Below, in pieces: positions 1 through 61,232 of a DNA stretch of 61,232 nucleotides (positions are counted from its first letter, which is position 1; the number at the start of each line of letters is the position of its first letter). The position numbers and the translations under genes were made by a program. Source of the DNA: Klebsormidium nitens (lineage: Eukaryota > Plantae > Klebsormidiophyceae); contig DF237498.1 of assembly GCA_000708835.1 (NCBI GenBank), forward strand, positions 1 to 61,232, in the 5' to 3' direction. Below the pieces are notes generated by a model. That model searched no databases and was not told the DNA's origin. It was given only the letters and a program-made list of their open reading frames with translations.

Positions 1-105
1 CCGGCCGTCCTGGACTACCTCGGCTCTGAGCCCTACCGACCTCTCGATCGCGCGGGCCGCTCTATGGTGAACTGCCCTAGCCTGGCTACGCTGGAGGCTA
101 ACTGA
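1..105 (+). CDS. Possible 3' end of an upstream gene (PAVLDYLGSEPYRPLDRAGRSMVNCPSLATLEAN*)
   Basis: Frame 1 is open from base 1 to TGA at 103-105 with GC3-rich codons like the exons downstream. No homology recognised. Confidence 0.3.
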   Translation, partial: PAVLDYLGSEPYRPLDRAGRSMVNCPSLATLEAN

Positions 106-207
106 AACCCGTGGCACTGGGCTTCAGTTGCCAGTACCAAGTTAAAACCATTATCCAGGAACTGGCAAAGAGCACCGCTCTAGTTGGTTTTGTGAATTTG
201 AAAGCTA

Positions 208-405
208 CAGCTCTTTGCGGGCAGCCTGCCGATTTAAGTTAGAGAGGGAAGCTTAGAAAGTTAGATGCGTAAGTTAGTCGCAGACCGCGAAATTACATAC
301 AGCGAGTCACGACAAGTATACAACCTAGTAGACAGCCGTGTAACTTGAATAACTTTCTAAGCTTCCCTCTCTAACTTAAATCGGCAGGCTGCCCGCAAAG
401 AGCTG
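208..405. mobile_element. MITE, Tc1/mariner (Stowaway-like)
   Basis: Perfect ~56-bp terminal inverted repeats (CAGCTCTTTGCGGGCAGCCTGCCGATTTAAGTTAGAGAGGGAAGCTTAGAAAGTTA at 208-263, reverse complement at 350-405), flanked by TA on both sides (206-207, 406-407). No ORF inside. Confidence 0.75.
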
Positions 406-611
406 TACTACTACCTACCAACTAGTGCGTTACGGTTTGCACACTTCTTTCGGCGCAGAGCCGCCAGGGAGCAAACAACAGGTAGTTTGCATACTACCAG
501 CTGGCGGCAGTCTGCGCTGCATTGGCACTTTCCAGCCAGGGCGGTCCCTACCGGCCCTCTAGGCTCTAGGCCCCTGCTGCAGCCAATTCCCGCTCTTTCA
601 GGACGGCTTAA

Positions 612-3600
612 ATGGCTTCCCGCATCGCACAGCTGCTCGGGTTCCTCCGAACGGGAAGCAAGTCGAACGCCACGGCTGCTGTTGCTCGGGGAACTTTCTC
701 CTCCGTGTATCCCCAGGCGCCTTCTGGAGCTAATATCTCCAAATTGGCAGCAGCCCACTTCCTGGGATCGAGCTTTTCGAGATCCCTGCACACGAATGCA
801 ACCCCAATTCCGACTTTTGATACAGCCCATGTTGGCGCTTTCGTCCGACAGCTCCTGCAGCGCGCAAGCGGACCAATCACAGCCCGCCATGTCAGCAGCT
901 CCGCTCAGCAGTCCTCTGCTCGCTCTTTTGGCACGCTCGTGCGATCAGCTGTCTCAGATGGCAAGCTCTCCCTTGCCCGGCGACCAGATGTTCTGAGGAA
1001 AGCGGACAAGGGAGCGTTTTCATGCCAGGCGGGGGGCAAGAGATCTCAGTACACGGACGGGAGGGGCGTCACGCATTTTCGAGCCAGGGGGTTTCAGGGC
1101 GCATACCAGGATCCCAACAGGCGGCGCAGACTTTTGATCATCGTTGGTGTGGCAGGGGTACGTCTGTTGTTGAAATCGCCTTTTTGAACCTCTTTTCCCT
1201 TCTCTTTGTTGGTTTCGTCCAGCCTCTTGGTAATGTCAGTGACATTTCTTATTATGCTTCTCTCTTGCTTCCCAGCCGCATGGATAGTCGAATTGAATCA
1301 TGCATTTGAGATATGGGAAGTGATGTTGCTGCTTCTGATGATTCCTTGTTTGTGTTGTTGAAAGAGCACCTCAATGACATCGTAAGTGGTGGTGGTGGTG
1401 TTATCATAAGATTAGAAAGCACAAAGAGGGGTCATGACAAAGGATTCAATGCACGATCGTGTAAGAGAACCCTTGCCGAGCTATGCAGCATGCTTGGCCA
1501 TCGCATTTTCTTCCTGCATGAGTCCATTCGGTCGATTGGTGGCGCTTGTGAATTCTTTATCTGATCAGTGAATCAGAAGAGGTTATCCATACCGTGATGC
1601 CTTCGAGTTGCATGCAGCATGCATGATCATCAGAGAATCATATCCAAGGGAGAACCTTCCTTGGACAATGAAGAAAGTCACGGTAGGGAAGACTTCCCAT
1701 GTAAGAAGCAATGCGCGCCACAAAGGAAAACGTTTGGTGCTGTCACTTTTCGCAATTGAGTTCCTCTGTATGGATGTAACATTCCCGCAAGACGTGACCA
1801 ATAAGGCGCAATTCTCCATCTCTGACAGGTTCATTAGAAGTATTCTGGCAGTCGGTGGGAATTGTGCAGTTGCATGTACTGACAGGGCAATTGCTTGAGA
1901 TTGCGCAAAATCTGAAAGACCACCGGGCAAGGCATGTGATTGAGACACACCACTTGCGAGGCTGTGTCAAAGCTTACTCTACCTTGGTGCTGACCTTCTT
2001 GACATCGCCCATCCAATGGCACCCAAATTTCTCAGCTTACTACTTTTGGTGGGATAGTTCAAGAGAAGACAGTCGCGAAAGTGATTGTTTTACTCTTCGC
2101 CACCTCCGATTTACTGATTTACTTCCTTAGCCCCATTCGCAAGTTGTCAGTCTCTCGATGTTCCCCTGCAGTGATCTCAGTAAGTGCTTTAGAAACAATA
2201 GTTGCCATTGTTTAGAGGGGCTTGTTCGGACCAGGGTCGGATAGCAACGACCTCACCTTTTCGCGTTCACAGGGCGGCCTCTACATCTACTACGTGACCC
2301 ACTTAGAGGAAGTGCCGTATACCCACCGGAAGCACTTCATCGCCATCAGCCCTGCAACTGAGCGTGCGCTCGGGGAGCAACAGTTCCAACAGGTACGTGT
2401 CATGCAGAAAGTGGAGAAGCAAAGAATATTGAACACTGGTTTGTCATTCTATGGATCCGTACCACGATTGGAAGTCTATTGTTGAACCGCCATTAGACTG
2501 GAAAGCATTCCTTTCTATCTGAGCAACTCTGCTGCAATCTTGCGGACACTTAATGTGCATCGCCTTTGTCCTTCAATTCCTTCCTCCCTTCTCTATCTTC
2601 GCTTAGGAACCTCTCTGCTCTACTCTGCAGACAACAGACCAACATTCATACAACGTGAAGTCTCTCTGTGATTGAAGCTCTGTTTCTGGAACCTCACATT
2701 CCTTGGAGTTCGCATCGTAGCCAGTTTCGTCCTTCTCCCATTCGCGTCAGGCTCCACTTTGGTGATCACAAGATTTCCCAGGTCAAACCCGTCAACATCA
2801 AAGCCAGCCAGTCCTGATTCTCCTCTTGCGTCAATCCTGATCTCTTTGGAAGTTTCCCACCGAGCGTTCTTCTCGTTCAGATCGAGCTTCGAACCGGCAA
2901 CGACACTGTATGCAACAACACCCCAAACCCGTCGCTTTCATTCTTAAAAGCGCAGGCTGAAGGGCCCGACCTTTCCTGCGGATCGTTTTCAATCTTTTAC
3001 GATTATCTTAGCCTTTTTTAAAAATACCTCGTGTACAACAAGTTCCAGTCATCCTGCCCAATAACCACCCCCAAAGTTTTTGCCTCTCCTTCCAGTGGCA
3101 GGCTGCAAAGCTTGACATTCGTCGTGCCCCCTTTTATAATCCTATACCCCTGTGTCAGGCCGGTCGTGTAGAACAAGTTCCGTTTCTTAATGACATCCTG
3201 CCCGCGGCGCTCCCGCAAGTTGCAGAGCTCGTGCCTTGCTTATCAACTCTACGAGTCTTTAACCGGATATAATTTTCCCATGCAGATCAAGCTCCAGTTT
3301 GCCGACGACATCCTGCCGAATAACCACCCCGAAACCCGCCGCGTACGCAAGATCGCATCGCGCATCATCGACGCGGCGACTGCGGGCGTAGACGAGCCTC
3401 CCCAGAACAAGCGCGACGCGGACGGAGAACTGGTACTCGACACGGCCGTGGTGGTAGACAAGGAGGTACGCAGCAGTGGCCCTGTGCTAATCTTGGAGCG
3501 GTGTGGAAAGCCTTTTCTAAAGTACAGCACGCAGCTCTGTCACTCTGGCAGTCCACTTTGCAGCCCGGAAAGGGAAGGAACTCTTGAATGGCAGCCTCCT

Positions 3601-6600
3601 TCAGACTGACTCAACTCCGAGATTAGTTTCGTGGTGAGGGCTGGATCGCGCGTTTGGAAAGCTGTTGGATCGCAAACTCTGGTCGACGTACTTCCCATTC
3701 ATTTCGATTTGCTGCGGGGATCGGACAGTATACTCTCTTTGCGGTATAATTGACAACGCCTAGAAAGACAACATTCTGTGGGAAGTGGTCGGAGCTTGGT
3801 TCCACGCTCTACAATCCGTAAAGGAATAGGTGGGCAGAAGTTTGCTTGACAGGGGTTCATTTCATACCTTCTGAGAAAGCGGTTTTCGACCCGAGGACAT
3901 TCTCCCGAGCACTCCTCTGCCACCAGATACGGGCACGGAACTGTGTAACGGCTGTCGCAATCGACGCGAAAGGACTCACAGACCGCTCTGTCTGCTCACA
4001 GGATCAGCCAAAGAGGCGCGAACTGAAGCCGGGGAAGAGGCCGGTTCCGATACCCGGGGAAGATCACATGCATGGGGGGGCAGAAACGGCAGGAAAACGA
4101 GACCCCCGCGACGAAGAGCTGCAAGGAGTGGACCGGGAGATGCTGGAGGAAGGAGTGCACGGGGCGCCGGATAAAGGAGGTGGGCCGTCCAATTGGACTA
4201 CGGGCTTGTGCGGACGATTGTCAGCCGTCGGATCCGTGTTCGCGCATGTGTGTACAACCGTCGGCCGTTGAAGATGCCTTCTGTCCGCATGCAGGTAGTG
4301 ACTAGACGTTCTTTCTTCGTTCGGGGTCAAGCTTCCGAGAACACCTTCGCTCGTCTCTGGATCCTAGGGCTACATTCCGGGCCTGTAACTGTGTCCGGAA
4401 TCAAGCAGACGAGCTTGCGGCGCCCGATATGGAGTTTACCATCTAAGAATGCCTGTGGGCTGCTTTCCAATCAGATTCGCTTCTCACTGGGGGGGTTGCT
4501 ACACGGACCACCTGGAGAGCCCCTTCCCCCTCGATCTGAACCCCAATATTTCTGAACCAAACGAGAATCCTCTTAAAGTGTGTTTCTTTGGTTGATCTTT
4601 GGTCGGCCCATCGTTCAATCTAATGACCCCACCAGAACATCCTCTTCCTCAGGAGGGGGTGGCTAGATGGAGCACCTGAAGGGCCTGCGGTGGGAGGTGT
4701 TGGTGGTAGACAAGGACATCCTGAACGCCTTCTGTCTTCCGGGGGGGAAGAGCGTCGTCTTCGCCGGGCTCATCGTTTCATCTGATCCCAACCCCCCAAA
4801 ATATTTCCTTCCTCAGGGGGGGGTGGCTACACGGACCACCTGAAGGGCCTGCGGTGGGAGGCGCTGGTGGTAGACAAGGACATTCTGAATCCCTTTTGTC
4901 TTCGGGGGTGGAAGATCGTTTCTCTGGTTTTCTCATCGTTTTTTCTGACCCCAACCCCCCAAAACACTCTCTCGCTCAGGGGGGGGTGGCTACACGGACC
5001 ACCTGAAGGGCCTGCGGTGGGAGGTGCTAGTGGTTGACAAGGACATCCTGAACGCCTTTTGTCTTCCGGGGGGGAAGATCGTCGTCTTCACTGGGCTGAT
5101 CAAGCACTTCCCGACCTCGGATGAGATCGCCACCGTACTGGGGCACGAGGTCGGTTGCATCCACCGGGCTATGTTCGTTTGCTTCTTGTTTTCCTGGGGG
5201 AACGGGTGTTCATCGCCTTTGTGAAACGCGGTTGGTCGCATCAATTGGGCTCCACGCGTTTGCCGTGTGTTGTTTTTGAGGCACTTGATATCCATTCCGT
5301 TTGTAAAGGCAGGTCGAGCGGTTACGGAAAGCAGGGGTCTGTTGCACCCGTTTGTTGCGTGTCTTTTGGGGGCTGACAAACATTGCGTCTTTGAAAGCAG
5401 GTTGAGAGGTGACGAAAGTTAAAGTGGTTGTTTCGGACTTGGCGAGTCTGACTACTCTGTGCCCATTTGCTGGGTGATGCTTCGGGAGAGTGGTGTCCAG
5501 TCCGTTTGTCAAAGCGAATTGAGAACAAAATCAAATCATGCAAAGGTTTGGGAAATTGTGGTTCTGCCTTTGACACGAAGAGGAAGAAGGAAGTTTGGAG
5601 TAGTCCTTCTTTGGGCTTGGAGAGTTCCTGACCAAGATTCTGAGTGCTGCTGCTTGCCTCAACTTTCATGTTTGCTCGTCCTGTGACCAACACATGTAAA
5701 TTTCTGAAGGTTTAAAGCGCAACTTTTGGATCCTGAACTGAAGTTCATCAACCTCTCGTATTATGAGACCCAGCAACATTTGATCTGTTGAGAAGTTGTA
5801 TACCAAGTCGCGATCTTGAGAGCGATTTGTCGCTGGGTTTTTCTTCGTCTAGAGACATTTCATGAAAGCGGACTCTGCAAGGGGAGGAAGCTGTCACACG
5901 GCTGCTGGAACTAGAAGATTTGAAGCCTTTGAAATCATATTATGCATTCCTTTAGGTCAAGCCGCTTACGGCTGAACACGCCACGTGGGTTAGAGAAAGT
6001 CGTCCAAGTGTTGAATCCAGTGCCCCCGAATGCTAAAGCCAACCCTCTTACACCCCAAGAACCTCGCCCCTTCCGGATAGGTGGATCACAGGAGCGCGGG
6101 CCACGTGGAGGAACAGTTGTCGTCTAAAGAACGGCAGTCCCAGATACATATTTCTCAAAACCGTTACATTGTAAACCCAGGTTTCCTGATCGAAAACCGC
6201 ACCCCTTCCCGACAGGTGGCTCACGGGAGCGCGCGGCATGTGGGAGAGAAGTTGTCGTCGGGTTTCATCGTGTCCGTTCTGGAACTCGCCGCGTACTTCG
6301 CGGGTCTGCCCATCGAACTCATAGTCCCCGCCTCGCAATCGCTGATAAGCCTACCCAACTCGAGAAAGTGAGTGCGGCCGTGGCACGTAGGGCCGCCGGT
6401 AACCCATCTCAAACCCTATCCCTAACCCTCCCTCAACCCTTGCCTGTCTTTTCCTTATTTCGCATGCCTTGTTTGGCCGGGACGACCTTGAAAGAGCTCG
6501 TTAAAACACTGTGCTAACCTCCGTTCCTCCGCCTTGAAGTTGTGTCGCTTTCTTGATAATTGAACGGGCCGAACGCCAAAGAAAGAGTCCGGGAAAGCGG

Positions 6601-9600
6601 AGGCTTCAGGACTTTGATCTGCAGGTGGCGCGCATTGCCAAGGGGCTCTCCTGGAGTCCTTCACTCCTTCGGGACTTGACGAGGTTTGACTTTTGACCAG
6701 GGTTTCAGGATATCTTGCAGGTAGCCTAGGTCGTGCCGTGCGATGCTGCCAAAAACTTTGCCGAGAGCACTTCATTTTTGTTGAAATTGTTGAAAATCGG
6801 TTGAGAATCCGGTTTAGGTTTGACAAACCGTATGCTTTGTAGCGTTTGCTCTCGGCTTTACCCTATGAATTCTTTATAACCGGGGGGGCTGCGTAATCTA
6901 CAGGTAGCCCACATCACGGCGCGCCGCTTTTTGCCGCAAATCTCTCCCAGCCCTCTTCGAAGGGTCCTCGGATTTTGGGGTTTGGATAACCGGGGGGTTT
7001 GCATAACCTACAGGTAGCCCACGTCGTGGCGCGCCACATTGCCGAGAAGCTCTCGCAGAATCTCTGGTTGGTGTTTGGCGAGATACTCGCTCTGCAGTTC
7101 GTGGGGGATCCCTATCTGGTCGACTACATTGCCACCCTGGCGTTCCGCCTGCGCTACTCGCGCAAGTAAGCGAGCGGGGTTGAAAGCGGGTTAGAGTTTC
7201 TGGGAATGGGTTAAGGGAAGTTTCAAATGGTGGGGAATCCCTCTTCGGGTTGATAACATTGCCACGCTGGCGTTCCGCCTGCGCTACTCGCGCAAGTAAG
7301 CAAGAGGGTTTGGATGAGTTTAGGGAGACAATGGGGTACAGATATTTCATTCAGTTTTTGGATTCCTTTTTCGTTGACTACCATTGCTACGCTGGCAATC
7401 TGTCTGTGCTACTCGCGCAAGTAAGCGAGAGGGTTAATGTTTGAGGGAATGGGTTACCAACTTTACAACTCGTTGGGGATTGCTATCTGGTCGCCCCTAT
7501 ATTGCCACGCTGGCGTTCCGTTTGCGCTACTCGCGCAAGTAAGCGAGAGGGTTAAGCTTTGAGGATATGGATTACCGACTTATACAAGTCGTTGGGATAT
7601 TTGGTCGCCTGTATTGCCACGCTGGCGTTCCGCCTGCGCTACTCGCGCAAATAAGCGCGCGGGTTAAGACGGGTTAGGGTTTGTGGGATTGGGTTAAGGC
7701 AACTTTATATCGCAGGCTGAGGTCGCTCAAGGCGCTCGGTTTCTTGCGCCTGCGCAAGCAAGCGAGGGTCTAGGTCGAGGCGCGTTAAGAGAACCGCTCA
7801 AAGCGGTTCTGTTGACGGGTTAAGCGGATGTTGGAGTCGATCCAGCTGGCTCAAGGGGAGGGGCTAACGGCGACAGAAAAGCATTCAGTTTGGAAGTGTC
7901 CACGGCCAGCATGTCACAAGATTGGTTCTGGTTCAGCTTAGAAGGTCTCAATGAGGAAAAGCACGGTTTCCAAGCAATTCGCAAATGCCTAACGAATGGT
8001 TTTGGGTTCTTTCAACCAGACTGTCAAGAGTCCAGTGCTTTGAGGTTCTCAATGGTCTGCTTTCAACGGGGTGGCTTCGCCTACTGCACAAGGAAAAGGA
8101 AACCGGGTTTCACAACTGACACTACAGGCGGGGTTGCTTATAGAAGCAAATCTTGCGGCACCTAAACTCTTCGGTCGCCCTGACTCGACCAACGAATTCC
8201 TTCGGTTGAGTGTGGCAGAACAGCAATGTGTGGAAGCAGATTCAGAACACACCAAAACGAGCCGTTTACGCCCTGTACAGATTCAGAAGGGAGGCGGATA
8301 AGATCAGGCTGCGAAAGTGCACGTGATTGCCAGAATAACAGGGATCTCAACCTCTCTTTTCTACGCAATTCAGAGTTGCATGCGGATTCGCTTGGGCTAG
8401 TTTAGAAGCATGCAACAGTCAAGACCGCGAATGACAGACTGCAAGGACGCGTCTCCGTTTCCAGTGCAGGCTCAAATTTGAAGGCCGCCTAACATTGCGC
8501 GGATGCGTGCGTGGCCAAAGGGCACACCTCGAAACTCTTAAGAGCCTGATACTCTTGACGTCTTATACCACGCTAATGGATTGTTGGTGCGTTTTCTCCT
8601 GATCATATGCAGGCGGACATTCGAGGCGGATGAAGCTGATCCAATCTACCAGCAGTCGAACAAGGTCACCTTCTTTCAATTGCTCTTACATCTTTTTCCT
8701 CTGCGAGGTGGAATGGAGGCGAAGACGATTGGGCTGACCTTCGATCTGATTACAGAGCCTATTCATCGTGGAGATTACGTGAAAGATCGTCTGTCAATGA
8801 AATCGTAAAGCTCCATGAATCCATGCAAAGCACATAAACCTCCACTCCTTTCGTATGCAGGCTTGAATCGGAGGCGGATAAGATAGGGCTGATCCTGATG
8901 GCGGCTGCGGGCTACGATCCTCGCATCGCGCCTTCCTTCTACGCGGTGAGTTTCTGCACGTGTCCGATTGCCACGTGTCACCCACGTGCTTATACCTCCA
9001 CCACCCAAATCTCCCGTCTACAACAATCCCTCTCTCGGCTTGAGCCGTTCGGATTCGGTGGAACGATTTGTCTGCTCTTTTTTCACTCGGAGCTTTGCTC
9101 GGCGTTTCGTGTGTATGGTCATCTGTTCTCACCTGGAGGACATGTGCCACCTTGTGGTAATGCCACGTACAAAGGTGACACGTGTCCCTTCAAGCGGCGT
9201 CGCTTTGTGTGCCAATCAACCTGGACCGCTCATTCTCGTCGCTTCAAGTTTTCAAGGTCCGGCTCATCATCGGCCCGGAAGACCGAAGGGATTCTGCCGT
9301 TTCGAAGGGATCCCCTTGAATTGCCCAAAGCGGCACCAATCCGCTTATACAACGAAGTGTTGTCTCTGTACTTCCCTTGAAAGATACCAATGGAAATGAT
9401 AAGCACTTGGCACGTTCTGTGCGATCTTCAAACTATTTGGTAACAGGGAGGGGGCCTTTAGCGATCGTCGAACTCCGCGGTCACCAGAAGTTTCCATCCT
9501 TATGTTCAGAACTACTTCTCCGCTCAAAGAGACCACTGGCACGTTTGCACCCGGTAGATTGACTTTTTGCCTTGACACCTCCCCAAATCCGCTTGCTCGA

Positions 9601-10942
9601 GAGTTGTCTGCTTGAGCGACAGTTTCACTCGCGCTTTTCGGGTCTGCAGAAAATGGCGCAACTGGAGGGACTCCCCGAGTACTTCCAGTACCTGTCGACG
9701 CACCCTGCGGGCCAGTGAGTCGCTGCCCGGTTCATTCTACTATCTCTCGCTTGTGCAGAATCGGCTTCGCCAAGAACCGCGCCAAGTTGGTGTTCATGTC
9801 TTTAAAGTGTGCGCACAATGCTGGTTGGGGCGATTGATAGTACGACGATAGAATCCACTCGCTCGTCCAAGAAAGTTTTCAGCTTTTTCTCTGTACGTAA
9901 CTTGCAAGCCGAGATTCTCGAGCGTTCGGTTTCATGGATCGCGAGCGTTTGACCGTCTTATGACCGTACAAAGCGCTGTTTTGGAGTTGTCTTCTTCCAC
10001 TACTGGAGTCTGCAGTACGGCGCAGGCTAGCTTTGCCCTGGACAGATACTTCAAGAAACAAGAAGGGTTCCTGCATTGTGAACCGCTAGCGTGAACTGGC
10101 TACCGCTTTTTTGGAAAACACCCCAAGATTGTCGAGGCACCAATCATAATTGGGACCCTTTTCTTTGAAATGGCACAGGCTGTTGTGCTCGCAATTGAAG
10201 TTGGTCAGGGCGTCCGGCATTTGCGGGCCAAATTAAATGCATGGTTATATCATGACTTCTCGAACGGCGTTGATCCTGAAAGAATGGCTGGAAATGCGGC
10301 CAGATTGAAGATCCAGGCAACGGGCGCGTGCAGACGCAAAAACAATCTGAAGGAGTACGCGTTGATGATCAAAAACTGGGAATATTATCTTTTGTTGGCG
10401 TCGGAATTGTGAATCTGAATGAGAGTTCTGCATGTTCTTTGCGTCCCTGCAAATCACAGACCTTCTCCTAGCTCCTTTTTCCAGGCAACAAGCGCCAGCA
10501 AAGGGAACGAAGAAGGCATTGGATGAGCACACGGTCCAAGCTCGACGGAGTGTTTGACCGGATTTCCATATCAAACGCTCTTTCTCTAGAAGCCGCCCAG
10601 AATATCCAGCTTACTCAGACGCTGGTTCTTTGTTGCTACTCTGGCAACGGGCGCGCGCTCACGCAAGCGAAGGTGATGGAGAAGGCCTTGGATTCTCAAG
10701 TACGCGGCCAGGGTCCAAGCACGACAAGCGTGAAGAAATCTTCTGAAAAATGCATTTCCGTGTCTGATCCAACCCAAGACGTTTCCTTTTCCTTTTTCCC
10801 CTTCTTTATATTGAACGTTTCGTTGTTACGCAGGCAACGGGCGCGCGCGCTCGCGCAATCGAAGGTGATGGAGGAAGCGGTCCGGATCTACGAGAGGACG
10901 CTCGAGAAGCAACAGCAGCACAAGTTCTTTCTCGGTTTCTAG
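612..10942 (+). CDS. OMA1: Mitochondrial metalloendopeptidase OMA1-like (peptidase M48), spliced
   Basis: Phase-consistent GT-AG exons: 612-1157, 2273-2392, 3286-3465, 4002-4179, 4980-5149, [6216-6367 or 7014-7165], 8861-8945, 9650-9714, 10834-10942. Motifs EEVPYTHRKHF, WEVLVVDKDILNAFCLPGGKIVVFTGL, EIATVLGHE|VAH (HExxH), ESEADKIGLILMAAAGYDPR, YLSTHP. The N-terminus is Ser/Arg/Ala-rich, like a transit peptide. Confidence 0.92.
4484..4979 (+). repeat. Three degenerate tandem copies of the acceptor plus 5' part of OMA1 exon 5
   Basis: Copies of (cag)GGGGGTGGCTACACGGACCACCTG.. near 4485, 4650 and 4812 (the last two extend to ..TTGTCTTC..GGAAGA), ~165-bp period, upstream of the intact exon at 4980. 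Confidence 0.85.
6216..6367 (+). CDS. OMA1: OMA1 alternative exon 6a (VAHGSARHVGEKLSS...LPNSRK)
   Basis: cag acceptor, gtgagt donor, 152 nt, phase 0 to 2, no stop, completes HEVAH. Confidence 0.75.
7014..7165 (+). CDS. OMA1: OMA1 alternative exon 6b (VAHVVARHIAEKLSQNLW...FRLRYSRK)
   Basis: cag acceptor, gtaagc donor, 152 nt, phase 0 to 2, no stop. Closer to the land-plant OMA1 pattern (ARH.AE...NLW...RLPFSRK). Confidence 0.8.
7166..7760 (+). repeat. Four or five tandem copies of the 3' end plus donor of OMA1 exon 6b
   Basis: ATTGCCACGCTGGCGTTCCGCCTGCGCTACTCGCGCAAGTAAGC and variants near 7258, 7383, 7501 and 7614, ~120-bp period, with G-rich GGGTTA-containing spacers. Confidence 0.85.
10480..10833 (+). 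repeat. Degenerate copies of the start of the last OMA1 exon
   Basis: GGCAACGGGCGCGCGCTCACGCAAGCGAAGGTGATGGAG near 10645 and a weaker copy near 10485. Confidence 0.6.
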
Positions 10943-12890
10943 GGACGGCGATGTCGAAATATGAAACGAACGGACTAAAAGTAAGAGAGTGAGGCAGACT
11001 CGGAGCAGTGCGGAGCAGTGCGCGGTGCACAGTGCAGGACTATAGCGGTAGTGGGCACTGATTTGCATGAGCAAGGTGCGGATACTTGATCATGCAGAAC
11101 GTATGGAGTGTGTGCGTTTGTGGAGGATCATGTAAATAGTAGGGACGCCGCGGGTCTACTTTTGCTTGGAGACAAGGAAGTGGATCGGCGTGGTATAGTT
11201 TTAGTACCATGGTCCCGAATCTTGGCGCATAGAGGCAGTCCAAGCAGTCAAAGATGGTGCATTTTGGGTCTCGATTATCTCATCTCCGCAGCAAGGGTGG
11301 AGCTTACTTCAAGTCCTTGTTCACGGTCAGAGGCCGAACGAGAGGCCGTCAATGAAAGTGAAGCCCTGGTGAAGCTCTTTGGCTACTTTTAACATTCATT
11401 GTCCGCAACGCCTTGGGGGAATTCAGGGTGTTATTGTCCGAGCTTCAATTTATTGAAGCCGAATCGTGAGTATCCATAACCGGCGCGTGCAAATGTTGCC
11501 AAAGTGCGCATTGTAGGTGGGACTCAACCTCGAAACTAGCTTAATGCGTTCGTTTGTGCCGAGCCTGAGGGGCAACTTCGTTCGACAAGAGGTTAAACCG
11601 TTGCATGACGTTTTTTCACATATACATGTGTACCTTATGTGGACACGGTGCCCTCGACATAATGGTGCCGCTAGTACGGTAACGCTCGCTGCGTCGGGCG
11701 CGCTATTTGAAGTTTGATTACTTACGGTATCATATTGTTCGAATGATAACAGGAGATCATTCGAACGTGTCCGTCCAATCGTACGTTGCCGCCTAACATG
11801 CATGTAAGCACCGAGTCCGCCATGCTGCATGTGCTTCCATGAGCTAGCTAGGCGTGTAGAACGACGTTAAGTTACCGATCATCGATCGGATCGATCATTT
11901 TGCATGATGGTGGCACACATGCACGACGTACGGCAATAAGCTGTACGTGGACTATATGCAATGTTCCGAGCGACCTAGAAACGGTCGGCTGGGATCCTCG
12001 TAACTGGAGCCTGCATGATGATCGAGTCATGACGTCTCGGTACTTTCGTTTGTATAATGTCTTCTCGCATCACATCACAACGATTAATTGCACGATGTGA
12101 TACGCACCGACATTGCCAGATCGGCGGTGCACCACATGAATCCTTCTCGAGTATCTCAGCTTTAACGTGCATCGGCGCGCTCAAATTGGTGTCTCTTATC
12201 AGAAACAATAAAACAAAATTTATAACGCTAAAGAGTGACTCCAGAGTCGAACACAATCATGTTGGGTGTCTTTACCAGTCGAACTATGAATTTGTCGGCT
12301 GGTTGGGTGGGATCAAAGTATTTTCTTCAAGTTGCACTCGGACGTAAATACTACCAAAACTGTGACTTGTATGTCAAAACCATTGGATCGCTATCTCGGT
12401 TGACAGTAAACGAACTTCACAGTACGGAGAATGTCACTCTTAGAAATACAGGTGGACGGTAATCGACGGTAAGTTGGCTGATGCGTAGACATCTCGGTAA
12501 TCGTTTCCAAGCAAATACACACGTAGTCTATTTCTTACCCTCTACTGTCAAGGTCTATATAATACTACTGCCCCCTCCCAGTTGGCCCCAGGGGTTGTTG
12601 CTTCTCTCCAAACTCAATCAAACTCCACCCAATAAGTTATCCTCATCTGTAAGGACCGGAACGGAATCGTTTCCGCCCGTGGCTCGAATAATAGGACCTG
12701 ATTATAACCTCCACGAACTGCTTTCTCGTGCTCCCATGAACACTTGGAATCGGTGGTCTCCCGCTGACGTCGCAATGACGTCGCTCTAGCAAGCTGACAC
12801 CTCCTGTTCGCAAGCCTCTTCGCCGGCCGGAAAGCACTCTTATTCTGCCACGTGTACTTTTCTTATTCTCTTGTGCCGCCACGTGTTCGC

Positions 12891-15800
12891 TCACGCCTTG
12901 ACGACGTAGACATCCCTCTGGATCTCCGTGTCGGGATGCTGCGGGTCGAAGAATTGCGCTGACGGCAGCAGTGACGACAGCAGGACGGCGTTCGTCAGCC
13001 CCGCGGGGGGGGACGGGCTCGCCACGTCAGCGCTAACCCCCCACCCGATGAAACCCAGGTAGTTAGTGTTGGAAAGCGGCTCAACGCAGGTGGTTAAGGT
13101 GCAGGTTTGCGCGCCCGGACCAGAGGGGGTGCAGCAGGAGAAGACGTAGGGGGAGCTGGTTATGACGGTAACCCCGGTGGATTTGTGCTGGGCGATGAGT
13201 AGGGGGACTCCCCCAGCGGTGACTTTGTCGAGGGCGTACCAGTCGAGGGTCTGGAAGGAGACGGAGGGGGGGACCTTGCTCTGGGCCTGGATCAGGCCGA
13301 CCTGTGGGGGGGGGCAAAAGGAAACGCGTTGGGGAGGGGGGGGGGGAGGACAACACGTTTGAATGTGATACGTTCCGGCTTTTGAGCGAAGCGGAAGATG
13401 AACGGGAGAGTCTCGCAGCTCAGTTTGACGGGAAGCGATTGAAGTCCCAGAATTGGAGTACAAGGCAGCATTTGAAAGGTCATACGCTTGTCACAATCTC
13501 CTGCATCGATCCCCTCAGAATTCGATGCAAACGGAACGGTCGGGTTCGGAGCAGCATACGCCGCTCATCGCACTTAGGAAGAGTCAAGGTACGTGCGTCA
13601 TTCTGAAACCACTTGAACAAATTTGAACCTGGGTCCAGCGATTCGGGTTGCTTGCTTGTAGATGAAAGAAAAGAAACAAGTGTAGATGAAAGAAGAACAA
13701 GAAGGAAAAGAAAAGGCAAACCTTCGTCAGCGTGGGGCAAAGGCTGCGTTCAGCTTTCCGACTTTGCTTGCACGAAGGCATATGCTTCGATCTTTTGACA
13801 TCCGACTACACGCTTCGATGGAAAAGCGCTCTATATGTATCGACCGGCGCTCAGTCATAAACCAACGTCAGGTCCGTAAGATCTCTCAGTAACCAGCCGA
13901 AGGTCGTCTACATTTTACAAATAAGGGCCATGACGGTGCAGTTCCCAGCACTTTGGTGCGAGTATGTTTTTGTCTCCACGAGAAGAAACACTCACACCGG
14001 AGGTCGGACCAGTTCTCGCAGATACAGGACCGAAAGAACCAGGATTACTATAATCTGGTACGACGATGAACTCGTCTCCAAGAAACGATGAAGCGTTGAA
14101 GATACGAATCAAAGGAATCTGCATGAGTTTGGTCCCACCAGAGTCTCGGCTTCATGATACGCAACACTCACGCTGCCAGCACTACAGGCCAGGATATTCT
14201 CGAACTACACTCTCCAAGAATCTGGTGCCACTATTCTTTGTTCCTTCTCTCAGGAAGCGACCCGAACAAACAAACACGAACAAAAGCCACTCACGCTTGC
14301 TGCGCTGTAGGTCAGGATGTTCTCCTTGACGAACCCTTGCAGGCGACCCGCCTGCGTGGCCACGGCCGCAAGGGTCGCCCCCGCGGTAATATAATAACGG
14401 AACTCCAACGTGCCTCCGTTGGCGGGGATTCCAACCGGCCGCTTGATGGTCTCGAGAATGTTCCCATAGACCGTGTTCGGGTCCAGGAACTTGCCGAACC
14501 GGACCTCGCACCCGAAGTTGGAGGGACCCCCCTCGAAGGGCGATTTGGGCGCGAACATGACGCCGAGCGCGCGCGCGAGCGGGCAGTTGGCGGAGGCGAA
14601 GGCCATCCAGCCGTTGGTCTGGGTGCCGCAGTTGAAGAGGCCCTGTGGGGGAGAGTCCGAACGGGTCAGCAAACCCCCCTTAGAGGAGAACCAAGTTTTC
14701 TCCGATCCATTTTTTACCTTCAAAACCGGAAGGGGCTGCCGCCTCCCCGAGCCCCCCCGCTTTTTCCTCTCTGGCCCTTTGTTCTCATTGCATGTGAGGG
14801 GTCGACAACTTGGAGCGCTTCTGAATGCACAATGGTGGAGGCGAAGGCCATCCAGCGGTTGGTCTGGGTGCCGCAGTTGAAGAGGCCCCGTGGAGAGAGT
14901 GACGTTGTGAACCGGTTAGCAAGCCCCTTCTGGAACGATAGNNNNNNNNNNNNNNNNNNNNNNNNNNNNNNNNNNNNNNNNNNNNNNNNNNNNNNNNNNN
15001 NNNNNNNNNNNNNNNNNNNNNNNNNNNNNNNNNNNNNNNNNNNNNNNNNNNNNNNNNNNNNNNNNNNNNNNNNNNNNNNNNNNNNNNNNNNNNNNNNNNN
15101 NNNNNNNNNNNNNNNNNNNNNNNNNNNNNNNNNNNNNNNNNNNNNNNNNNNNNNNNNNNNNNNNNNNNNNNNNNNNNNNNNNNNNNNNNNNNNNNNNNNN
15201 NNNNNNNNNNNNNNNNNNNNNNNNNNNNNNNNNNNNNNNNNNNNNNNNNNNNNNNNNNNNNNNNNNNNNNNNNNNNNNNNNNNNNNNNNNNNNNNNNNNN
15301 NNNNNNNNNNNNNNNNNNNNNNNNNNNNNNNNNNNNNNNNNNNNNNNNNNNNNNNNNNNNNNNNNNNNNNNNNNNNNNNNNNNNNNNNNNNNNNNNNNNN
15401 NNNNNNNNNNNNNNNNNNNNNNNNNNNNNNNNNNNNNNNNNNNNNNNNNNNNNNNNNNNNNNNNNNNNNNNNNNNNNNNNNNNNNNNNNNNNNNNNNNNN
15501 NNNNNNNNNNNNNNNNNNNNNNNNNNNNNNNNNNNNNNNNNNNNNNNNNNNNNNNNNNNNNNNNNNNNNNNNNNNNNNNNNNNNNNNNNNNNNNNNNNNN
15601 NNNNNNNNNNNNNNNNNNNNNNNNNNNNNNNNNNNNNNNNNNNNNNNNNNNNNNNNNNNNNNNNNNNNNNNNNNNNNNNNNNNNNNNNNNNNNNNNNNNN
15701 NNNNNNNNNNNNNNNNNNNNNNNNNNNNNNNNNNNNNNNNNNNNNNNNNNNNNNNNNNNNNNNNNNNNNNNNNNNNNNNNNNNNNNNNNNNNNNNNNNNN

Positions 15801-18800
15801 NNNNNNNNNNNNNNNNNNNNNNNNNNGATGGTTTGGGACGGTTTCCTCTGCGTTGTGACGGAAGTGAAGGGCATCCAGCCGTTGGTCTGGGTGCCGCAGT
15901 TCGAAGAGGCCCTGCGGGGGGGGATAGTTTGGACGGGTTAGAAAGCGTTTTACGGAAAAGAGGTGAAAGAACCCAGAGTGTTTTTGAGTGAACTGTGGCG
16001 AGCCGAGGCCCTCCAGCTGTTCAGTTGTGCCGGAGTTGAAGAGGTCCTGCGGGGGGGATACTCTACCGCTCAAAAGCCCCTCGGAACGAGAGTGTTTCGT
16101 CCCCTCAAGATTTTCAGTAGTAGAAGGCCGTCCGGCCGCGCTTTTGGCTGCCGCAGTTGAAGAGGCTCTTTTGGGGAAGGGAGCTATACCAATAAATACC
16201 GCCTGGGGCAAGAGGCGTTTCTGAGAAACAACAGTGGTCTGCAGGATCCGAGCAATCATTCCAGAGAAACTGAGCCCCCGCCTGGTCCCCGGTGCCTTCC
16301 CACAGGTATGCTGACTCTTTGAGGCAGAGATTTCGACTTTCTTCAAAACCAAGTGGTCGGCGGCAACTTCCAAGCAAAAAAAATACAAAAAGATAAAATA
16401 GAAAGACCCTCACCTGGTCCCCGGTGCCTTCCCCCGGGTACGCGTAGTTCCAGCACTGCCCGGTGGGGCAGCTCGCGTGGTTGTAGTACTCGCACGCCTC
16501 CCAGAAACAACAGTTGTTGGCGGCAAAAATCCAAGATAAGTTTTTTAGAATTAGACCCTCACCTGGTCCCCGGTGCCTTCCCCCGGGTAGGCGTAGTTCC
16601 AGCACTGCTCGGTGGGGCAGCTCGCGTGGTTGTAGTACTTGCATCCGCCGGGGCAGCCCGTGTCGGGCGAGATTCTGCTGGTGGGCACCGAAAGGGCGTA
16701 GTGGGTCAGGTCGGGGCAGTAACCCAGGCCCTGCCACGGCAGGTCGATGTAGTCCACGGGCACACTGCGGGGAAGAAAAAAACAAGGTTAATTTTCGTGG
16801 TTTGATAACCGGATTTTACTTGGGACTAAATGGGGTAGTGGGTGAGGTCGGGGCAATAACCCAGGCCCTGCCACGGCAGGTTGATGTAATCCACGGGGAC
16901 ACTGGGGATAGAGAAAGTTAAGGGTTAGGATTTGACGTTTGAAACCAAACATTCAGTTAGGGCTGAAAGCGAGGTTCGATAACCGGCAATTCAGTCAGGT
17001 CGAAATGCGTAGTGGGTGAGGTCGGGCAATAACCCAGGCCCTGCCACGGGAGGTCGATCGTGTAGTCCACGGGCACGCTGCCGGGGGGGGGAAAGAGACG
17101 GTCTTGATAACCGGGAAATGGTTAAGATCGAGATTTGCGTAGTGGGTTAGGTTAGATAGAAGCCCAGGCCCTGCCACGGGAGGTTGATGTAATCCACGGG
17201 GACGCTGCGGGGGAGAAAACGTACGAGGTTATGTTTTGTGGTTTGACAATCAGGTTTTAGTGCTGAATGGGTCAGGTCGGGGCAATAACCCAGGCCCTGC
17301 CACGGGAGGTCGATGTAGTCCACGGGAACACAGCGAGGGGGGGAAAGCAAGGGTTTAGTTGACGGAGCTGATAAGGACTGAAAGTGCGTGGTGGATTTCA
17401 GAACGGGGCAATAACCCAGGCCCTGCCACGGGAGGTCAATGCACTCCACGAGGAGGCCTGGGGGGGGGGAGAAAAGTCAAGTTCAGAATGAGGTTCAGAT
17501 TGAGGTTACCGAAAATCTGGTCANNNNNNNNNNNNNNNNNNNNNNNNNNNNNNNNNNNNNNNNNNNNNNNNNNNNNNNNNNNNNNNNNNNNNNNNNNNNN
17601 NNNNNNNNNNNNNNNNNNNNNNNNNNNNNNNNNNNNNNNNNNNNNNNNNNNNNNNNNNNNNNNNNNNNNNNNNNNNNNNNNNNNNNNNNNNNNNNNNNNN
17701 NNNNNNNNNNNNNNNNNNNNNNNNNNNNNNNNNNNNNNNNNNNNNTGAGGTTACCGAAAATCTGGTCAGGACCGAAAGTGCATAGTGGGTCAGGTCGGGG
17801 CAGCCCTGCCACGGGGTTCGGTGCAGTCGACGGGCACGCTGGGAGGGGACGAAAAGAAGAGCATTTTGGTCTCGAGATTCAGTAACGGGAGGATTCAGTT
17901 CGGTTTGAAGGCAGATGCAGGTCGAAATCTCGTCTCGCCGTCTTGCTTTTCTGCAAGTCAACCTATCCTTGATCCTGCAACGTAGCAATCTTAGGCATCA
18001 TCTTGAGAAAAGACACGGCAGGGGATCTAGTTGACAAGGAGATCAAGGTCTGGGGTCTTGACAATTGAGGTTTTTGAGATTGAAATCAAGGGAAGAGCGA
18101 CGGCCAAAAATAATCCCCTCCCTTCTCGCGGGTCAAACGTCGAATGTTCGATATCCGATATCCGATATGCGACATTAAGGGAAGCATATTCTTCCCTGCC
18201 CAAAGGCTCCGTGGCTTGGGAAAGGTAGGATTGCAAATCTGGTCCTTTCCAAAGAGACAATTAGCAGAGTCTTGTCCGAGAGAGAGAGGCGAGCAGATTG
18301 GGATGTTCACGTGTTGGGAATCTCAGTCGGCTGCTGCTCCAGAGATGCCAACGAAACTTTAAGGTGGGCACGCTTAAGTAGAAAGACAAGTGATAGAGCG
18401 GAATCCGAGTACACCGTCTCGATCATGAACAGAGCAGCAACCTGTCCCTGCTTGGATTGCTCAGTGTTTGCTGTTAGGTTGCTAACAGGACAGAACCCGC
18501 CATCCGTCTGCATAAATGCCAGGCAAACCCTCAGTAAACCCATTTCTGGACCAACATCAAGGCTTCAAATGCGTTGTTCTAGAACTCACGTGCCCACGTT
18601 GGTCCAGATCCAGGTTAGCTCAAACGAGCCCTGACCCACGTCGCGGATCCAGGTTTGGAGGTACAGGTTTGAGCGGTACCGCTTGTCGCCACCGAAATCG
18701 ATTCCGGTGAATTCCGGTCGGGGCCACGAAAGGAGCGCCACCCCGTCTCCCCCGGGGGAGACTTGGCTGCACGGGGAAGACAACCGGGCACTTCAGTCGG

Positions 18801-21800
18801 CGAAATAATCAGCTCACTTGCAGCAGGAACACTGCTTGAGAACTGAGAGTTGTTCGTGTAAGGATGAGGGGAGTGACGAGGAGCAAGAGTTCCTTGCCCG
18901 CTTATGGAAGCAAAAGGGTGGAAAGGGATAGGACGTACAGGGAGCCTTAAGAGTATAAATAAGAGGAGATTCTATAACGAAAGACGAGATCCGAACGATC
19001 CTTGTGCAGGATTGAAACAGACGAGTTGGTATCGAGGGGCGAGTCACAGAAACCGTGATGAGAAAATGGTCCTAGAGCGAGCAAAACTCTTCAGATTTGT
19101 GGGCACTGCTTTTGAAGAAGAGCAAACCCATCTTTGTTGCATCCAGTGAGACGTTGACTGAACGCTGCTCCCCAATCAGAAGAAGCAGAAATATAATCTC
19201 AAGTCGAGGTGCAAGTTTGCAAGAGGCAGAGTCCTTATTTGAAAGTGTCTCCCCAGAAACAACCGTTTCCTGTGGTTATCCCCGTTCCTTTCTGCGAATA
19301 TCGAAGAGACTTTGTCATTGACTGGAGTACTCCTAAGACACGCAGTGTTTGCTTGGGTTAACAAAAACCCGGTTCCATGATTGGGTTGCGAGTGCTTACT
19401 TGCCGAGCAGCGGAGCATAGGTCGGTCCGTTTCCGCCCGCCTGATGGAAGTTCCACTCACAAGGAACCGGAGGGTTACCGCACAAAGCGTTGCTGAGGCC
19501 GGTGTTATAAGCTATGCTCTGGATGACGCGGTCCGTAAACGCGGCGAACGAAGCTGCCGCGGGGCCGATCAGATTGGCACCGTTGAAGCCGTTGCTGGTT
19601 GACGAGAGGTAGTAGATCTGCGTGAGTGTCAAGAGCGCGTGTAAGTTGGTGGCGAGGTGGCGAAAGGCTGCATGGGCTATGGCAGAAGATTATACGCTCT
19701 TCGAGCCACGTCCTGATGTGCTTACGGAATCACTCGGGATTGACTTTGCTATTATCGTCTTGGTGTTGGTGCCTTTGTTTCTCTTGTTGGTTCAAACTTG
19801 TCACTATGAACGCAGCGCAACTCATCCGTACTGGACAATTCCTTACACGACAAAAGCGCTCTCCTTTTCCATTGTTCCTATTCCTCCCCCACCCCCTCCA
19901 AACGCTCTCTTCCCTGCCCCCCGTTCCGATCCGGATCGTCCACTGCGCGCCGTCCCCGCACGCGGACGTGTGCTCGAGCGTCCGGAAAAACGCTTGGCCG
20001 TTCCTCTAATAAGAGCAAAAAAAAAAGGCAAAAACGTTTCATCTTTCGAAACTCCCGCTTCTAAACGCGCTCTTACCTGCCCCCCCGTTCCGATCCGGAT
20101 CTTCCACTGGGCGCCGTCCCCGCACGCGGACGTGTGCTCGAGCGTCCGGAAGAACGCCTGGTCGTCCGAAATGCCGACCGAGACCACTGGCGGGCTGTTG
20201 CTCGTGCCGATCACCGTACACGTGGCGGCCGATCCGCCTGCCGACGTGGCAAACGGCGACGGCAGGTAGAAGTAGCTGTTGGTGACTTGCTTGCCGGCGA
20301 CAGTGCCCCCGCCGGCGCTGTTCTGGGGGGTGTTCGGGTTAGCGACGCCAGTGCCAGACTGGCCCCCCCCGGAAGCTGCAAATCGAGAATTTGACGATCT
20401 CTACTCTCCGGAAACTCACGATTGCTTTTAGGGCCGCTCGGTTTGACGTGAGCACCAGGGGAACGTGTTGCGTTTGATCAGCGGTTAGTGTGGGTATGGG
20501 TGCGGAGCGCGTGATAATCTGGGTTAGAAATTTCTGTTCAAGTACCCAACGCTTATGTATCATGGAACAATCTTCTGCATGTCATTACAATCTAAAATCA
20601 CCAGAATCATGCCTTCGACAAATGATCTGAAATCGACACACGTGTCTGGTCGTATACGTCATCTGGGTGAAGAACGCGTCGGGGGGGGTCGGTTGTGGCC
20701 AGTTGATGTTGAGGAGGCACCCCCGTCGAGGCTCAAATTATGAAGGAGGACAGAGATGACGTGGCAATCAAACAAACGAACAGAACGTGCCTGAAGCGCA
20801 CTGATGGCAGTTCCTAGTCCTTGATCATAGCAGGGCTTTCGCTGCATGAGATTTGCACGGATGCCAGATCTTGTACGACGGGATTCGTCGAAAATCAAGC
20901 GGAAATTCTCGATTCAAAGCTCGCTCCTTCCACCATCGGAGTGGGTCAGCAAAGCCCCTTGCTAAAAAGCTCGGAAAGATTGGACACGCGACATTGAGTA
21001 GACAGTATTGAACCGCACTCGAGATGCAGGGTTTTTGAAAATCAGGGAGGGGCCCTTGAATGTCACCGCAAAGAGCCAACGCAGCCAATTGGATCCTTTG
21101 CAAACGGAGGAGAAGTAAGCGTAATAACAGATTACCAGCCCCACAAGAAGGTATCAGCTCAATATTTCATCGGAAGATCCATCGGCACCTCCGAGGAAAC
21201 TGTCTTCGCAGTTCTCAACCCCAGCGGTTTCCGGATGTTGACAGCGTCACTCAATAGTGTGGTGGAGAGAAGGACTGAAGAAAGCAACGAGTCGAAGCAA
21301 CAAGGCGAAGGGAAGATGGTCGTAAGAAAGTGGAACAAAAATCCGGAGCGGAATCAGCGGACAAGCGGAAGAGCCAACCTTGGAGGAGGCAGACAAAAGA
21401 AACTCCAAATTGGGGGATCCCCTCACCTGACGGTCGCGTGGACGTGGGGGTCTTGTACGGCTTGTCCGGCAGGGGGGTGATTAGATTACGCCCAGCGGAA
21501 CTAGGGGGCGGGAAGTTTTCATTGCCGACGAATCCCGTTGGGGGGGGGTTGCCGCACGCGGCCCCCGTGGTTTCGACACAAGAAGCGTCCGGGGGCGCTG
21601 AGGTCGGAGTCGGGTTTGGGGTCGGGTTTGGGGTCGGGTTTGGGGTCGGGTTTGGGACACCGGGGGATCCCCCGGGGCAGGAGGGAGTGGTGCCGGGGGA
21701 GGAGGAGCATACCCCGGAGCAGCAGATGAACTTGGAGCCGTCGGATCCGTAGCACCTGCGGTAGAGTTCCAATTCTATGCTTCAACGGAACTATTGTCCC

Positions 21801-24800
21801 TGCAATGAGGTTCGACTTATGAATTATAAGCTCCGTGGAGGGGAGGATTATTCTACCAAGCAAAGAAGGACTGAAGTCCGGATCCAGATACGCACGCGCT
21901 CCTCAAGCAAATCCACCCGCCCCCCGGGCTTGACACGAAATTATGCAAACGGAAAATTTCTCAACGAAAGCGAACGGCTTCTGCAACGGCTTCTGCAACT
22001 GCGAACGTTCAGATTTGAGCTCGAGGGACGTTGGTATGAAACGGACGGTCGAGACTGAGTGTGGTCAAGAGAGCGGAATTTTAGTCGTGGTTGGGAAGTT
22101 CAATTTTTCCGGTAACTCAGCTGGCAAAAGGTGCAATCGAGGTTCTGCGGAGACCTTTTCGAACTTCAGTTGTGGAAGCTGACTTGCAGCACAACTGGCC
22201 CAATCTACGGGAGAGGATTCTGGCATAGGAACCACGATTTATGATATCTGGGACGATTTAAGGATGATCACAAGGGAAGTTTGGTAATTTCTGGTCTGAG
22301 AAGGCAATCACACAGCTCCGAGCTTGAACCACTCTTCAGCAACTTCGACTCTCTGAGCAAGCAGAACGCGAACAGCCTTCATACCCCGCGCCTTTATTCC
22401 TCGGGTTCGTCTCACATCCCCCCCTTGACTGAATTTCTTCACTTCCCTTCCCTTGATTTCCATTCTTTCTTTCCCTCTGTTCCCCCTCATGCAAACGGCG
22501 TCGAGCACTTCTTCCACTAAAAAAACCGCTTAAAAGGTCGCGAAATCGACCCCCTTTGCGTCTTTTTGATTTTCCAACTTCCATGAGAGGAGTCTTTAAA
22601 CTCACGGGTTTGGCGACGCCGGGAAGTCCGTGAAGCAGTTGACGTTGGCGCCCGTGTTGAAAACCGGGGACGAAGAAGGGGAGCCGCTGGTGGGTGCGTT
22701 TGTGGGGGGGTTGGTTGTGGGGGCAGTCGTGGGGGCAGTTGTGGGCGCACTTGTGGGGGGGGCATTTGTGGGGCCACTCGTCGGGGGGGGGTNNNNNNNN
22801 NNNNNNNNNNNNNNNNNNNNNNNNNNNNNNNNNNNNNNNNNNNNNNNNNNNNNNNNNNNNNNNNNNNNNNNNNNNNNNNNNNNNNNNNNNNNNNNNNNNN
22901 NNNNNNNNNNNNNNNNNNNNNNNNNNNNNNNNNNNNNNNNNNNNNNNNNNNNNNNNNNNNNNNNNNNNNNNNNNNNNNNNNNNNNNNNNNNNNNNNNNNN
23001 NNNNNNNNNNNNNNNNNNNNNNNNNNNNNNNNNNNNNNNNNNNNNNNNNNNNNNNNNNNNNNNNNNNNNNNNNNNNNNNNNNNNNNNNNNNNNNNNNNNN
23101 NNNNNNNNNNNNNNNNNNNNNNNNNNNNNNNNNNNNNNNNNNNNNNNNNNNNNNNNNNNNNNNNNNNNNNNNNNNNNNNNNNNNNNNNNNNNNNNNNNNN
23201 NNNNNNNNNNNNNNNNNNNNNNNNNNNNNNNNNNNNNNNNNNNNNNNNNNNNNNNNNNNNNNNNNNNNNNNNNNNNNNNNNNNNNNNNNNNNNNNNNNNN
23301 NNNNNNNNNNNNNNNNNNNNNNNNNNNNNNNNNNNNNNNNNNNNNNNNNNNNNNNNNNNNNNNNNNNNNNNNNNNNNNNNNNNNNNNNNNNNNNNNCATT
23401 TGGTGGGGCCACTCGTCGGGGGGGGTTTGATGGGCTTGGAGTCGTGGTGATGGACCCCCCCGGACAGAAAGGCGTGTCGCTTGGGGTGCCGGAACACGTT
23501 CCGGTGCAGCAGGCAAACTTGCTGCCGTCAGAGCTGTAACAGCTGTGGCGCACAAATGGGGGGTTCAGTGCGAAGCCCACGTTTCGCAAAGAGGGCCCAA
23601 AGCAGAGCCTTCAGAAACGAACGGTTTTTCCTTTACGAAGGGTTGCATGGAGCAGATTTGCGTCCCCGAGTGATCTTGAAGTCTGGTTGCGTGTTCCTTT
23701 ATTGAGGGACAACTCTCTTGTCTGCAAAAGAGCCTGTTATTCCATTTTTGCGGACTGTTTGAAAGGAAAGGCCTTACAACCTGTGTGCACTGCCCTTTTA
23801 TGAATTGCGGACAACTCCCTTCCATAAGTTGGAAGCTTTCTTGTTTGGCAAAGATCGAGACACTGCGCTCAAGCCCCGACCGTTTCCATAACTCAGAGAG
23901 TCTGTGCGACGTACTCTCTACGATTGCACAGCAAGAGTGGAGGGGGGAAAATGCAGGATTACGGATGGCACAAATTTGAAAGGCTGAAATTTGCAAGGCT
24001 GACACGATGAGAAGAGGGTCGAGGACAAGCGCATAACGTCACTGCTGGAAGCTTACGCGTTAGGGGCAGATGGGTAGTCTGTGAAGCAGTTCACGTTGGC
24101 ACCAGTGTTGAAAATCGGGGTCCCGCTTATTGGCCCACTTGTTGGGGGGGGGTTGGTGGGCCCACTTGTTTGGGGGGGGTTAGTCGGCCCGCTCGTCGGG
24201 GGGGGGTTGGTCGGCCCACTGGTCGGGGGGGGATTTGACCCCCCCGGGCAAGACACAACGGCCCCTGGGTTGTTGCCACATTGCCCGGCACAGCAGACGA
24301 ACTGGCTGCCATCAGCGTTGTAACAGCTGCAAAGCAAGCACTTTTTCGAAGTCAGGAGGTTCGGAGTGTCAAGTTATTGCTGTCGTGTGAACCTAAGACC
24401 GGAACACGAACTGTTGGACTTTGCGGAGACATGACCGTTTCAGCTTGATAAAATGTGCAGGAGAGTCATCCGTTGAAGTTTGAAATGGGGTAGAATGTAC
24501 ACATTGTCAAGCAAAGGTTTCACTTTGGGGAGGCAACAAATGCAAGACTAGCAACTGCAATAACAAGACCAACTAAAGGGTAGCTAAAGGTAGATAGGAC
24601 CAGAAAATACAGAAGGTGAGAGGAGACAACCAGAGAGAAGTGATGGAAAGAGGTGGAAAAGGGGAAGGTGGATGGGATTATGGTGGACATGTGGGTGTTA
24701 TGGGGGTTTGTCACTGAATTAGTGGTGGTTTTTGGGGTTTGCCATTGGGATAGTGGTCTACATTGAATAAAGGAGCAAGCTTACGTGTTTGGGGTGGCAG

Positions 24801-26778
24801 AGGAAGGATCGCAGGCGGCTTGTAGGAGCTTACGGGACTGCAGAGAAAAGTCAAAGTTGGTCATAATTATAGTAGGGGTCTCATCCTGCAGAGACCTCTT
24901 CAAAGGTTGATCGAGAAACTTGCAAGCCTTGGTCGGCTTCTTCCGAGCAAGTTCCACGTTACTTTTTCCACAAGTTCTTGACAAGAAGGTGAGGAAATCC
25001 ACGAGGCTGTGGAGGCGAGATGCATTATGCACTCCAGGAATCTCCTGTAACTATCCTGACCAAACCAAGGTTGAGCTACACAATAGCAGTTTGATAAGCT
25101 GCCAGTGTGCATGGTACGCTGTAATAAGCAGACTTGAACCTGAATAGACTGACGCCACATACATTGCAATCCGACGAACAAAGTGCCCAAGCTCAAGGAA
25201 CTAGATGGTGCACTCACTTAGAGATAGTCAATGCAGCCGACCGGTGATGAAACTCAATCAAGGACAAATGGTTTCAAGGTAGCTTCCAAAGTGCCCTTTC
25301 GATGCTTTGTGGGCACTTTCCAGAATCCTTATTTGAGGAGAGCGTGGTTACTCAGGGGGAGCGAAACAGTTGCACGTTATTTGCAGGCAGGAATACCTAG
25401 GCTAAAACCAGGGGGAGGGCTTACGTCATGCAGTCTGCGCATGCTGAAAAGAGAAAGATAGAAGGATACCGCTAAGAATCCCAAAGCCAGGGCCTTGGAC
25501 AAGGCTAGCAACAAACAAATGGTGGCTGAAAGAATTCTGCATTCAAGACTACCAAGCAAATTGTATGCATTCTCAGGTTTACTTTCACTGTCTGCTGACA
25601 GCAAGATTGCACCTTTCAAGAACGAAATGAGAGGAGTTGTCTTGATTTTTAATCTGAGTTTGTAGTAACTTGCCAAGAAGTTTCAGACCCTCTTTACATT
25701 TGACTTGGTGGCAATAAGGCAAATAAGGAGAAAATGGCATGACTGCAGAAAAAAAAACTGTAAGTTGAAGGCTTTCTTGGGCTTCTGTGAGATAGCTTGT
25801 TCATTAGAAGGTAGACATTCCACTTCACATTCTTCTGGTCAACAGCCTCACTCAATGTGGATCAAGATTCATGCTGAGACGCCACATTGACAAGGGACAT
25901 TGCAATGCCAAGCAGCAATCTACTGTGGCCAGTGCCATAGTCACTACTTTCTGAAACTGCTGAGAAGAGTTTGACGAGAGGAGCATGTCGACAGGTGTAC
26001 AGACTCTAACAGCATTGCCCATTATGTTAGAGAATGTTACTCAGGCCCCCTTCACAAGGTTCTTGGCCAACCGTCTCTTGGGCATTCAGCTTGATAAGTT
26101 GCTCTAGATTGACCAGTGTTTGAAAGCAAGACAATGTACAAGTCACTGATTCACCAGATAAAGGATACACCTTCGGTCTGCCTTGACATAAGGGCAAGAA
26201 TTATCACTGCTGTTCACCAGCTAAATCCTCAACAAATCACAGGTAAAGTCACTCTCAGGAATCTTTGGAAGGGTCACATCCAGGAAACTTGGGAAGGGTT
26301 ACACCGAAAAAATTCCAAGAGGTGTTCATACAAGATCTCAAACCAGCAACTTTCCCCTGACTTTAGTCAATTCTTTGAAGCAAGATCAAGATTGTGTAGG
26401 AACAAGAAGGAAAAGAAAGCCTTTGCTTGCAGCATTGTGTACGTAAGCTTCTGCGGCGGACCAACTCCTGGCTTTGGGGGTGAAGACTCTAAGGCCGCTC
26501 AAAGCTGTGCCCTTCATCAGAAACACAAACGGCACACACAATTTCTTGCATTGTGGCTCTGGCAACAGATTTGAAACTCTCTACCAGCTGGAACGTCATC
26601 AATATGACGGCAGATCTGTAGCCAGCACATTGTTCAAGAACAATGCGTTACTCACATTGCCGTTCTCCAGGCTTGAGCCCATGACAGGGACCGCCAAAAG
26701 AGCGCACAGCGCGGCCAAGAGCCACGCCATTCTAGTTTTCCTCACGCTCAGCGCCGTCGCCGGAAGCTGTGCTGTCAT
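12891..26778 (-). CDS. Secreted modular protein: signal peptide, three Cys-rich modules with Pro/Thr-rich linkers, C-terminal domain of unknown function
   Basis: Phase-consistent exons (minus): 26778-26656 (MTAQ..MAWLLAALCALLAVPVMG signal peptide), 24837-24785 (SRKLLQ), 24326-24057, 23542-22606 (spans a gap), 21755-21427, 20375-20077, 19617-19400, 18766-18590, 16764-16563, 14642-14295, 13301-12891. Repeated module CY-x2-DGS-x-F-x-CC-x-G-x-C-x8-CPGG. Extra small exons in 24840-26650 cannot be excluded. Confidence 0.8.
14820..16180 (-). repeat. Degenerate copies of the acceptor plus 5' part of exon 14642-14295
   Basis: GGCCTCTTCAACTGCGGCACCCAGACCAAC-like copies near 14890, 15915, 16045 and 16165. 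The array is interrupted by the gap at 14942-15826. Confidence 0.8.
14942..15826. other. Assembly gap
   Basis: N run. Other gaps at 17524-17745, 22793-23396 and 28168-28928. All four border repeat-rich sequence. Confidence 0.99.
16270..17850 (-). repeat. Echo array on both sides of exon 16764-16563
   Basis: At least six acceptor plus 5' copies (CCCGTGGA(C/T)TACATC(G/A)ACCT(C/G)CCGTGGCAGGGCCTGGG and variants) near 16900, 17075, 17205, 17330, 17455 and 17840, and two 3' copies (GAAGGCACCGGGGACCAG, with the gtgagg donor retained in the 16410-16505 copy) near 16290 and 16410-16505. Gap at 17524-17745. Confidence 0.85.
19915..20000 (-). repeat. Copy of the 3' part of exon 20375-20077
   Basis: GCCCCCCGTTCCGATCCGGATC..CCCGCACGCGGACGTGTGCTCGAGCGTCCGGA is duplicated about 160 bp from the exon. 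Confidence 0.8.
21609..21656 (-). repeat. Coding minisatellite (GTCGGGTTTGGG)x4 encoding PNPT repeats
   Basis: Four exact 12-mers inside exon 21755-21427. Confidence 0.9.
24135..24240 (-). repeat. Coding 27-nt repeat encoding PPPTSGPTN x3-4
   Basis: Visible in the translation. Related repeats flank the gap at 22793-23396. Confidence 0.85.
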
Positions 26779-29035
26779 GTGAAGGGGTTCTCGAGCTCAG
26801 AGGAACTTTCCGACGGATCTCTGGGAAGAGAAGCGGAATGGAAAAAGAGCTGGTGGAAATCCCACCTGATGATCTAGACCAAAGCTGGTGGATCATCAGC
26901 TCCAAAGTGAAACGTATCTGGGGGAGGTTGAAGGGCAAGAACTCCCTGGAAAGCGTCTGCAGAGCTCGTGCCTTGCAGCTAGCAAACCGGCGACTTTTTC
27001 TCTCCCAACGACGTGCCGTATGTTTCTTCCACATGGACTGATGCTGGCACACAACACTGGAACTGGAAGCAATGCCGTCAGCAACGTATACTAATAGCTC
27101 GAACAGCACTCCCCGCTCAGTCTGCTGACCTCAGCTGAATCCCGACAGGAGTGGCCGGCGCCCTCGCAGGGCCGCCAATTGTCAGCTGGCGGTGCTTTCA
27201 AGTATTCAGAGCCGTGTCACGTTCAGCTATAGCTGGCAACATCGGAATGTTGACAGAATATTATAGTAATACCCCGACATACCTATTCCTCGCAGCTGAG
27301 CTGGGGAGTCGGCGCCAAGCAGAGCGTGCAGTGAACCTGTACCTATGTGTGCTACTATAACACCATGTGCTTCTGGCACTGCAAACTGGCAGGCGGGCGA
27401 TCCCCCCCATCAAAACACGACTGCGCGCACGTTGTGCAAACGTACCAGCTGGAAGCATTTGGCTGCACCTACCGTAATATTCTGCATATTTAATTAATAT
27501 AGGTACCTATATATGCCATTGGCATGCCGCCTGCGCTGGCTTCCTCCCTAGCCTAGGGGCACGCCGCACAAGTTCCTGCATGGCTACCTAGTCTAGCTCC
27601 AAGCTTGCGCAAACCTGGTATACTAGCCCCGGGCCCAGGCGACCACGTCCGCAAAGAATTCAACGCGTAAGACGTCGAGGATATAGGCCGCCGGATTCGC
27701 TGCTCGCTGCAGACTCGGAGCAATTTTCGCTTGCCAAGTGGCGGCTGTGCGCGTCATCGTCAGACGGCCCGCCGAGGGTGTGCACAGTGCACAGTGCGGC
27801 ACTGTCACTGATCAGTGCACACAGTCACCAGTGTGCACTGAGCACTGAGCAGTGAGCAACTCATAAAACGTGGACGGTGTGGCGCGCTGTGGAGGGCTTG
27901 CGGGGTGATTCCGTGCGCGACACGTGGTTGTGGAACGCCGGCTTGACCGGCGGCCTGTACGGACGTCGGCGAACGAGCCTGGAGGCCGCATGAAACTCAA
28001 GAAATATATAATAGTAAGAGTAAGGTAACCGCACTGTGACGGGTAGGGTTAGTATGGTGGTTAGGGTGAGTACGGGTGCGGAGCGGGTGTTTCATTTAAG
28101 GTTAGGGTTTTTAGTGTTAGTCGGAGCTTACTGTTATCTTGGCTTACTATCGGGAGGAAAGAATCGTNNNNNNNNNNNNNNNNNNNNNNNNNNNNNNNNN
28201 NNNNNNNNNNNNNNNNNNNNNNNNNNNNNNNNNNNNNNNNNNNNNNNNNNNNNNNNNNNNNNNNNNNNNNNNNNNNNNNNNNNNNNNNNNNNNNNNNNNN
28301 NNNNNNNNNNNNNNNNNNNNNNNNNNNNNNNNNNNNNNNNNNNNNNNNNNNNNNNNNNNNNNNNNNNNNNNNNNNNNNNNNNNNNNNNNNNNNNNNNNNN
28401 NNNNNNNNNNNNNNNNNNNNNNNNNNNNNNNNNNNNNNNNNNNNNNNNNNNNNNNNNNNNNNNNNNNNNNNNNNNNNNNNNNNNNNNNNNNNNNNNNNNN
28501 NNNNNNNNNNNNNNNNNNNNNNNNNNNNNNNNNNNNNNNNNNNNNNNNNNNNNNNNNNNNNNNNNNNNNNNNNNNNNNNNNNNNNNNNNNNNNNNNNNNN
28601 NNNNNNNNNNNNNNNNNNNNNNNNNNNNNNNNNNNNNNNNNNNNNNNNNNNNNNNNNNNNNNNNNNNNNNNNNNNNNNNNNNNNNNNNNNNNNNNNNNNN
28701 NNNNNNNNNNNNNNNNNNNNNNNNNNNNNNNNNNNNNNNNNNNNNNNNNNNNNNNNNNNNNNNNNNNNNNNNNNNNNNNNNNNNNNNNNNNNNNNNNNNN
28801 NNNNNNNNNNNNNNNNNNNNNNNNNNNNNNNNNNNNNNNNNNNNNNNNNNNNNNNNNNNNNNNNNNNNNNNNNNNNNNNNNNNNNNNNNNNNNNNNNNNN
28901 NNNNNNNNNNNNNNNNNNNNNNNNNNNNACCAACTTTGACTATTACAACTATTATCTTTCTTGAGAGTTATGGCCGCCGCTGGAGTCTGGACGGTCGAAA
29001 GCACGGTCACGACTCACGAGTCACGGCCCACGGGA

Positions 29036-29230
29036 ACTGGCGACATCTGTGTTCACTTAGGGCCGTGTTCACTTCAAAACGGTTCCCGGGAACGGATAGG
29101 GTTGGCAGGGGGGTTAGGGTGGATACGGGTGCGGAGCGCGTAACTGTGTTAGTTTAGGTTTTTAGTTTGCTTTTGCCCCGGGTGGGTACCTAAGTGAACA
29201 CAAGCTAAAGTGAACACAAATGTCGCCAGT
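29036..29230. mobile_element. Short inverted-repeat element (MITE-like)
   Basis: ~39-bp imperfect arms at 29036-29074 and 29192-29230, each with two GTGTTCACTT subrepeats. The core resembles sequence at 28040-28115 and 20485-20530. No clear TSD. Confidence 0.45.
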
Positions 29231-29487
29231 ATCATGTATCGCCCGTGGGCGACCGCCTATGCGTATTTAAGTTCACTGGATCCGCGAATATCAATGATTA
29301 GGTACGTCAGTGGTCACGTGACGGTAAAATCGTCACGCGCGTCGCCGACGTGCGCACTGGTTGCCGTCAACCGTACCTCACGCATTTTACGGGCGACGCC
29401 GACTTGAAGTCGAGTCAAAAGAGTCCAATGATCAATCATCAACGTTCAGAATATTCATTGAATCAATGGTGATCATTTGCTGGTGGG

Positions 29488-29743
29488 CCGTACTAACAGA
29501 GCGGGGTCAAGGAGAATCAGTTACTTCGAGCTACCGGGGCCGGGGAGGATTTTGGAAGGGGTGACGTGGCGAGGTTCAGGGTTTTGACCGGGGCCTTCCT
29601 AATCATGATTGGCCGAATGGAGCCTAGCCCGGGGTTTTGCCCCTAAACCTCGCCACGTCAGCCCTTCCAACAGCGTCCCCGGCCCCGGTCCTGAAATTTT
29701 ACTGATTCTCTTGGACCCCCGCTCTAACACTGTAACAGTACGG
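29488..29743. mobile_element. Fold-back (MITE-like) element
   Basis: Imperfect ~110-bp inverted arms (CCGTACT..AGAGCGGGG..CCGGGGCCGGGG..TGACGTGGCGAGGTT and its reverse complement) around a ~40-bp loop. Confidence 0.6.
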
Positions 29744-30045
29744 TAGGGCAGTAATGCAAAACACTGTGTTTTAATCCATTACCATTATTCTTCTCTAACA
29801 GACGGAAGTTCATCGATCCTAGTTCCTTTCTTCCTTCAAGTTGCTCCCTATTAAAACGACAACACAGCCTGGCTCTTTCAACTTCTGAGCACTTCGTTTT
29901 CCAACATCACAATTGCAAGAGGAATCAAGACTTTGCGCACTATAATATCCTAGTAATAGCTCAGAGGGTGAAGGTTTTCAATCTTGCCTCGCACAGGCGC
30001 CTCTTTGGTGTACTTCTAGCTTCCTCCTTGCTCGATTTATTCCAA

Positions 30046-33000
30046 ATGGAGCAAGCAGAAGAAATAGCTGCCAGGGGAAAGAATGGGACGCCCGACAAGC
30101 AACGTCTGCTGGCGGACGGGGCACTCCCGTCGGAGTCGTCTGAACACGAAACCCTGCACAGCGTGTCGTTGGACGAGATTACAGACAGCGTAAAAGGCAA
30201 TATGCAGTCGGACGGCCAGCGAGCTCCTGGTGCGCCGAGCAATGCTGATGTCAGCAGATCCTCCTCTGCCGACGTGAGCGACTCCTCATCTGCTGCCATC
30301 AGCACTTTCCCAAGGCAGGGGAGCAGGGGGATCCAGCTGACGCGGCTTTCCATCCCCGAGGAAGATCTAGAGGAGGATGAAAATCATGACGGGCCGCTGC
30401 TGGATCCAAAGACGCAGCCCGTCAACAAGCTGCCGCGACAAGAGGAGGAGTTTGACAGCTACTTAACCGGGCCGGTTAGGACCCTGGTTATTGGCGTAAC
30501 TAGTACGCTGACCTTTGTGCTCTTAGGCAGCACGGTGGTTCTGGCGGTGTGCCTCATGCCGGGCATGGAAGGCACGATTGACACCGTGGCGCCAATTGCA
30601 GCCTCGTTGCTGATGCTGTCCCTCATGGGCAGGTGAGGCTGGTGCCAATGTCATCAGTTGCAGTGTGTGATCTGTTCAAGTTGCCCGCTGTGCGAAGTTT
30701 GAGTGGGTTGTGCCAGATCCGCCAACTCAGTCAATTCGTCTGGATTCTGCAAGCTCCGATGGGTTTAACAGAAGAGTGTAAGTATGGGCTTGCATTGCGC
30801 ACTTCTTGCAGTTCCATACATCTCCAATTACGCCCAAACCTTTCCTTTGATCATGTTGGAAAGGGCAATCCTGACTGTCTGGCAACCCTGGAAGAGTCAA
30901 CTTGGAAGGCTTTGGTTGAGGGGGGGGTGTTTGAAAGCTTTTGAAAGGAACAGGGGCCACGGTCCTTTTGTCATCCTGTGCTAAGGAAACACAAGGATGA
31001 TACGAACTGCAATATTGCAAGCCCGAGAGTGCGCATCTGTCATGTTGATTATGTCTCATCCGGCCACTACAGTGATCGCATACTTAGGAGACAAAAGTTC
31101 TCCCGGGCAGCGCCCTGAGGGCAATCTGCCCCCTGTGTATGCTTTTCTGCGAGAGCATCTCAGCGCAGCGCGCGACGCATACGCTTAGCCGGATAGAGTG
31201 TGCCTGCTATATAGCAGTTATTATTATGTTTATTATTAGTGGCACCTATACACCCCTGGTGATGGGTCCGTCCAAGACCTGTCCTAAGACCATCCAAGCT
31301 CATCCAATTCTTTCCTGCTCAGCACTGAACAGCTCTTACCAATTTCTACATGGGCCCTTTGTTGACCTTCCACTAACCCTCTTGCTAACTCTCCCCTAAC
31401 CCTTTTGCTGCAGTTTGGTGTGGTGTTGCTGGTTGGGATGGAACCAATGTTGGTTTGCAGGTGGGTTCTCCTCTACAAACCTTTGCCGGCTGTTTGGAAG
31501 AATCCAATGACCAATATAAAGAAAAGCACGATCGTCCTGCTTTGCAATTGGTGAGACATGGTTCTCTTATATGGACTTCATCGAGCGCTTGAGTGACATT
31601 CTTCAAGAAGACAAGCCAGAATGGAGAACACCCTGCCCTGAATGGGTTAGTAATCAGGTTACAGAGACAGATTCAGTTACTTGCCCTTCTTTTGCAGCGA
31701 CCAAGAACAATCTCATCCGACGGCTGCCGTTCACTCTCCTCCACATGCTGAAACCCGATGAACTGGTGAAGGTAAGGGACTTCTGTTTGCTTGTAACGTT
31801 CTTTCTGCATTGAAGAGATGTCGGCAGTGAGCAGCGCAGGAGAACAAATTGCAAAAATAGGTACCTAATCTAATGCCCAATGAAGGGTCCTGAATTAGTT
31901 GATCCTTCGGTTGAGGGACGAGTTTCATAGGAGTCGATCCAGTCATAAGTGGTCAGTTTTCTGACCCAGTCCCTCATGTAGTCGGTCGGTCCAACAATTT
32001 GAACGGCATTTCTCGACGAACAAGCGTAGTATTACTGCGCTGTACGATTTCATCTCAGTCGTACAGCCCAATCGCACTGCCGCTTTAATGACTGCGCATG
32101 ACCGAAAGTGAGCATCCGCTGAGGCCGCGTGAGGTCGTTTCCAAGCTGCGGATGACGTCGTTTTAGCGCAGTTGAAGGGTCTCACTTGCGATCGGGCATA
32201 CCGATCCCCTCACGGGGAGCTACTCGCACTCGATGTACCACGTTTATACAAACCCTTAGCTTCTCTAAGGAAAGCTTCGAACGCTGTGCTGATGTCAGCT
32301 GACATCATCGAGCATATGCGCATGTCAGAGGCGCATCTCAGTCGGGCCCTGACGGACCTCACGGCAAGCTACTCGCATCGAATCATTTCGGTGGACTCGA
32401 ACCTCAATCGCTGAACGGGAAGCTTGCAAATAATGCTGACGTCAGCTGAAATCATCGAGCATTTGTTCAGATCAAGGGGCGCGTCGCGGTTGGGCCTGAC
32501 GGCCCCCTCACGACGAGCTAGTCGCACCAGATGAACCGCGTGTCTCCAGATTCCTCTACTCTAAAAGGGGACACCGAAACTATGCTGACGTCAGCTGACG
32601 CTATTGAGCTTTGCGCAGGTCAAGGGGCGCATCGCGGTCGGTCCCGACGGCCCCCTCACGACGAGCTACGCACACCAAAGCAATCGCTTGTTTCAAACCC
32701 ATAAGTTCCTCAAAACGAAAACTCGAAACCTGCGTCGACATCGGCTGACGTTATCGAGCATCTGCGCAGGTCAAAGGGCGCATCGCGGCTGGTCCCGACG
32801 GCCCCCTCACGGCGAGCTACTCGCACCAGATGAACTGCGTGTATATGGAGGCGTATCCACGATCAAGCTGGTCCCATTGATGCTGACGTCAGCTGACGTC
32901 ATTGGCATGTTCGCAGGTGAAAGGGCGCGTCGCGGTTGGTCCCGACGGCCCCCTCACGGCGAGCTACACGCACAGAAGCAACCGCTTGTTTCAAAACCCC

Positions 33001-36000
33001 ATAAGTTCCTCAAACGAGAACTCGCAACCTGCGTCGACATCAGCTGACGTCATCGAGCATCTGCGCAGGTCAAAGGGCGCATCGCGGTCGGTCCCGACGG
33101 CCCCCTCACGGCGAGTTACTCGCACCAGATGAACTGCGTGTACACGGAGGCGTGTCTGTATCGGCAGGACCCCGACGCGGGGGGCCAGGCGAACGAGAAG
33201 TGGGGGTGTGACGTGGCGGAGCGGCGGGCCGTCGATTTCTACCTGGTGGACGACGAGACGGGGAGGTCGGTGCTGGTGAAGGCGGGGTATGGGGCGGGGA
33301 TCACGACGATTGTGGTAAGTTTGTTCTCATGATTTTGAAGCCACTTTGACTTGAATTCCCTCTCTTTTTGGTCAATCTTCGAAGGATTTGCGAGAACGCT
33401 GAGACATGCGGGTTCGTTTCGGGGCTTTTTGAGGGCCAGATCTCAAAGAGTCTGGTGGGTCCAGTCTCACCAGAAGTAATCATGAAAATATGGTTCGTTT
33501 TGCTCCTGTCTTTCGCGGAGGTTTGAATTGCCAAGTCGTGCGGCTTTGCTTAGCCGCTGTTTGATTTGACCAGCGATGCGAGGGGGGAGGGCTTCTGCTC
33601 CTTGCGAAGGCTGGGACGTACGAAGACCACACCCGTTGAAAAGGGCTCCTTTCGTACACCATTTCATGCACTCTCCAGCCGGTTCGTTTTGACCTTCTTG
33701 AATTCCACGCTATCGCTTTTGACGAGTTCGAGTTGATGGACGCTGACAGGGCGCTCTGCACGGTCGTTGTGGCTGCATGATTCCTTTCCGAGTTAATGAT
33801 GGATTATCGCATACCTGTGGAATCCAACACGTGCATGTACTGTGCAAGGACAGCCAGATTCCCAAACGGGTCTGGATTGCCGGTTCATCACTCTTGGCCG
33901 TAATGCTCCTGCCTTTTCAGGAGGTCACTCGTTGTCTTTTGGGACTTTTCTGGTGGAAATTAAGTTTGATAGGAGATGATTCCTCGCTCATGCCGCGGAA
34001 GATGCAGTAATGGTTGCTCATACGAAGCTTGATGCCGCCAAGCTTTCCTTCGGATATCAAGTTCGCGAGAAAGGGGGTGGGGAAAAACGAGAAAGGAAGA
34101 AAGCATCAGATTTAAGAAGCCCGCTCATTATGTTCATAGCCAATCACAGAATTTGTGCAAACAGCAGTAAGTAAGCTAAGGGCGGAAGCAAGGTCCCCCG
34201 GAGTTCTCAAAACCCCGTAGTTTCGCCCTTCCCTCACCTCGATTATGCAATGCCCACAACGAAATTTTTGTGATGCCAATCACGGAGATTCTTTACACGG
34301 CGGGGAATTTCCCGACCACGAGAACGAGTTCCCGCGAAAGTTTTCATAAGCTATATCATCTTATAGTATATCTTCCTCAGGAATCAGGGATCAAGCAACG
34401 TCCTGCGAGGGTCTAGAACAAGGATTCTTGAAGTCGCTTGTCTCTGGTTCCACTAAAATGGAAGTATGCCCTTCTGGTGCCTAACAGCCGGTCACGAAGG
34501 TTGTGGAGACGGCGAGGGGGTCCGGGAAGCGCGAGAATGGATCCCCTTTGAATCTCAAAGTCTCTGCTCTCGTAACTCACCACTAAGATATGGGTAATGC
34601 TCTACGGAATCTTCTCGCAGCTGGTGACGGAGGTTGTGGACGACGCGAGGGGGTCCGCGAAGCCCGAAACCACATCCCCCTGGGAGGTCTGTAGATTACC
34701 TTCGTCACGAACTATGCAGATGAAGCGTTGCAAACGGTATTGCTAGTAAAGCCCCTGCAAAATTCGTGCAGCCGGTCACGGAGATTGTCGAGACGGCGAG
34801 GGGGTCTGCGAAGCGCGAAAACAGTCCCTCGAAACTTTCCTTTCCTTCCGATTCTGAGACCTCCCACTATCCCCTCGGTTTGATCGAGTAACGGTTTTCC
34901 AAATCTTCCGTCCGCAAGTTGCCATTGCTGACTCCCTGTGCTGTTCCCGTCAACGTCCGACTTCAGTATGACGATCCTCTGTAGGCAAGGGCCCACACAA
35001 TCTCCACACAATCTCTTTTCTAGTTCCCAGAATGAAGTAACCATCACTCATCATATCAGCTTACTGCAGCCGGTGACGGATGTTTTGGAGACTTTGAGGG
35101 GGTCCACGAAGCGCGAGAACAGACTTTTCTGAGAGTTTTGTCGATCACCATGCAAACAAGTATCGCGGAGACTATTGCTAACAAAGCCCATGTGAATTCT
35201 TTGCAGCCGGTCACGGAGGTTGTGGAGACGGGAGGGGGTCCGCGAAGCGTGAGAACGACCCCCTCTTGAATGTCCGAGTCTCTGTTCTCGTGTTTTGATT
35301 TTGGAAAGATGGAGTAACGCTCTCCGGAATCCTTGCAGCCGGTTACGGAGGTTGTTGAGACGGCGAGGGGGTCCGCGAAGCGCGAGAACAAGACCCCCAA
35401 GCTGGAGGCCTGGCTGGAGGAGCGCGACAAAACGTCCTATCTGCCGGGAGAACCCGACACGGAGCGGCGGCAAGAGTGGCTGCGGTTCACGGAATCGTGA
35501 GCGGCCTTCTATATGTCTTGAAAGCCTCGCTTTTGCGCCGGAAGTTGTTCGGTGAATTTAGACCCAGGTTGAGATACAGCCAGGTTGAGATGGGTCAGTG
35601 CTTGGAATTGGTTGGCTTTAGTAAGGGTGCTGAGCTCGTTCTTCTGTCTTGAGGGCTTCAGTCGAATAGTTCCAGATGTGTGGCTTAACGTGACTCAGCC
35701 TGAAATTGGGATTTGTGAGTTGTTCGTGACTGCGCTTTAAAGCGTTATTGTGTGTCCGTGCCTTCTCAAATTCTGTCTTGTTTCAGTCCCCTCTTCGTGC
35801 CTTCGCTTCACTTCGAATCCAGAACCGGAAGTTGCTCGCCAGTGCGCTGTCTTCGTAATGCTTTTTCTGACAACAGGAAGATCTCTGTACTTTGAAAGAA
35901 CAGCTGCAGACTGCATTTGAGCGCCCCGCTGTTCTCTATGCATTTCGGAAGTGCGCAATTGCGTTGTGATTGCGTGGAGCGACCTGTTCCTTCCCTTTGT

Positions 36001-36671
36001 CCGGATTGACTCCGCATAGGTATTGCGCATACAGAAAGCAGAAAGCCAGTCCGAGTACAATCATAGGTAATCCTTGCACAACTGAAAAGGAGTCCTGAAT
36101 GGGTTGCAGGTATCTGAGGGCGGGCGACCACGTTCCGGTTCTGAGCAACGCAGGGCGACCAGCTTCTCCCTTATACCTGCTTCGCTTTAATCCGATATTA
36201 AAAGCAAAGCAACGATCAAGTCAAATTCCAGCTCGAAGACGACAAGAAACCACCTTCTTCCTGGTGTGCTACATACTCCTGAGAGCGGGCGACCACGTTT
36301 TGGTGGTAGGCGGAGCGGCGGGGCGACCAGAACTTTTCTTCGAAGTCGCCTCAACTATAATAAGATTCTAAAACCCTTGACGAGAACTTGTACTATTTTC
36401 GGCTTGAAAATGCTCATAAGTCACCCTCTTCCTGGTTTGGTACAGGTATCTAAGAGCGGGCGACCACGTTTTGGTAGTTGGCAACACGGAGCGACGGGGC
36501 GATCAGATAGTCGTCGTTCCACCGGACGAAAGCTTATCGTACGGCTGCCGCTTCTGGTTCTTGTGCTTGTTACCGTTCCATTTGCGCGGCCTCATCATCA
36601 CAAACGAAGGCAAGATGATAGGGGACCTTCCGAAGGCGATGCCGGTGGCAGCGCCCGAGGGCAGCGTGTAA
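30046..36671 (+). CDS. Uncharacterised membrane protein of the At1g16860/At1g78880 family
   Basis: Phase-consistent exons 30046-30632, 31414-31460, 31698-31771, 33069-33314, 35339-35496, 36446-36671. Two N-terminal TM helices, then WNQCW, ELVKVKG, CVYTEACLY, ERRAVDFYLVD..G.SVLVKAGYG and YLRAGDHVLVVG..VVPPDE.LSYGC..LLP..LRGLII, matching the recalled family pattern. Confidence 0.8.
32170..33068 (+). repeat. Six graded tandem copies of the acceptor plus 5' part of exon 33069
   Basis: TGACGTCAGCTGAC..GCGCAGGTCAA(A/G)GGGCGC..CCCGACGGCCCCCTCACG..GAGCTA unit, ~145-bp period. Similarity falls with distance from the exon. Confidence 0.9.
34485..35338 (+). repeat. Five tandem copies of the acceptor plus 5' part of exon 35339
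   Basis: CAGCCGGTCACGGAGGTTGTGGAGACGGCGAGGGGGTCCGCGAAGCGCGAGAA variants near 34485, 34618, 34768, 35062 and 35203. Confidence 0.88.
36100..36445 (+). repeat. Two copies of the start of exon 36446
   Basis: GAG(A/G)GCGGGCGACCACGTT near 36115 and 36280. Confidence 0.8.
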
Positions 36672-37414
36672 GTTAGGAGCAACGGAATCCATGCTACTAG
36701 TCCAATTCATAGAGGATTCTCTCAGAGTAGGACACTACTGACTGTACTTGAGTTGCAAAACAGTGGTGACTGTTGATTTGCAAATATTGAAACGATAGAC
36801 TTGACCAGCCGACATGTCATCCCTTGCTGTAGTACAGCGATTGGTCATCCGCAAAGAAAACTGCATGCAAAATTGTGCAGCCACTGTACAGCTCGACAGG
36901 TGAGCAACCGCTTAAGGTTGGCGGCAATTGTCAGCTAGTAAAGTACGTTGCGCCTCGCCACAAGCATGCAAGTATAGGAGTCTCGTACATTCATTATGCG
37001 CCGAGTGATCCGAGGCCGCCATGCACCACATAATTGGGTTGATATTCGACGTGTGAGCACATATAGCGCGTCGAGGGCCCTAGCTTGCAAATGCGCCATG
37101 CGGCTGATTGCAGTACATTGCTGCAATCATCCAGCTAGCTGCGACGATCGAGCATGTGCCCTCGTCCATGTGCAATATTCCGCTTGTTTCATTACACGCA
37201 CCGCCACGACTTAAACCGTGGCAAGCTGCTTAAGCAATTTGACGTACTCGATGCTGCAACGCGCTTTCAAGTAGCCCGGCCAAAGAGACTTGACTCCAAC
37301 GAGACCGTACCAACAGCTTTGGCATCTCGACGAACTTCTGACCTCCTGGCGCGGCGAGCCTCCATGCTCTAGAATCGCTACTCTTGTCAATGCGTGCCAA
37401 GATCGGTTGATCCC

Positions 37415-40400
37415 TCATGACGTCATGCCTTTCGTTACGAGCTCCTCTAGCCCCTTCTGCAACCGACCCGCTGCTATCCGGCACTGCTCTTCCCTAAGGT
37501 TCGCGAAAGCGACCCGCACATACCCCGGTGCACCGCACGCGGACCCGGGTATGATGCACACACCGTGCTTATAAGCGAGCCACCGCACGACCTCCTTATC
37601 GTTCTGATCAACACTGTCCGGCAGCTTGCAGAAGAGGTAAATCGCCCCCCCGCCAGCCTTGACGGCGCCCGGCCCTAGTGGCTCTAAGGCGGACAGGGCC
37701 GTATTTACATTGTTTCCTAATGAGTGGATCTTCTCGCTGACCCAAGACGGGCCGCCGTTTTGCAAGGACGCAAGGGCTAACTGCTGGCTAATTATAGGCG
37801 GGCAGACCGGAATGGTGTCCTGCGCTTTGAGCAACTGCTTGCCGAGGCCTTCCACGCCGAGCGGGTACGCGATCTAGGCAGACGGAAAGTTGGTGTCGCT
37901 TCAGTGAGCTCATTTAGATGCTTTGGTGCTGTCTAAATTCACCTCTTAAAGACGATTGAGGAGAAGCACAACATGCAGATCTGAAGTTGGCTGTTGCAGC
38001 TGAAAGGGTGTCTCCGCCTGTGCAACAGTGGGGCGAAAGCAACATCTTCAAAACAGGATCTTTATGCAAGCATTCTCGTCCTTCCTGCGGATGGAGATCA
38101 TACCATAGCGGCGACACTGATCAGAACTGAACGAAGACGTATAATCTGGGCACAGATACATAACAAAGTCTTGGTGAATGGTGATGACGGATTCTTACGT
38201 AGCCAACTCGCCAGCCCATCATCCCATACGCTTTGGAGAAGGAGTAGATGTTCACGATGTGGTCCCCCTCGATTGACACGTGCTTATGGTCCCCGTAGAC
38301 GAAGTACCTGAAAGTTACCCTTTCAGATTCAGCTAACACCATCACGGATTCCTTGGCTTTCAAGTCCAATGGCCAGAATTCTGACGACCGTCTTTTCTTT
38401 CTTTATTAGGACTTCTTGATCATGGAACTTTCGAATTCTAGGTGTTCTCAGCCTTGGGTTGAAAGAACAGAAGATGGTCTAGCAGCTGTGCGATTCGGCT
38501 TCCTGGAAACCTCGAAAGCGGCATGCCCTCTACGTGGACCACATGAAATGAGACAAAGCAACGCACTAAGCGCGCTGCCGTCGCTTTCTGTAGGTCCAGT
38601 TAGCTCGAGTCGCGTGCAGCACGAAGGGGACAGGACAGGGGGCATGAAAGCAGGTTCAACGCAACCTTCACCACTCGATTTCTCCTAAGTCACAGTTTTG
38701 AAGCGTGCCACAGACAAGCTGAAAGACGAAGACATGACAACTGGGTCCCGTACTTAATTAGACGGGTCCTCCTCTAAATAAGGGTCTTTAAAAGCTCTGA
38801 GTAAACCAAGGAAATGGTCCAAAAGAGCTGAATGGTCCGATTCAGACGACAAACAATGCGAATGTCTGATTCAAGAAAGCAGAAAGCTGGATGCCGGTGG
38901 TTAAAGGGGATGGATAGGAACGTAGGATGGAATCCGTTCAGGAGACCTCAACCTTCGGCGTAGACTTCCTGGAAAGACAACTCACTCATATGTGTTGTCG
39001 AGCACAAGCCAGCAACCCGCTCGCCGGCACATTTCCGATATTGCCTGCAAACAAGCCAGACGCGGTGAGGGCTAACTGGCGGATCGAAAACGACACAGAG
39101 ACCACGAACGAGTATCTTGACGTCAAAATTCAGGTCCTTTGGTCCTTGCTGGAAGTCTGGCGTTTTGCCACGTGTCAAAAAAAAGTCGCATTGGATACAC
39201 GAGAGCTTTCGTGTGCCCTATTCCCGTTGAATAAATTGCTGCGTTTTTTCTTGGACGTCACCTTGATGTCAGCTATCTGATAAAATGTTCGGTGTTCCTT
39301 TATGAATGCGGCATGTCTCGGCCGCATGCACCTTGAACGCACCAATGTCTGTTCGTCCTGCCTTACATCGGAGTGCGTTGCTTCTGCAAACCGAAGACGT
39401 TAGGACGGTCGCCGCAAAAAAAAACCTCACATATCTCCAACAAAGTACTGGGGCAACAAAAACAGGGACAAGAACGTTCATTCCAACCCGAAAAACGGGT
39501 AAGGAGCCACATTTTCCCGGAAAGCCCCGATACAATAAAGCTCTAGCACCGCTTTTGTGAGCAACAACGGTCACGAATCTCGGGAAACGGCCGATCGGAG
39601 AAAGTGTGCTCAGGGTTGAAGACACATCGGTCTGAGTCATGGCCCCAATCAATGCTTCAATTCCGAGAAGTCCTTAGCATCACAGCAGCTCAAAAGGCGA
39701 CGTCACGAGTATCTTTTGCTATGAACCTGACCGTTGACACTGAGCAATTGCCTTTTCCCGTCGCTTTCGCGACCTGTTCTAACTCCATGCTTTCTTACCC
39801 GCAGCGTGTCCCCCGGAATGACGACACCCGTCGGGTTGTTGGGTGTCGTTACCACCACAAGCTTCGGCTTCGGACGCTCTTTTCCTGAGAGCGCGTTCTC
39901 CAACCAGCCTGAAAACACGTTGTTGAACAGATTACCGGTTTGGTTCAGGAAAATGTGAACAACAATTACCGCTTTTGCAGGCGATAAGATGCGGGCCAAC
40001 AAGCTCAGTCATGACAATTAAAAAATGGAGACCCTGTGATCCGTGAAAGCGAAACAGTTTGTAATCCGTTCTCCCGCACTACTTCGAACGTCCGCAAATT
40101 CTGCTTGACGAAAGCTCGCATCAAGGGGCAGGCCCTCGTCCGTGCTGCCTTAAACGGGCTACATGCGCCAAATCTCTAGTTGCTGCTTTTTCAAGCGGGC
40201 TCGATCTGGGAATTTTCTTGTACCCGATACACATCAAGCCTTGTTAAACAGACCTGCCGCCCTGAACGGAACGAAGTTTCAGGAATTACGGGTCGGAGAA
40301 CGTTGGGCTGTTAATAGAACCAGCTTGAAAGAGAAATAGGGAGCTTTGCGCCCCACTTCTACAGGGAATCAACAAACTTTCAGCATTTATGAGAAACTAT

Positions 40401-43400
40401 CCATACCTAGATCGGGGTAGAGGGTTTCCGGGTCCGAGTGCCCGAGCAGAATATCTGTGATCCCCGTCATCTGGAAGGCCATCAGGTGGTTGAAGTAGTA
40501 CGGAACGAAGAGGGCGACCGTATCGGACGGGTCGCACAGCGCCAGCACGACGTTCACAAACGCCTGCGAAAAGACCGTTGGAAATCACTTCCTTTTGCGA
40601 TTGAGCACATTGCTGGAACTGTGCAGAATGTGTGTGCTTGGCAGATGTACAAGGTGCGCATCAGACCAGCGGCCCCGATATTCCAGCTTCAATGAGACGC
40701 CAGCACGACTTTCACAAACAAAAAGGAAAGGATGCTCTTTACTCCCTTCTCCGGACAAGCGTATTGTGGGTTGTTAGTAGGATGAGTGTGCACGTTTTCA
40801 GAAGCATGGCGTCCATTACGTCAGCCCCAAAGCGGCACTTCCACTGAGCTTGAGTCATTAAGCGGACAACTGACAACTAGGGCTTCGGAGGAAGCTTAGC
40901 ACTGGATGCTTAATGATGGCTAAGCAAAGCGACGAGAAAGCTCCGCTACTTAGAATCGTGTTTGCCTGACGTGTCCAAAAAGGCCGCATGTTACTGTAAA
41001 CTGTCTCAAGTGACCAATCGAAGAACATATCGAGCACAAGACTCGGAGCTACAAAACCGCACTTCAGTTGGAAAGGTTAGGTGAAAGCAGCTCAGCTTGT
41101 AGCGACAGTGATGCAATTTTCGTGACTAAAAAGCTGAGTCCACGGAGTTTGGCCGATATGCATGCAGATTGTTCGCCAGCAAGTCGTTGTCTGCTGATGT
41201 TTTAACAATCCATTGGAGTGCACAAGTACCAGATGGTTGAAAGGCAAGCTCACCTGGTTTGCACCCGCTGTTACCATGACCTCTGAGTTATGCAGACCGT
41301 TCTCCTTTCGAAGCTGCGAAGTGGATACATTGGCTCAGAGTCAGCTTTCACGCCATCAGTTGAATCCATGTTGGCCTTTGCGAAGAGACCAAGAGGCTCG
41401 TGTAGATTGGACGACCTTTTTTTAGAATATATCTGGAAGTCAGCCTCAACCCTGACTTTCGGAGGCAGGATCGGATACTGTCAGTAATGTTGAGTCGGAA
41501 GAGGCCCTGTAGACATTAGACACACTGTTCTCTTCGTCTTCCAACTCCATAATCGAGTTGAACTCTGTCACATGATTCAAGTTGGAACTGACTCGACGGA
41601 ATCCGCAACTGAATGCGCGTCTATAACAGCTTTATTCTGCAGTATATCGATTGACTCAGAGCAGGAACGGATGGTGTTGAATACGTCAGAGCGCATTCAG
41701 TAGAGGAAAAGTGGGCAAAGTGCGTGGGCTACGGGCAACTGCTTCAAACGACTCTTTCTGCACCTTCAGATCAACATCTGAACAAGCGCCCGTAGACGAT
41801 CACATAGACAAGCTAAAGGAGGTGAATTTTGCTACCCTGCTTATCTGGGAGTCCAGACTCCTGCACGCGGTCTCTTCTTGACGACGAGACGTTCGATCTT
41901 TCAACGTCTTTGAGTAACGGCTGTCGTTTTGCATGATAGCATCTGCTCAAGGTTACCTTCTCTCGAAGGGCCTCTCTAAGCTCCGGTAGTCCATCGTCGG
42001 CGCCATAGCCGCTTGTCCGCGCTTCGAAGACCAGCTCCTTGGCCTTTTCAAGAGCACTGCAAACAGAGAACATAGAGGTCACAGCTTGCCTAAGATCATC
42101 CTGAAAGAACTTCCAACCTTTTTGCGCTGCACAAGGCGTCCTGTTAAAGTGAGCGTGCTTCGATGTGTTTGTCTCTACATCTCCAAATGCCTTCTCGACA
42201 AAAATAAATGTCATCACAGAGACACTTGAATGAGGATAGAGAGCTTGTATCATGACCGGTCAAAGAGTGGCATGCTGGTCCAGAATGTCCATCTAGCAAG
42301 CATGCTTCCTTCTTTTCCATCTCAAATGTGCTTTTTCCCCTAAGTAAGTGTACTGCTTTCCTCTTTCTCCATCTTTAACATATGCTTTCAGCAAGAGCAA
42401 GTGTCAATCAGGAACCAGAAATCCTTTTTGTGGGTGAGGTTTCCTTGGTACAGAGGTCACTACTGGCAGTGGTCACATGAGATCTGATCCGAATTTCATG
42501 CCTAGATATAAACTTTCCATGTTCCTACTTCTCAGTTTCATTTGCGCCAAACAGAAGAGAGCTTGCCTTGCTGGGGGTTGCCAGTGCACAATCCCTTGCG
42601 CCAGTGACATGACGTCGGAACTGCCCCGGAGCATCTCTTGCATCTGACAGAATAGAAGGCCGCTATTTGCTTGGCTCATCAAGGAGTGGAAAGAGCTTCC
42701 TGTGTCAAAAATTTGCTATAGATTGCGTATGATTAATGAAAGAACCTAGAAGACTTTGACTTTGATAGCTGCTTTAGCATCAAGCGCATTGATGCCTGAG
42801 AAGTGGATCAGGCCCATGCAGGAAGATTTATTTTGGGACTTATCTATGGTGCTACAGCATGTAACTTACAGGGTTCAGGGAGAGTGTCCACTCCTTGAAA
42901 GATGGCTTGAAACCGGGAGGTGTTACACCTCCTATTTCAAAGCCAGGTTCTAGATAGTCTTTTCTTGGGTAGTGGCAGATAAGTAGAGTGTCTTTTGTGC
43001 ACTTTCACAGTGTCATAAGCATTCCAGCACTCCAAAACAGTTTCTGTTGACGCGCCAGCGTTTCCCTGCAAACACGCACGCCGCGACCAACCGGGTCCTG
43101 CTTGATGGTCACAATCCCCAATGCTATACCAATCCTAGTTCCTCTTTGCCCCTGGCCAACACTATCACCAACTCAATTCACCCTTTTAAGAAACAATAAC
43201 GACGCACTCTTTTGAAATCAGGAATAAAGTGCTTCATACCTGGACAATGCAGGGATCGTCAGTGGCCTGTATTCGTCTCGACACGACCGGCTGCGAAACA
43301 TCTCTTTCTTGCATCCCACTCTTATCCGTTCCTCCCATCTCTTGTACTGTAACCCCGCTAGAATGAAGAGCTCGAGAGATTTGTAAGTCTCTCCTATGAA

Positions 43401-43536
43401 AGAGCGGTTTGTTGCCGCCAAGCGACACAGGTATCGTCAGTGAGAGACTGTGAAGGACAGCACTGGCAGACTCAGGGCGTCTGAAGTTGAGCTTGGCGAA
43501 GGCTCGAGTGCCGGACAATGCTGCTTGGGCGCACAT
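37415..43536 (-). CDS. ISS1: Aromatic aminotransferase ISS1/VAS1-like (PLP-dependent class I/II)
   Basis: Phase-consistent exons 43536-43240, 42643-42567 (GC donor), 42056-41957, 41313-41254, 40563-40407, 39908-39799, 39044-38986, 38307-38199, 37873-37415. Motifs SLAQGIVHWQPP, YGADDGLPELR, VMVTAGANQAF, PYYFNH.MAFQMTG, PNNPTG, LDNTYEYF, SFSKAYGMMGWRVGY (PLP lysine), GAIYLF, PGYVRVAF, matching Arabidopsis At1g80360 as recalled. Confidence 0.9.
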
Positions 43537-45135
43537 ACCTAGGTAGACCCTGGTCAGGTCAACTAACGACGCTCATAAACATTGGACATCCAGAAAAGGT
43601 GGTGCGGATCTTCTCTTTCTCATAAGCCCATCAAAGGGATGGGGCGGATGCAACAATGCTGCGAGCTTGAAAAGGTGGTGCCACGATTGTTCATCATGAT
43701 CATGCTGCATCAGATGCATCTAGATGATAGAGCTCAGGAGTCAGCTGCACAGCGGTTCTGGCATCTGCATGGCGCGTCTCTGCTCGCGCTTGCTGCTGGC
43801 GTTTTGGCAAACCCTCGATGGATCGAAACCCTGTACAATTGTGCGATATCGAGTTGGCGCGGCCTTACATTTCCACCCAACTCCCCCGGGCACTGGGCCA
43901 CTGCAGCATACGCGATGACCATAAGGACTCGAGTGGACCATAAGGTCTCGAGCCCGACCCTTACCGCGCAGTGGCAGACCATTCCCAACTTGACTGCCGA
44001 CTGGATTGCAGCCTAGTTGCCAGCTTGCCTAGCAATGCATCAGGGAAACCGGCCATCCCTGTCAAGAAGAGCTGTAGGTGCTGAGCTGGCAATGGCGGAC
44101 CTTGGCGGCTCATTGGCACTCCTTGGAGGCTCCCTGACGGGCGAAATGTCTCCCGTCTGGCCAAGCATCCACGTCAGCTTGAGATGCTTCTACAGACATC
44201 TGAAGAGGTTTCCAGGGGCATCTTCGAGCAAGACGGCAGGCATTTGGCGCTCCTTGCATGCACGCAAAGTGGCATGGCTGCCTTCTAGGTTCGCAAGGCT
44301 GCAGAGCAGTTTGCAACAGGGTCGGAAGAAGCGGATTTTTGAGAAAAGGAGGCAGGCCAGCGGAGAGCAGGGAATCCGCAGGGACCAGGTGAGTCCTCTT
44401 GACTTTCTCGTGCGCGTGTTGTATCCACGCCGCTGGGGAGGTGAATTGAATGTTCTCGAGCTCAAAGAAGCATCTGCTGTAGGGATGCTTTCGAGACTAT
44501 GGGGGCCCTTTAATTAGGAGCCTGCTTGCAGGCTGATTTTCGGGCCACTTAGGGGGCTGATTTTGGTTCGTTGAGCTAACAGGCGCTTGCTGTGTAGCTC
44601 AGATTTGCGTCTGCTGGGGTTCTGATTGCTTGCTTTGATTGCAGACATGCTTTCTTGGCTGAAGTCTGGGGGATGGAAAGCACGGGAATCGTGATGAAAT
44701 TGGGTTCAGTGTGAGTGTATGCTGGGCCTGAGGCCTCAGTGGGATACTTTAGTTGAGGGCTTTGGAACTGTGGTGACATGCTGGCAGATTCAAAGTTTGT
44801 GTGCGGGGCCAACGTGTACAGTCTGCTCTATTGCATGCATGCAACGAAAGAAGAGAGGTTCAGCTCTTGGCTGGCGCATCATCAAGGCTTACTTGCTTCA
44901 ACTTCAAGAATCTCTATTGTGTCAGCTTGATACCATAGCCAAGTGAGGAAATCAGCTGCAGTCTGGTCTTTTCTGTCTTGCAGGTTGCACTTCAACGCAT
45001 TGTGTGCTGTACTCAGTGGAGTGAAAGGACATGGCGCAAAAGACAAACCTTGAGCAGGTGTGACCCCACTTCCCTGCTTATTAGTAGTAGGCAACAATTG
45101 CTACCCTGTGGCAAACCTGCCCTTCACATCTAGTG

Positions 45136-45211
45136 GTGGACCACACCTTGTCAAATACTATTAGGACACTCCCTCTTTGCCTCTTCGAGCCATTTGCAAG
45201 GTGTGGTCCAC
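45136..45211. repeat. 72-bp palindrome family, copy 1
   Basis: GTGGACCACACCTTG-N46-CAAGGTGTGGTCCAC. Confidence 0.9.
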
Positions 45212-45904
45212 AAGTCAGGCCGGCCATGCCTTGGTTTTAATGAGAGGCTGCAGGTTGTGTGGCCTTTCCTAAAGTCACTTCGATGCATCCTAGGTCAGAC
45301 CTCATGATTGATGCATAAAGAACCAGTGCTCCTTGAAAGCACTTTGGCCACCATGCTTCTTAAAGTTTGCCCGTGACACTTCACTAGTTTTTCTGCAGCG
45401 TCCACTGCCCAAACTGGGAGCAGCCCCAGGCGTCCAGATTCAGCCGTCCTAAGCGCCTTCTCATGCGCATGGGAAGCAAGCCAGGAAAGCAGCTTCTCGC
45501 CCTCGGAGGTGCGCAGGTTCGTGAGGGCGTCGCTGACAGGCTCGCCAGAAGTATCAAAGAGGGGTCACCGCGTCTTCCGCAAGTATGCAGGCAGCGTCTG
45601 TCAGCGCGCTCGCCAGGAGCTGGGGGCTGCAGGCCTTCTGTGGACAGAAGCAGCCTGGGAGAGCAGCCTGGCGGCGGCCATGACTGGGCTCGAGTCGCTG
45701 GCAACTTCCATGGAAGTCGGGTTGCTGGACGGTTTCAACTCCCTTTTGTGTTCAGTCAAGAGCGCTCACATGGAGGGGCTCAAGCACCCCGCAAGCGGTC
45801 CGGGGAGAGCGGAGCGCGGCGCCTGTCATGTGCAAGAAGGAGGTGGGGGCAAGGCTGCTGCCGAGCATCAGACAGCTGGGGCCTCTGGGACTGGGGAGGA
45901 GCGG

Positions 45905-46140
45905 CGCCCAATCTGCTGTCCAGTCAAGGCTCCGGGGGGAAGGTCGGTTCAGCTTCAGATGCCCCCGGCCGCTAATGTTGGAGCCTTGAAGGGCGCAATT
46001 GCGGAGCGCATCGCCATCCCTTCGTCTGAGCAGAAGCTGGTGGCGCGAGGCAAGCAGCTGCGCAACGCAAGCCGGCTGGAGCAGCTGTGCAGCGGGGAGG
46101 CGCTTGATGTTGCGCTGAACCTCGCGCTTGCTGGAGGCGG
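45905..46140 (+). CDS. Ubiquitin-like domain within the primase-helicase gene
   Basis: VKAPGGRSVQLQMPPAANVGALKGAIAERIAIPSSEQKLVARGKQL..LNLALAGG parallels ubiquitin VKTLTGKTITLEV..VKAKI....IPPDQQRLIFAGKQL..LRLRGG. Confidence 0.75.
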
Positions 46141-46704
46141 GGAGGACGAGAGAGAAGCCGATGAGCGCACAACCAAGGTAAGTGCGCACACCGCTGGTGG
46201 TGTGCATATCCAATAGGATCTTTGAGTGGCCCGCTCTTGCCCTTAGGCCTCTGCCGACCTTTCCCGCACTGGCACTGTGGCTCGTCCTTCTCAGTCCACT
46301 ACCCGGTACTTGATTCAATTGCACGATTCGTCAGCACGTGCAAGATAGCAAGCGGGCCAAAACGAAACCTGCAAGAACATGGTCGAGGAGCTTGCTGGTC
46401 CGCCTGCCATTCAACCATCAAAGTCAGGCCATGCCACACGAAATGCGAACATTGATGTGAGAATTGGACCTGCAGGTGCAGGCGCCCTCAAACAACGCAC
46501 GCGGCCTCTTCAACCCCAGCGATTTCAGCAACTTCCAGCTCAGTCTGAGAGAGGAGCGCAGGCAGCTAGCAGCCGCGCAAGAGCAAAGAGCTGCCAGCAA
46601 CAACTCTCAGGTCAGCAAGTTGAGAGAACTGAGTACCTTCTGACACTTGGACACATGCACGGTCAAGTCCGTCTAGGCAGTGCCCACCAGTTGCCGCCCT
46701 CGGC

Positions 46705-46965
46705 GGACCACACCTTGCAGATGGTCCATAGGGTCAAAGAGTGACTTTCCTTAATAACCATTGACAAGGTGTGGTCCACGAAGTGCGAAACACAACCTTG
46801 CATACCATCTGGTTCTTGTTTGTTGAATTGGCTGGTTGGGCTTATGGGCTGGACCACATCCTGCATACGGCTCTTTTTAGCAAAAAGCGGAACTGTAAGA
46901 ATAACTGGCAAGGTGTGGTCCAAGACCATACCTGCTTGCTATGTCCTTTTCTGATTAGTCGGGAC
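46705..46965 (-). repeat. 72-bp palindrome family, copies 2-3 (46705-46777, 46851-46921), reverse orientation, intronic
   Basis: Same 13-bp arms. The spacer of copy 2 is the reverse complement of the consensus. Confidence 0.88.
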
Positions 46966-48320
46966 GCTCGTTAGCTGTCGGAGCCCCCACTCCCAAACTT
47001 CAAGACATCTGTGTGAAGGGCTGCTCACCTCACAAGAAGGATCCTGCTCGAGATGCAACTTTTCTGCCTTTGGCGCATGCGCAGCTCTCATGTATGCTCG
47101 TCTGAAAGGAAGGACCTTGTCGAGTTTTTTACTAACTGGATTCTTCTTTGCTTTGAGCGACTTGCTAATACATCCTGTCCCAACAGGTACCATCGGGAGC
47201 GCGCCGTCCCAATGAATCGGACGAAGAGCTCTCACAAGAGAAGGAAGGGACCAGGCGATGCAGGCCGCGCAGGATTGACGATGACTCGGATGAAGAGCGC
47301 CGCCCTCAGCACAAGCGCAAGGTTATCCTGTCCCAGTCGTCGTCAGGCTCTGACTCTGGTGAAGGGCTGGTAGGTCCGCTTCCTAAAAAGGTAAGCAACC
47401 GCGCCCAACTTGCAAGTTGGCAAGGCACGTGCCCCTCCTTGTGACCAGCCATTCGAATCCAGCCTGCTCTCATGCCGTCGACAGAGGAAGGTGTTGACTT
47501 GTGCTGACGGATGAAGGGACTCCTTTTCAGAAGGGATGGTAAACAAATTCACTTACTAGTTCAGCTTCAGCCCGACAATACCAGCGCATGCTATTGGCAC
47601 TTTCGCTGACACTTTGCTCCTTGGAGAAGGGCCTGGTCAACTCCTGTCGAACAGCACGTACTTTCTTGCAGGCAAGAGACGAACTTGAGCACCATCAGCA
47701 TTCAGCCCTCGCCAGCGAGGACGAGTCGCAGGGCTCGGAAACAGAAGGGGAGGGCGAGGACATCGAGGGGGCAGAATTGGAGAGCGCAACAGAATCCTCG
47801 GATGAGGAGACCTCGCAGGACCGCGAGATGATTGACGACGCAAGCCAGGAGGAAGAGAGCCCCGTCATTAGGGCCGGCCAACTTGCAACACTGGAATCTT
47901 CCGATTCCAAGTCTCTTTCTCAGATTCTGGGGGGGCACTTCAAGCGGCGGGCCCCAAAGAGGGCATCCATCCCGCTTCGAACAGGGCGCCGGTCCCGGGT
48001 GGTGCTTTCATCACCAGAACCCTCATCTCAAGCTGGCAGCCAAGCCTCGTGCCAAAGCCATGCCGCAAAAGACGAGGAGCTCGGGGTTGCTGACGCTGAT
48101 CAGCTGATGCCTGAAGCTGCCGACGGCAGCTCGCTGTCAGAGCCCGAGGAAGATAGCTATGGCTGGTGGGACGGCTTTGCCATGGACTCCGAGGACGACT
48201 CGCGCCTGGTGGACGACTTTGCGAAGTGCGTGATTGTGCCACGTGCGCATCCAACGGTAAGTCAAGCGCTTCATCCCGGCTTTAGAAGCATATTCAGGAA
48301 AGCAATCGTAGTCAGGTACT

Positions 48321-48600
48321 GGACCACACCTCGTCAGTGTTTCTTAGGAAAGTCACTTTTTGCCCCTGTGAACCATTGGCAAAGTGTGGTCCACCAAACA
48401 ATACGTCAGGCCGACCGGGCCAGTACGTCAGGCCGGCCATCCCAGGCATAAAGAAAGCAGGTGGCAGAGCAGATTCAGCCTTGGACCACACCTTGTTAAT
48501 GATTCTTTGGGAAACTCGGTTTCTGCCACAGAAAGCCATGTGCAAGATGTGGTCCAATCGACTGCAAGTCATCCGGCCCATCCCATCCATGATCGTTATG
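48321..48600 (+). repeat. 72-bp palindrome family, copies 4-5 (48321-48392, 48483-48555), intronic
   Basis: Arms with 1-2 mismatches. The shared flank GGCCGGCCATCCC lies between the copies. Confidence 0.88.
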
Positions 48601-49003
48601 AGTGCATCTTCAAGGCCGGATTCAAATAAGAAAGGCTTTGAAATGGGCGCATGCGGCAGGGTTTGCCATCATGCATTAGATCGAGGCTGTTAGAAAAAGC
48701 TCTGTCGAAGAAGTGGATGTTGTGGCTCCGTGTTAGCACTTGAAGGATTGTTACCCGCTTCTTACATCCTGTTATGCATGTGCAGCTCGGACGGGCGTCC
48801 CTCCTCACAGCCACCCCCGAGCGGGACGATGGTGACCAGTCCATACCTTCTGCTCAGCCATCTGCGCCTGCCTCCCCGGCCGCCGGGCCCCAGGTCACTG
48901 GCTGCCTCAACAATCTGACAGACGCGCCTCAGTCTTTTAGCAGTGCGGGGCGAGGCCTGCGACTGGGCCAACCTGTTCGAGTGAGTTTTTAATCTGCTAC
49001 CAC

Positions 49004-49462
49004 CTAGCTGCCTCTTGGTGCCTTGGATCCCGGGGTTTTCACAATAACTCTATCCCCTTCGACAGTAATGGAACCTCGGTCACCTCGCCGGTCGCCTTTC
49101 CACCAAACGGTTCCGCTGAGCTGCACGTCCCATGGGGCGAAAAAGTGTGAGATGAGGTACTCCAACCAGCCAACATAAGAGTAGAATTTCTCTCCCTCGT
49201 CCCACAAAAGGGCTGTTCCGTCTGGAGAGAGCTTCCACTGGCAGTAGTGCGAGGGGAATTTCTTGCTGCGCTCCTCCCCAAAGTATGTCCGATTCTTGAG
49301 TGTGCGCTCGATTGTAACAAGGTGTTCTCCAGCGGGCACATAAGGCAAGGGCTCCTCTTGCTCGTGGTAGTGCTCATAGAGCGTCTCTAAAATGGCGCTC
49401 TCATCAGCAGTCAGGGCCCTTGACAGGACGAACCGACCCACGAAGCTTGTGGAGTAGCCCAT
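49004..49462 (-). CDS. Intronless phage/giant-virus-like hypothetical protein nested antisense in intron 48981-49733
   Basis: 152 aa: MGYSTSFVGRFVLSRALT..CQWKLSPDGTALLWDEGEKFYSYVGWLEYLISHFFAPW..LSGTVWWKGD..GDRG.ITVE. The MGY.T.F.G / W...EKFY.Y..WL.YLI pattern is one I recall from an uncharacterised phage and giant-virus family. Confidence 0.75.
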   Translation of the reverse strand: MGYSTSFVGRFVLSRALTADESAILETLYEHYHEQEEPLPYVPAGEHLVTIERTLKNRTYFGEERSKKFPSHYCQWKLSPDGTALLWDEGEKFYSYVGWLEYLISHFFAPWDVQLSGTVWWKGDRRGDRGSITVEGDRVIVKTPGSKAPRGS

Positions 49463-51594
49463 CTTCGATACCTTATTGCTGTTTGCGGCTTCCCCCTAAG
49501 CCAGTCAACGAGCAACCCCCCTCACAGACGACCTTGACTACCTGAATTCGATACTCTATTGCCCGCGAATGTTAGCCCTAAGTCAGGTCACAATCACCCT
49601 CGCCCGCTAATCGATGTGTCCAGACCACCTGGGTGCACAGCAGCTCTCCTGCTCTTTGGTCCCTCTCCCGGGTGCGGTCGTGTCTCTTCCGTAGGTTCTG
49701 CGCACTCATGCACTGTGTACAACGTTTGTGCAGGAGAGAAGCGCGGGTGCTCAGACAGGATCGTTGACCGGACAGGATGCCCCTTCCGAGGAGCTGGTCG
49801 TGGACTCTGGCGCATCTACGCGCCCACGTGCTCTGCAGGTTGGGGCTACACCGGTAAGTTTTGGGCAAAGCATTCGCTTTCTTCGCCACGGCAAGTGCTT
49901 TCACAGGGTTTGTCCCAATCTCGAAGGCCAGCTACATCCATCTTTGTGCCTTCTCGGCAGAACAAGGCATGGTCGTTCTTTCGGGATCATCTTTTGAGCT
50001 CTCAAAACCCTCCTCAAGCCAAGTCCTTGGAAGAGGCCGGCCATCCTGTAGTTTTGCTGAGTGCGCGGGCGCAACTTGTGGTCGCCTCCTCAGAACGACT
50101 TGCTTCCTTACTTAAGGCTTGCTCATTGCAAGATATGCTCCGTCAGTCGCGCACTCTATGAATGTGTGCAAGTCCTTGTCATGCAGGCCTCGTCTGCTGA
50201 ACGTCAGCTCGAAGAAGACGGCGCCATCATTGTCCACAGGGAGCAGGACGGCAAGCTGTTCACCGTCAAGAAGGCGGAGTTGGGCACCTTCTTCTTTGCA
50301 AAGCGCAAGTTCACAAGGGAGCCGGTCAATTACAAAGACCCTAAGGACGGGCCGCAGGGCTTCTGCAGACGCTACGGCGAGGTCCTCGGTCATCGGGTGG
50401 AGATTCGGCGCTTGTGCCCCTCCCGAGAATTTGGATCCTACTCCAATTGGCCCACCGCATACCCTTTTCTAGAAGGGCAGCAACACCTCGAAGAGGCAAT
50501 CAAGACTGGGTGCGTGTGCAAGCCCTATCTGGACCTAGAGAGAGATGGGGGGCTGCCAGAGGGAGTGACGCTGGAGACGGTCATCCGGGCGTTTGAGGCG
50601 GCCACCATCGACATCTTTCGGGAGGACTACGACATCGAGCTGCCTTCCGAGTCCTTCAACTTTCTGCCCTGCGACTACGGCCCTAGCGGCAAGTTTAGCC
50701 TGCACCTGGTGGTCTCGACTCACTCCCCCCAGTACGTCTACCGGTCCAACCTTGCTGCGCCTGTTGACCATCAAGGCGCCGGGCACCTCGCCAAGGAGCT
50801 CGCCCGGCGCTTGCCCCCGCGGTACGCCGAGCTTATTGACCAGTCGGTCTACACCAAGAACCGGGGGATTAGGCTCCCCTTCTGCTCAAAGCCCGCCACG
50901 CCGCGCAGCCGTCTCGTCCCCCTAGACGAGACGAAGCCGTACGCAGATGCGTGCATCACGTGGTTGGATGACCACATCCAAACCATCAAGGTGCCGGCCA
51001 GCCTGCCAGACGTAGTGGCAGCTAGACTCCCGCGCACCAGGCCCGAGCACTTTCGGTACCAGAGTGCCACGACGGCCAGCGCGTACGTGGTCCAGAGGTG
51101 CACCGAGCTGCTCCTGACTTTGCACCCGACTGCATACCGCAAGGGCTCCGTATCAGCAAACTCTCTAAATTTCAGCTGGTACGACCGGAGCGAGCCGTGC
51201 TACTCGGGGCATGTGCACGAGGGTTCACGTGACATCCTCGTCATCGCTGACCCCCAGCGCAACGCGGTCTTTGCCAAGTCCGACAGCGCGCGCCTTGAGC
51301 CGGCAACGGGCCGGTGCTGCAAGGTTCTGCCAGCGCGTTTCCTGGGCCCGTTCTACGCGGATGTCGAGACTTGGAAGGACGAGGCCGTCGAGGTGAACAT
51401 GCGGTACCTGGAGCGGGACCCGCTGGCCGCTGCGCCCATGGATCTGGAGCAGATTCGCGGCGGGTTCCGCCCGTTGACGGACAAGGTCGTTTTCAATGAT
51501 GTCTTGAACAAGTGAGTGTTGGCGCTCTGTGCGCGAGCAAGGTCGGTTGCGGAGAGGAGTGCGGTTTGCATAGCACTTTGATGAATCCAAGTGC

Positions 51595-51800
51595 GGGCCG
51601 GACCTTGTCAATGATTCTTCATGAACCATAAATTAGGCCGGCCATCCCAGCCATTCAGAAGCAAGTGGCAAAGCAGATTCGGTCTCCTGGACCACACCTT
51701 GCGAATGGTTATTAGGGAACTCACTTTTCGCCTCATAAGATCCATTCGCAACGTGTGGTCCAAAGGATCATAAACCAAACCGGCCACTTTGGCTGGATTC
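51595..51800 (+). repeat. 72-bp palindrome family, copy 6 (51689-51761) plus a half copy, in the intron between primase and helicase
   Basis: GGACCACACCTTG-N47-CAACGTGTGGTCC preceded by GGCCGGCCATCCCAGCC. Confidence 0.88.
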
Positions 51801-54179
51801 TTGCTAGAAATAGTCTTGTGTAAAGGATGTTTTGAGGCCGTGCAAACAAGCCCTTGATTCCAACCCATGCAATAGCGCTGTCTCTCCGCAGGTGGCAGGA
51901 GGGCCGTTACAAGGCGGCGCTTATCAGGAGCCCCATGGGCACCGGGAAGTCGACGGTCACCCGTGCCATCCTCGAGGAGCCCCCCCGTCCGCACACTGCC
52001 CTCATGATAACCTATCGACAGACGCAAGCCAGCGACGCAGCCGGAAGCAACCCAGACTTTGCGCATTATTGCGACCTGAAGACAACATGCGGGCGTGTGG
52101 CCGGGGACCACGTCATCAAGCCTCTTGCCGACAGAGAGCTCTACCCGCGTGTGATTTGCCAGGTCGACAGTCTGCCTTGGCTCCTTGGCGATGATGCGCG
52201 CGCTCCTGCTTTCGACCTGCTCATTCTCGATGAGATCGAGTCGATCCTTGCGCACCTCTCGGCCGACACCCTCTCGGAGAGGCATGTCGTCATCCGGCTG
52301 ATAGTCGATCTGCTTCGCCGTGCGCGCCGGGTCATCTGCCTCGATGGGCACTTAGGCCAACGGACCTTTGACTTCTTGACGCTGCACGGGATTCGCTGCG
52401 GTGCCGTGATTATCAACAAGCACGTGCCGGAGCGGCCTCTCGACTTCGAGTTCCTCGAGGGGCAAGCAGGGCTCCAGCTGTGGGAGAGCGCAATCTTTGA
52501 GGCGCTCAGTGCGGGTCAGAACGTGTTTGTGGTGAGCATGTCGTCGGACAGGGCGCGGGCTTTGGGGAGCGCTGTGGCAGAGCAGGAGCTCGTGGAGGAG
52601 AAGGAGGTCCTCATCATTACGCGCCACTCTGACGGGGAGGTGAAGCGGGGCCTCAGCGACGTGAACAGGAGCTGGAAGAAGCGGCTGGTCATCATCAGCC
52701 CGACCGTGGAGGCGGGGGTCGACTTCAACCAGCCATGGTTCCACCGGATGTTCCTGTACATCTGCAAGAAGAGCACGCACCCACGGGGGCTCGACCAGAT
52801 GAAGGGGCGGGTCCGGCAGCTGGTCGACTCTCTGGTCCTGTGCTTCGTCAGAGAGGGTATCAAGCTGCCGACAGAGGGGCCAGAGGGAAGCGCCTACAGA
52901 ACGCGCATGGGGGGCAGTGCTAGAAATGTTCCGAGGCTCGGGGTCGAGGAGACGTATCAATGGTTCCTCAACCGCGACGAGAAGGTGGGCGCCGGGCTGT
53001 TCTGCGAGGGCCCAGTCACGCGCCTGCTCGCTCACAACGAGAAGGAGCAATTCAATGGTCGGACACACTTTTACGAGGAGTTCACCGAGCTGCTCGAGAG
53101 TGATGGCCACGTTGTGAGAGGGGTGCGGGTCGTGGATCCGGCCGAGGTGGAGGCGCCCGGCGCGGGGGATCAGCCCAGGGGCAGGTTCTTGCTTGAGGAG
53201 ATGATCCGAGTCTCCGACATCACCCCCGGTCAATTTGCCGCCATTGAAGCACGGGTCAGGAGGAACGAGGACTATCCGGGGGACAGGGTGCAAGTTGGAG
53301 AAGTACCAGCTGGCACGCTTCTACCGCGTGCGCCACCTTGACGCCAACTTTCTTAGGATTTTTGGCCCCTACCCGAACCAGGCGGTTGAGTTCATGCTGC
53401 AGGTCGTCGACCCCAAGTACGACTTCAACACAGCCGAGATCGGGAGGCACCTTTACCCTAAGCAGAAGGCCACCATCGCTAGGGAGTTGCTGGAGGTGCT
53501 GGGCTTTCCGCACCCCCTCGCCCATGGGCACGTCACCGGCACCCTTGCAGAGTTGAGAGAGACGCTAGCGACCACCATCTACTTCCGTGAATACACCGAG
53601 AACGTGAAGTTGTTTCACGAGCGCGCGCGCGGGAACCAGGATGTCTTGGCGAAGCAAAAGTCAGCCACGACGGCCTTGAACCACGTCTTTTCGGAGCTCG
53701 GGCTGCAGCTCGAGGCCATGCAAAACGGCCGAGAGCCACGAACCGCAGAGGGGCGCAGGGGTTCTCGCATGTATGGGGGGTGGAAGCTGCTGCGGGCGCC
53801 AAAGGAGCGCACACGGCCGGTCGTTGGACCGGTGGGGGTCGACCTCATGGCCCAGCTCTTGAAGTTGCGCGTGGAGGATTCGGCCGTCTTGAAGTCGCGG
53901 ATCCAGGGGCCATTGAGAGAGTATGTTGACGGGGTTCCTTTTAGGTGGCCAACAATGGTGGCTCGAGATGAGATGTGTCGGATTGTAGTAGGGCAGGCTT
54001 GTGGTTCTAACGTCTGATTCTCATGCAAGTTCGACAGCGCACGTTGTCTAGATTTGGGATATTGAAGACATCAGCAACCGTTGAGTACAATGGAGATCGC
54101 TTGTATATGCTTGAGGCGCATTGATGTGTGTTGCAAAGCGGCCCGCTCGGTAATTGACGACTCCAATTTTACTAGATAG

Positions 54180-54680
54180 TAAGCCAAACCGGCCACCCTT
54201 GTGCAAACCACACCTTGTCAATATTTTTGAAGGGAATGTCACTCTCTGCTAGAAAAATCCATCTAATGAGCTACAATGGCCATCCCAGCCAATAAGAAGC
54301 ACATGGCATGCAAAGGTCTCGTCAGCCTTTCACGGACCACACCTTGACAATGATTTTTGGGAAGCTCACTCTTTCCCCCTCGGATCCATCTGCAAGGTGT
54401 GGTCCACCGCTTTGTAAGCCCGACCAACCATCCCTGCGATTAGAAAGTAGATGGGAAAGCAACTCACTCGCGTGGACCACACCTTGACAATGATTATTGA
54501 GAAGCTCACTCTTTCCCTCTCGGATCCATCTGCAAGGTGTGGTCCACCTTTGCCAGCCAGTACGGCCATCCCAGCCAATAAGAAGCACATGGCATGCAAA
54601 GGTCTCGTGAGCCCTTCATGGACCAATAGGAAGCACATGGCATGCAAAGGTCTCGTCAGCCCTTCACGGAGCTTGCGCTG
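54180..54680 (+). repeat. Tandem cluster of the palindrome family: copies 7-8 (54334-54405, 54474-54545) plus partial units
   Basis: ~140-bp period, flank GGCCATCCCAGCCAATAAGAAGCACATGGCATGCAAAGG, directly downstream of the helicase stop. Confidence 0.9.
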
Positions 54681-54810
54681 TACTGATCAAGTGTGTAGCC
54701 CTCCATAGCCCGCAAAGACCAGCACGATACATTGAATGAGCATTGAAGGATTGCTCAATCTGGCCACCCTAGAAAAACGCAAGTACATGTGGAATCGGCG
54801 ATACGACATA

Positions 54811-55180
54811 TGCCTCAGCCATGCCAACGTTATCGTGGCACGCCCACCAAAATTTTGTCCCCAAATTTGGACAGCTCGGCCACTCGAGTTCTCTGCCGTT
54901 GACCACAACATGAGCACTGCGTGCTACTGCCTCAGCCATGCTGACGTCCTCATGCCATGCCCACGGAAAAGGTGCGTCACAAGCTCGGACACCTTGGACA
55001 CTCGAGTCTCTGCCGTTGGCCACGACATGTCGTGGGCTTCTACCTCAGCCATGCTGACGTCGTCGCGGCACGCCCATTGAAAAGGTGCGTCACAAGCTTG
55101 GACACCTTGGACACTCGAGTCTCTGCCGTTGACCACTCGTGACATGCCGCGGACTTCTGCCTCACCCATGCTGACGTCAT
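54811..55180 (+). repeat. Tandem array of ~113-117-bp units (3.3 copies)
   Basis: CCTCA(G/C)CCATGC recurs near 54811, 54928, 55041 and 55158. Units contain GGACACCTTGGACACTCGAG or a variant. Confidence 0.85.
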
Positions 55181-55349
55181 CACGGTCACGTGGATACAAC
55201 AACGGAGCACTGTAAGTGAGAGAGTGGCATTCGGACGCAAGCAGTGGCACATGCCAATTATGCCGCACACTAAAACAACAAGGCAAATATGCACTTAACA
55301 GATGCATACTTAGAGACTTCGGTTTGCTACTTTTGAGATCATTCTCATC

Positions 55350-56527
55350 ATGGTAGCTTCTAGCCCGCTGCATGCCACGCCATCAGCAACGTCAGCTTCC
55401 TCGCCACTTTGGAAGAGGGACAACGGCTGCTTTGTCTGCTTCGAACAGCATGCCAATGCGTCAGAAATCTGCGGCAAGAGCTTCGCATCAAAGCAAGCCC
55501 TCGAAGGCCATCGCGGGCGCAAGGGGTGCACGCCAGCAAAGCTTCCGAGCGATCGTGCATACTCAAAGTACCATGGCTTGGAGCCCGGAGCTGCCCATGC
55601 GCTGAAGCGCCAGAGCAACACCGCAGCAGTCTCAAAATACAGGCACACCTTGGACGGGAAGCGCGCCGTCTTCCGCGCGCGGCACATATCGAAGCTTCGA
55701 AGCATGGTCATCGACGCCGTGCCTGCTCCACCAATGCCAAAGGCGCCAAATTTTGTGAGGCCGCCCATATCGTGGCTCATTGCCGACGCCCAGCTCCTCC
55801 CATTCGAAGTTCCGGAGCTCTTCGAAAGCGGCAAGACTGGCCTGAGCCACAAGACGTGGAGCCTCAAGTACCATCCTGACAAGGTCGAGGTATGCATTCA
55901 TGACTTCACATCGCTTTGAAGACCAGCCATACAAACTCTTGTGTATGTGTATCGTCAAGCGTTTTGTTTAGTGTACAGTTCTCGTCAAACAGTGTTCATT
56001 CACCGTGATTTTGACCAATGAAACACACTTCTCGAGTTGTCGTGAACATCTGTCTGGCCCACCCTCTCGAGTATGTTTTTCCATCAAATAGTGTACATAA
56101 CTTGATATTTTATTTGAATCCGTGTACACGCAATCTTATTGACTGCAGTCTTTGAGCGCAGGCAAAAGTCCTTTTATGCTTTGTTGAGCATTTCATGGGC
56201 TCTGCAACCAGTGGCCTAACCCAAGAGCAAGCAAAGGCTCTTTATGCTACCGAGCTATTCGCCCCACTGAACGACGAAAGATTCAAGCCCGGTCTCATTG
56301 CCCAAAAGTCACGTGGCATGCTATGGCGCGCCTGGATGAATGTTGAATACGCACTCGTCGACGAGTACGCAGAATATCTTCAAGAGTTTAGGGAGTACAA
56401 GGTGGAACGAGAGCGCGTAATCCAGAAGCTAGAAGGAGCACGAGCGCGCTGGATTGAGAACCACCTCGATCAGAAGTTTAGGAACTCCAGGGGGTTCAAG
56501 CAACACGTAGCACAGAATCTGAATTAG
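55350..56527 (+). CDS. Two-exon hypothetical protein with a zinc-finger-like segment and a KYHPDK (J-domain HPD-like) motif
   Basis: Exons 55350-55889 (gtatgc donor) and 56162-56527 (cag acceptor), phase 0. Motifs ICGKSFASKQALEGH and WSLKYHPDK. Confidence 0.6.
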
Positions 56528-56629
56528 CTAGTGTATTGTTGGGGCTTCGTGGCACTCGTCATGTCAGCAACTCGTGTTAGCAATTAGCAAAATTCTGCCC
56601 TTTACATAATACACTAGTTAGGTTTGCAA

Positions 56630-57145
56630 ATGGATTCGATCATCCGTTATCCACCAAAGGACCAAGCTGCAGTGTGCGAGATGGACAAGAAGGTGTATAG
56701 GTCTGTAAGGTGTGCCATCACACGATGCTACCAAGATCTAGGCGTTATGAGTACTCATCTTGACATAGGAGCCTTGGCCGGCTTGCGAGCCTTGACTCCT
56801 CCCTACAATCTCGGCCATATCATCCGAAAAGTCGTGAGGTCCTTGGTTGCAGAAGGATTCCACGCTTTCTGGGACAAGTCTGGCCTACATGGCAACTCAA
56901 TGTACATAGTCTATGTCGATTGGAGACGTGCATTGAAATGCGCCAGGAAGGCGGAACATGAGGCCCATCGCCGACCTCAAAATCCATGCGCAGATACCTT
57001 TGATGAGCGAAGGAGGGGCTCTTCAAGCCATCTTGAATGCGTGGCAGCAGAAGGTAGCACTAACGACCGAGAGACAGAGGATGTCGAAGTTCCTTTCCTT
57101 GAAATGCTAGCAAATCCATTGAAGCGGCCGCGTTTACCCACATAA
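56630..57145 (+). CDS. Hypothetical protein resembling a small conserved NCLDV family (possibly DUF5759)
   Basis: Intronless. PPYNLGHIIRKVVRSLVAEGF...IVYVDW resembles the recalled P.Y.....YI...L...GF.V.....IYISW pattern. Not searched. Confidence 0.5.
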   Translation: MDSIIRYPPKDQAAVCEMDKKVYRSVRCAITRCYQDLGVMSTHLDIGALAGLRALTPPYNLGHIIRKVVRSLVAEGFHAFWDKSGLHGNSMYIVYVDWRRALKCARKAEHEAHRRPQNPCADTFDERRRGSSSHLECVAAEGSTNDRETEDVEVPFLEMLANPLKRPRLPT

Positions 57146-57204
57146 CAGAGAAAGCATGCTCCTATTAAAGGAATGAACGGGCTTTGGAGTGTTTAATGAA
57201 AAAA

Positions 57205-57480
57205 AGATGTACGGCCATATTCACATTATCTGATCTAGTCACTTTTGTAAAAGCACAACGTTCAAGATGCCGGCCAATTTGGTCAAAATGCAAAGCCTTG
57301 CTTTAACAGCGTTCTTTGAAAGCACAACGACGTCAAACGAAAGCTACACTTGTTTATGCACAAGAGCATAATTCGAACTAAACTAACGGCCAATTTGGTC
57401 ATATTGCAAAGCCCGCATGCTCTGAATTGCTTTCTTTGAAAGCACGACGAAACGATCACAATCCGGTTAGCAAGCCGTCC
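57205..57480 (+). repeat. Tandem array with 117-bp period (2-2.5 copies)
   Basis: CGGCCAATTTGGTCA..TGCAAAGCC..TTCTTTGAAAGCAC near 57270 and 57387. Confidence 0.75.
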
Positions 57481-59010
57481 GTTGATATTCAAACACCATT
57501 TATTTGCTAATTGGTAAAGTCTCTAACATTGACTATATCCGGCAGCTTGAGATGCCGCCCTTCAACGTCCCGATTGGAAATTGGCGCTTTTGGCCAAACA
57601 ACCTCACAAAATCGTCAGAAAGCCACTAAATTGGTAATTGATCAACGTGCCAGGCTTGGGAGGCGGCCCGGGACCTGCCGTGGCAACAGCAAGGGCAGGC
57701 ACATCCAACACACGGCGAGCTCAATCCAAGATCCGGTCGCGAGGCGGCATGCCGGCTACCGCTCAAGCGGCTCTTCTTTCGACACCGACGGTGACGCTTT
57801 CTAAGTCGATGGCAGCAGACAAGAGCGGCAAGCGTTAGAAGATGTGCAGCTAACCAAAAGGAGAACACTTGTGCTCTCAGCATAAGACCTTCAAAGCGTG
57901 TGATGGAGGCCTTTTAAATGATTTTGCCGGCAATGTTGCAGCTAATCTAGGATAATAAGCTGATAATCAGGTAGCTTTGATCAGCCAACCATATGAAATA
58001 AGATGCATTCTTGTCTTAGTTAGGATTCACATACATTCCCGTTTTTGCAGCACCCGCTGCAAAACGATGTACTCCAGGGTAATTGGGACTTTCGGACCAT
58101 GCAGTGCTCACCCGCATGGTAAGGCGATAAGGCCTTAAGAGCTTGAGTATAAGCTTCGGATTGACGCCGACATCTTGGTGATCTTCCCTTGCCCATCATA
58201 CATATCGTTAATGATGGCCTTAGAAATGGGGTGCCAGAGCTTATCCATCTTACAGTCATGCAGATAGAAAATGCGCTGATCAAAACATACAAAATATAGT
58301 AACTTGCAATGGGAAAGGCCTCAGTCTCAAAGCATATGATTGATCAGTCGCAAATCGCCGATGAATCGAAACCTGTGGTATTTTGCGTATGAGTGTGTGT
58401 CATTTGATGATATTTAGCCACGATAGGTCTGCTGAATGCCTTCATTGCACTTGATCATGATGCAAATGATATATGTTACAGATGAAATGGACGATCATAC
58501 GGCAGCTGAAGCAGCGCTTTGTCAGTTTGAGTTTTCTGGCAGACAGAGTAAGGACTCTACAAGGACTCAATTCAAGCGAAGGTTGTGTGTAGTTTTGTTC
58601 AAAGAAAGAACATTGCTGTGGGCTTAGGACAAGTAGCCACTGGTGTAACATATTACATGTTTGCATTTCTTTCCGAGAAGAGCACCTTTCCCACAGTCGT
58701 TGTACAACTTAACAGCTTGCATTTGTAGCTTCTGCTCCAGTGGAAAATAACTCCACAAACATTCGTAATGTGTAATTGTGTCCACATGAGCACGTTCTCA
58801 TGAGTCAGAAAGACCTTCAAGAGAAATATTGAGGCCTGATCCGGTTGCCACATTTGACGGGAAGAGCACGAACGTTGAACATAATGAGCGTTGCAGATTC
58901 AGTCATGCATGCTCCGGTCTGACAACGTTACCTCATCAGCATCATTGGGGATGTCCTTCAATTGTGTAAAGGATCACCCGCATGGTCCCCACAAGCCCTT
59001 CTGAGAAGAT

Positions 59011-61232
59011 CTACAGAAAATCAGAAAGTTGATCGATCTTAGACGACAGGGCCAGCTCGCTCTCGGCCGTTATGTTACTATGCAACTTTATCACCCAAGA
59101 CCTCTTAACACAACGGAGCCGCCTCCAAAAGGTCACCCAAACGTACTCCGAGGCTTGGACCGCTTGCCACAAAGTACGTGCTAACTGAAAGAGGATGCTA
59201 AGCAGAGACAAGCTGATCGACATGACGAAGAGGTTCTGGTCGACGTAGTATCGATTGGCCCTCGAACTGCCAAGCAGATAGACGACAGTCTGGAAGATGG
59301 CCTGTGGCACCGTACGCAACAAGAGCTCGATCAAGGAGCGCGAGTCAAACCAAAGGTCCAGACTATAAACGTTCTTTCCGACAACCGGATGGAAGCCAAG
59401 CTTGTCAAGGAAGGCAACGATGTCGAGGAAAAGGACGGCCGGGATGCCCAGGGGCCAAACGACTAGCAACACTGCCCACTGCAGGGGGTTAAGAGCGCGC
59501 CGGGGGAAAGTTTCCCCTACGTCCATCTGCGGAGGAGGCCATATCCACTTGAGCCCCAGATTCCACGCTCCGGGGAGAAGATCACCGGAGACCCAGCCCT
59601 CGGAAATGGACAGGGTCCCGATGACATAGGGGGCGATGATGCAACCTAGGAACACCCACTGTGGCCAGGCTCTCCACACATCAAGGAGGACGCGGATGTC
59701 TGTGTAGAAGTCATACCAGACGACGGCGGACCCAACGATGCCGAGAAGGTAAAGAACCATGTCAATCAACATGCTCCTCTTGCCCTGTGATCCCACCCTA
59801 CCCCACACGCTTCGACAACGAGCAAGGGCCCAAGCGGTAAAAACTTCTGCTATTAAGGAAGCACCAAAGGTCGCATACATGACGGCCACGACCGTCGGGG
59901 CCTCCGGATTGCTGCAAAGATTTCCAGTTGCGGAATGGACCAGGGATGCACCAACCCCTGTTGTATACGATTTACCACCGGGACCCAGAACAATTTTGTC
60001 GACAAAGGTCGGGTCCGTCAGGTTGTATACGCGACCATCGATGCTTAGAGAGCTGTTGAAAAGCCCGCCGTTCCTTAACTGCTCCGTTACTATCCCCTCG
60101 ACGAAAACTGAGACTCTGCCCAGGCAGATCTCCCGCTTAGTGCCACTGGACAACTCGGCTCCAGTGCCTTGTAGATCGACCACACAGCCCTCGCTGCACC
60201 AACCCCCAAACTTTATAGTCTTAAGAGCCGGGTTCAAGCCAGTCAGATTTACCACTTTGCAAACTGGAGGGGCGAATGAAAGGTCGAGAACCTCTGTGGA
60301 TTGATTAGGAAACGCTATATGGAGAACTGAGAGCTTTCTACTCTGTCCCACCCATGATGGAGGTGAGCATGGAAGGCCCATCAGATTGAGCGATTGAAAG
60401 GGTGTACCAACATAATTGCAGGCTATCCCTGTCGTCTCAAGACGCAGGTTTTGTAGAACTGACAGGTTGCCAAGGCTTGCGGGGATGGGGCCAGAAAGCT
60501 TGTTGTTGGAGAGGTCGAGCTCGGCAAGGTCGGTCAGGCTCCCGAGCTCTGGGGGTATGGAGCCGGAGAGATCGTTTGAGGAGAGGTCGAGGGTGTTTAG
60601 GTTGGTCAGGCGGCCGAGCTCGGAAGGGATGGAGCCGGATAGGTTGTTATTGTAGAATCGGAGAACTTCTAGGCTGCTCAGGCTGCCAAGCTTGTGGGGG
60701 ATGGAGCCGGAGAGGTTGTTGTTGTAAAGGTTGAAGTCAGTCAGGCTGGTCAGGCTGCCAAGTTCAGGGGGAATAGGGCCCGAGAGGTTGTTACTATAGA
60801 GATCGAGGAAAGTGATTTTTGTCAGGCTGCCGAGCTCAAGGGGGATGGGGCCGGACAGGTTGTTGGAGAAGAGGTAGAGGCTTTCTAGGCTGGTCAAGCT
60901 GCCGAGCTCGCGGGGAATTGGGCCGGACAGGCTGTTGTTGTAGAGATCGATAAAGTGGAGTTTGGTCAGGCTGCCGAGCTCGGGTGGAATGGAGCCGGAG
61001 AGGTTGTTGGAGTTCAAATAGAGGTCGGTCAGCTTGGTCAGGCTGCCGAGCTCGATGGGAATAGAGCCGGAGAGGTCATTGATGGACAGGTCCAAGTACG
61101 ACAAGTTGGTCAGGCTGCGGAGCTCTGGGGGGATTTGACCAGAGAGGCTCTTGTTCCGGAGATCGATGTGGTATTGAATGCCATTGTTTTGTCCCGAACG
61201 GGAACCATTGACAATCTCCTCTAGTGTTGTTG
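59011..61232 (-). CDS. LRR receptor-like protein with a multi-pass (XK-related-like) C-terminal membrane domain, 5' end outside the window
   Basis: The frame is open to the window edge. About 10 plant-type 24-aa LRRs (LxxLxLxxNxLSGxIPxELGxLT). The C-terminus has several hydrophobic helices with YDFYTD and ELLLRTVPQAIFQ. No kinase motifs. Confidence 0.85.
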   Translation of the reverse strand, partial: TTLEEIVNGSRSGQNNGIQYHIDLRNKSLSGQIPPELRSLTNLSYLDLSINDLSGSIPIELGSLTKLTDLYLNSNNLSGSIPPELGSLTKLHFIDLYNNSLSGPIPRELGSLTSLESLYLFSNNLSGPIPLELGSLTKITFLDLYSNNLSGPIPPELGSLTSLTDFNLYNNNLSGSIPHKLGSLSSLEVLRFYNNNLSGSIPSELGRLTNLNTLDLSSNDLSGSIPPELGSLTDLAELDLSNNKLSGPIPASLGNLSVLQNLRLETTGIACNYVGTPFQSLNLMGLPCSPPSWVGQSRKLSVLHIAFPNQSTEVLDLSFAPPVCKVVNLTGLNPALKTIKFGGWCSEGCVVDLQGTGAELSSGTKREICLGRVSVFVEGIVTEQLRNGGLFNSSLSIDGRVYNLTDPTFVDKIVLGPGGKSYTTGVGASLVHSATGNLCSNPEAPTVVAVMYATFGASLIAEVFTAWALARCRSVWGRVGSQGKRSMLIDMVLYLLGIVGSAVVWYDFYTDIRVLLDVWRAWPQWVFLGCIIAPYVIGTLSISEGWVSGDLLPGAWNLGLKWIWPPPQMDVGETFPRRALNPLQWAVLLVVWPLGIPAVLFLDIVAFLDKLGFHPVVGKNVYSLDLWFDSRSLIELLLRTVPQAIFQTVVYLLGSSRANRYYVDQNLFVMSISLSLLSILFQLARTLWQAVQASEYVWVTFWRRLRCVKRSWVIKLHSNITAESELALSSKIDQLSDFL

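What the first reader, a model, noticed from the sequence alone, without database searches (positions are those of the whole stretch)
6216..7165. Mutually exclusive exons rebuild the active-site segment of OMA1
Two divergent exons of identical length (152 nt) and phase (0 to 2) each supply the second His of HExxH and the following hydrophobic segment. Including both or neither shifts the frame, so only one can be used per productive mRNA. One gene could make two mitochondrial quality-control proteases with different membrane or substrate regions. I know of no report of this for plant OMA1, but could not search.
Basis: partly seen in the sequence, partly recalled or inferred. Interest (0 to 1): 0.7.

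Follow-up and report, generated by a model that had tools for sequence, protein, structure and literature searches.

The report
Duplicated alternative exon pair in algal OMA1
A green-alga gene for the mitochondrial stress protease OMA1 carries two diverged copies of the exon that completes its zinc site; evolution has kept both as coding sequence, but the four RNA data sets I could check use only the first copy in finished messages.

Summary
Exons A (6216-6367) and B (7014-7165) are each 152 nt, AG/GT-flanked and in the same phase. Each supplies the second His of HExxH plus the segment up to the third zinc ligand. Skipping both or including both gives an immediate stop.

New evidence cuts two ways.

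1. Three related algal loci (L001, L002, L084) all keep both exons at 152 nt with intact splice sites. dN/dS is 0-0.11 for A and 0.10-0.25 for B, against 0.06-0.15 for the neighbouring exon U. Introns are unalignable, or about 81% identical in the closest pair. B is therefore not a dead copy.

2. RNA contigs of four runs from four studies show only U>A and A>D junctions. U>B was never seen. One run has a B-type donor>D junction that cannot be told from a junction at a nearby repeat copy.

Land-plant OMA1 genes have the same exon boundaries but a single exon, which is B-like. The default exon here is the lineage-specific one.

About 40 intron bases after A's donor are nearly invariant and include a hairpin. 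B's acceptor is conserved-weak and G-rich.

Verdict: a real, conserved exon pair with the architecture of mutually exclusive exons. B's productive use is inferred, not shown. It is a new member of a known kind. The scan noted similar exon pairs elsewhere in this genome.

The parts
4980..5149 (+). Exon U of the OMA1/M48 gene. It ends with ...GHE, supplying His and Glu of HExxH.
   Evidence: Pfam PF01435 E=8e-13. RNA joints 4179>4980 and 5149>6216.
6216..6367 (+). Exon A, the upstream copy. It is the exon used in mRNA in all four runs. It carries the second His, a hydrophobic stretch and LPNSR(K).
   Evidence: Joints 5149>6216 and 6367>8861 at the highest depths in 4 of 4 runs. 100%, 82% and 84% aa identity in L001, L002 and L084. 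dN/dS 0-0.11.
6368..6407 (+). Nearly invariant intronic element directly after exon A's donor: GTGAGT, then a 6-bp GC stem whose loop varies, then (C/T)GGTAAC.
   Evidence: Nearly invariant in window, L001 and L002 (two differing columns plus a one-base loop indel over the first ~40 bases) and in L084, while the rest of the intron is unalignable between window and L002. Occurs once in the window. The hairpin is predicted in all three, but fold z-scores are not significant.
6992..7013 (+). Weak, G-rich acceptor region of exon B: a G-run, then ...ACAG.
   Evidence: Only 7-9 of 20 pyrimidines and 7-9 G upstream of B in all four loci, against 12-16 pyrimidines for U and D.
7014..7165 (+). Exon B, the downstream copy and the land-plant-like version. 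It is intact and constrained, but was not seen spliced to exon U.
   Evidence: 92%, 74% and 76% aa identity in L001, L002 and L084, always 152 nt with AG/GT. dN/dS 0.10-0.25. 13 aa differences against 24.4 +/- 2.2 expected if neutral. Covered only by the unspliced contig 6339-7166.
7258..7693 (+). Array of four partial copies of exon B's 3' end plus donor ('echo' copies). The copy ending at 7295 shares its last 29 nt with exon B.
   Evidence: family D2. The joint reported as 7295>8861 in run X1 has only 28 letters on its upstream side.
6060..6124 (+). Partial copy of exon A's acceptor plus its first ~45 nt.
   Evidence: family D4 (80% identity). A matching copy lies in L001 at 3049-3093.
6876..6930 (+). 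Partial copy of exon B's acceptor plus its first ~28 nt.
   Evidence: family D5 (84% identity).
4489..4919 (+). Three partial copies of exon U's acceptor side. The acceptor at 4817 is used in two runs.
   Evidence: families D1 and D3. Joint 4179>4817 in X1 and X2.
8861..8945 (+). Exon D. Its first base completes the Lys codon, followed by L-E-S-E-A-D, the motif holding the third zinc ligand.
   Evidence: Joints 6367>8861 and 8945>9650. Pfam M48 weak hit. Alignment of a relative to 3C37 and BepA.
9650..9715 (+). Exon E (...YLSTHPAGQ).
   Evidence: Joint 8945>9650 and a loose end at 9715. Conserved in all loci.

Best explanation
This is an old tandem duplication of the 152-nt exon that follows the ...GHE exon of an OMA1-type M48 zinc protease gene in a streptophyte alga.

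Shown:
- Both copies are intact, of equal length and phase, and each encodes the second His of HExxH plus about 45 residues up to the exon that carries the third zinc ligand.
- Both are kept under protein-level purifying selection in at least three related lineages.
- Only single inclusion keeps the frame.
- Exon A is the default exon in mRNA.
- The intron that contains B is retained far more than its upstream neighbour.

Inferred:
- Exon B, which resembles the single exon of land-plant OMA1, is used instead of A in some condition or life stage not sampled here. That would give a second protease isoform with a different segment between zinc ligands 2 and 3. In the solved M48 protease BepA this region covers the active site and is proposed to move to admit substrate.
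- The choice would be set by B's conserved weak, G-rich acceptor, which makes skipping the default. The nearly invariant hairpin element at A's donor could also modulate use of A's 5' splice site.
- Transcripts with both or neither exon hit a stop at once and would be removed.
For: Anatomy.

RNA: U>A and A>D junctions in 4 of 4 runs from four studies.

Conservation of both exons in L001, L002 and L084, with splice sites and length kept:
- B dN/dS is 0.10 (window-L001), 0.17 (window-L002) and 0.25 (L002-L084), against 0.06-0.15 for exon U.
- B shows 13 aa changes where 24.4 +/- 2.2 are expected if neutral, and 4 where 10.1 +/- 1.6 are expected (P<=3e-4).
- Differences by codon position are 14/4/21 (p=0.004).
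- In the L002-L084 pair B is 93.3% identical against ~81% for introns (P=2e-5).
- Only the + reading frame used here, together with one other + frame, stays open in all four loci. The minus frames do not.

Land-plant loci share the exon boundaries with one B-like exon.

Nearly invariant 40-nt element after A's donor. Weak G-rich B acceptor in all loci.

Intron A-D is retained at about 10-50% of exon depth, against about 1-3% for intron U-A.

Role of the corresponding region in BepA: bioRxiv 10.1101/2020.07.07.192476 and the alignment.
Against: No 5149>7014 junction appears in any of four runs, although contigs of depth about 2 are reported where the gene has depth 170-300.

The unspliced contig 6339-7166 runs unbroken across B's acceptor in all four runs.

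The only B-type donor junction is in one run. It is indistinguishable from the echo donor at 7295, and in that run it sits on RNA that still holds the A-B intron.

The word search with exon B found no RNA-derived fragment, though that search has limited reach.

B's dN is consistently higher than A's.

No conserved long-range pairing partner was found for the invariant element.
Confidence: 0.6

Rival explanations
1. Exon B is kept as a regulatory decoy and never yields protein. Its splice sites and its array of donor copies would trap part of the pre-mRNA in an intron-retaining, stop-containing form, tuning OMA1 output.
For: High retention of the A-D intron (10-50% of exon depth) against about 1-3% for the upstream intron. 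A B-type donor>D junction at depth 96, against 132 for A>D, in run X1 on RNA that keeps the A-B intron. No U>B junction. Donor copies recur after B in relatives.
Against: A decoy needs splice signals, not an open frame with family-typical residues. B shows synonymous-biased change, half the neutral number of amino-acid changes, no indel and no stop in four loci.
Confidence: 0.2
2. Exon B is the former constitutive exon, recently replaced by A and now decaying. Its apparent constraint would be left over from the time before replacement.
For: B is the land-plant-like version. A is the only exon seen in mRNA. B's dN is 1.6- to 4-fold higher than A's in the two comparisons where A's dN is above zero; in window-L001 A's dN is 0.
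Against: Constraint on B is seen on every branch tested, including the two close pairs window-L001 (dN/dS 0.10) and L002-L084 (93% against 81% intron identity). A is equally conserved in all of them, so both exons coexisted under selection throughout.
Confidence: 0.12
3. B's conservation is imported by gene conversion from an unseen paralogue with a B-like exon, or the pair is an assembly artefact.
For: None was found. It is listed only because the whole genome could not be searched.
Against: RNA contigs reproduce the window base for base across both exons. Three independent loci have the same layout. No second Klebsormidium-like M48 hit appears among 2966 matches. No contig with loose ends at B's borders was laid. 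The scan's notes list no other OMA1/M48 gene in this genome.
Confidence: 0.03

Closest known systems
Mutually exclusive exons born by tandem exon duplication (as reviewed for animals; competing-structure model in Genes 2018;9:356, PMC6071210)
   Same: Two adjacent homologous exons of equal length and phase, where only single inclusion keeps the frame, and both copies are conserved as coding sequence.
   Different: Only one copy has been seen in productive mRNA. No docking/selector pairing was found. Exclusion here rests on frame, with stops, plus a weak acceptor.
Land-plant mitochondrial metalloendopeptidase OMA1 genes
   Same: Closest named relatives. Identical exon boundaries around HExxH (...GHE | V.H...SR | .E.EAD) in moss-like and seed-plant loci. 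Exon B is 40-50% identical to their exon.
   Different: Land-plant loci hold one exon at this position. The alga holds two and by default uses the one that land plants lack.
BepA and Geobacter M48 peptidase (PDB 6AIT, 6SAR, 3C37)
   Same: Same fold family by sequence. The duplicated exon corresponds to the stretch between HExxH and the Glu ligand, which in BepA holds the alpha6 loop that covers the active site.
   Different: These are soluble bacterial enzymes encoded by intron-less genes. The lid role is transferred here by alignment only.
'Exon echo' copies and other duplicated-exon pairs noted by this scan in the same genome
   Same: Head-to-tail partial copies of exon edge plus splice site flank U, A, B and D. 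A whole-exon copy looks like the same process on a larger scale.
   Different: A and B are full-length, old (45% nt identity) and constrained, whereas echoes are partial.

Membership tests
Mutually exclusive exon pair (tandem exon duplication) | Adjacent homologous exons of the same length and phase | tested here: met
   152 nt each, phase 0 to 2, similarity z about 5.5 over shuffles.
Mutually exclusive exon pair (tandem exon duplication) | Both copies maintained as coding sequence | tested here: met
   dN/dS is 0-0.11 for A and 0.10-0.25 for B in four loci. Simulation and intron controls support this.
Mutually exclusive exon pair (tandem exon duplication) | Mature transcripts carry one copy or the other, never both | tested here: inconclusive
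   A-only transcripts appear in 4 of 4 runs. No A+B joint was seen. No U>B joint was seen. One ambiguous B-type donor>D joint was seen. Only contigs of four runs could be laid.
Mutually exclusive exon pair (tandem exon duplication) | A mechanism that enforces exclusivity | tested here: met
   Frame: including both gives AAG TAG and including neither gives GCT TGA. RNA-pairing control was looked for and not found.
OMA1 / peptidase family M48 | Match to the M48 profile, with HExxH and a downstream Glu ligand motif | tested here: met
   PF01435 E=8e-13 on exon U. HE lies in U, xxH in A or B, and ESEAD in D. The relative aligns to 3C37 and BepA over these motifs.
OMA1 / peptidase family M48 | Orthology to OMA1 rather than to other M48 members | tested here: met
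   Best relatives by exon U are proteins that sources name mitochondrial metalloendopeptidase OMA1, and they share intron positions. This rests on names and similarity only.
OMA1 / peptidase family M48 | Mitochondrial inner-membrane location and stress-activated proteolysis | not testable with these tools
   No localisation or activity data are available. The joined protein model was not built.

The most novel reading that the evidence does not exclude
Exon B is a conditionally deployed, land-plant-type 'lid' for OMA1. A factor acting on the nearly invariant hairpin at A's donor and on the G-run at B's acceptor would switch the alga from the A-form to the B-form protease under a particular stress or life stage. 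The locus would then preserve the two-exon stage of an exon replacement in the streptophyte lineage.
Probability: 0.3. Interest if true: 0.7.

Novelty: new member of a known kind. Interest (0 to 1): 0.5.

Why it matters
Well-supported mutually exclusive exons are, to my knowledge, uncommon in the green lineage. My paper searches found no report of one for OMA1 or for Klebsormidium.

This pair swaps part of the catalytic helix and the whole stretch between two zinc ligands of a mitochondrial quality-control protease. A real second isoform would be a natural experiment on how that region sets activation or substrate access.

It also poses a sharp puzzle that simple RNA work can settle. The ancestral-looking exon is conserved but silent in the data at hand, while the lineage-specific exon does the routine work.

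Tried and rejected
1. My starting guess was that A is a decayed copy and B the real exon. RNA junctions rejected this.

2. Pseudo-exon status for B was rejected by selection tests.

3. The idea that A belongs to the chlorophyte/fungal 'LPNSR' flavour, and so that the pair is very ancient, is not supported. The free tree puts A there with support 48. A tree with A and B as one clade has a higher log-likelihood by 6.6, and the AU test does not reject it (p 0.67).

4. Docking/selector RNA pairing: duplex scans and exact 8-mer complement scans gave no partner at a conserved place. Hairpin fold z-scores are not significant.

5. Finding the species' own full-length protein or B-containing RNA fragments failed:
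- The word search with a fern OMA1 returned only land plants in the top 120.
- The search with exon B returned only L001's ORF.
- The search with P0054 gave one new relative, which led to L084.
- The 50%-representative search held no full-length Klebsormidium OMA1.

6. The metagenome scan gave no further Klebsormidium-like locus, only land plants and bacteria.

7. An antisense ORF over B is not conserved.
Full report
**What is there**

The + strand of 600-9800 holds an intron-rich gene of the M48 zinc-peptidase family. Exon U (4980-5149) matches Pfam Peptidase_M48 (E=8e-13) and ends with ...GHE.

By exon U, the closest relatives among 1.8 billion representatives are at most 75% identical. Those that carry names are called mitochondrial metalloendopeptidase OMA1 of ferns, mosses, liverworts and seed plants. 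Earlier notes of this scan name the genome as Klebsormidium nitens. I did not verify the species, but a streptophyte alga fits the hits.

**The observation**

Exons A (6216-6367) and B (7014-7165) are both 152 nt, both preceded by CAG and followed by GT, and both enter in phase 0 and leave in phase 2. Each starts V-A-H, which completes HExxH, and ends S-R with a split Lys codon. That codon is finished by the first base of exon D (8861-8945), which continues L-E-S-E-A-D, the motif with the third zinc ligand.

The copies are old. Identity is 45% at the nucleotide level (z about 5.5 against shuffles) and 16/50 at the residue level. Including both reads AAG TAG. Including neither reads GCT TGA.

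**RNA evidence**

The contigs are spliced at GT..AG, so they are RNA.

All four runs show 5149>6216 and 6367>8861 at the highest depths. Two runs have a single 1525-nt contig joining the exon before U, exon U and exon A. Exon A is therefore the default exon.

No run shows 5149>7014 or 6367>7014. The unspliced contig 6339-7166 crosses B's acceptor unbroken in all four. Contigs of depth about 2 are listed where the gene has depth 170-300, so productive B use is probably rare in these samples. The tool itself warns that contigs show presence, not absence.

Run X1 has a joint reported as 7295>8861 at depth 96, against 132 for A>D. The last 29 nt before the donors at 7165 and 7295 are identical, and the joint has only 28 letters on that side. 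It may therefore equally be 7165>8861, the true B donor. Even so, in that run it sits on RNA that keeps the A-B intron.

The A-D intron, which holds B, lies at about 10-50% of exon depth. The U-A intron lies at about 1-3%.

**Conservation**

Two short ORFs that read from exon U into the intron (P0023, P0054) and a third (P0265) led to genomic loci of relatives:
- L001 is a Logan contig whose exon U is 96% identical in protein.
- L002 (with L003 carrying the same exon hits) and L084 are JGI metagenome contigs with exon U at 86% and 84%.

All carry both exons, each 152 nt, with AG and GT kept. Between the window and L001 or L002, introns do not align except at exon edges.

| Comparison | Exon A dN/dS | Exon B dN/dS | Exon U dN/dS |
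|---|---|---|---|
| window-L001 | 0 | 0.10 | 0.10 |
| window-L002 | 0.10 | 0.17 | 0.15 |
| L002-L084 | 0.06 | 0.25 | 0.06 |

For B between the window and L002, 39 base changes gave 13 residue changes where random placement gives 24.4 +/- 2.2, and 69% of simulations gain a stop. The changes fall 14/4/21 by codon position (p=0.004).

L002 and L084 have alignable introns at about 81% identity with many gaps. There B is 93.3% identical without a gap (P=2e-5) and A is 95.3%. Minus-strand frames over B are not kept open.

B is therefore constrained as coding sequence on every branch I could test. The constraint is somewhat weaker than on A.

**Comparison with other lineages**

Plant-derived metagenome loci (moss-like L004-L006, seed-plant-like L007-L020) have the same intron positions around this exon but only one exon, and it is B-like (40-50% identity to B, at most 38% to A).

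Pairwise scores over 78 relatives favour B in 63. A scores best against a subgroup with L-P-N-S-R that includes a Trebouxia and a fungal protein.

The free tree of the 50-residue segment places A with that subgroup at support 48. A tree with A and B as sisters has a higher log-likelihood by 6.6, and the AU test does not reject it (p 0.67). The age of the duplication is open. A lineage-specific duplication followed by fast early change of A is the simplest reading.

**Possible control elements**

The first ~40 intron bases after A's donor are nearly invariant in all four loci. They read GTGAGT, a 6-bp GC stem whose loop varies, then (C/T)GGTAAC. That is tighter conservation than at A's own third codon positions.

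The hairpin is predicted in each sequence, but the fold energies are not unusual for this composition. I found no conserved distant partner.

B's acceptor has the poorest pyrimidine tract of the five exons in all four loci (7-9 of 20) and a conserved G-run. This fits default skipping of B.

**Function**

In the solved M48 protease BepA, HExxH lies in helix alpha4 and the Glu ligand in alpha7. The region between them, with the alpha6 loop, covers the active site and is proposed to move to admit substrate (bioRxiv 10.1101/2020.07.07.192476; alignment of a relative).

The duplicated exon encodes exactly that interval. A has the more hydrophobic 19-residue window (Kyte-Doolittle 1.80 against 1.29). 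Swapping exons would thus change the lid or membrane-facing part while keeping the catalytic residues. This is inference by alignment.

**Verdict**

The pair is real, old and conserved, and it has the architecture of mutually exclusive exons. A is the working exon in the data at hand. B's productive use is required by its mode of evolution but was not observed.

I put 0.6 on a genuine conditional alternative exon, 0.2 on a non-coding decoy role, 0.12 on a recently retired exon and 0.03 on conversion or artefact.

The paper searches run found no report of this for OMA1 or Klebsormidium. The kind (tandem exon duplication with exclusive use) is well known, for example PMC6071210. This scan has noted two other duplicated-exon cases in the same genome.

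**Limits**

- Only one runs search and one read-laying run were allowed.
- All laid data were contigs.

Noticed in passing
window 4489-4919 (U acceptor side), 6060-6124, 6876-6930, 7258-7693, about 8270-8304 and 8603-8631: Every exon from U to D is flanked by head-to-tail partial copies of its own edge plus splice site, with periods of 110-165 nt. Relatives have such copies at the same boundaries.
   Followed up: partly
window 4817 (acceptor of a partial copy of exon U): This echo acceptor is used in RNA. Joint 4179>4817 appears in runs X1 and X2 at depth about 65, and it then reads on into the true exon U out of frame. Echo copies are therefore not always silent.
   Followed up: partly
window 6368-8860: The intron holding exon B is retained at 10-50% of exon depth in four runs, against about 1-3% for the intron before exon A. 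It behaves like a detained intron.
   Followed up: partly
window 14001-16000, 22001-24000, 28001-30000: Islands of 31-37% G+C lie in a window that otherwise has 49-61% G+C.
   Followed up: no
protein libraries: No full-length Klebsormidium OMA1 protein containing exon U turned up in either protein library. The public gene model for this locus may be missing or mis-built, perhaps because of the echo copies.
   Followed up: no
L002 and L084 (JGI metagenome 3300060284): Two syntenic Klebsormidium-like contigs from one sample differ by about 19% in introns. They could be two species, or two diverged haplotypes or homeologues.
   Followed up: no

What the first reader, a model, noticed from the sequence alone, without database searches (positions are those of the whole stretch)
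43600..58900. Candidate self-replicating virus-like element: origin-binding primase-helicase with its own palindromic sites
Seen: a ~15-kb island between host genes encodes a primase fused to a UL9/origin-binding-type helicase and is studded with one family of inverted-box palindromes absent from the first 43.6 kb. No capsid, packaging ATPase, family B polymerase, integrase or terminal repeat is recognisable. Known: HSV UL9 binds inverted boxes flanking a spacer at oriS, and baculovirus hr palindromes are dispersed origins/enhancers. Inference: a minimal replicon (initiator-helicase-primase plus cognate origins) resident in an algal genome, either a capsid-less mobile element or a reduced, intronised giant-virus relic.
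Basis: partly seen in the sequence, partly recalled or inferred. Interest (0 to 1): 0.9.

Follow-up and report, generated by a model that had tools for sequence, protein, structure and literature searches.

The report
Capsid-less origin-binding element family in alga
The alga Klebsormidium nitens carries several scattered, intron-containing copies of a giant-virus-type DNA replication-starter gene, and this broken copy is studded with its own family of palindromes that likely are the protein's binding sites, so it may belong to a virus-derived mobile element that copies itself in the nucleus without making particles.

Summary
Observation largely confirmed. The window is a Klebsormidium nitens scaffold. 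One spliced gene (44,092-54,017) encodes a PrimPol-type primase, a UL9-like SF2 helicase and a C-terminal domain whose best structural match is the HSV-1 origin-binding domain (Z 5.8, modest). Eight 71-73-bp inverted-box palindromes and two partial ones lie only in its introns and 3' flank.

This copy is not self-replicating: a real frameshift cuts off the origin-binding domain, and its contigs show no depth excess. The element is nearer 10.5 kb than 15 kb, and the stated left edge lies in a host gene.

The genome holds at least seven annotated paralogs on seven scaffolds, many broken and some near-identical. Relatives only 52-69% identical keep the same intron, so the family multiplied as nuclear DNA. 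No capsid, integrase, terminal repeat or target duplication was found, and contig depth gives no sign of a high-copy MITE.

Best reading (45%): a decayed copy of a capsid-less, virus-derived element family whose initiator likely fires its own palindromic origins. Binding, replication and the insertion route are untested, and I could not show gene and palindromes together on another copy's contig.

The parts
44092..54017 (+). Spliced gene (annotated KFL_005490050): leader, primase, zinc finger, UL9-like helicase, C-terminal domain; 9 GT-AG introns; broken
   Evidence: contigs join across introns at 48980>49734, 49852>50186 and 51511>51892
45399..46177 (+). Exon with a family-conserved N-terminal domain and a ubiquitin-like domain ending LALAGG. 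Four paralogs have a 2A-like E-x-N-P-G motif in their leader instead
   Evidence: Pfam ubiquitin 1.2e-6; 43-50% identity to P0002 and P0065; motifs. The 2A and ubiquitin-cleavage labels are recalled
50187..51511 (+). AEP primase-polymerase (motifs DLE, SLH, D..VY..NR intact) followed by a Cys/His zinc-finger-like region
   Evidence: (PrimPol 5e-16)
51892..53290 (+). UL9-like SF2 helicase with intact Walker A (SPMGTGKS) and Walker B
53285..53341 (+). Frameshift region; the main reading frame stops at 53,341
   Evidence: this locus's own DNA contig (52799-53772) and two spliced-run contigs match the window with 0 differences and 0 gaps; ORF count
53295..54017 (+). C-terminal domain in another frame; predicted to share the fold of the HSV-1 UL9 origin-binding domain
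   Evidence: AF2 pLDDT 87; top of 48,161 chains: 9hgi_A 548-833, Z 5.8, rmsd 6.8, 180 aligned; giant-virus origin-binding proteins in BFVD
45138..45209 (+). Palindrome 1, intron 45058-45398
46705..46921 (-). Palindromes 2 and 3 (46705-46777, 46851-46921), reversed polarity, intron 46611-47186
48321..48555 (+). Palindromes 4 and 5 (48321-48392, 48483-48555), intron 48257-48785
51595..51761 (+). Partial unit and palindrome 6 (51689-51761), in the intron between primase and helicase exons
54205..54545 (+). Partial unit and palindromes 7 and 8 (54334-54405, 54474-54545), 3' flank; about 140-160-bp period with a GGCCATCCCAGCC linker motif
49004..49462 (-). Intron-nested antisense ORF of a phage-type family of unknown function; similar sequence occurs on other contigs
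   Evidence: phrog_38666 2.2e-20; Atlas 0.95 to unnamed viral clusters, recognition below threshold; 6 other contigs at 49139
43240..43828 (-). Host exon (inferred 5' end of the aminotransferase gene), head-to-head with the element gene; not part of the element
   Evidence: records 8 and 14
55314..57145 (+). Unassigned ORFs (weak C2H2 finger, an HPD motif, an unknown 175-aa frame); membership in the element not shown
   Evidence: near single-copy depth

Best explanation
This is a frameshifted, still spliced copy of a multi-copy, intron-bearing K. nitens gene family encoding a giant-virus-type primase/UL9-like helicase, and it is likely a decayed member of a capsid-less mobile element whose protein is predicted to bind the palindromes in its own introns and 3' flank as replication origins. 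Shown: domain content, splicing, frameshift, paralogs, shared intron, confinement of the palindromes to the gene within this window. Inferred mechanism: (1) the C-terminal winged-helix-like domain binds the invariant GGACCACA boxes, two inverted sites per unit and 2-3 units per cluster; (2) the SF2 helicase opens the spacer; (3) the fused PrimPol primes and host polymerases extend; (4) the over-replicated or circular DNA is reinserted by host repair, which would keep introns and need no integrase, terminal repeat or target duplication; (5) a 2A-like peptide, or here a ubiquitin-like domain, would release the replicase from its leader. This copy would be passive, mobilisable at most in trans.
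For: Domain set of an initiator. A related helicase is a cyanobacterial plasmid Rep (CyRepA1 hits P0002 at 5.6e-37, score 128, below its cut-off of 200; PMC10899382 passages). Seven annotated K. nitens paralogs on seven scaffolds; the 4 with a full helicase core form one clade (SH-aLRT 96-99, quick tree). Paralog contigs at depth 63 and 45 against 16-21 in the flanks suggest near-identical collapsed copies (depth is a rough guide). 7 of 22 close relatives (52-69% identity) end exactly at the window's exon border, and a DNA contig of another copy skips the same intron, so spread was as intron-bearing DNA. All 8 units lie in 4 of 9 introns or the 3' flank. The outer 8 bases are invariant in 16 of 16 arms while spacers are 65% alike, with no compensatory change, as expected for a protein site. 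Palindrome bins (about 100-127) and helicase bins (about 70-230) have depth of the same order. Other contigs join palindrome and linker motif in the same order (table 5c).
Against: No binding or replication data. No contig of another copy was seen with both exon and palindrome; the copy that shares the 51.5-kb intron position does not align inside that intron at 80%. The fold match is modest (Z 5.8; the tool warns that Z under 8 can be a common arrangement), Foldseek found nothing in the PDB for the domain alone, and the UL9 RVKNL motif is absent (translation). Spacers are only 52-60% A+T. No shared ends, empty site or circles were found. Three paralogs have an altered Walker A (DTAKS), and the near-identical copies may be of that kind, so they may not have amplified by their own helicase. 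In virophage fragments, dispersed palindromes occur with and without a detectable UL9-like gene.
Confidence: 0.45

Rival explanations
1. One old giant-virus or mriyavirus gene was captured, gained introns and was duplicated passively (segmental duplication or carriage by other transposons). The palindromes are an independent low-copy repeat, or a left-over viral hairpin, that spread locally in this gene.
For: K. nitens has NCLDV core genes (PMC5294986 passages). The same architecture occurs in a giant-virus MAG (L071). Many copies are broken. No ends or integrase. One paralog intron lacks an alignable palindrome.
Against: Five clusters in both orientations all fall within the 10.6-kb gene (about 1e-3 if placed at random given the first). 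There are no target duplications. The compound unit recurs on other contigs at depth like the helicase's. Boxes are conserved far above spacers.
Confidence: 0.27
2. This is a truncated piece of a larger element (PLV-, mriyavirus- or giant-transposon-like) whose complete copies elsewhere carry an integrase and perhaps capsid genes; the palindromes are its origins or terminators.
For: The closest intronless relatives lie on contigs up to 26-39 kb, near the 35-45-kb mriyavirus size, and some Yaraviridae encode AEP-UL9-like helicases (10.1101/2024.02.29.582850, section 6). Virophages with UL9-like helicases carry dispersed palindromes. A phage-type ORF sits in an intron.
Against: No such gene between the two host genes here. 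An intron conserved to 52% identity is unlike intron-poor proviruses (PMC11244446 passages). The clade was not found in IMG/VR.
Confidence: 0.18
3. A domesticated host gene family (DNA repair or site-specific DNA binding), with the palindromes as autoregulatory binding sites in its introns.
For: Spliced transcripts; old conserved intron; a Walker-A-altered subfamily keeps the C-terminal domain (P0002).
Against: This copy is frameshifted; 4 of the 6 other annotated copies look truncated or deleted (annotation errors possible); leaders are mosaic. Among the named eukaryote hits only K. nitens and an unrelated Mesostigma lineage appear.
Confidence: 0.1

Closest known systems
Mimivirus R8 / ASFV pF1055L / Yaraviridae SF2_hel AEP-UL9-like primase-helicases
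   Same: AEP plus UL9-like SF2 helicase in one chain (10.1101/2024.02.29.582850, section 6 part 1); the C-terminal domain matches giant-virus origin-binding proteins.
   Different: Here it is nuclear, spliced, multi-copy, has a long leader and lies without virion genes. It falls in a separate clade of 42 rows (SH-aLRT 99, quick tree) apart from the giant-virus and virophage rows.
HSV-1 UL9/OBP and oriS
   Same: Helicase homology, C-terminal fold match, inverted boxes around a spacer (PMC12543377 introduction).
   Different: Fused primase, different box sequence, no RVKNL, spacer not strongly A+T-rich, many sites inside introns; binding untested.
Cyanobacterial plasmid initiator CyRepA1
   Same: Related SF2 helicase used as a plasmid Rep (PMC10899382 passages).
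   Different: Score below the family cut-off; bacterial episome rather than intron-bearing chromosomal copies.
Helitrons and Replitrons (recalled)
   Same: Replicative DNA elements without terminal repeats, often intron-bearing, with hairpins.
   Different: No HUH endonuclease found; a primase-initiator instead; palindromes internal and repeated.
Baculovirus hr repeats (recalled)
   Same: Short arrays of homologous units with imperfect palindromes, dispersed in both orientations.
   Different: Not in a viral genome; no sequence relation tested.

Membership tests
R8/pF1055L-type AEP-SF2 primase-helicase (protein) | N-terminal AEP with intact catalytic motifs | tested here: met
R8/pF1055L-type AEP-SF2 primase-helicase (protein) | UL9-like SF2 helicase | tested here: met
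R8/pF1055L-type AEP-SF2 primase-helicase (protein) | C-terminal domain in the same chain | tested here: not met
   present but out of frame in this copy; in frame in P0002
UL9-oriS initiator system | Inverted boxes flanking a spacer | tested here: met
UL9-oriS initiator system | A+T-rich spacer | tested here: not met
   52-60% A+T
UL9-oriS initiator system | Origin-binding fold | tested here: inconclusive
   top hit 9hgi_A, Z 5.8, rmsd 6.8, 180 aligned; none by Foldseek for the domain alone; a full-length relative aligns over about 800 columns, E 9e-19
UL9-oriS initiator system | Sequence-specific binding and origin activity | not testable with these tools
   needs EMSA or DAP-seq and nascent-strand mapping
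Endogenous NCLDV or mriyavirus | Capsid, packaging ATPase, VLTF3 (and HUH for mriyaviruses) | tested here: not met
   no Pfam hit; small split or very divergent genes could be missed; other copies not seen
Endogenous NCLDV or mriyavirus | Gene-dense, intron-poor region | tested here: not met
   9 introns, 3 joins listed
Polinton-like virus / virophage | MCP, penton, ATPase, integrase | tested here: not met
Polinton-like virus / virophage | Terminal repeats | tested here: not met
   self-comparison of 43,000-59,100
MITE (the 72-bp unit) | Terminal inverted repeats | tested here: met
   13-bp arms
MITE (the 72-bp unit) | Target-site duplication | tested here: not met
   no consistent flanking repeat in 8 of 8; flanks are homologous between units
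MITE (the 72-bp unit) | High copy number genome-wide | tested here: inconclusive
   summed depth about 100-127 against 16-21 in the flanks suggests tens at most, but only copies 80% alike count and depth is no copy number
Helitron / Replitron | HUH endonuclease | tested here: not met
Mobile element in general | Shared ends and empty sites | tested here: inconclusive

The most novel reading that the evidence does not exclude
A so far undescribed class of eukaryotic replicative DNA element: one intron-bearing gene for a herpes-type origin-binding primase-helicase plus intronic cognate origins, with no capsid, integrase or HUH nuclease. It amplifies itself inside the nucleus by unscheduled origin firing and reinsertion, and frees its replicase with a 2A peptide or a ubiquitin fusion. 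The 12 near-identical Mesostigma copies could be a second, independent case.
Probability: 0.3. Interest if true: 0.88.

Novelty: new variant of a known kind. Interest (0 to 1): 0.64.

Why it matters
If the palindromes are bound by the encoded domain, this is a sequence-defined, herpes-like replication origin system living in the nuclear genome of a relative of land plants. It would add a way for DNA to spread without transposase or capsid. It would also give a first candidate target site for the R8/pF1055L-type proteins of giant viruses, for which I found no target site in my searches.

Tried and rejected
No whole genome was held, so co-occurrence could not be scanned directly.

The palindrome pattern in metagenome contigs gave 3 loci of an unrelated long-terminal-repeat element, and in viral contigs 38 loci; none of the 41 resembles the window or its proteins.

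The run search listed no RNA holder (kinds are guesses).

Scans for the environmental sister clade in IMG/VR and GTDB found only more distant relatives or nothing, so its genomic context is unknown.

The virophage test of whether palindromes go with UL9-like genes was inconclusive. Of 22 rows (2 are repeat contigs), families of 2-4 sites occur in carriers and in 3 fragments without a detected gene. The first classification missed L057 and L064 (corrected).

CpG depletion is not specific to the element. The annotated 82-bp intron at 45.5 kb is not removed in three spliced contigs.

Foldseek against the PDB and a VIA second look gave nothing for the C-terminal domain alone. The N-terminal domain had no Atlas hit. 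The careful tree did not finish; the quick tree was used, with 69 rows, and 11 Mesostigma near-duplicates and proteins lacking a full helicase core left out.

Earlier findings of this scan hold nothing on this genome.
Full report
Source. Protein searches name the window as a 61,232-base Klebsormidium nitens scaffold and the gene as KFL_005490050.

Palindromes. The 13-base box has 21 matches with up to 2 mismatches against 1.66 expected; 18 of 21 lie at 45,138-54,545. They form 8 full units of 71-73 bp and 2 partial ones. A profile of the units finds nothing with E<1 elsewhere in the window. Six units lie in 4 of the gene's 9 introns and two in its 3' flank. Spacers are homologous (mean 65%, against 41% for the reverse complement) and so have polarity; one cluster is reversed. 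Units recur at a 140-160-bp period with a conserved linker motif. The outer 8 bases are invariant in 16 of 16 arms, with no compensatory change. There is no target duplication, and spacers are only 52-60% A+T. So the repeat is a short array unit with a conserved box, not a classic MITE.

Protein. The middle exons encode an AEP with intact motifs, a zinc-finger-like region and an SF2 helicase with intact Walker A. A 32-sequence family profile hits HSV-1 UL9 structures at 2e-33 and human PrimPol at 5e-16. The 240-residue C-terminal domain folds confidently (pLDDT 87). Its best match among 48,161 chains is UL9 residues 548-833 (Z 5.8, rmsd 6.8, 180 aligned; next Z 4.2), the origin-binding domain according to PMC12543377 (introduction and passages). 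The score is modest and Foldseek alone missed it, but a full-length relative aligns to UL9 over about 800 columns (E 9e-19). The RVKNL motif is absent. The leader holds a family-conserved domain and a ubiquitin-like domain ending LALAGG. Four paralogs instead have E-x-N-P-G, one of them the full VESNPGP; reading these as 2A and ubiquitin cleavage signals is from memory.

State of this copy. Contigs of three runs join across three GT-AG introns, while the DNA run X1 shows none of these three joins, so the locus is spliced; the run kinds are guesses. The frame breaks near 53,290. The break is in the locus's own DNA contig and in two spliced-run contigs with no difference from the window. With all nine introns removed, the longest frame runs 45,680-53,341 (1,503 aa) and the C-terminal domain is out of frame. 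The locus's contigs have depth 9-21 against 16-21 in the flanks, a rough sign of no amplification. This copy cannot be an autonomous replicon.

Extent. A transcribed exon reaches 43,828, inferred to be the host aminotransferase's 5' end. Similarity to other copies fades after about 54.6 kb. No capsid, ATPase, polymerase, integrase or HUH family appears in 18 long ORFs or in all 82 frames of 58 aa or more in the unassigned parts. No terminal repeat was found.

Family. Seven annotated K. nitens proteins on seven scaffolds belong here, most 69-85% identical over the core and two about 33-38%. Several are truncated as annotated and three have an altered Walker A. Paralog contigs at depth 63 and 45 suggest near-identical collapsed copies. 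Of 22 close relatives tested, mostly metagenome fragments, 7 end exactly at the window's primase exon border at 52-69% identity. The intron is therefore old, and the family spread as intron-bearing DNA rather than by fresh viral insertion or retrocopying. In a quick tree the four K. nitens cores form one clade inside a 42-row clade of unnamed, apparently intronless environmental proteins, apart from the giant-virus and virophage rows; the 12 Mesostigma copies (90-100% alike) are a separate lineage. The context of the sister clade could not be fetched.

Do palindromes travel with the gene? Only indirectly tested. Summed depth over palindromes (about 100-127) is of the same order as over the helicase exon (about 70-230), and other contigs keep the palindrome-linker order. 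Against this, no listed contig from another copy carries both exon and palindrome, and one copy sharing the 51.5-kb intron position does not align within it (tables are cut). Virophages with UL9-like helicases carry dispersed inverted-box palindromes, but so do fragments without a detected gene; viral terminator hairpins (recalled) could explain these.

Mechanism. Most likely (45%): the protein binds the boxes, unwinds and primes; host polymerases over-replicate the element; host repair reinserts copies. Each of these steps is inferred. CyRepA1, a related helicase acting as a plasmid Rep, is a precedent (below cut-off; PMC10899382 passages). Rivals are passive duplication with an unrelated repeat (27%), a fragment of a larger virus-like element (18%) and domestication (10%).

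Literature. The AEP-UL9 fusion is known from mimivirus R8, ASFV pF1055L, some Yaraviridae and an oyster herpesvirus (10.1101/2024.02.29.582850, passages and section 6 part 1). NCLDV genes in K. nitens are known (PMC5294986 passages), as are many viral regions in Mesostigma (10.1101/2025.04.19.649669 passages). I also read passages of 10.64898/2026.06.19.733378 and PMC11244446. Searches listed no paper whose title or abstract describes this family or its palindromes. The library lacks most subscription papers. I did not open supplements; Figure S5 of PMC5294986 and the closed bioRxiv tables may list these scaffolds.

Verdict. A real and unusual feature: a known viral initiator type in a new, intron-bearing, multi-copy nuclear form with its own palindromic arrays. 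New variant of a known kind, interest 0.64; a 30% chance that it is a new class of replicative element.

Noticed in passing
P0002, P0004, P0005, P0065 leaders; window 45923-46140: 2A-like E-x-N-P-G motifs in four paralogs, where this copy has a ubiquitin-like domain ending LALAGG: two possible cleavage devices in the leader.
   Followed up: partly
P0002, P0003, P0004: Walker A reads DTAKS rather than GTGKS in a subfamily; P0002 keeps primase motifs and the C-terminal domain.
   Followed up: partly
P0010-P0021 (Mesostigma viride): Twelve annotated AEP-UL9-like proteins 90-100% alike, a separate lineage; their flanks were not seen.
   Followed up: partly
window 49004-49462 (-): Phage-type ORF of unknown function nested antisense in an intron, with similar sequence on several other contigs.
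   Followed up: partly
window 54811-55190 and 57271-57450: Two other local repeat families (about 117-bp period, and a pair of about 60-bp matches) unrelated to the palindromes.
   Followed up: no
window 55314-56527 (+): Probable two-exon gene with a weak C2H2 finger and a KYHPD motif recalling a J domain.
   Followed up: partly
L044-L050, L064: Virophage contigs with UL9-like helicases and dispersed intergenic inverted-box palindromes.
   Followed up: partly
L001-L003: An unrelated element with long terminal inverted repeats in A+T-rich metagenome contigs shares the inner box by chance.
   Followed up: partly
L076: A contig in a bacterial assembly looks like giant-virus DNA (zinc-finger region fused to a D5-type helicase).
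   Followed up: no
window 7128-7693, 16691-17470, 32188-33156, 34455-35418: Several tandem arrays of 120-300-bp units in host DNA, some apparently repeated exon-intron units.
   Followed up: no
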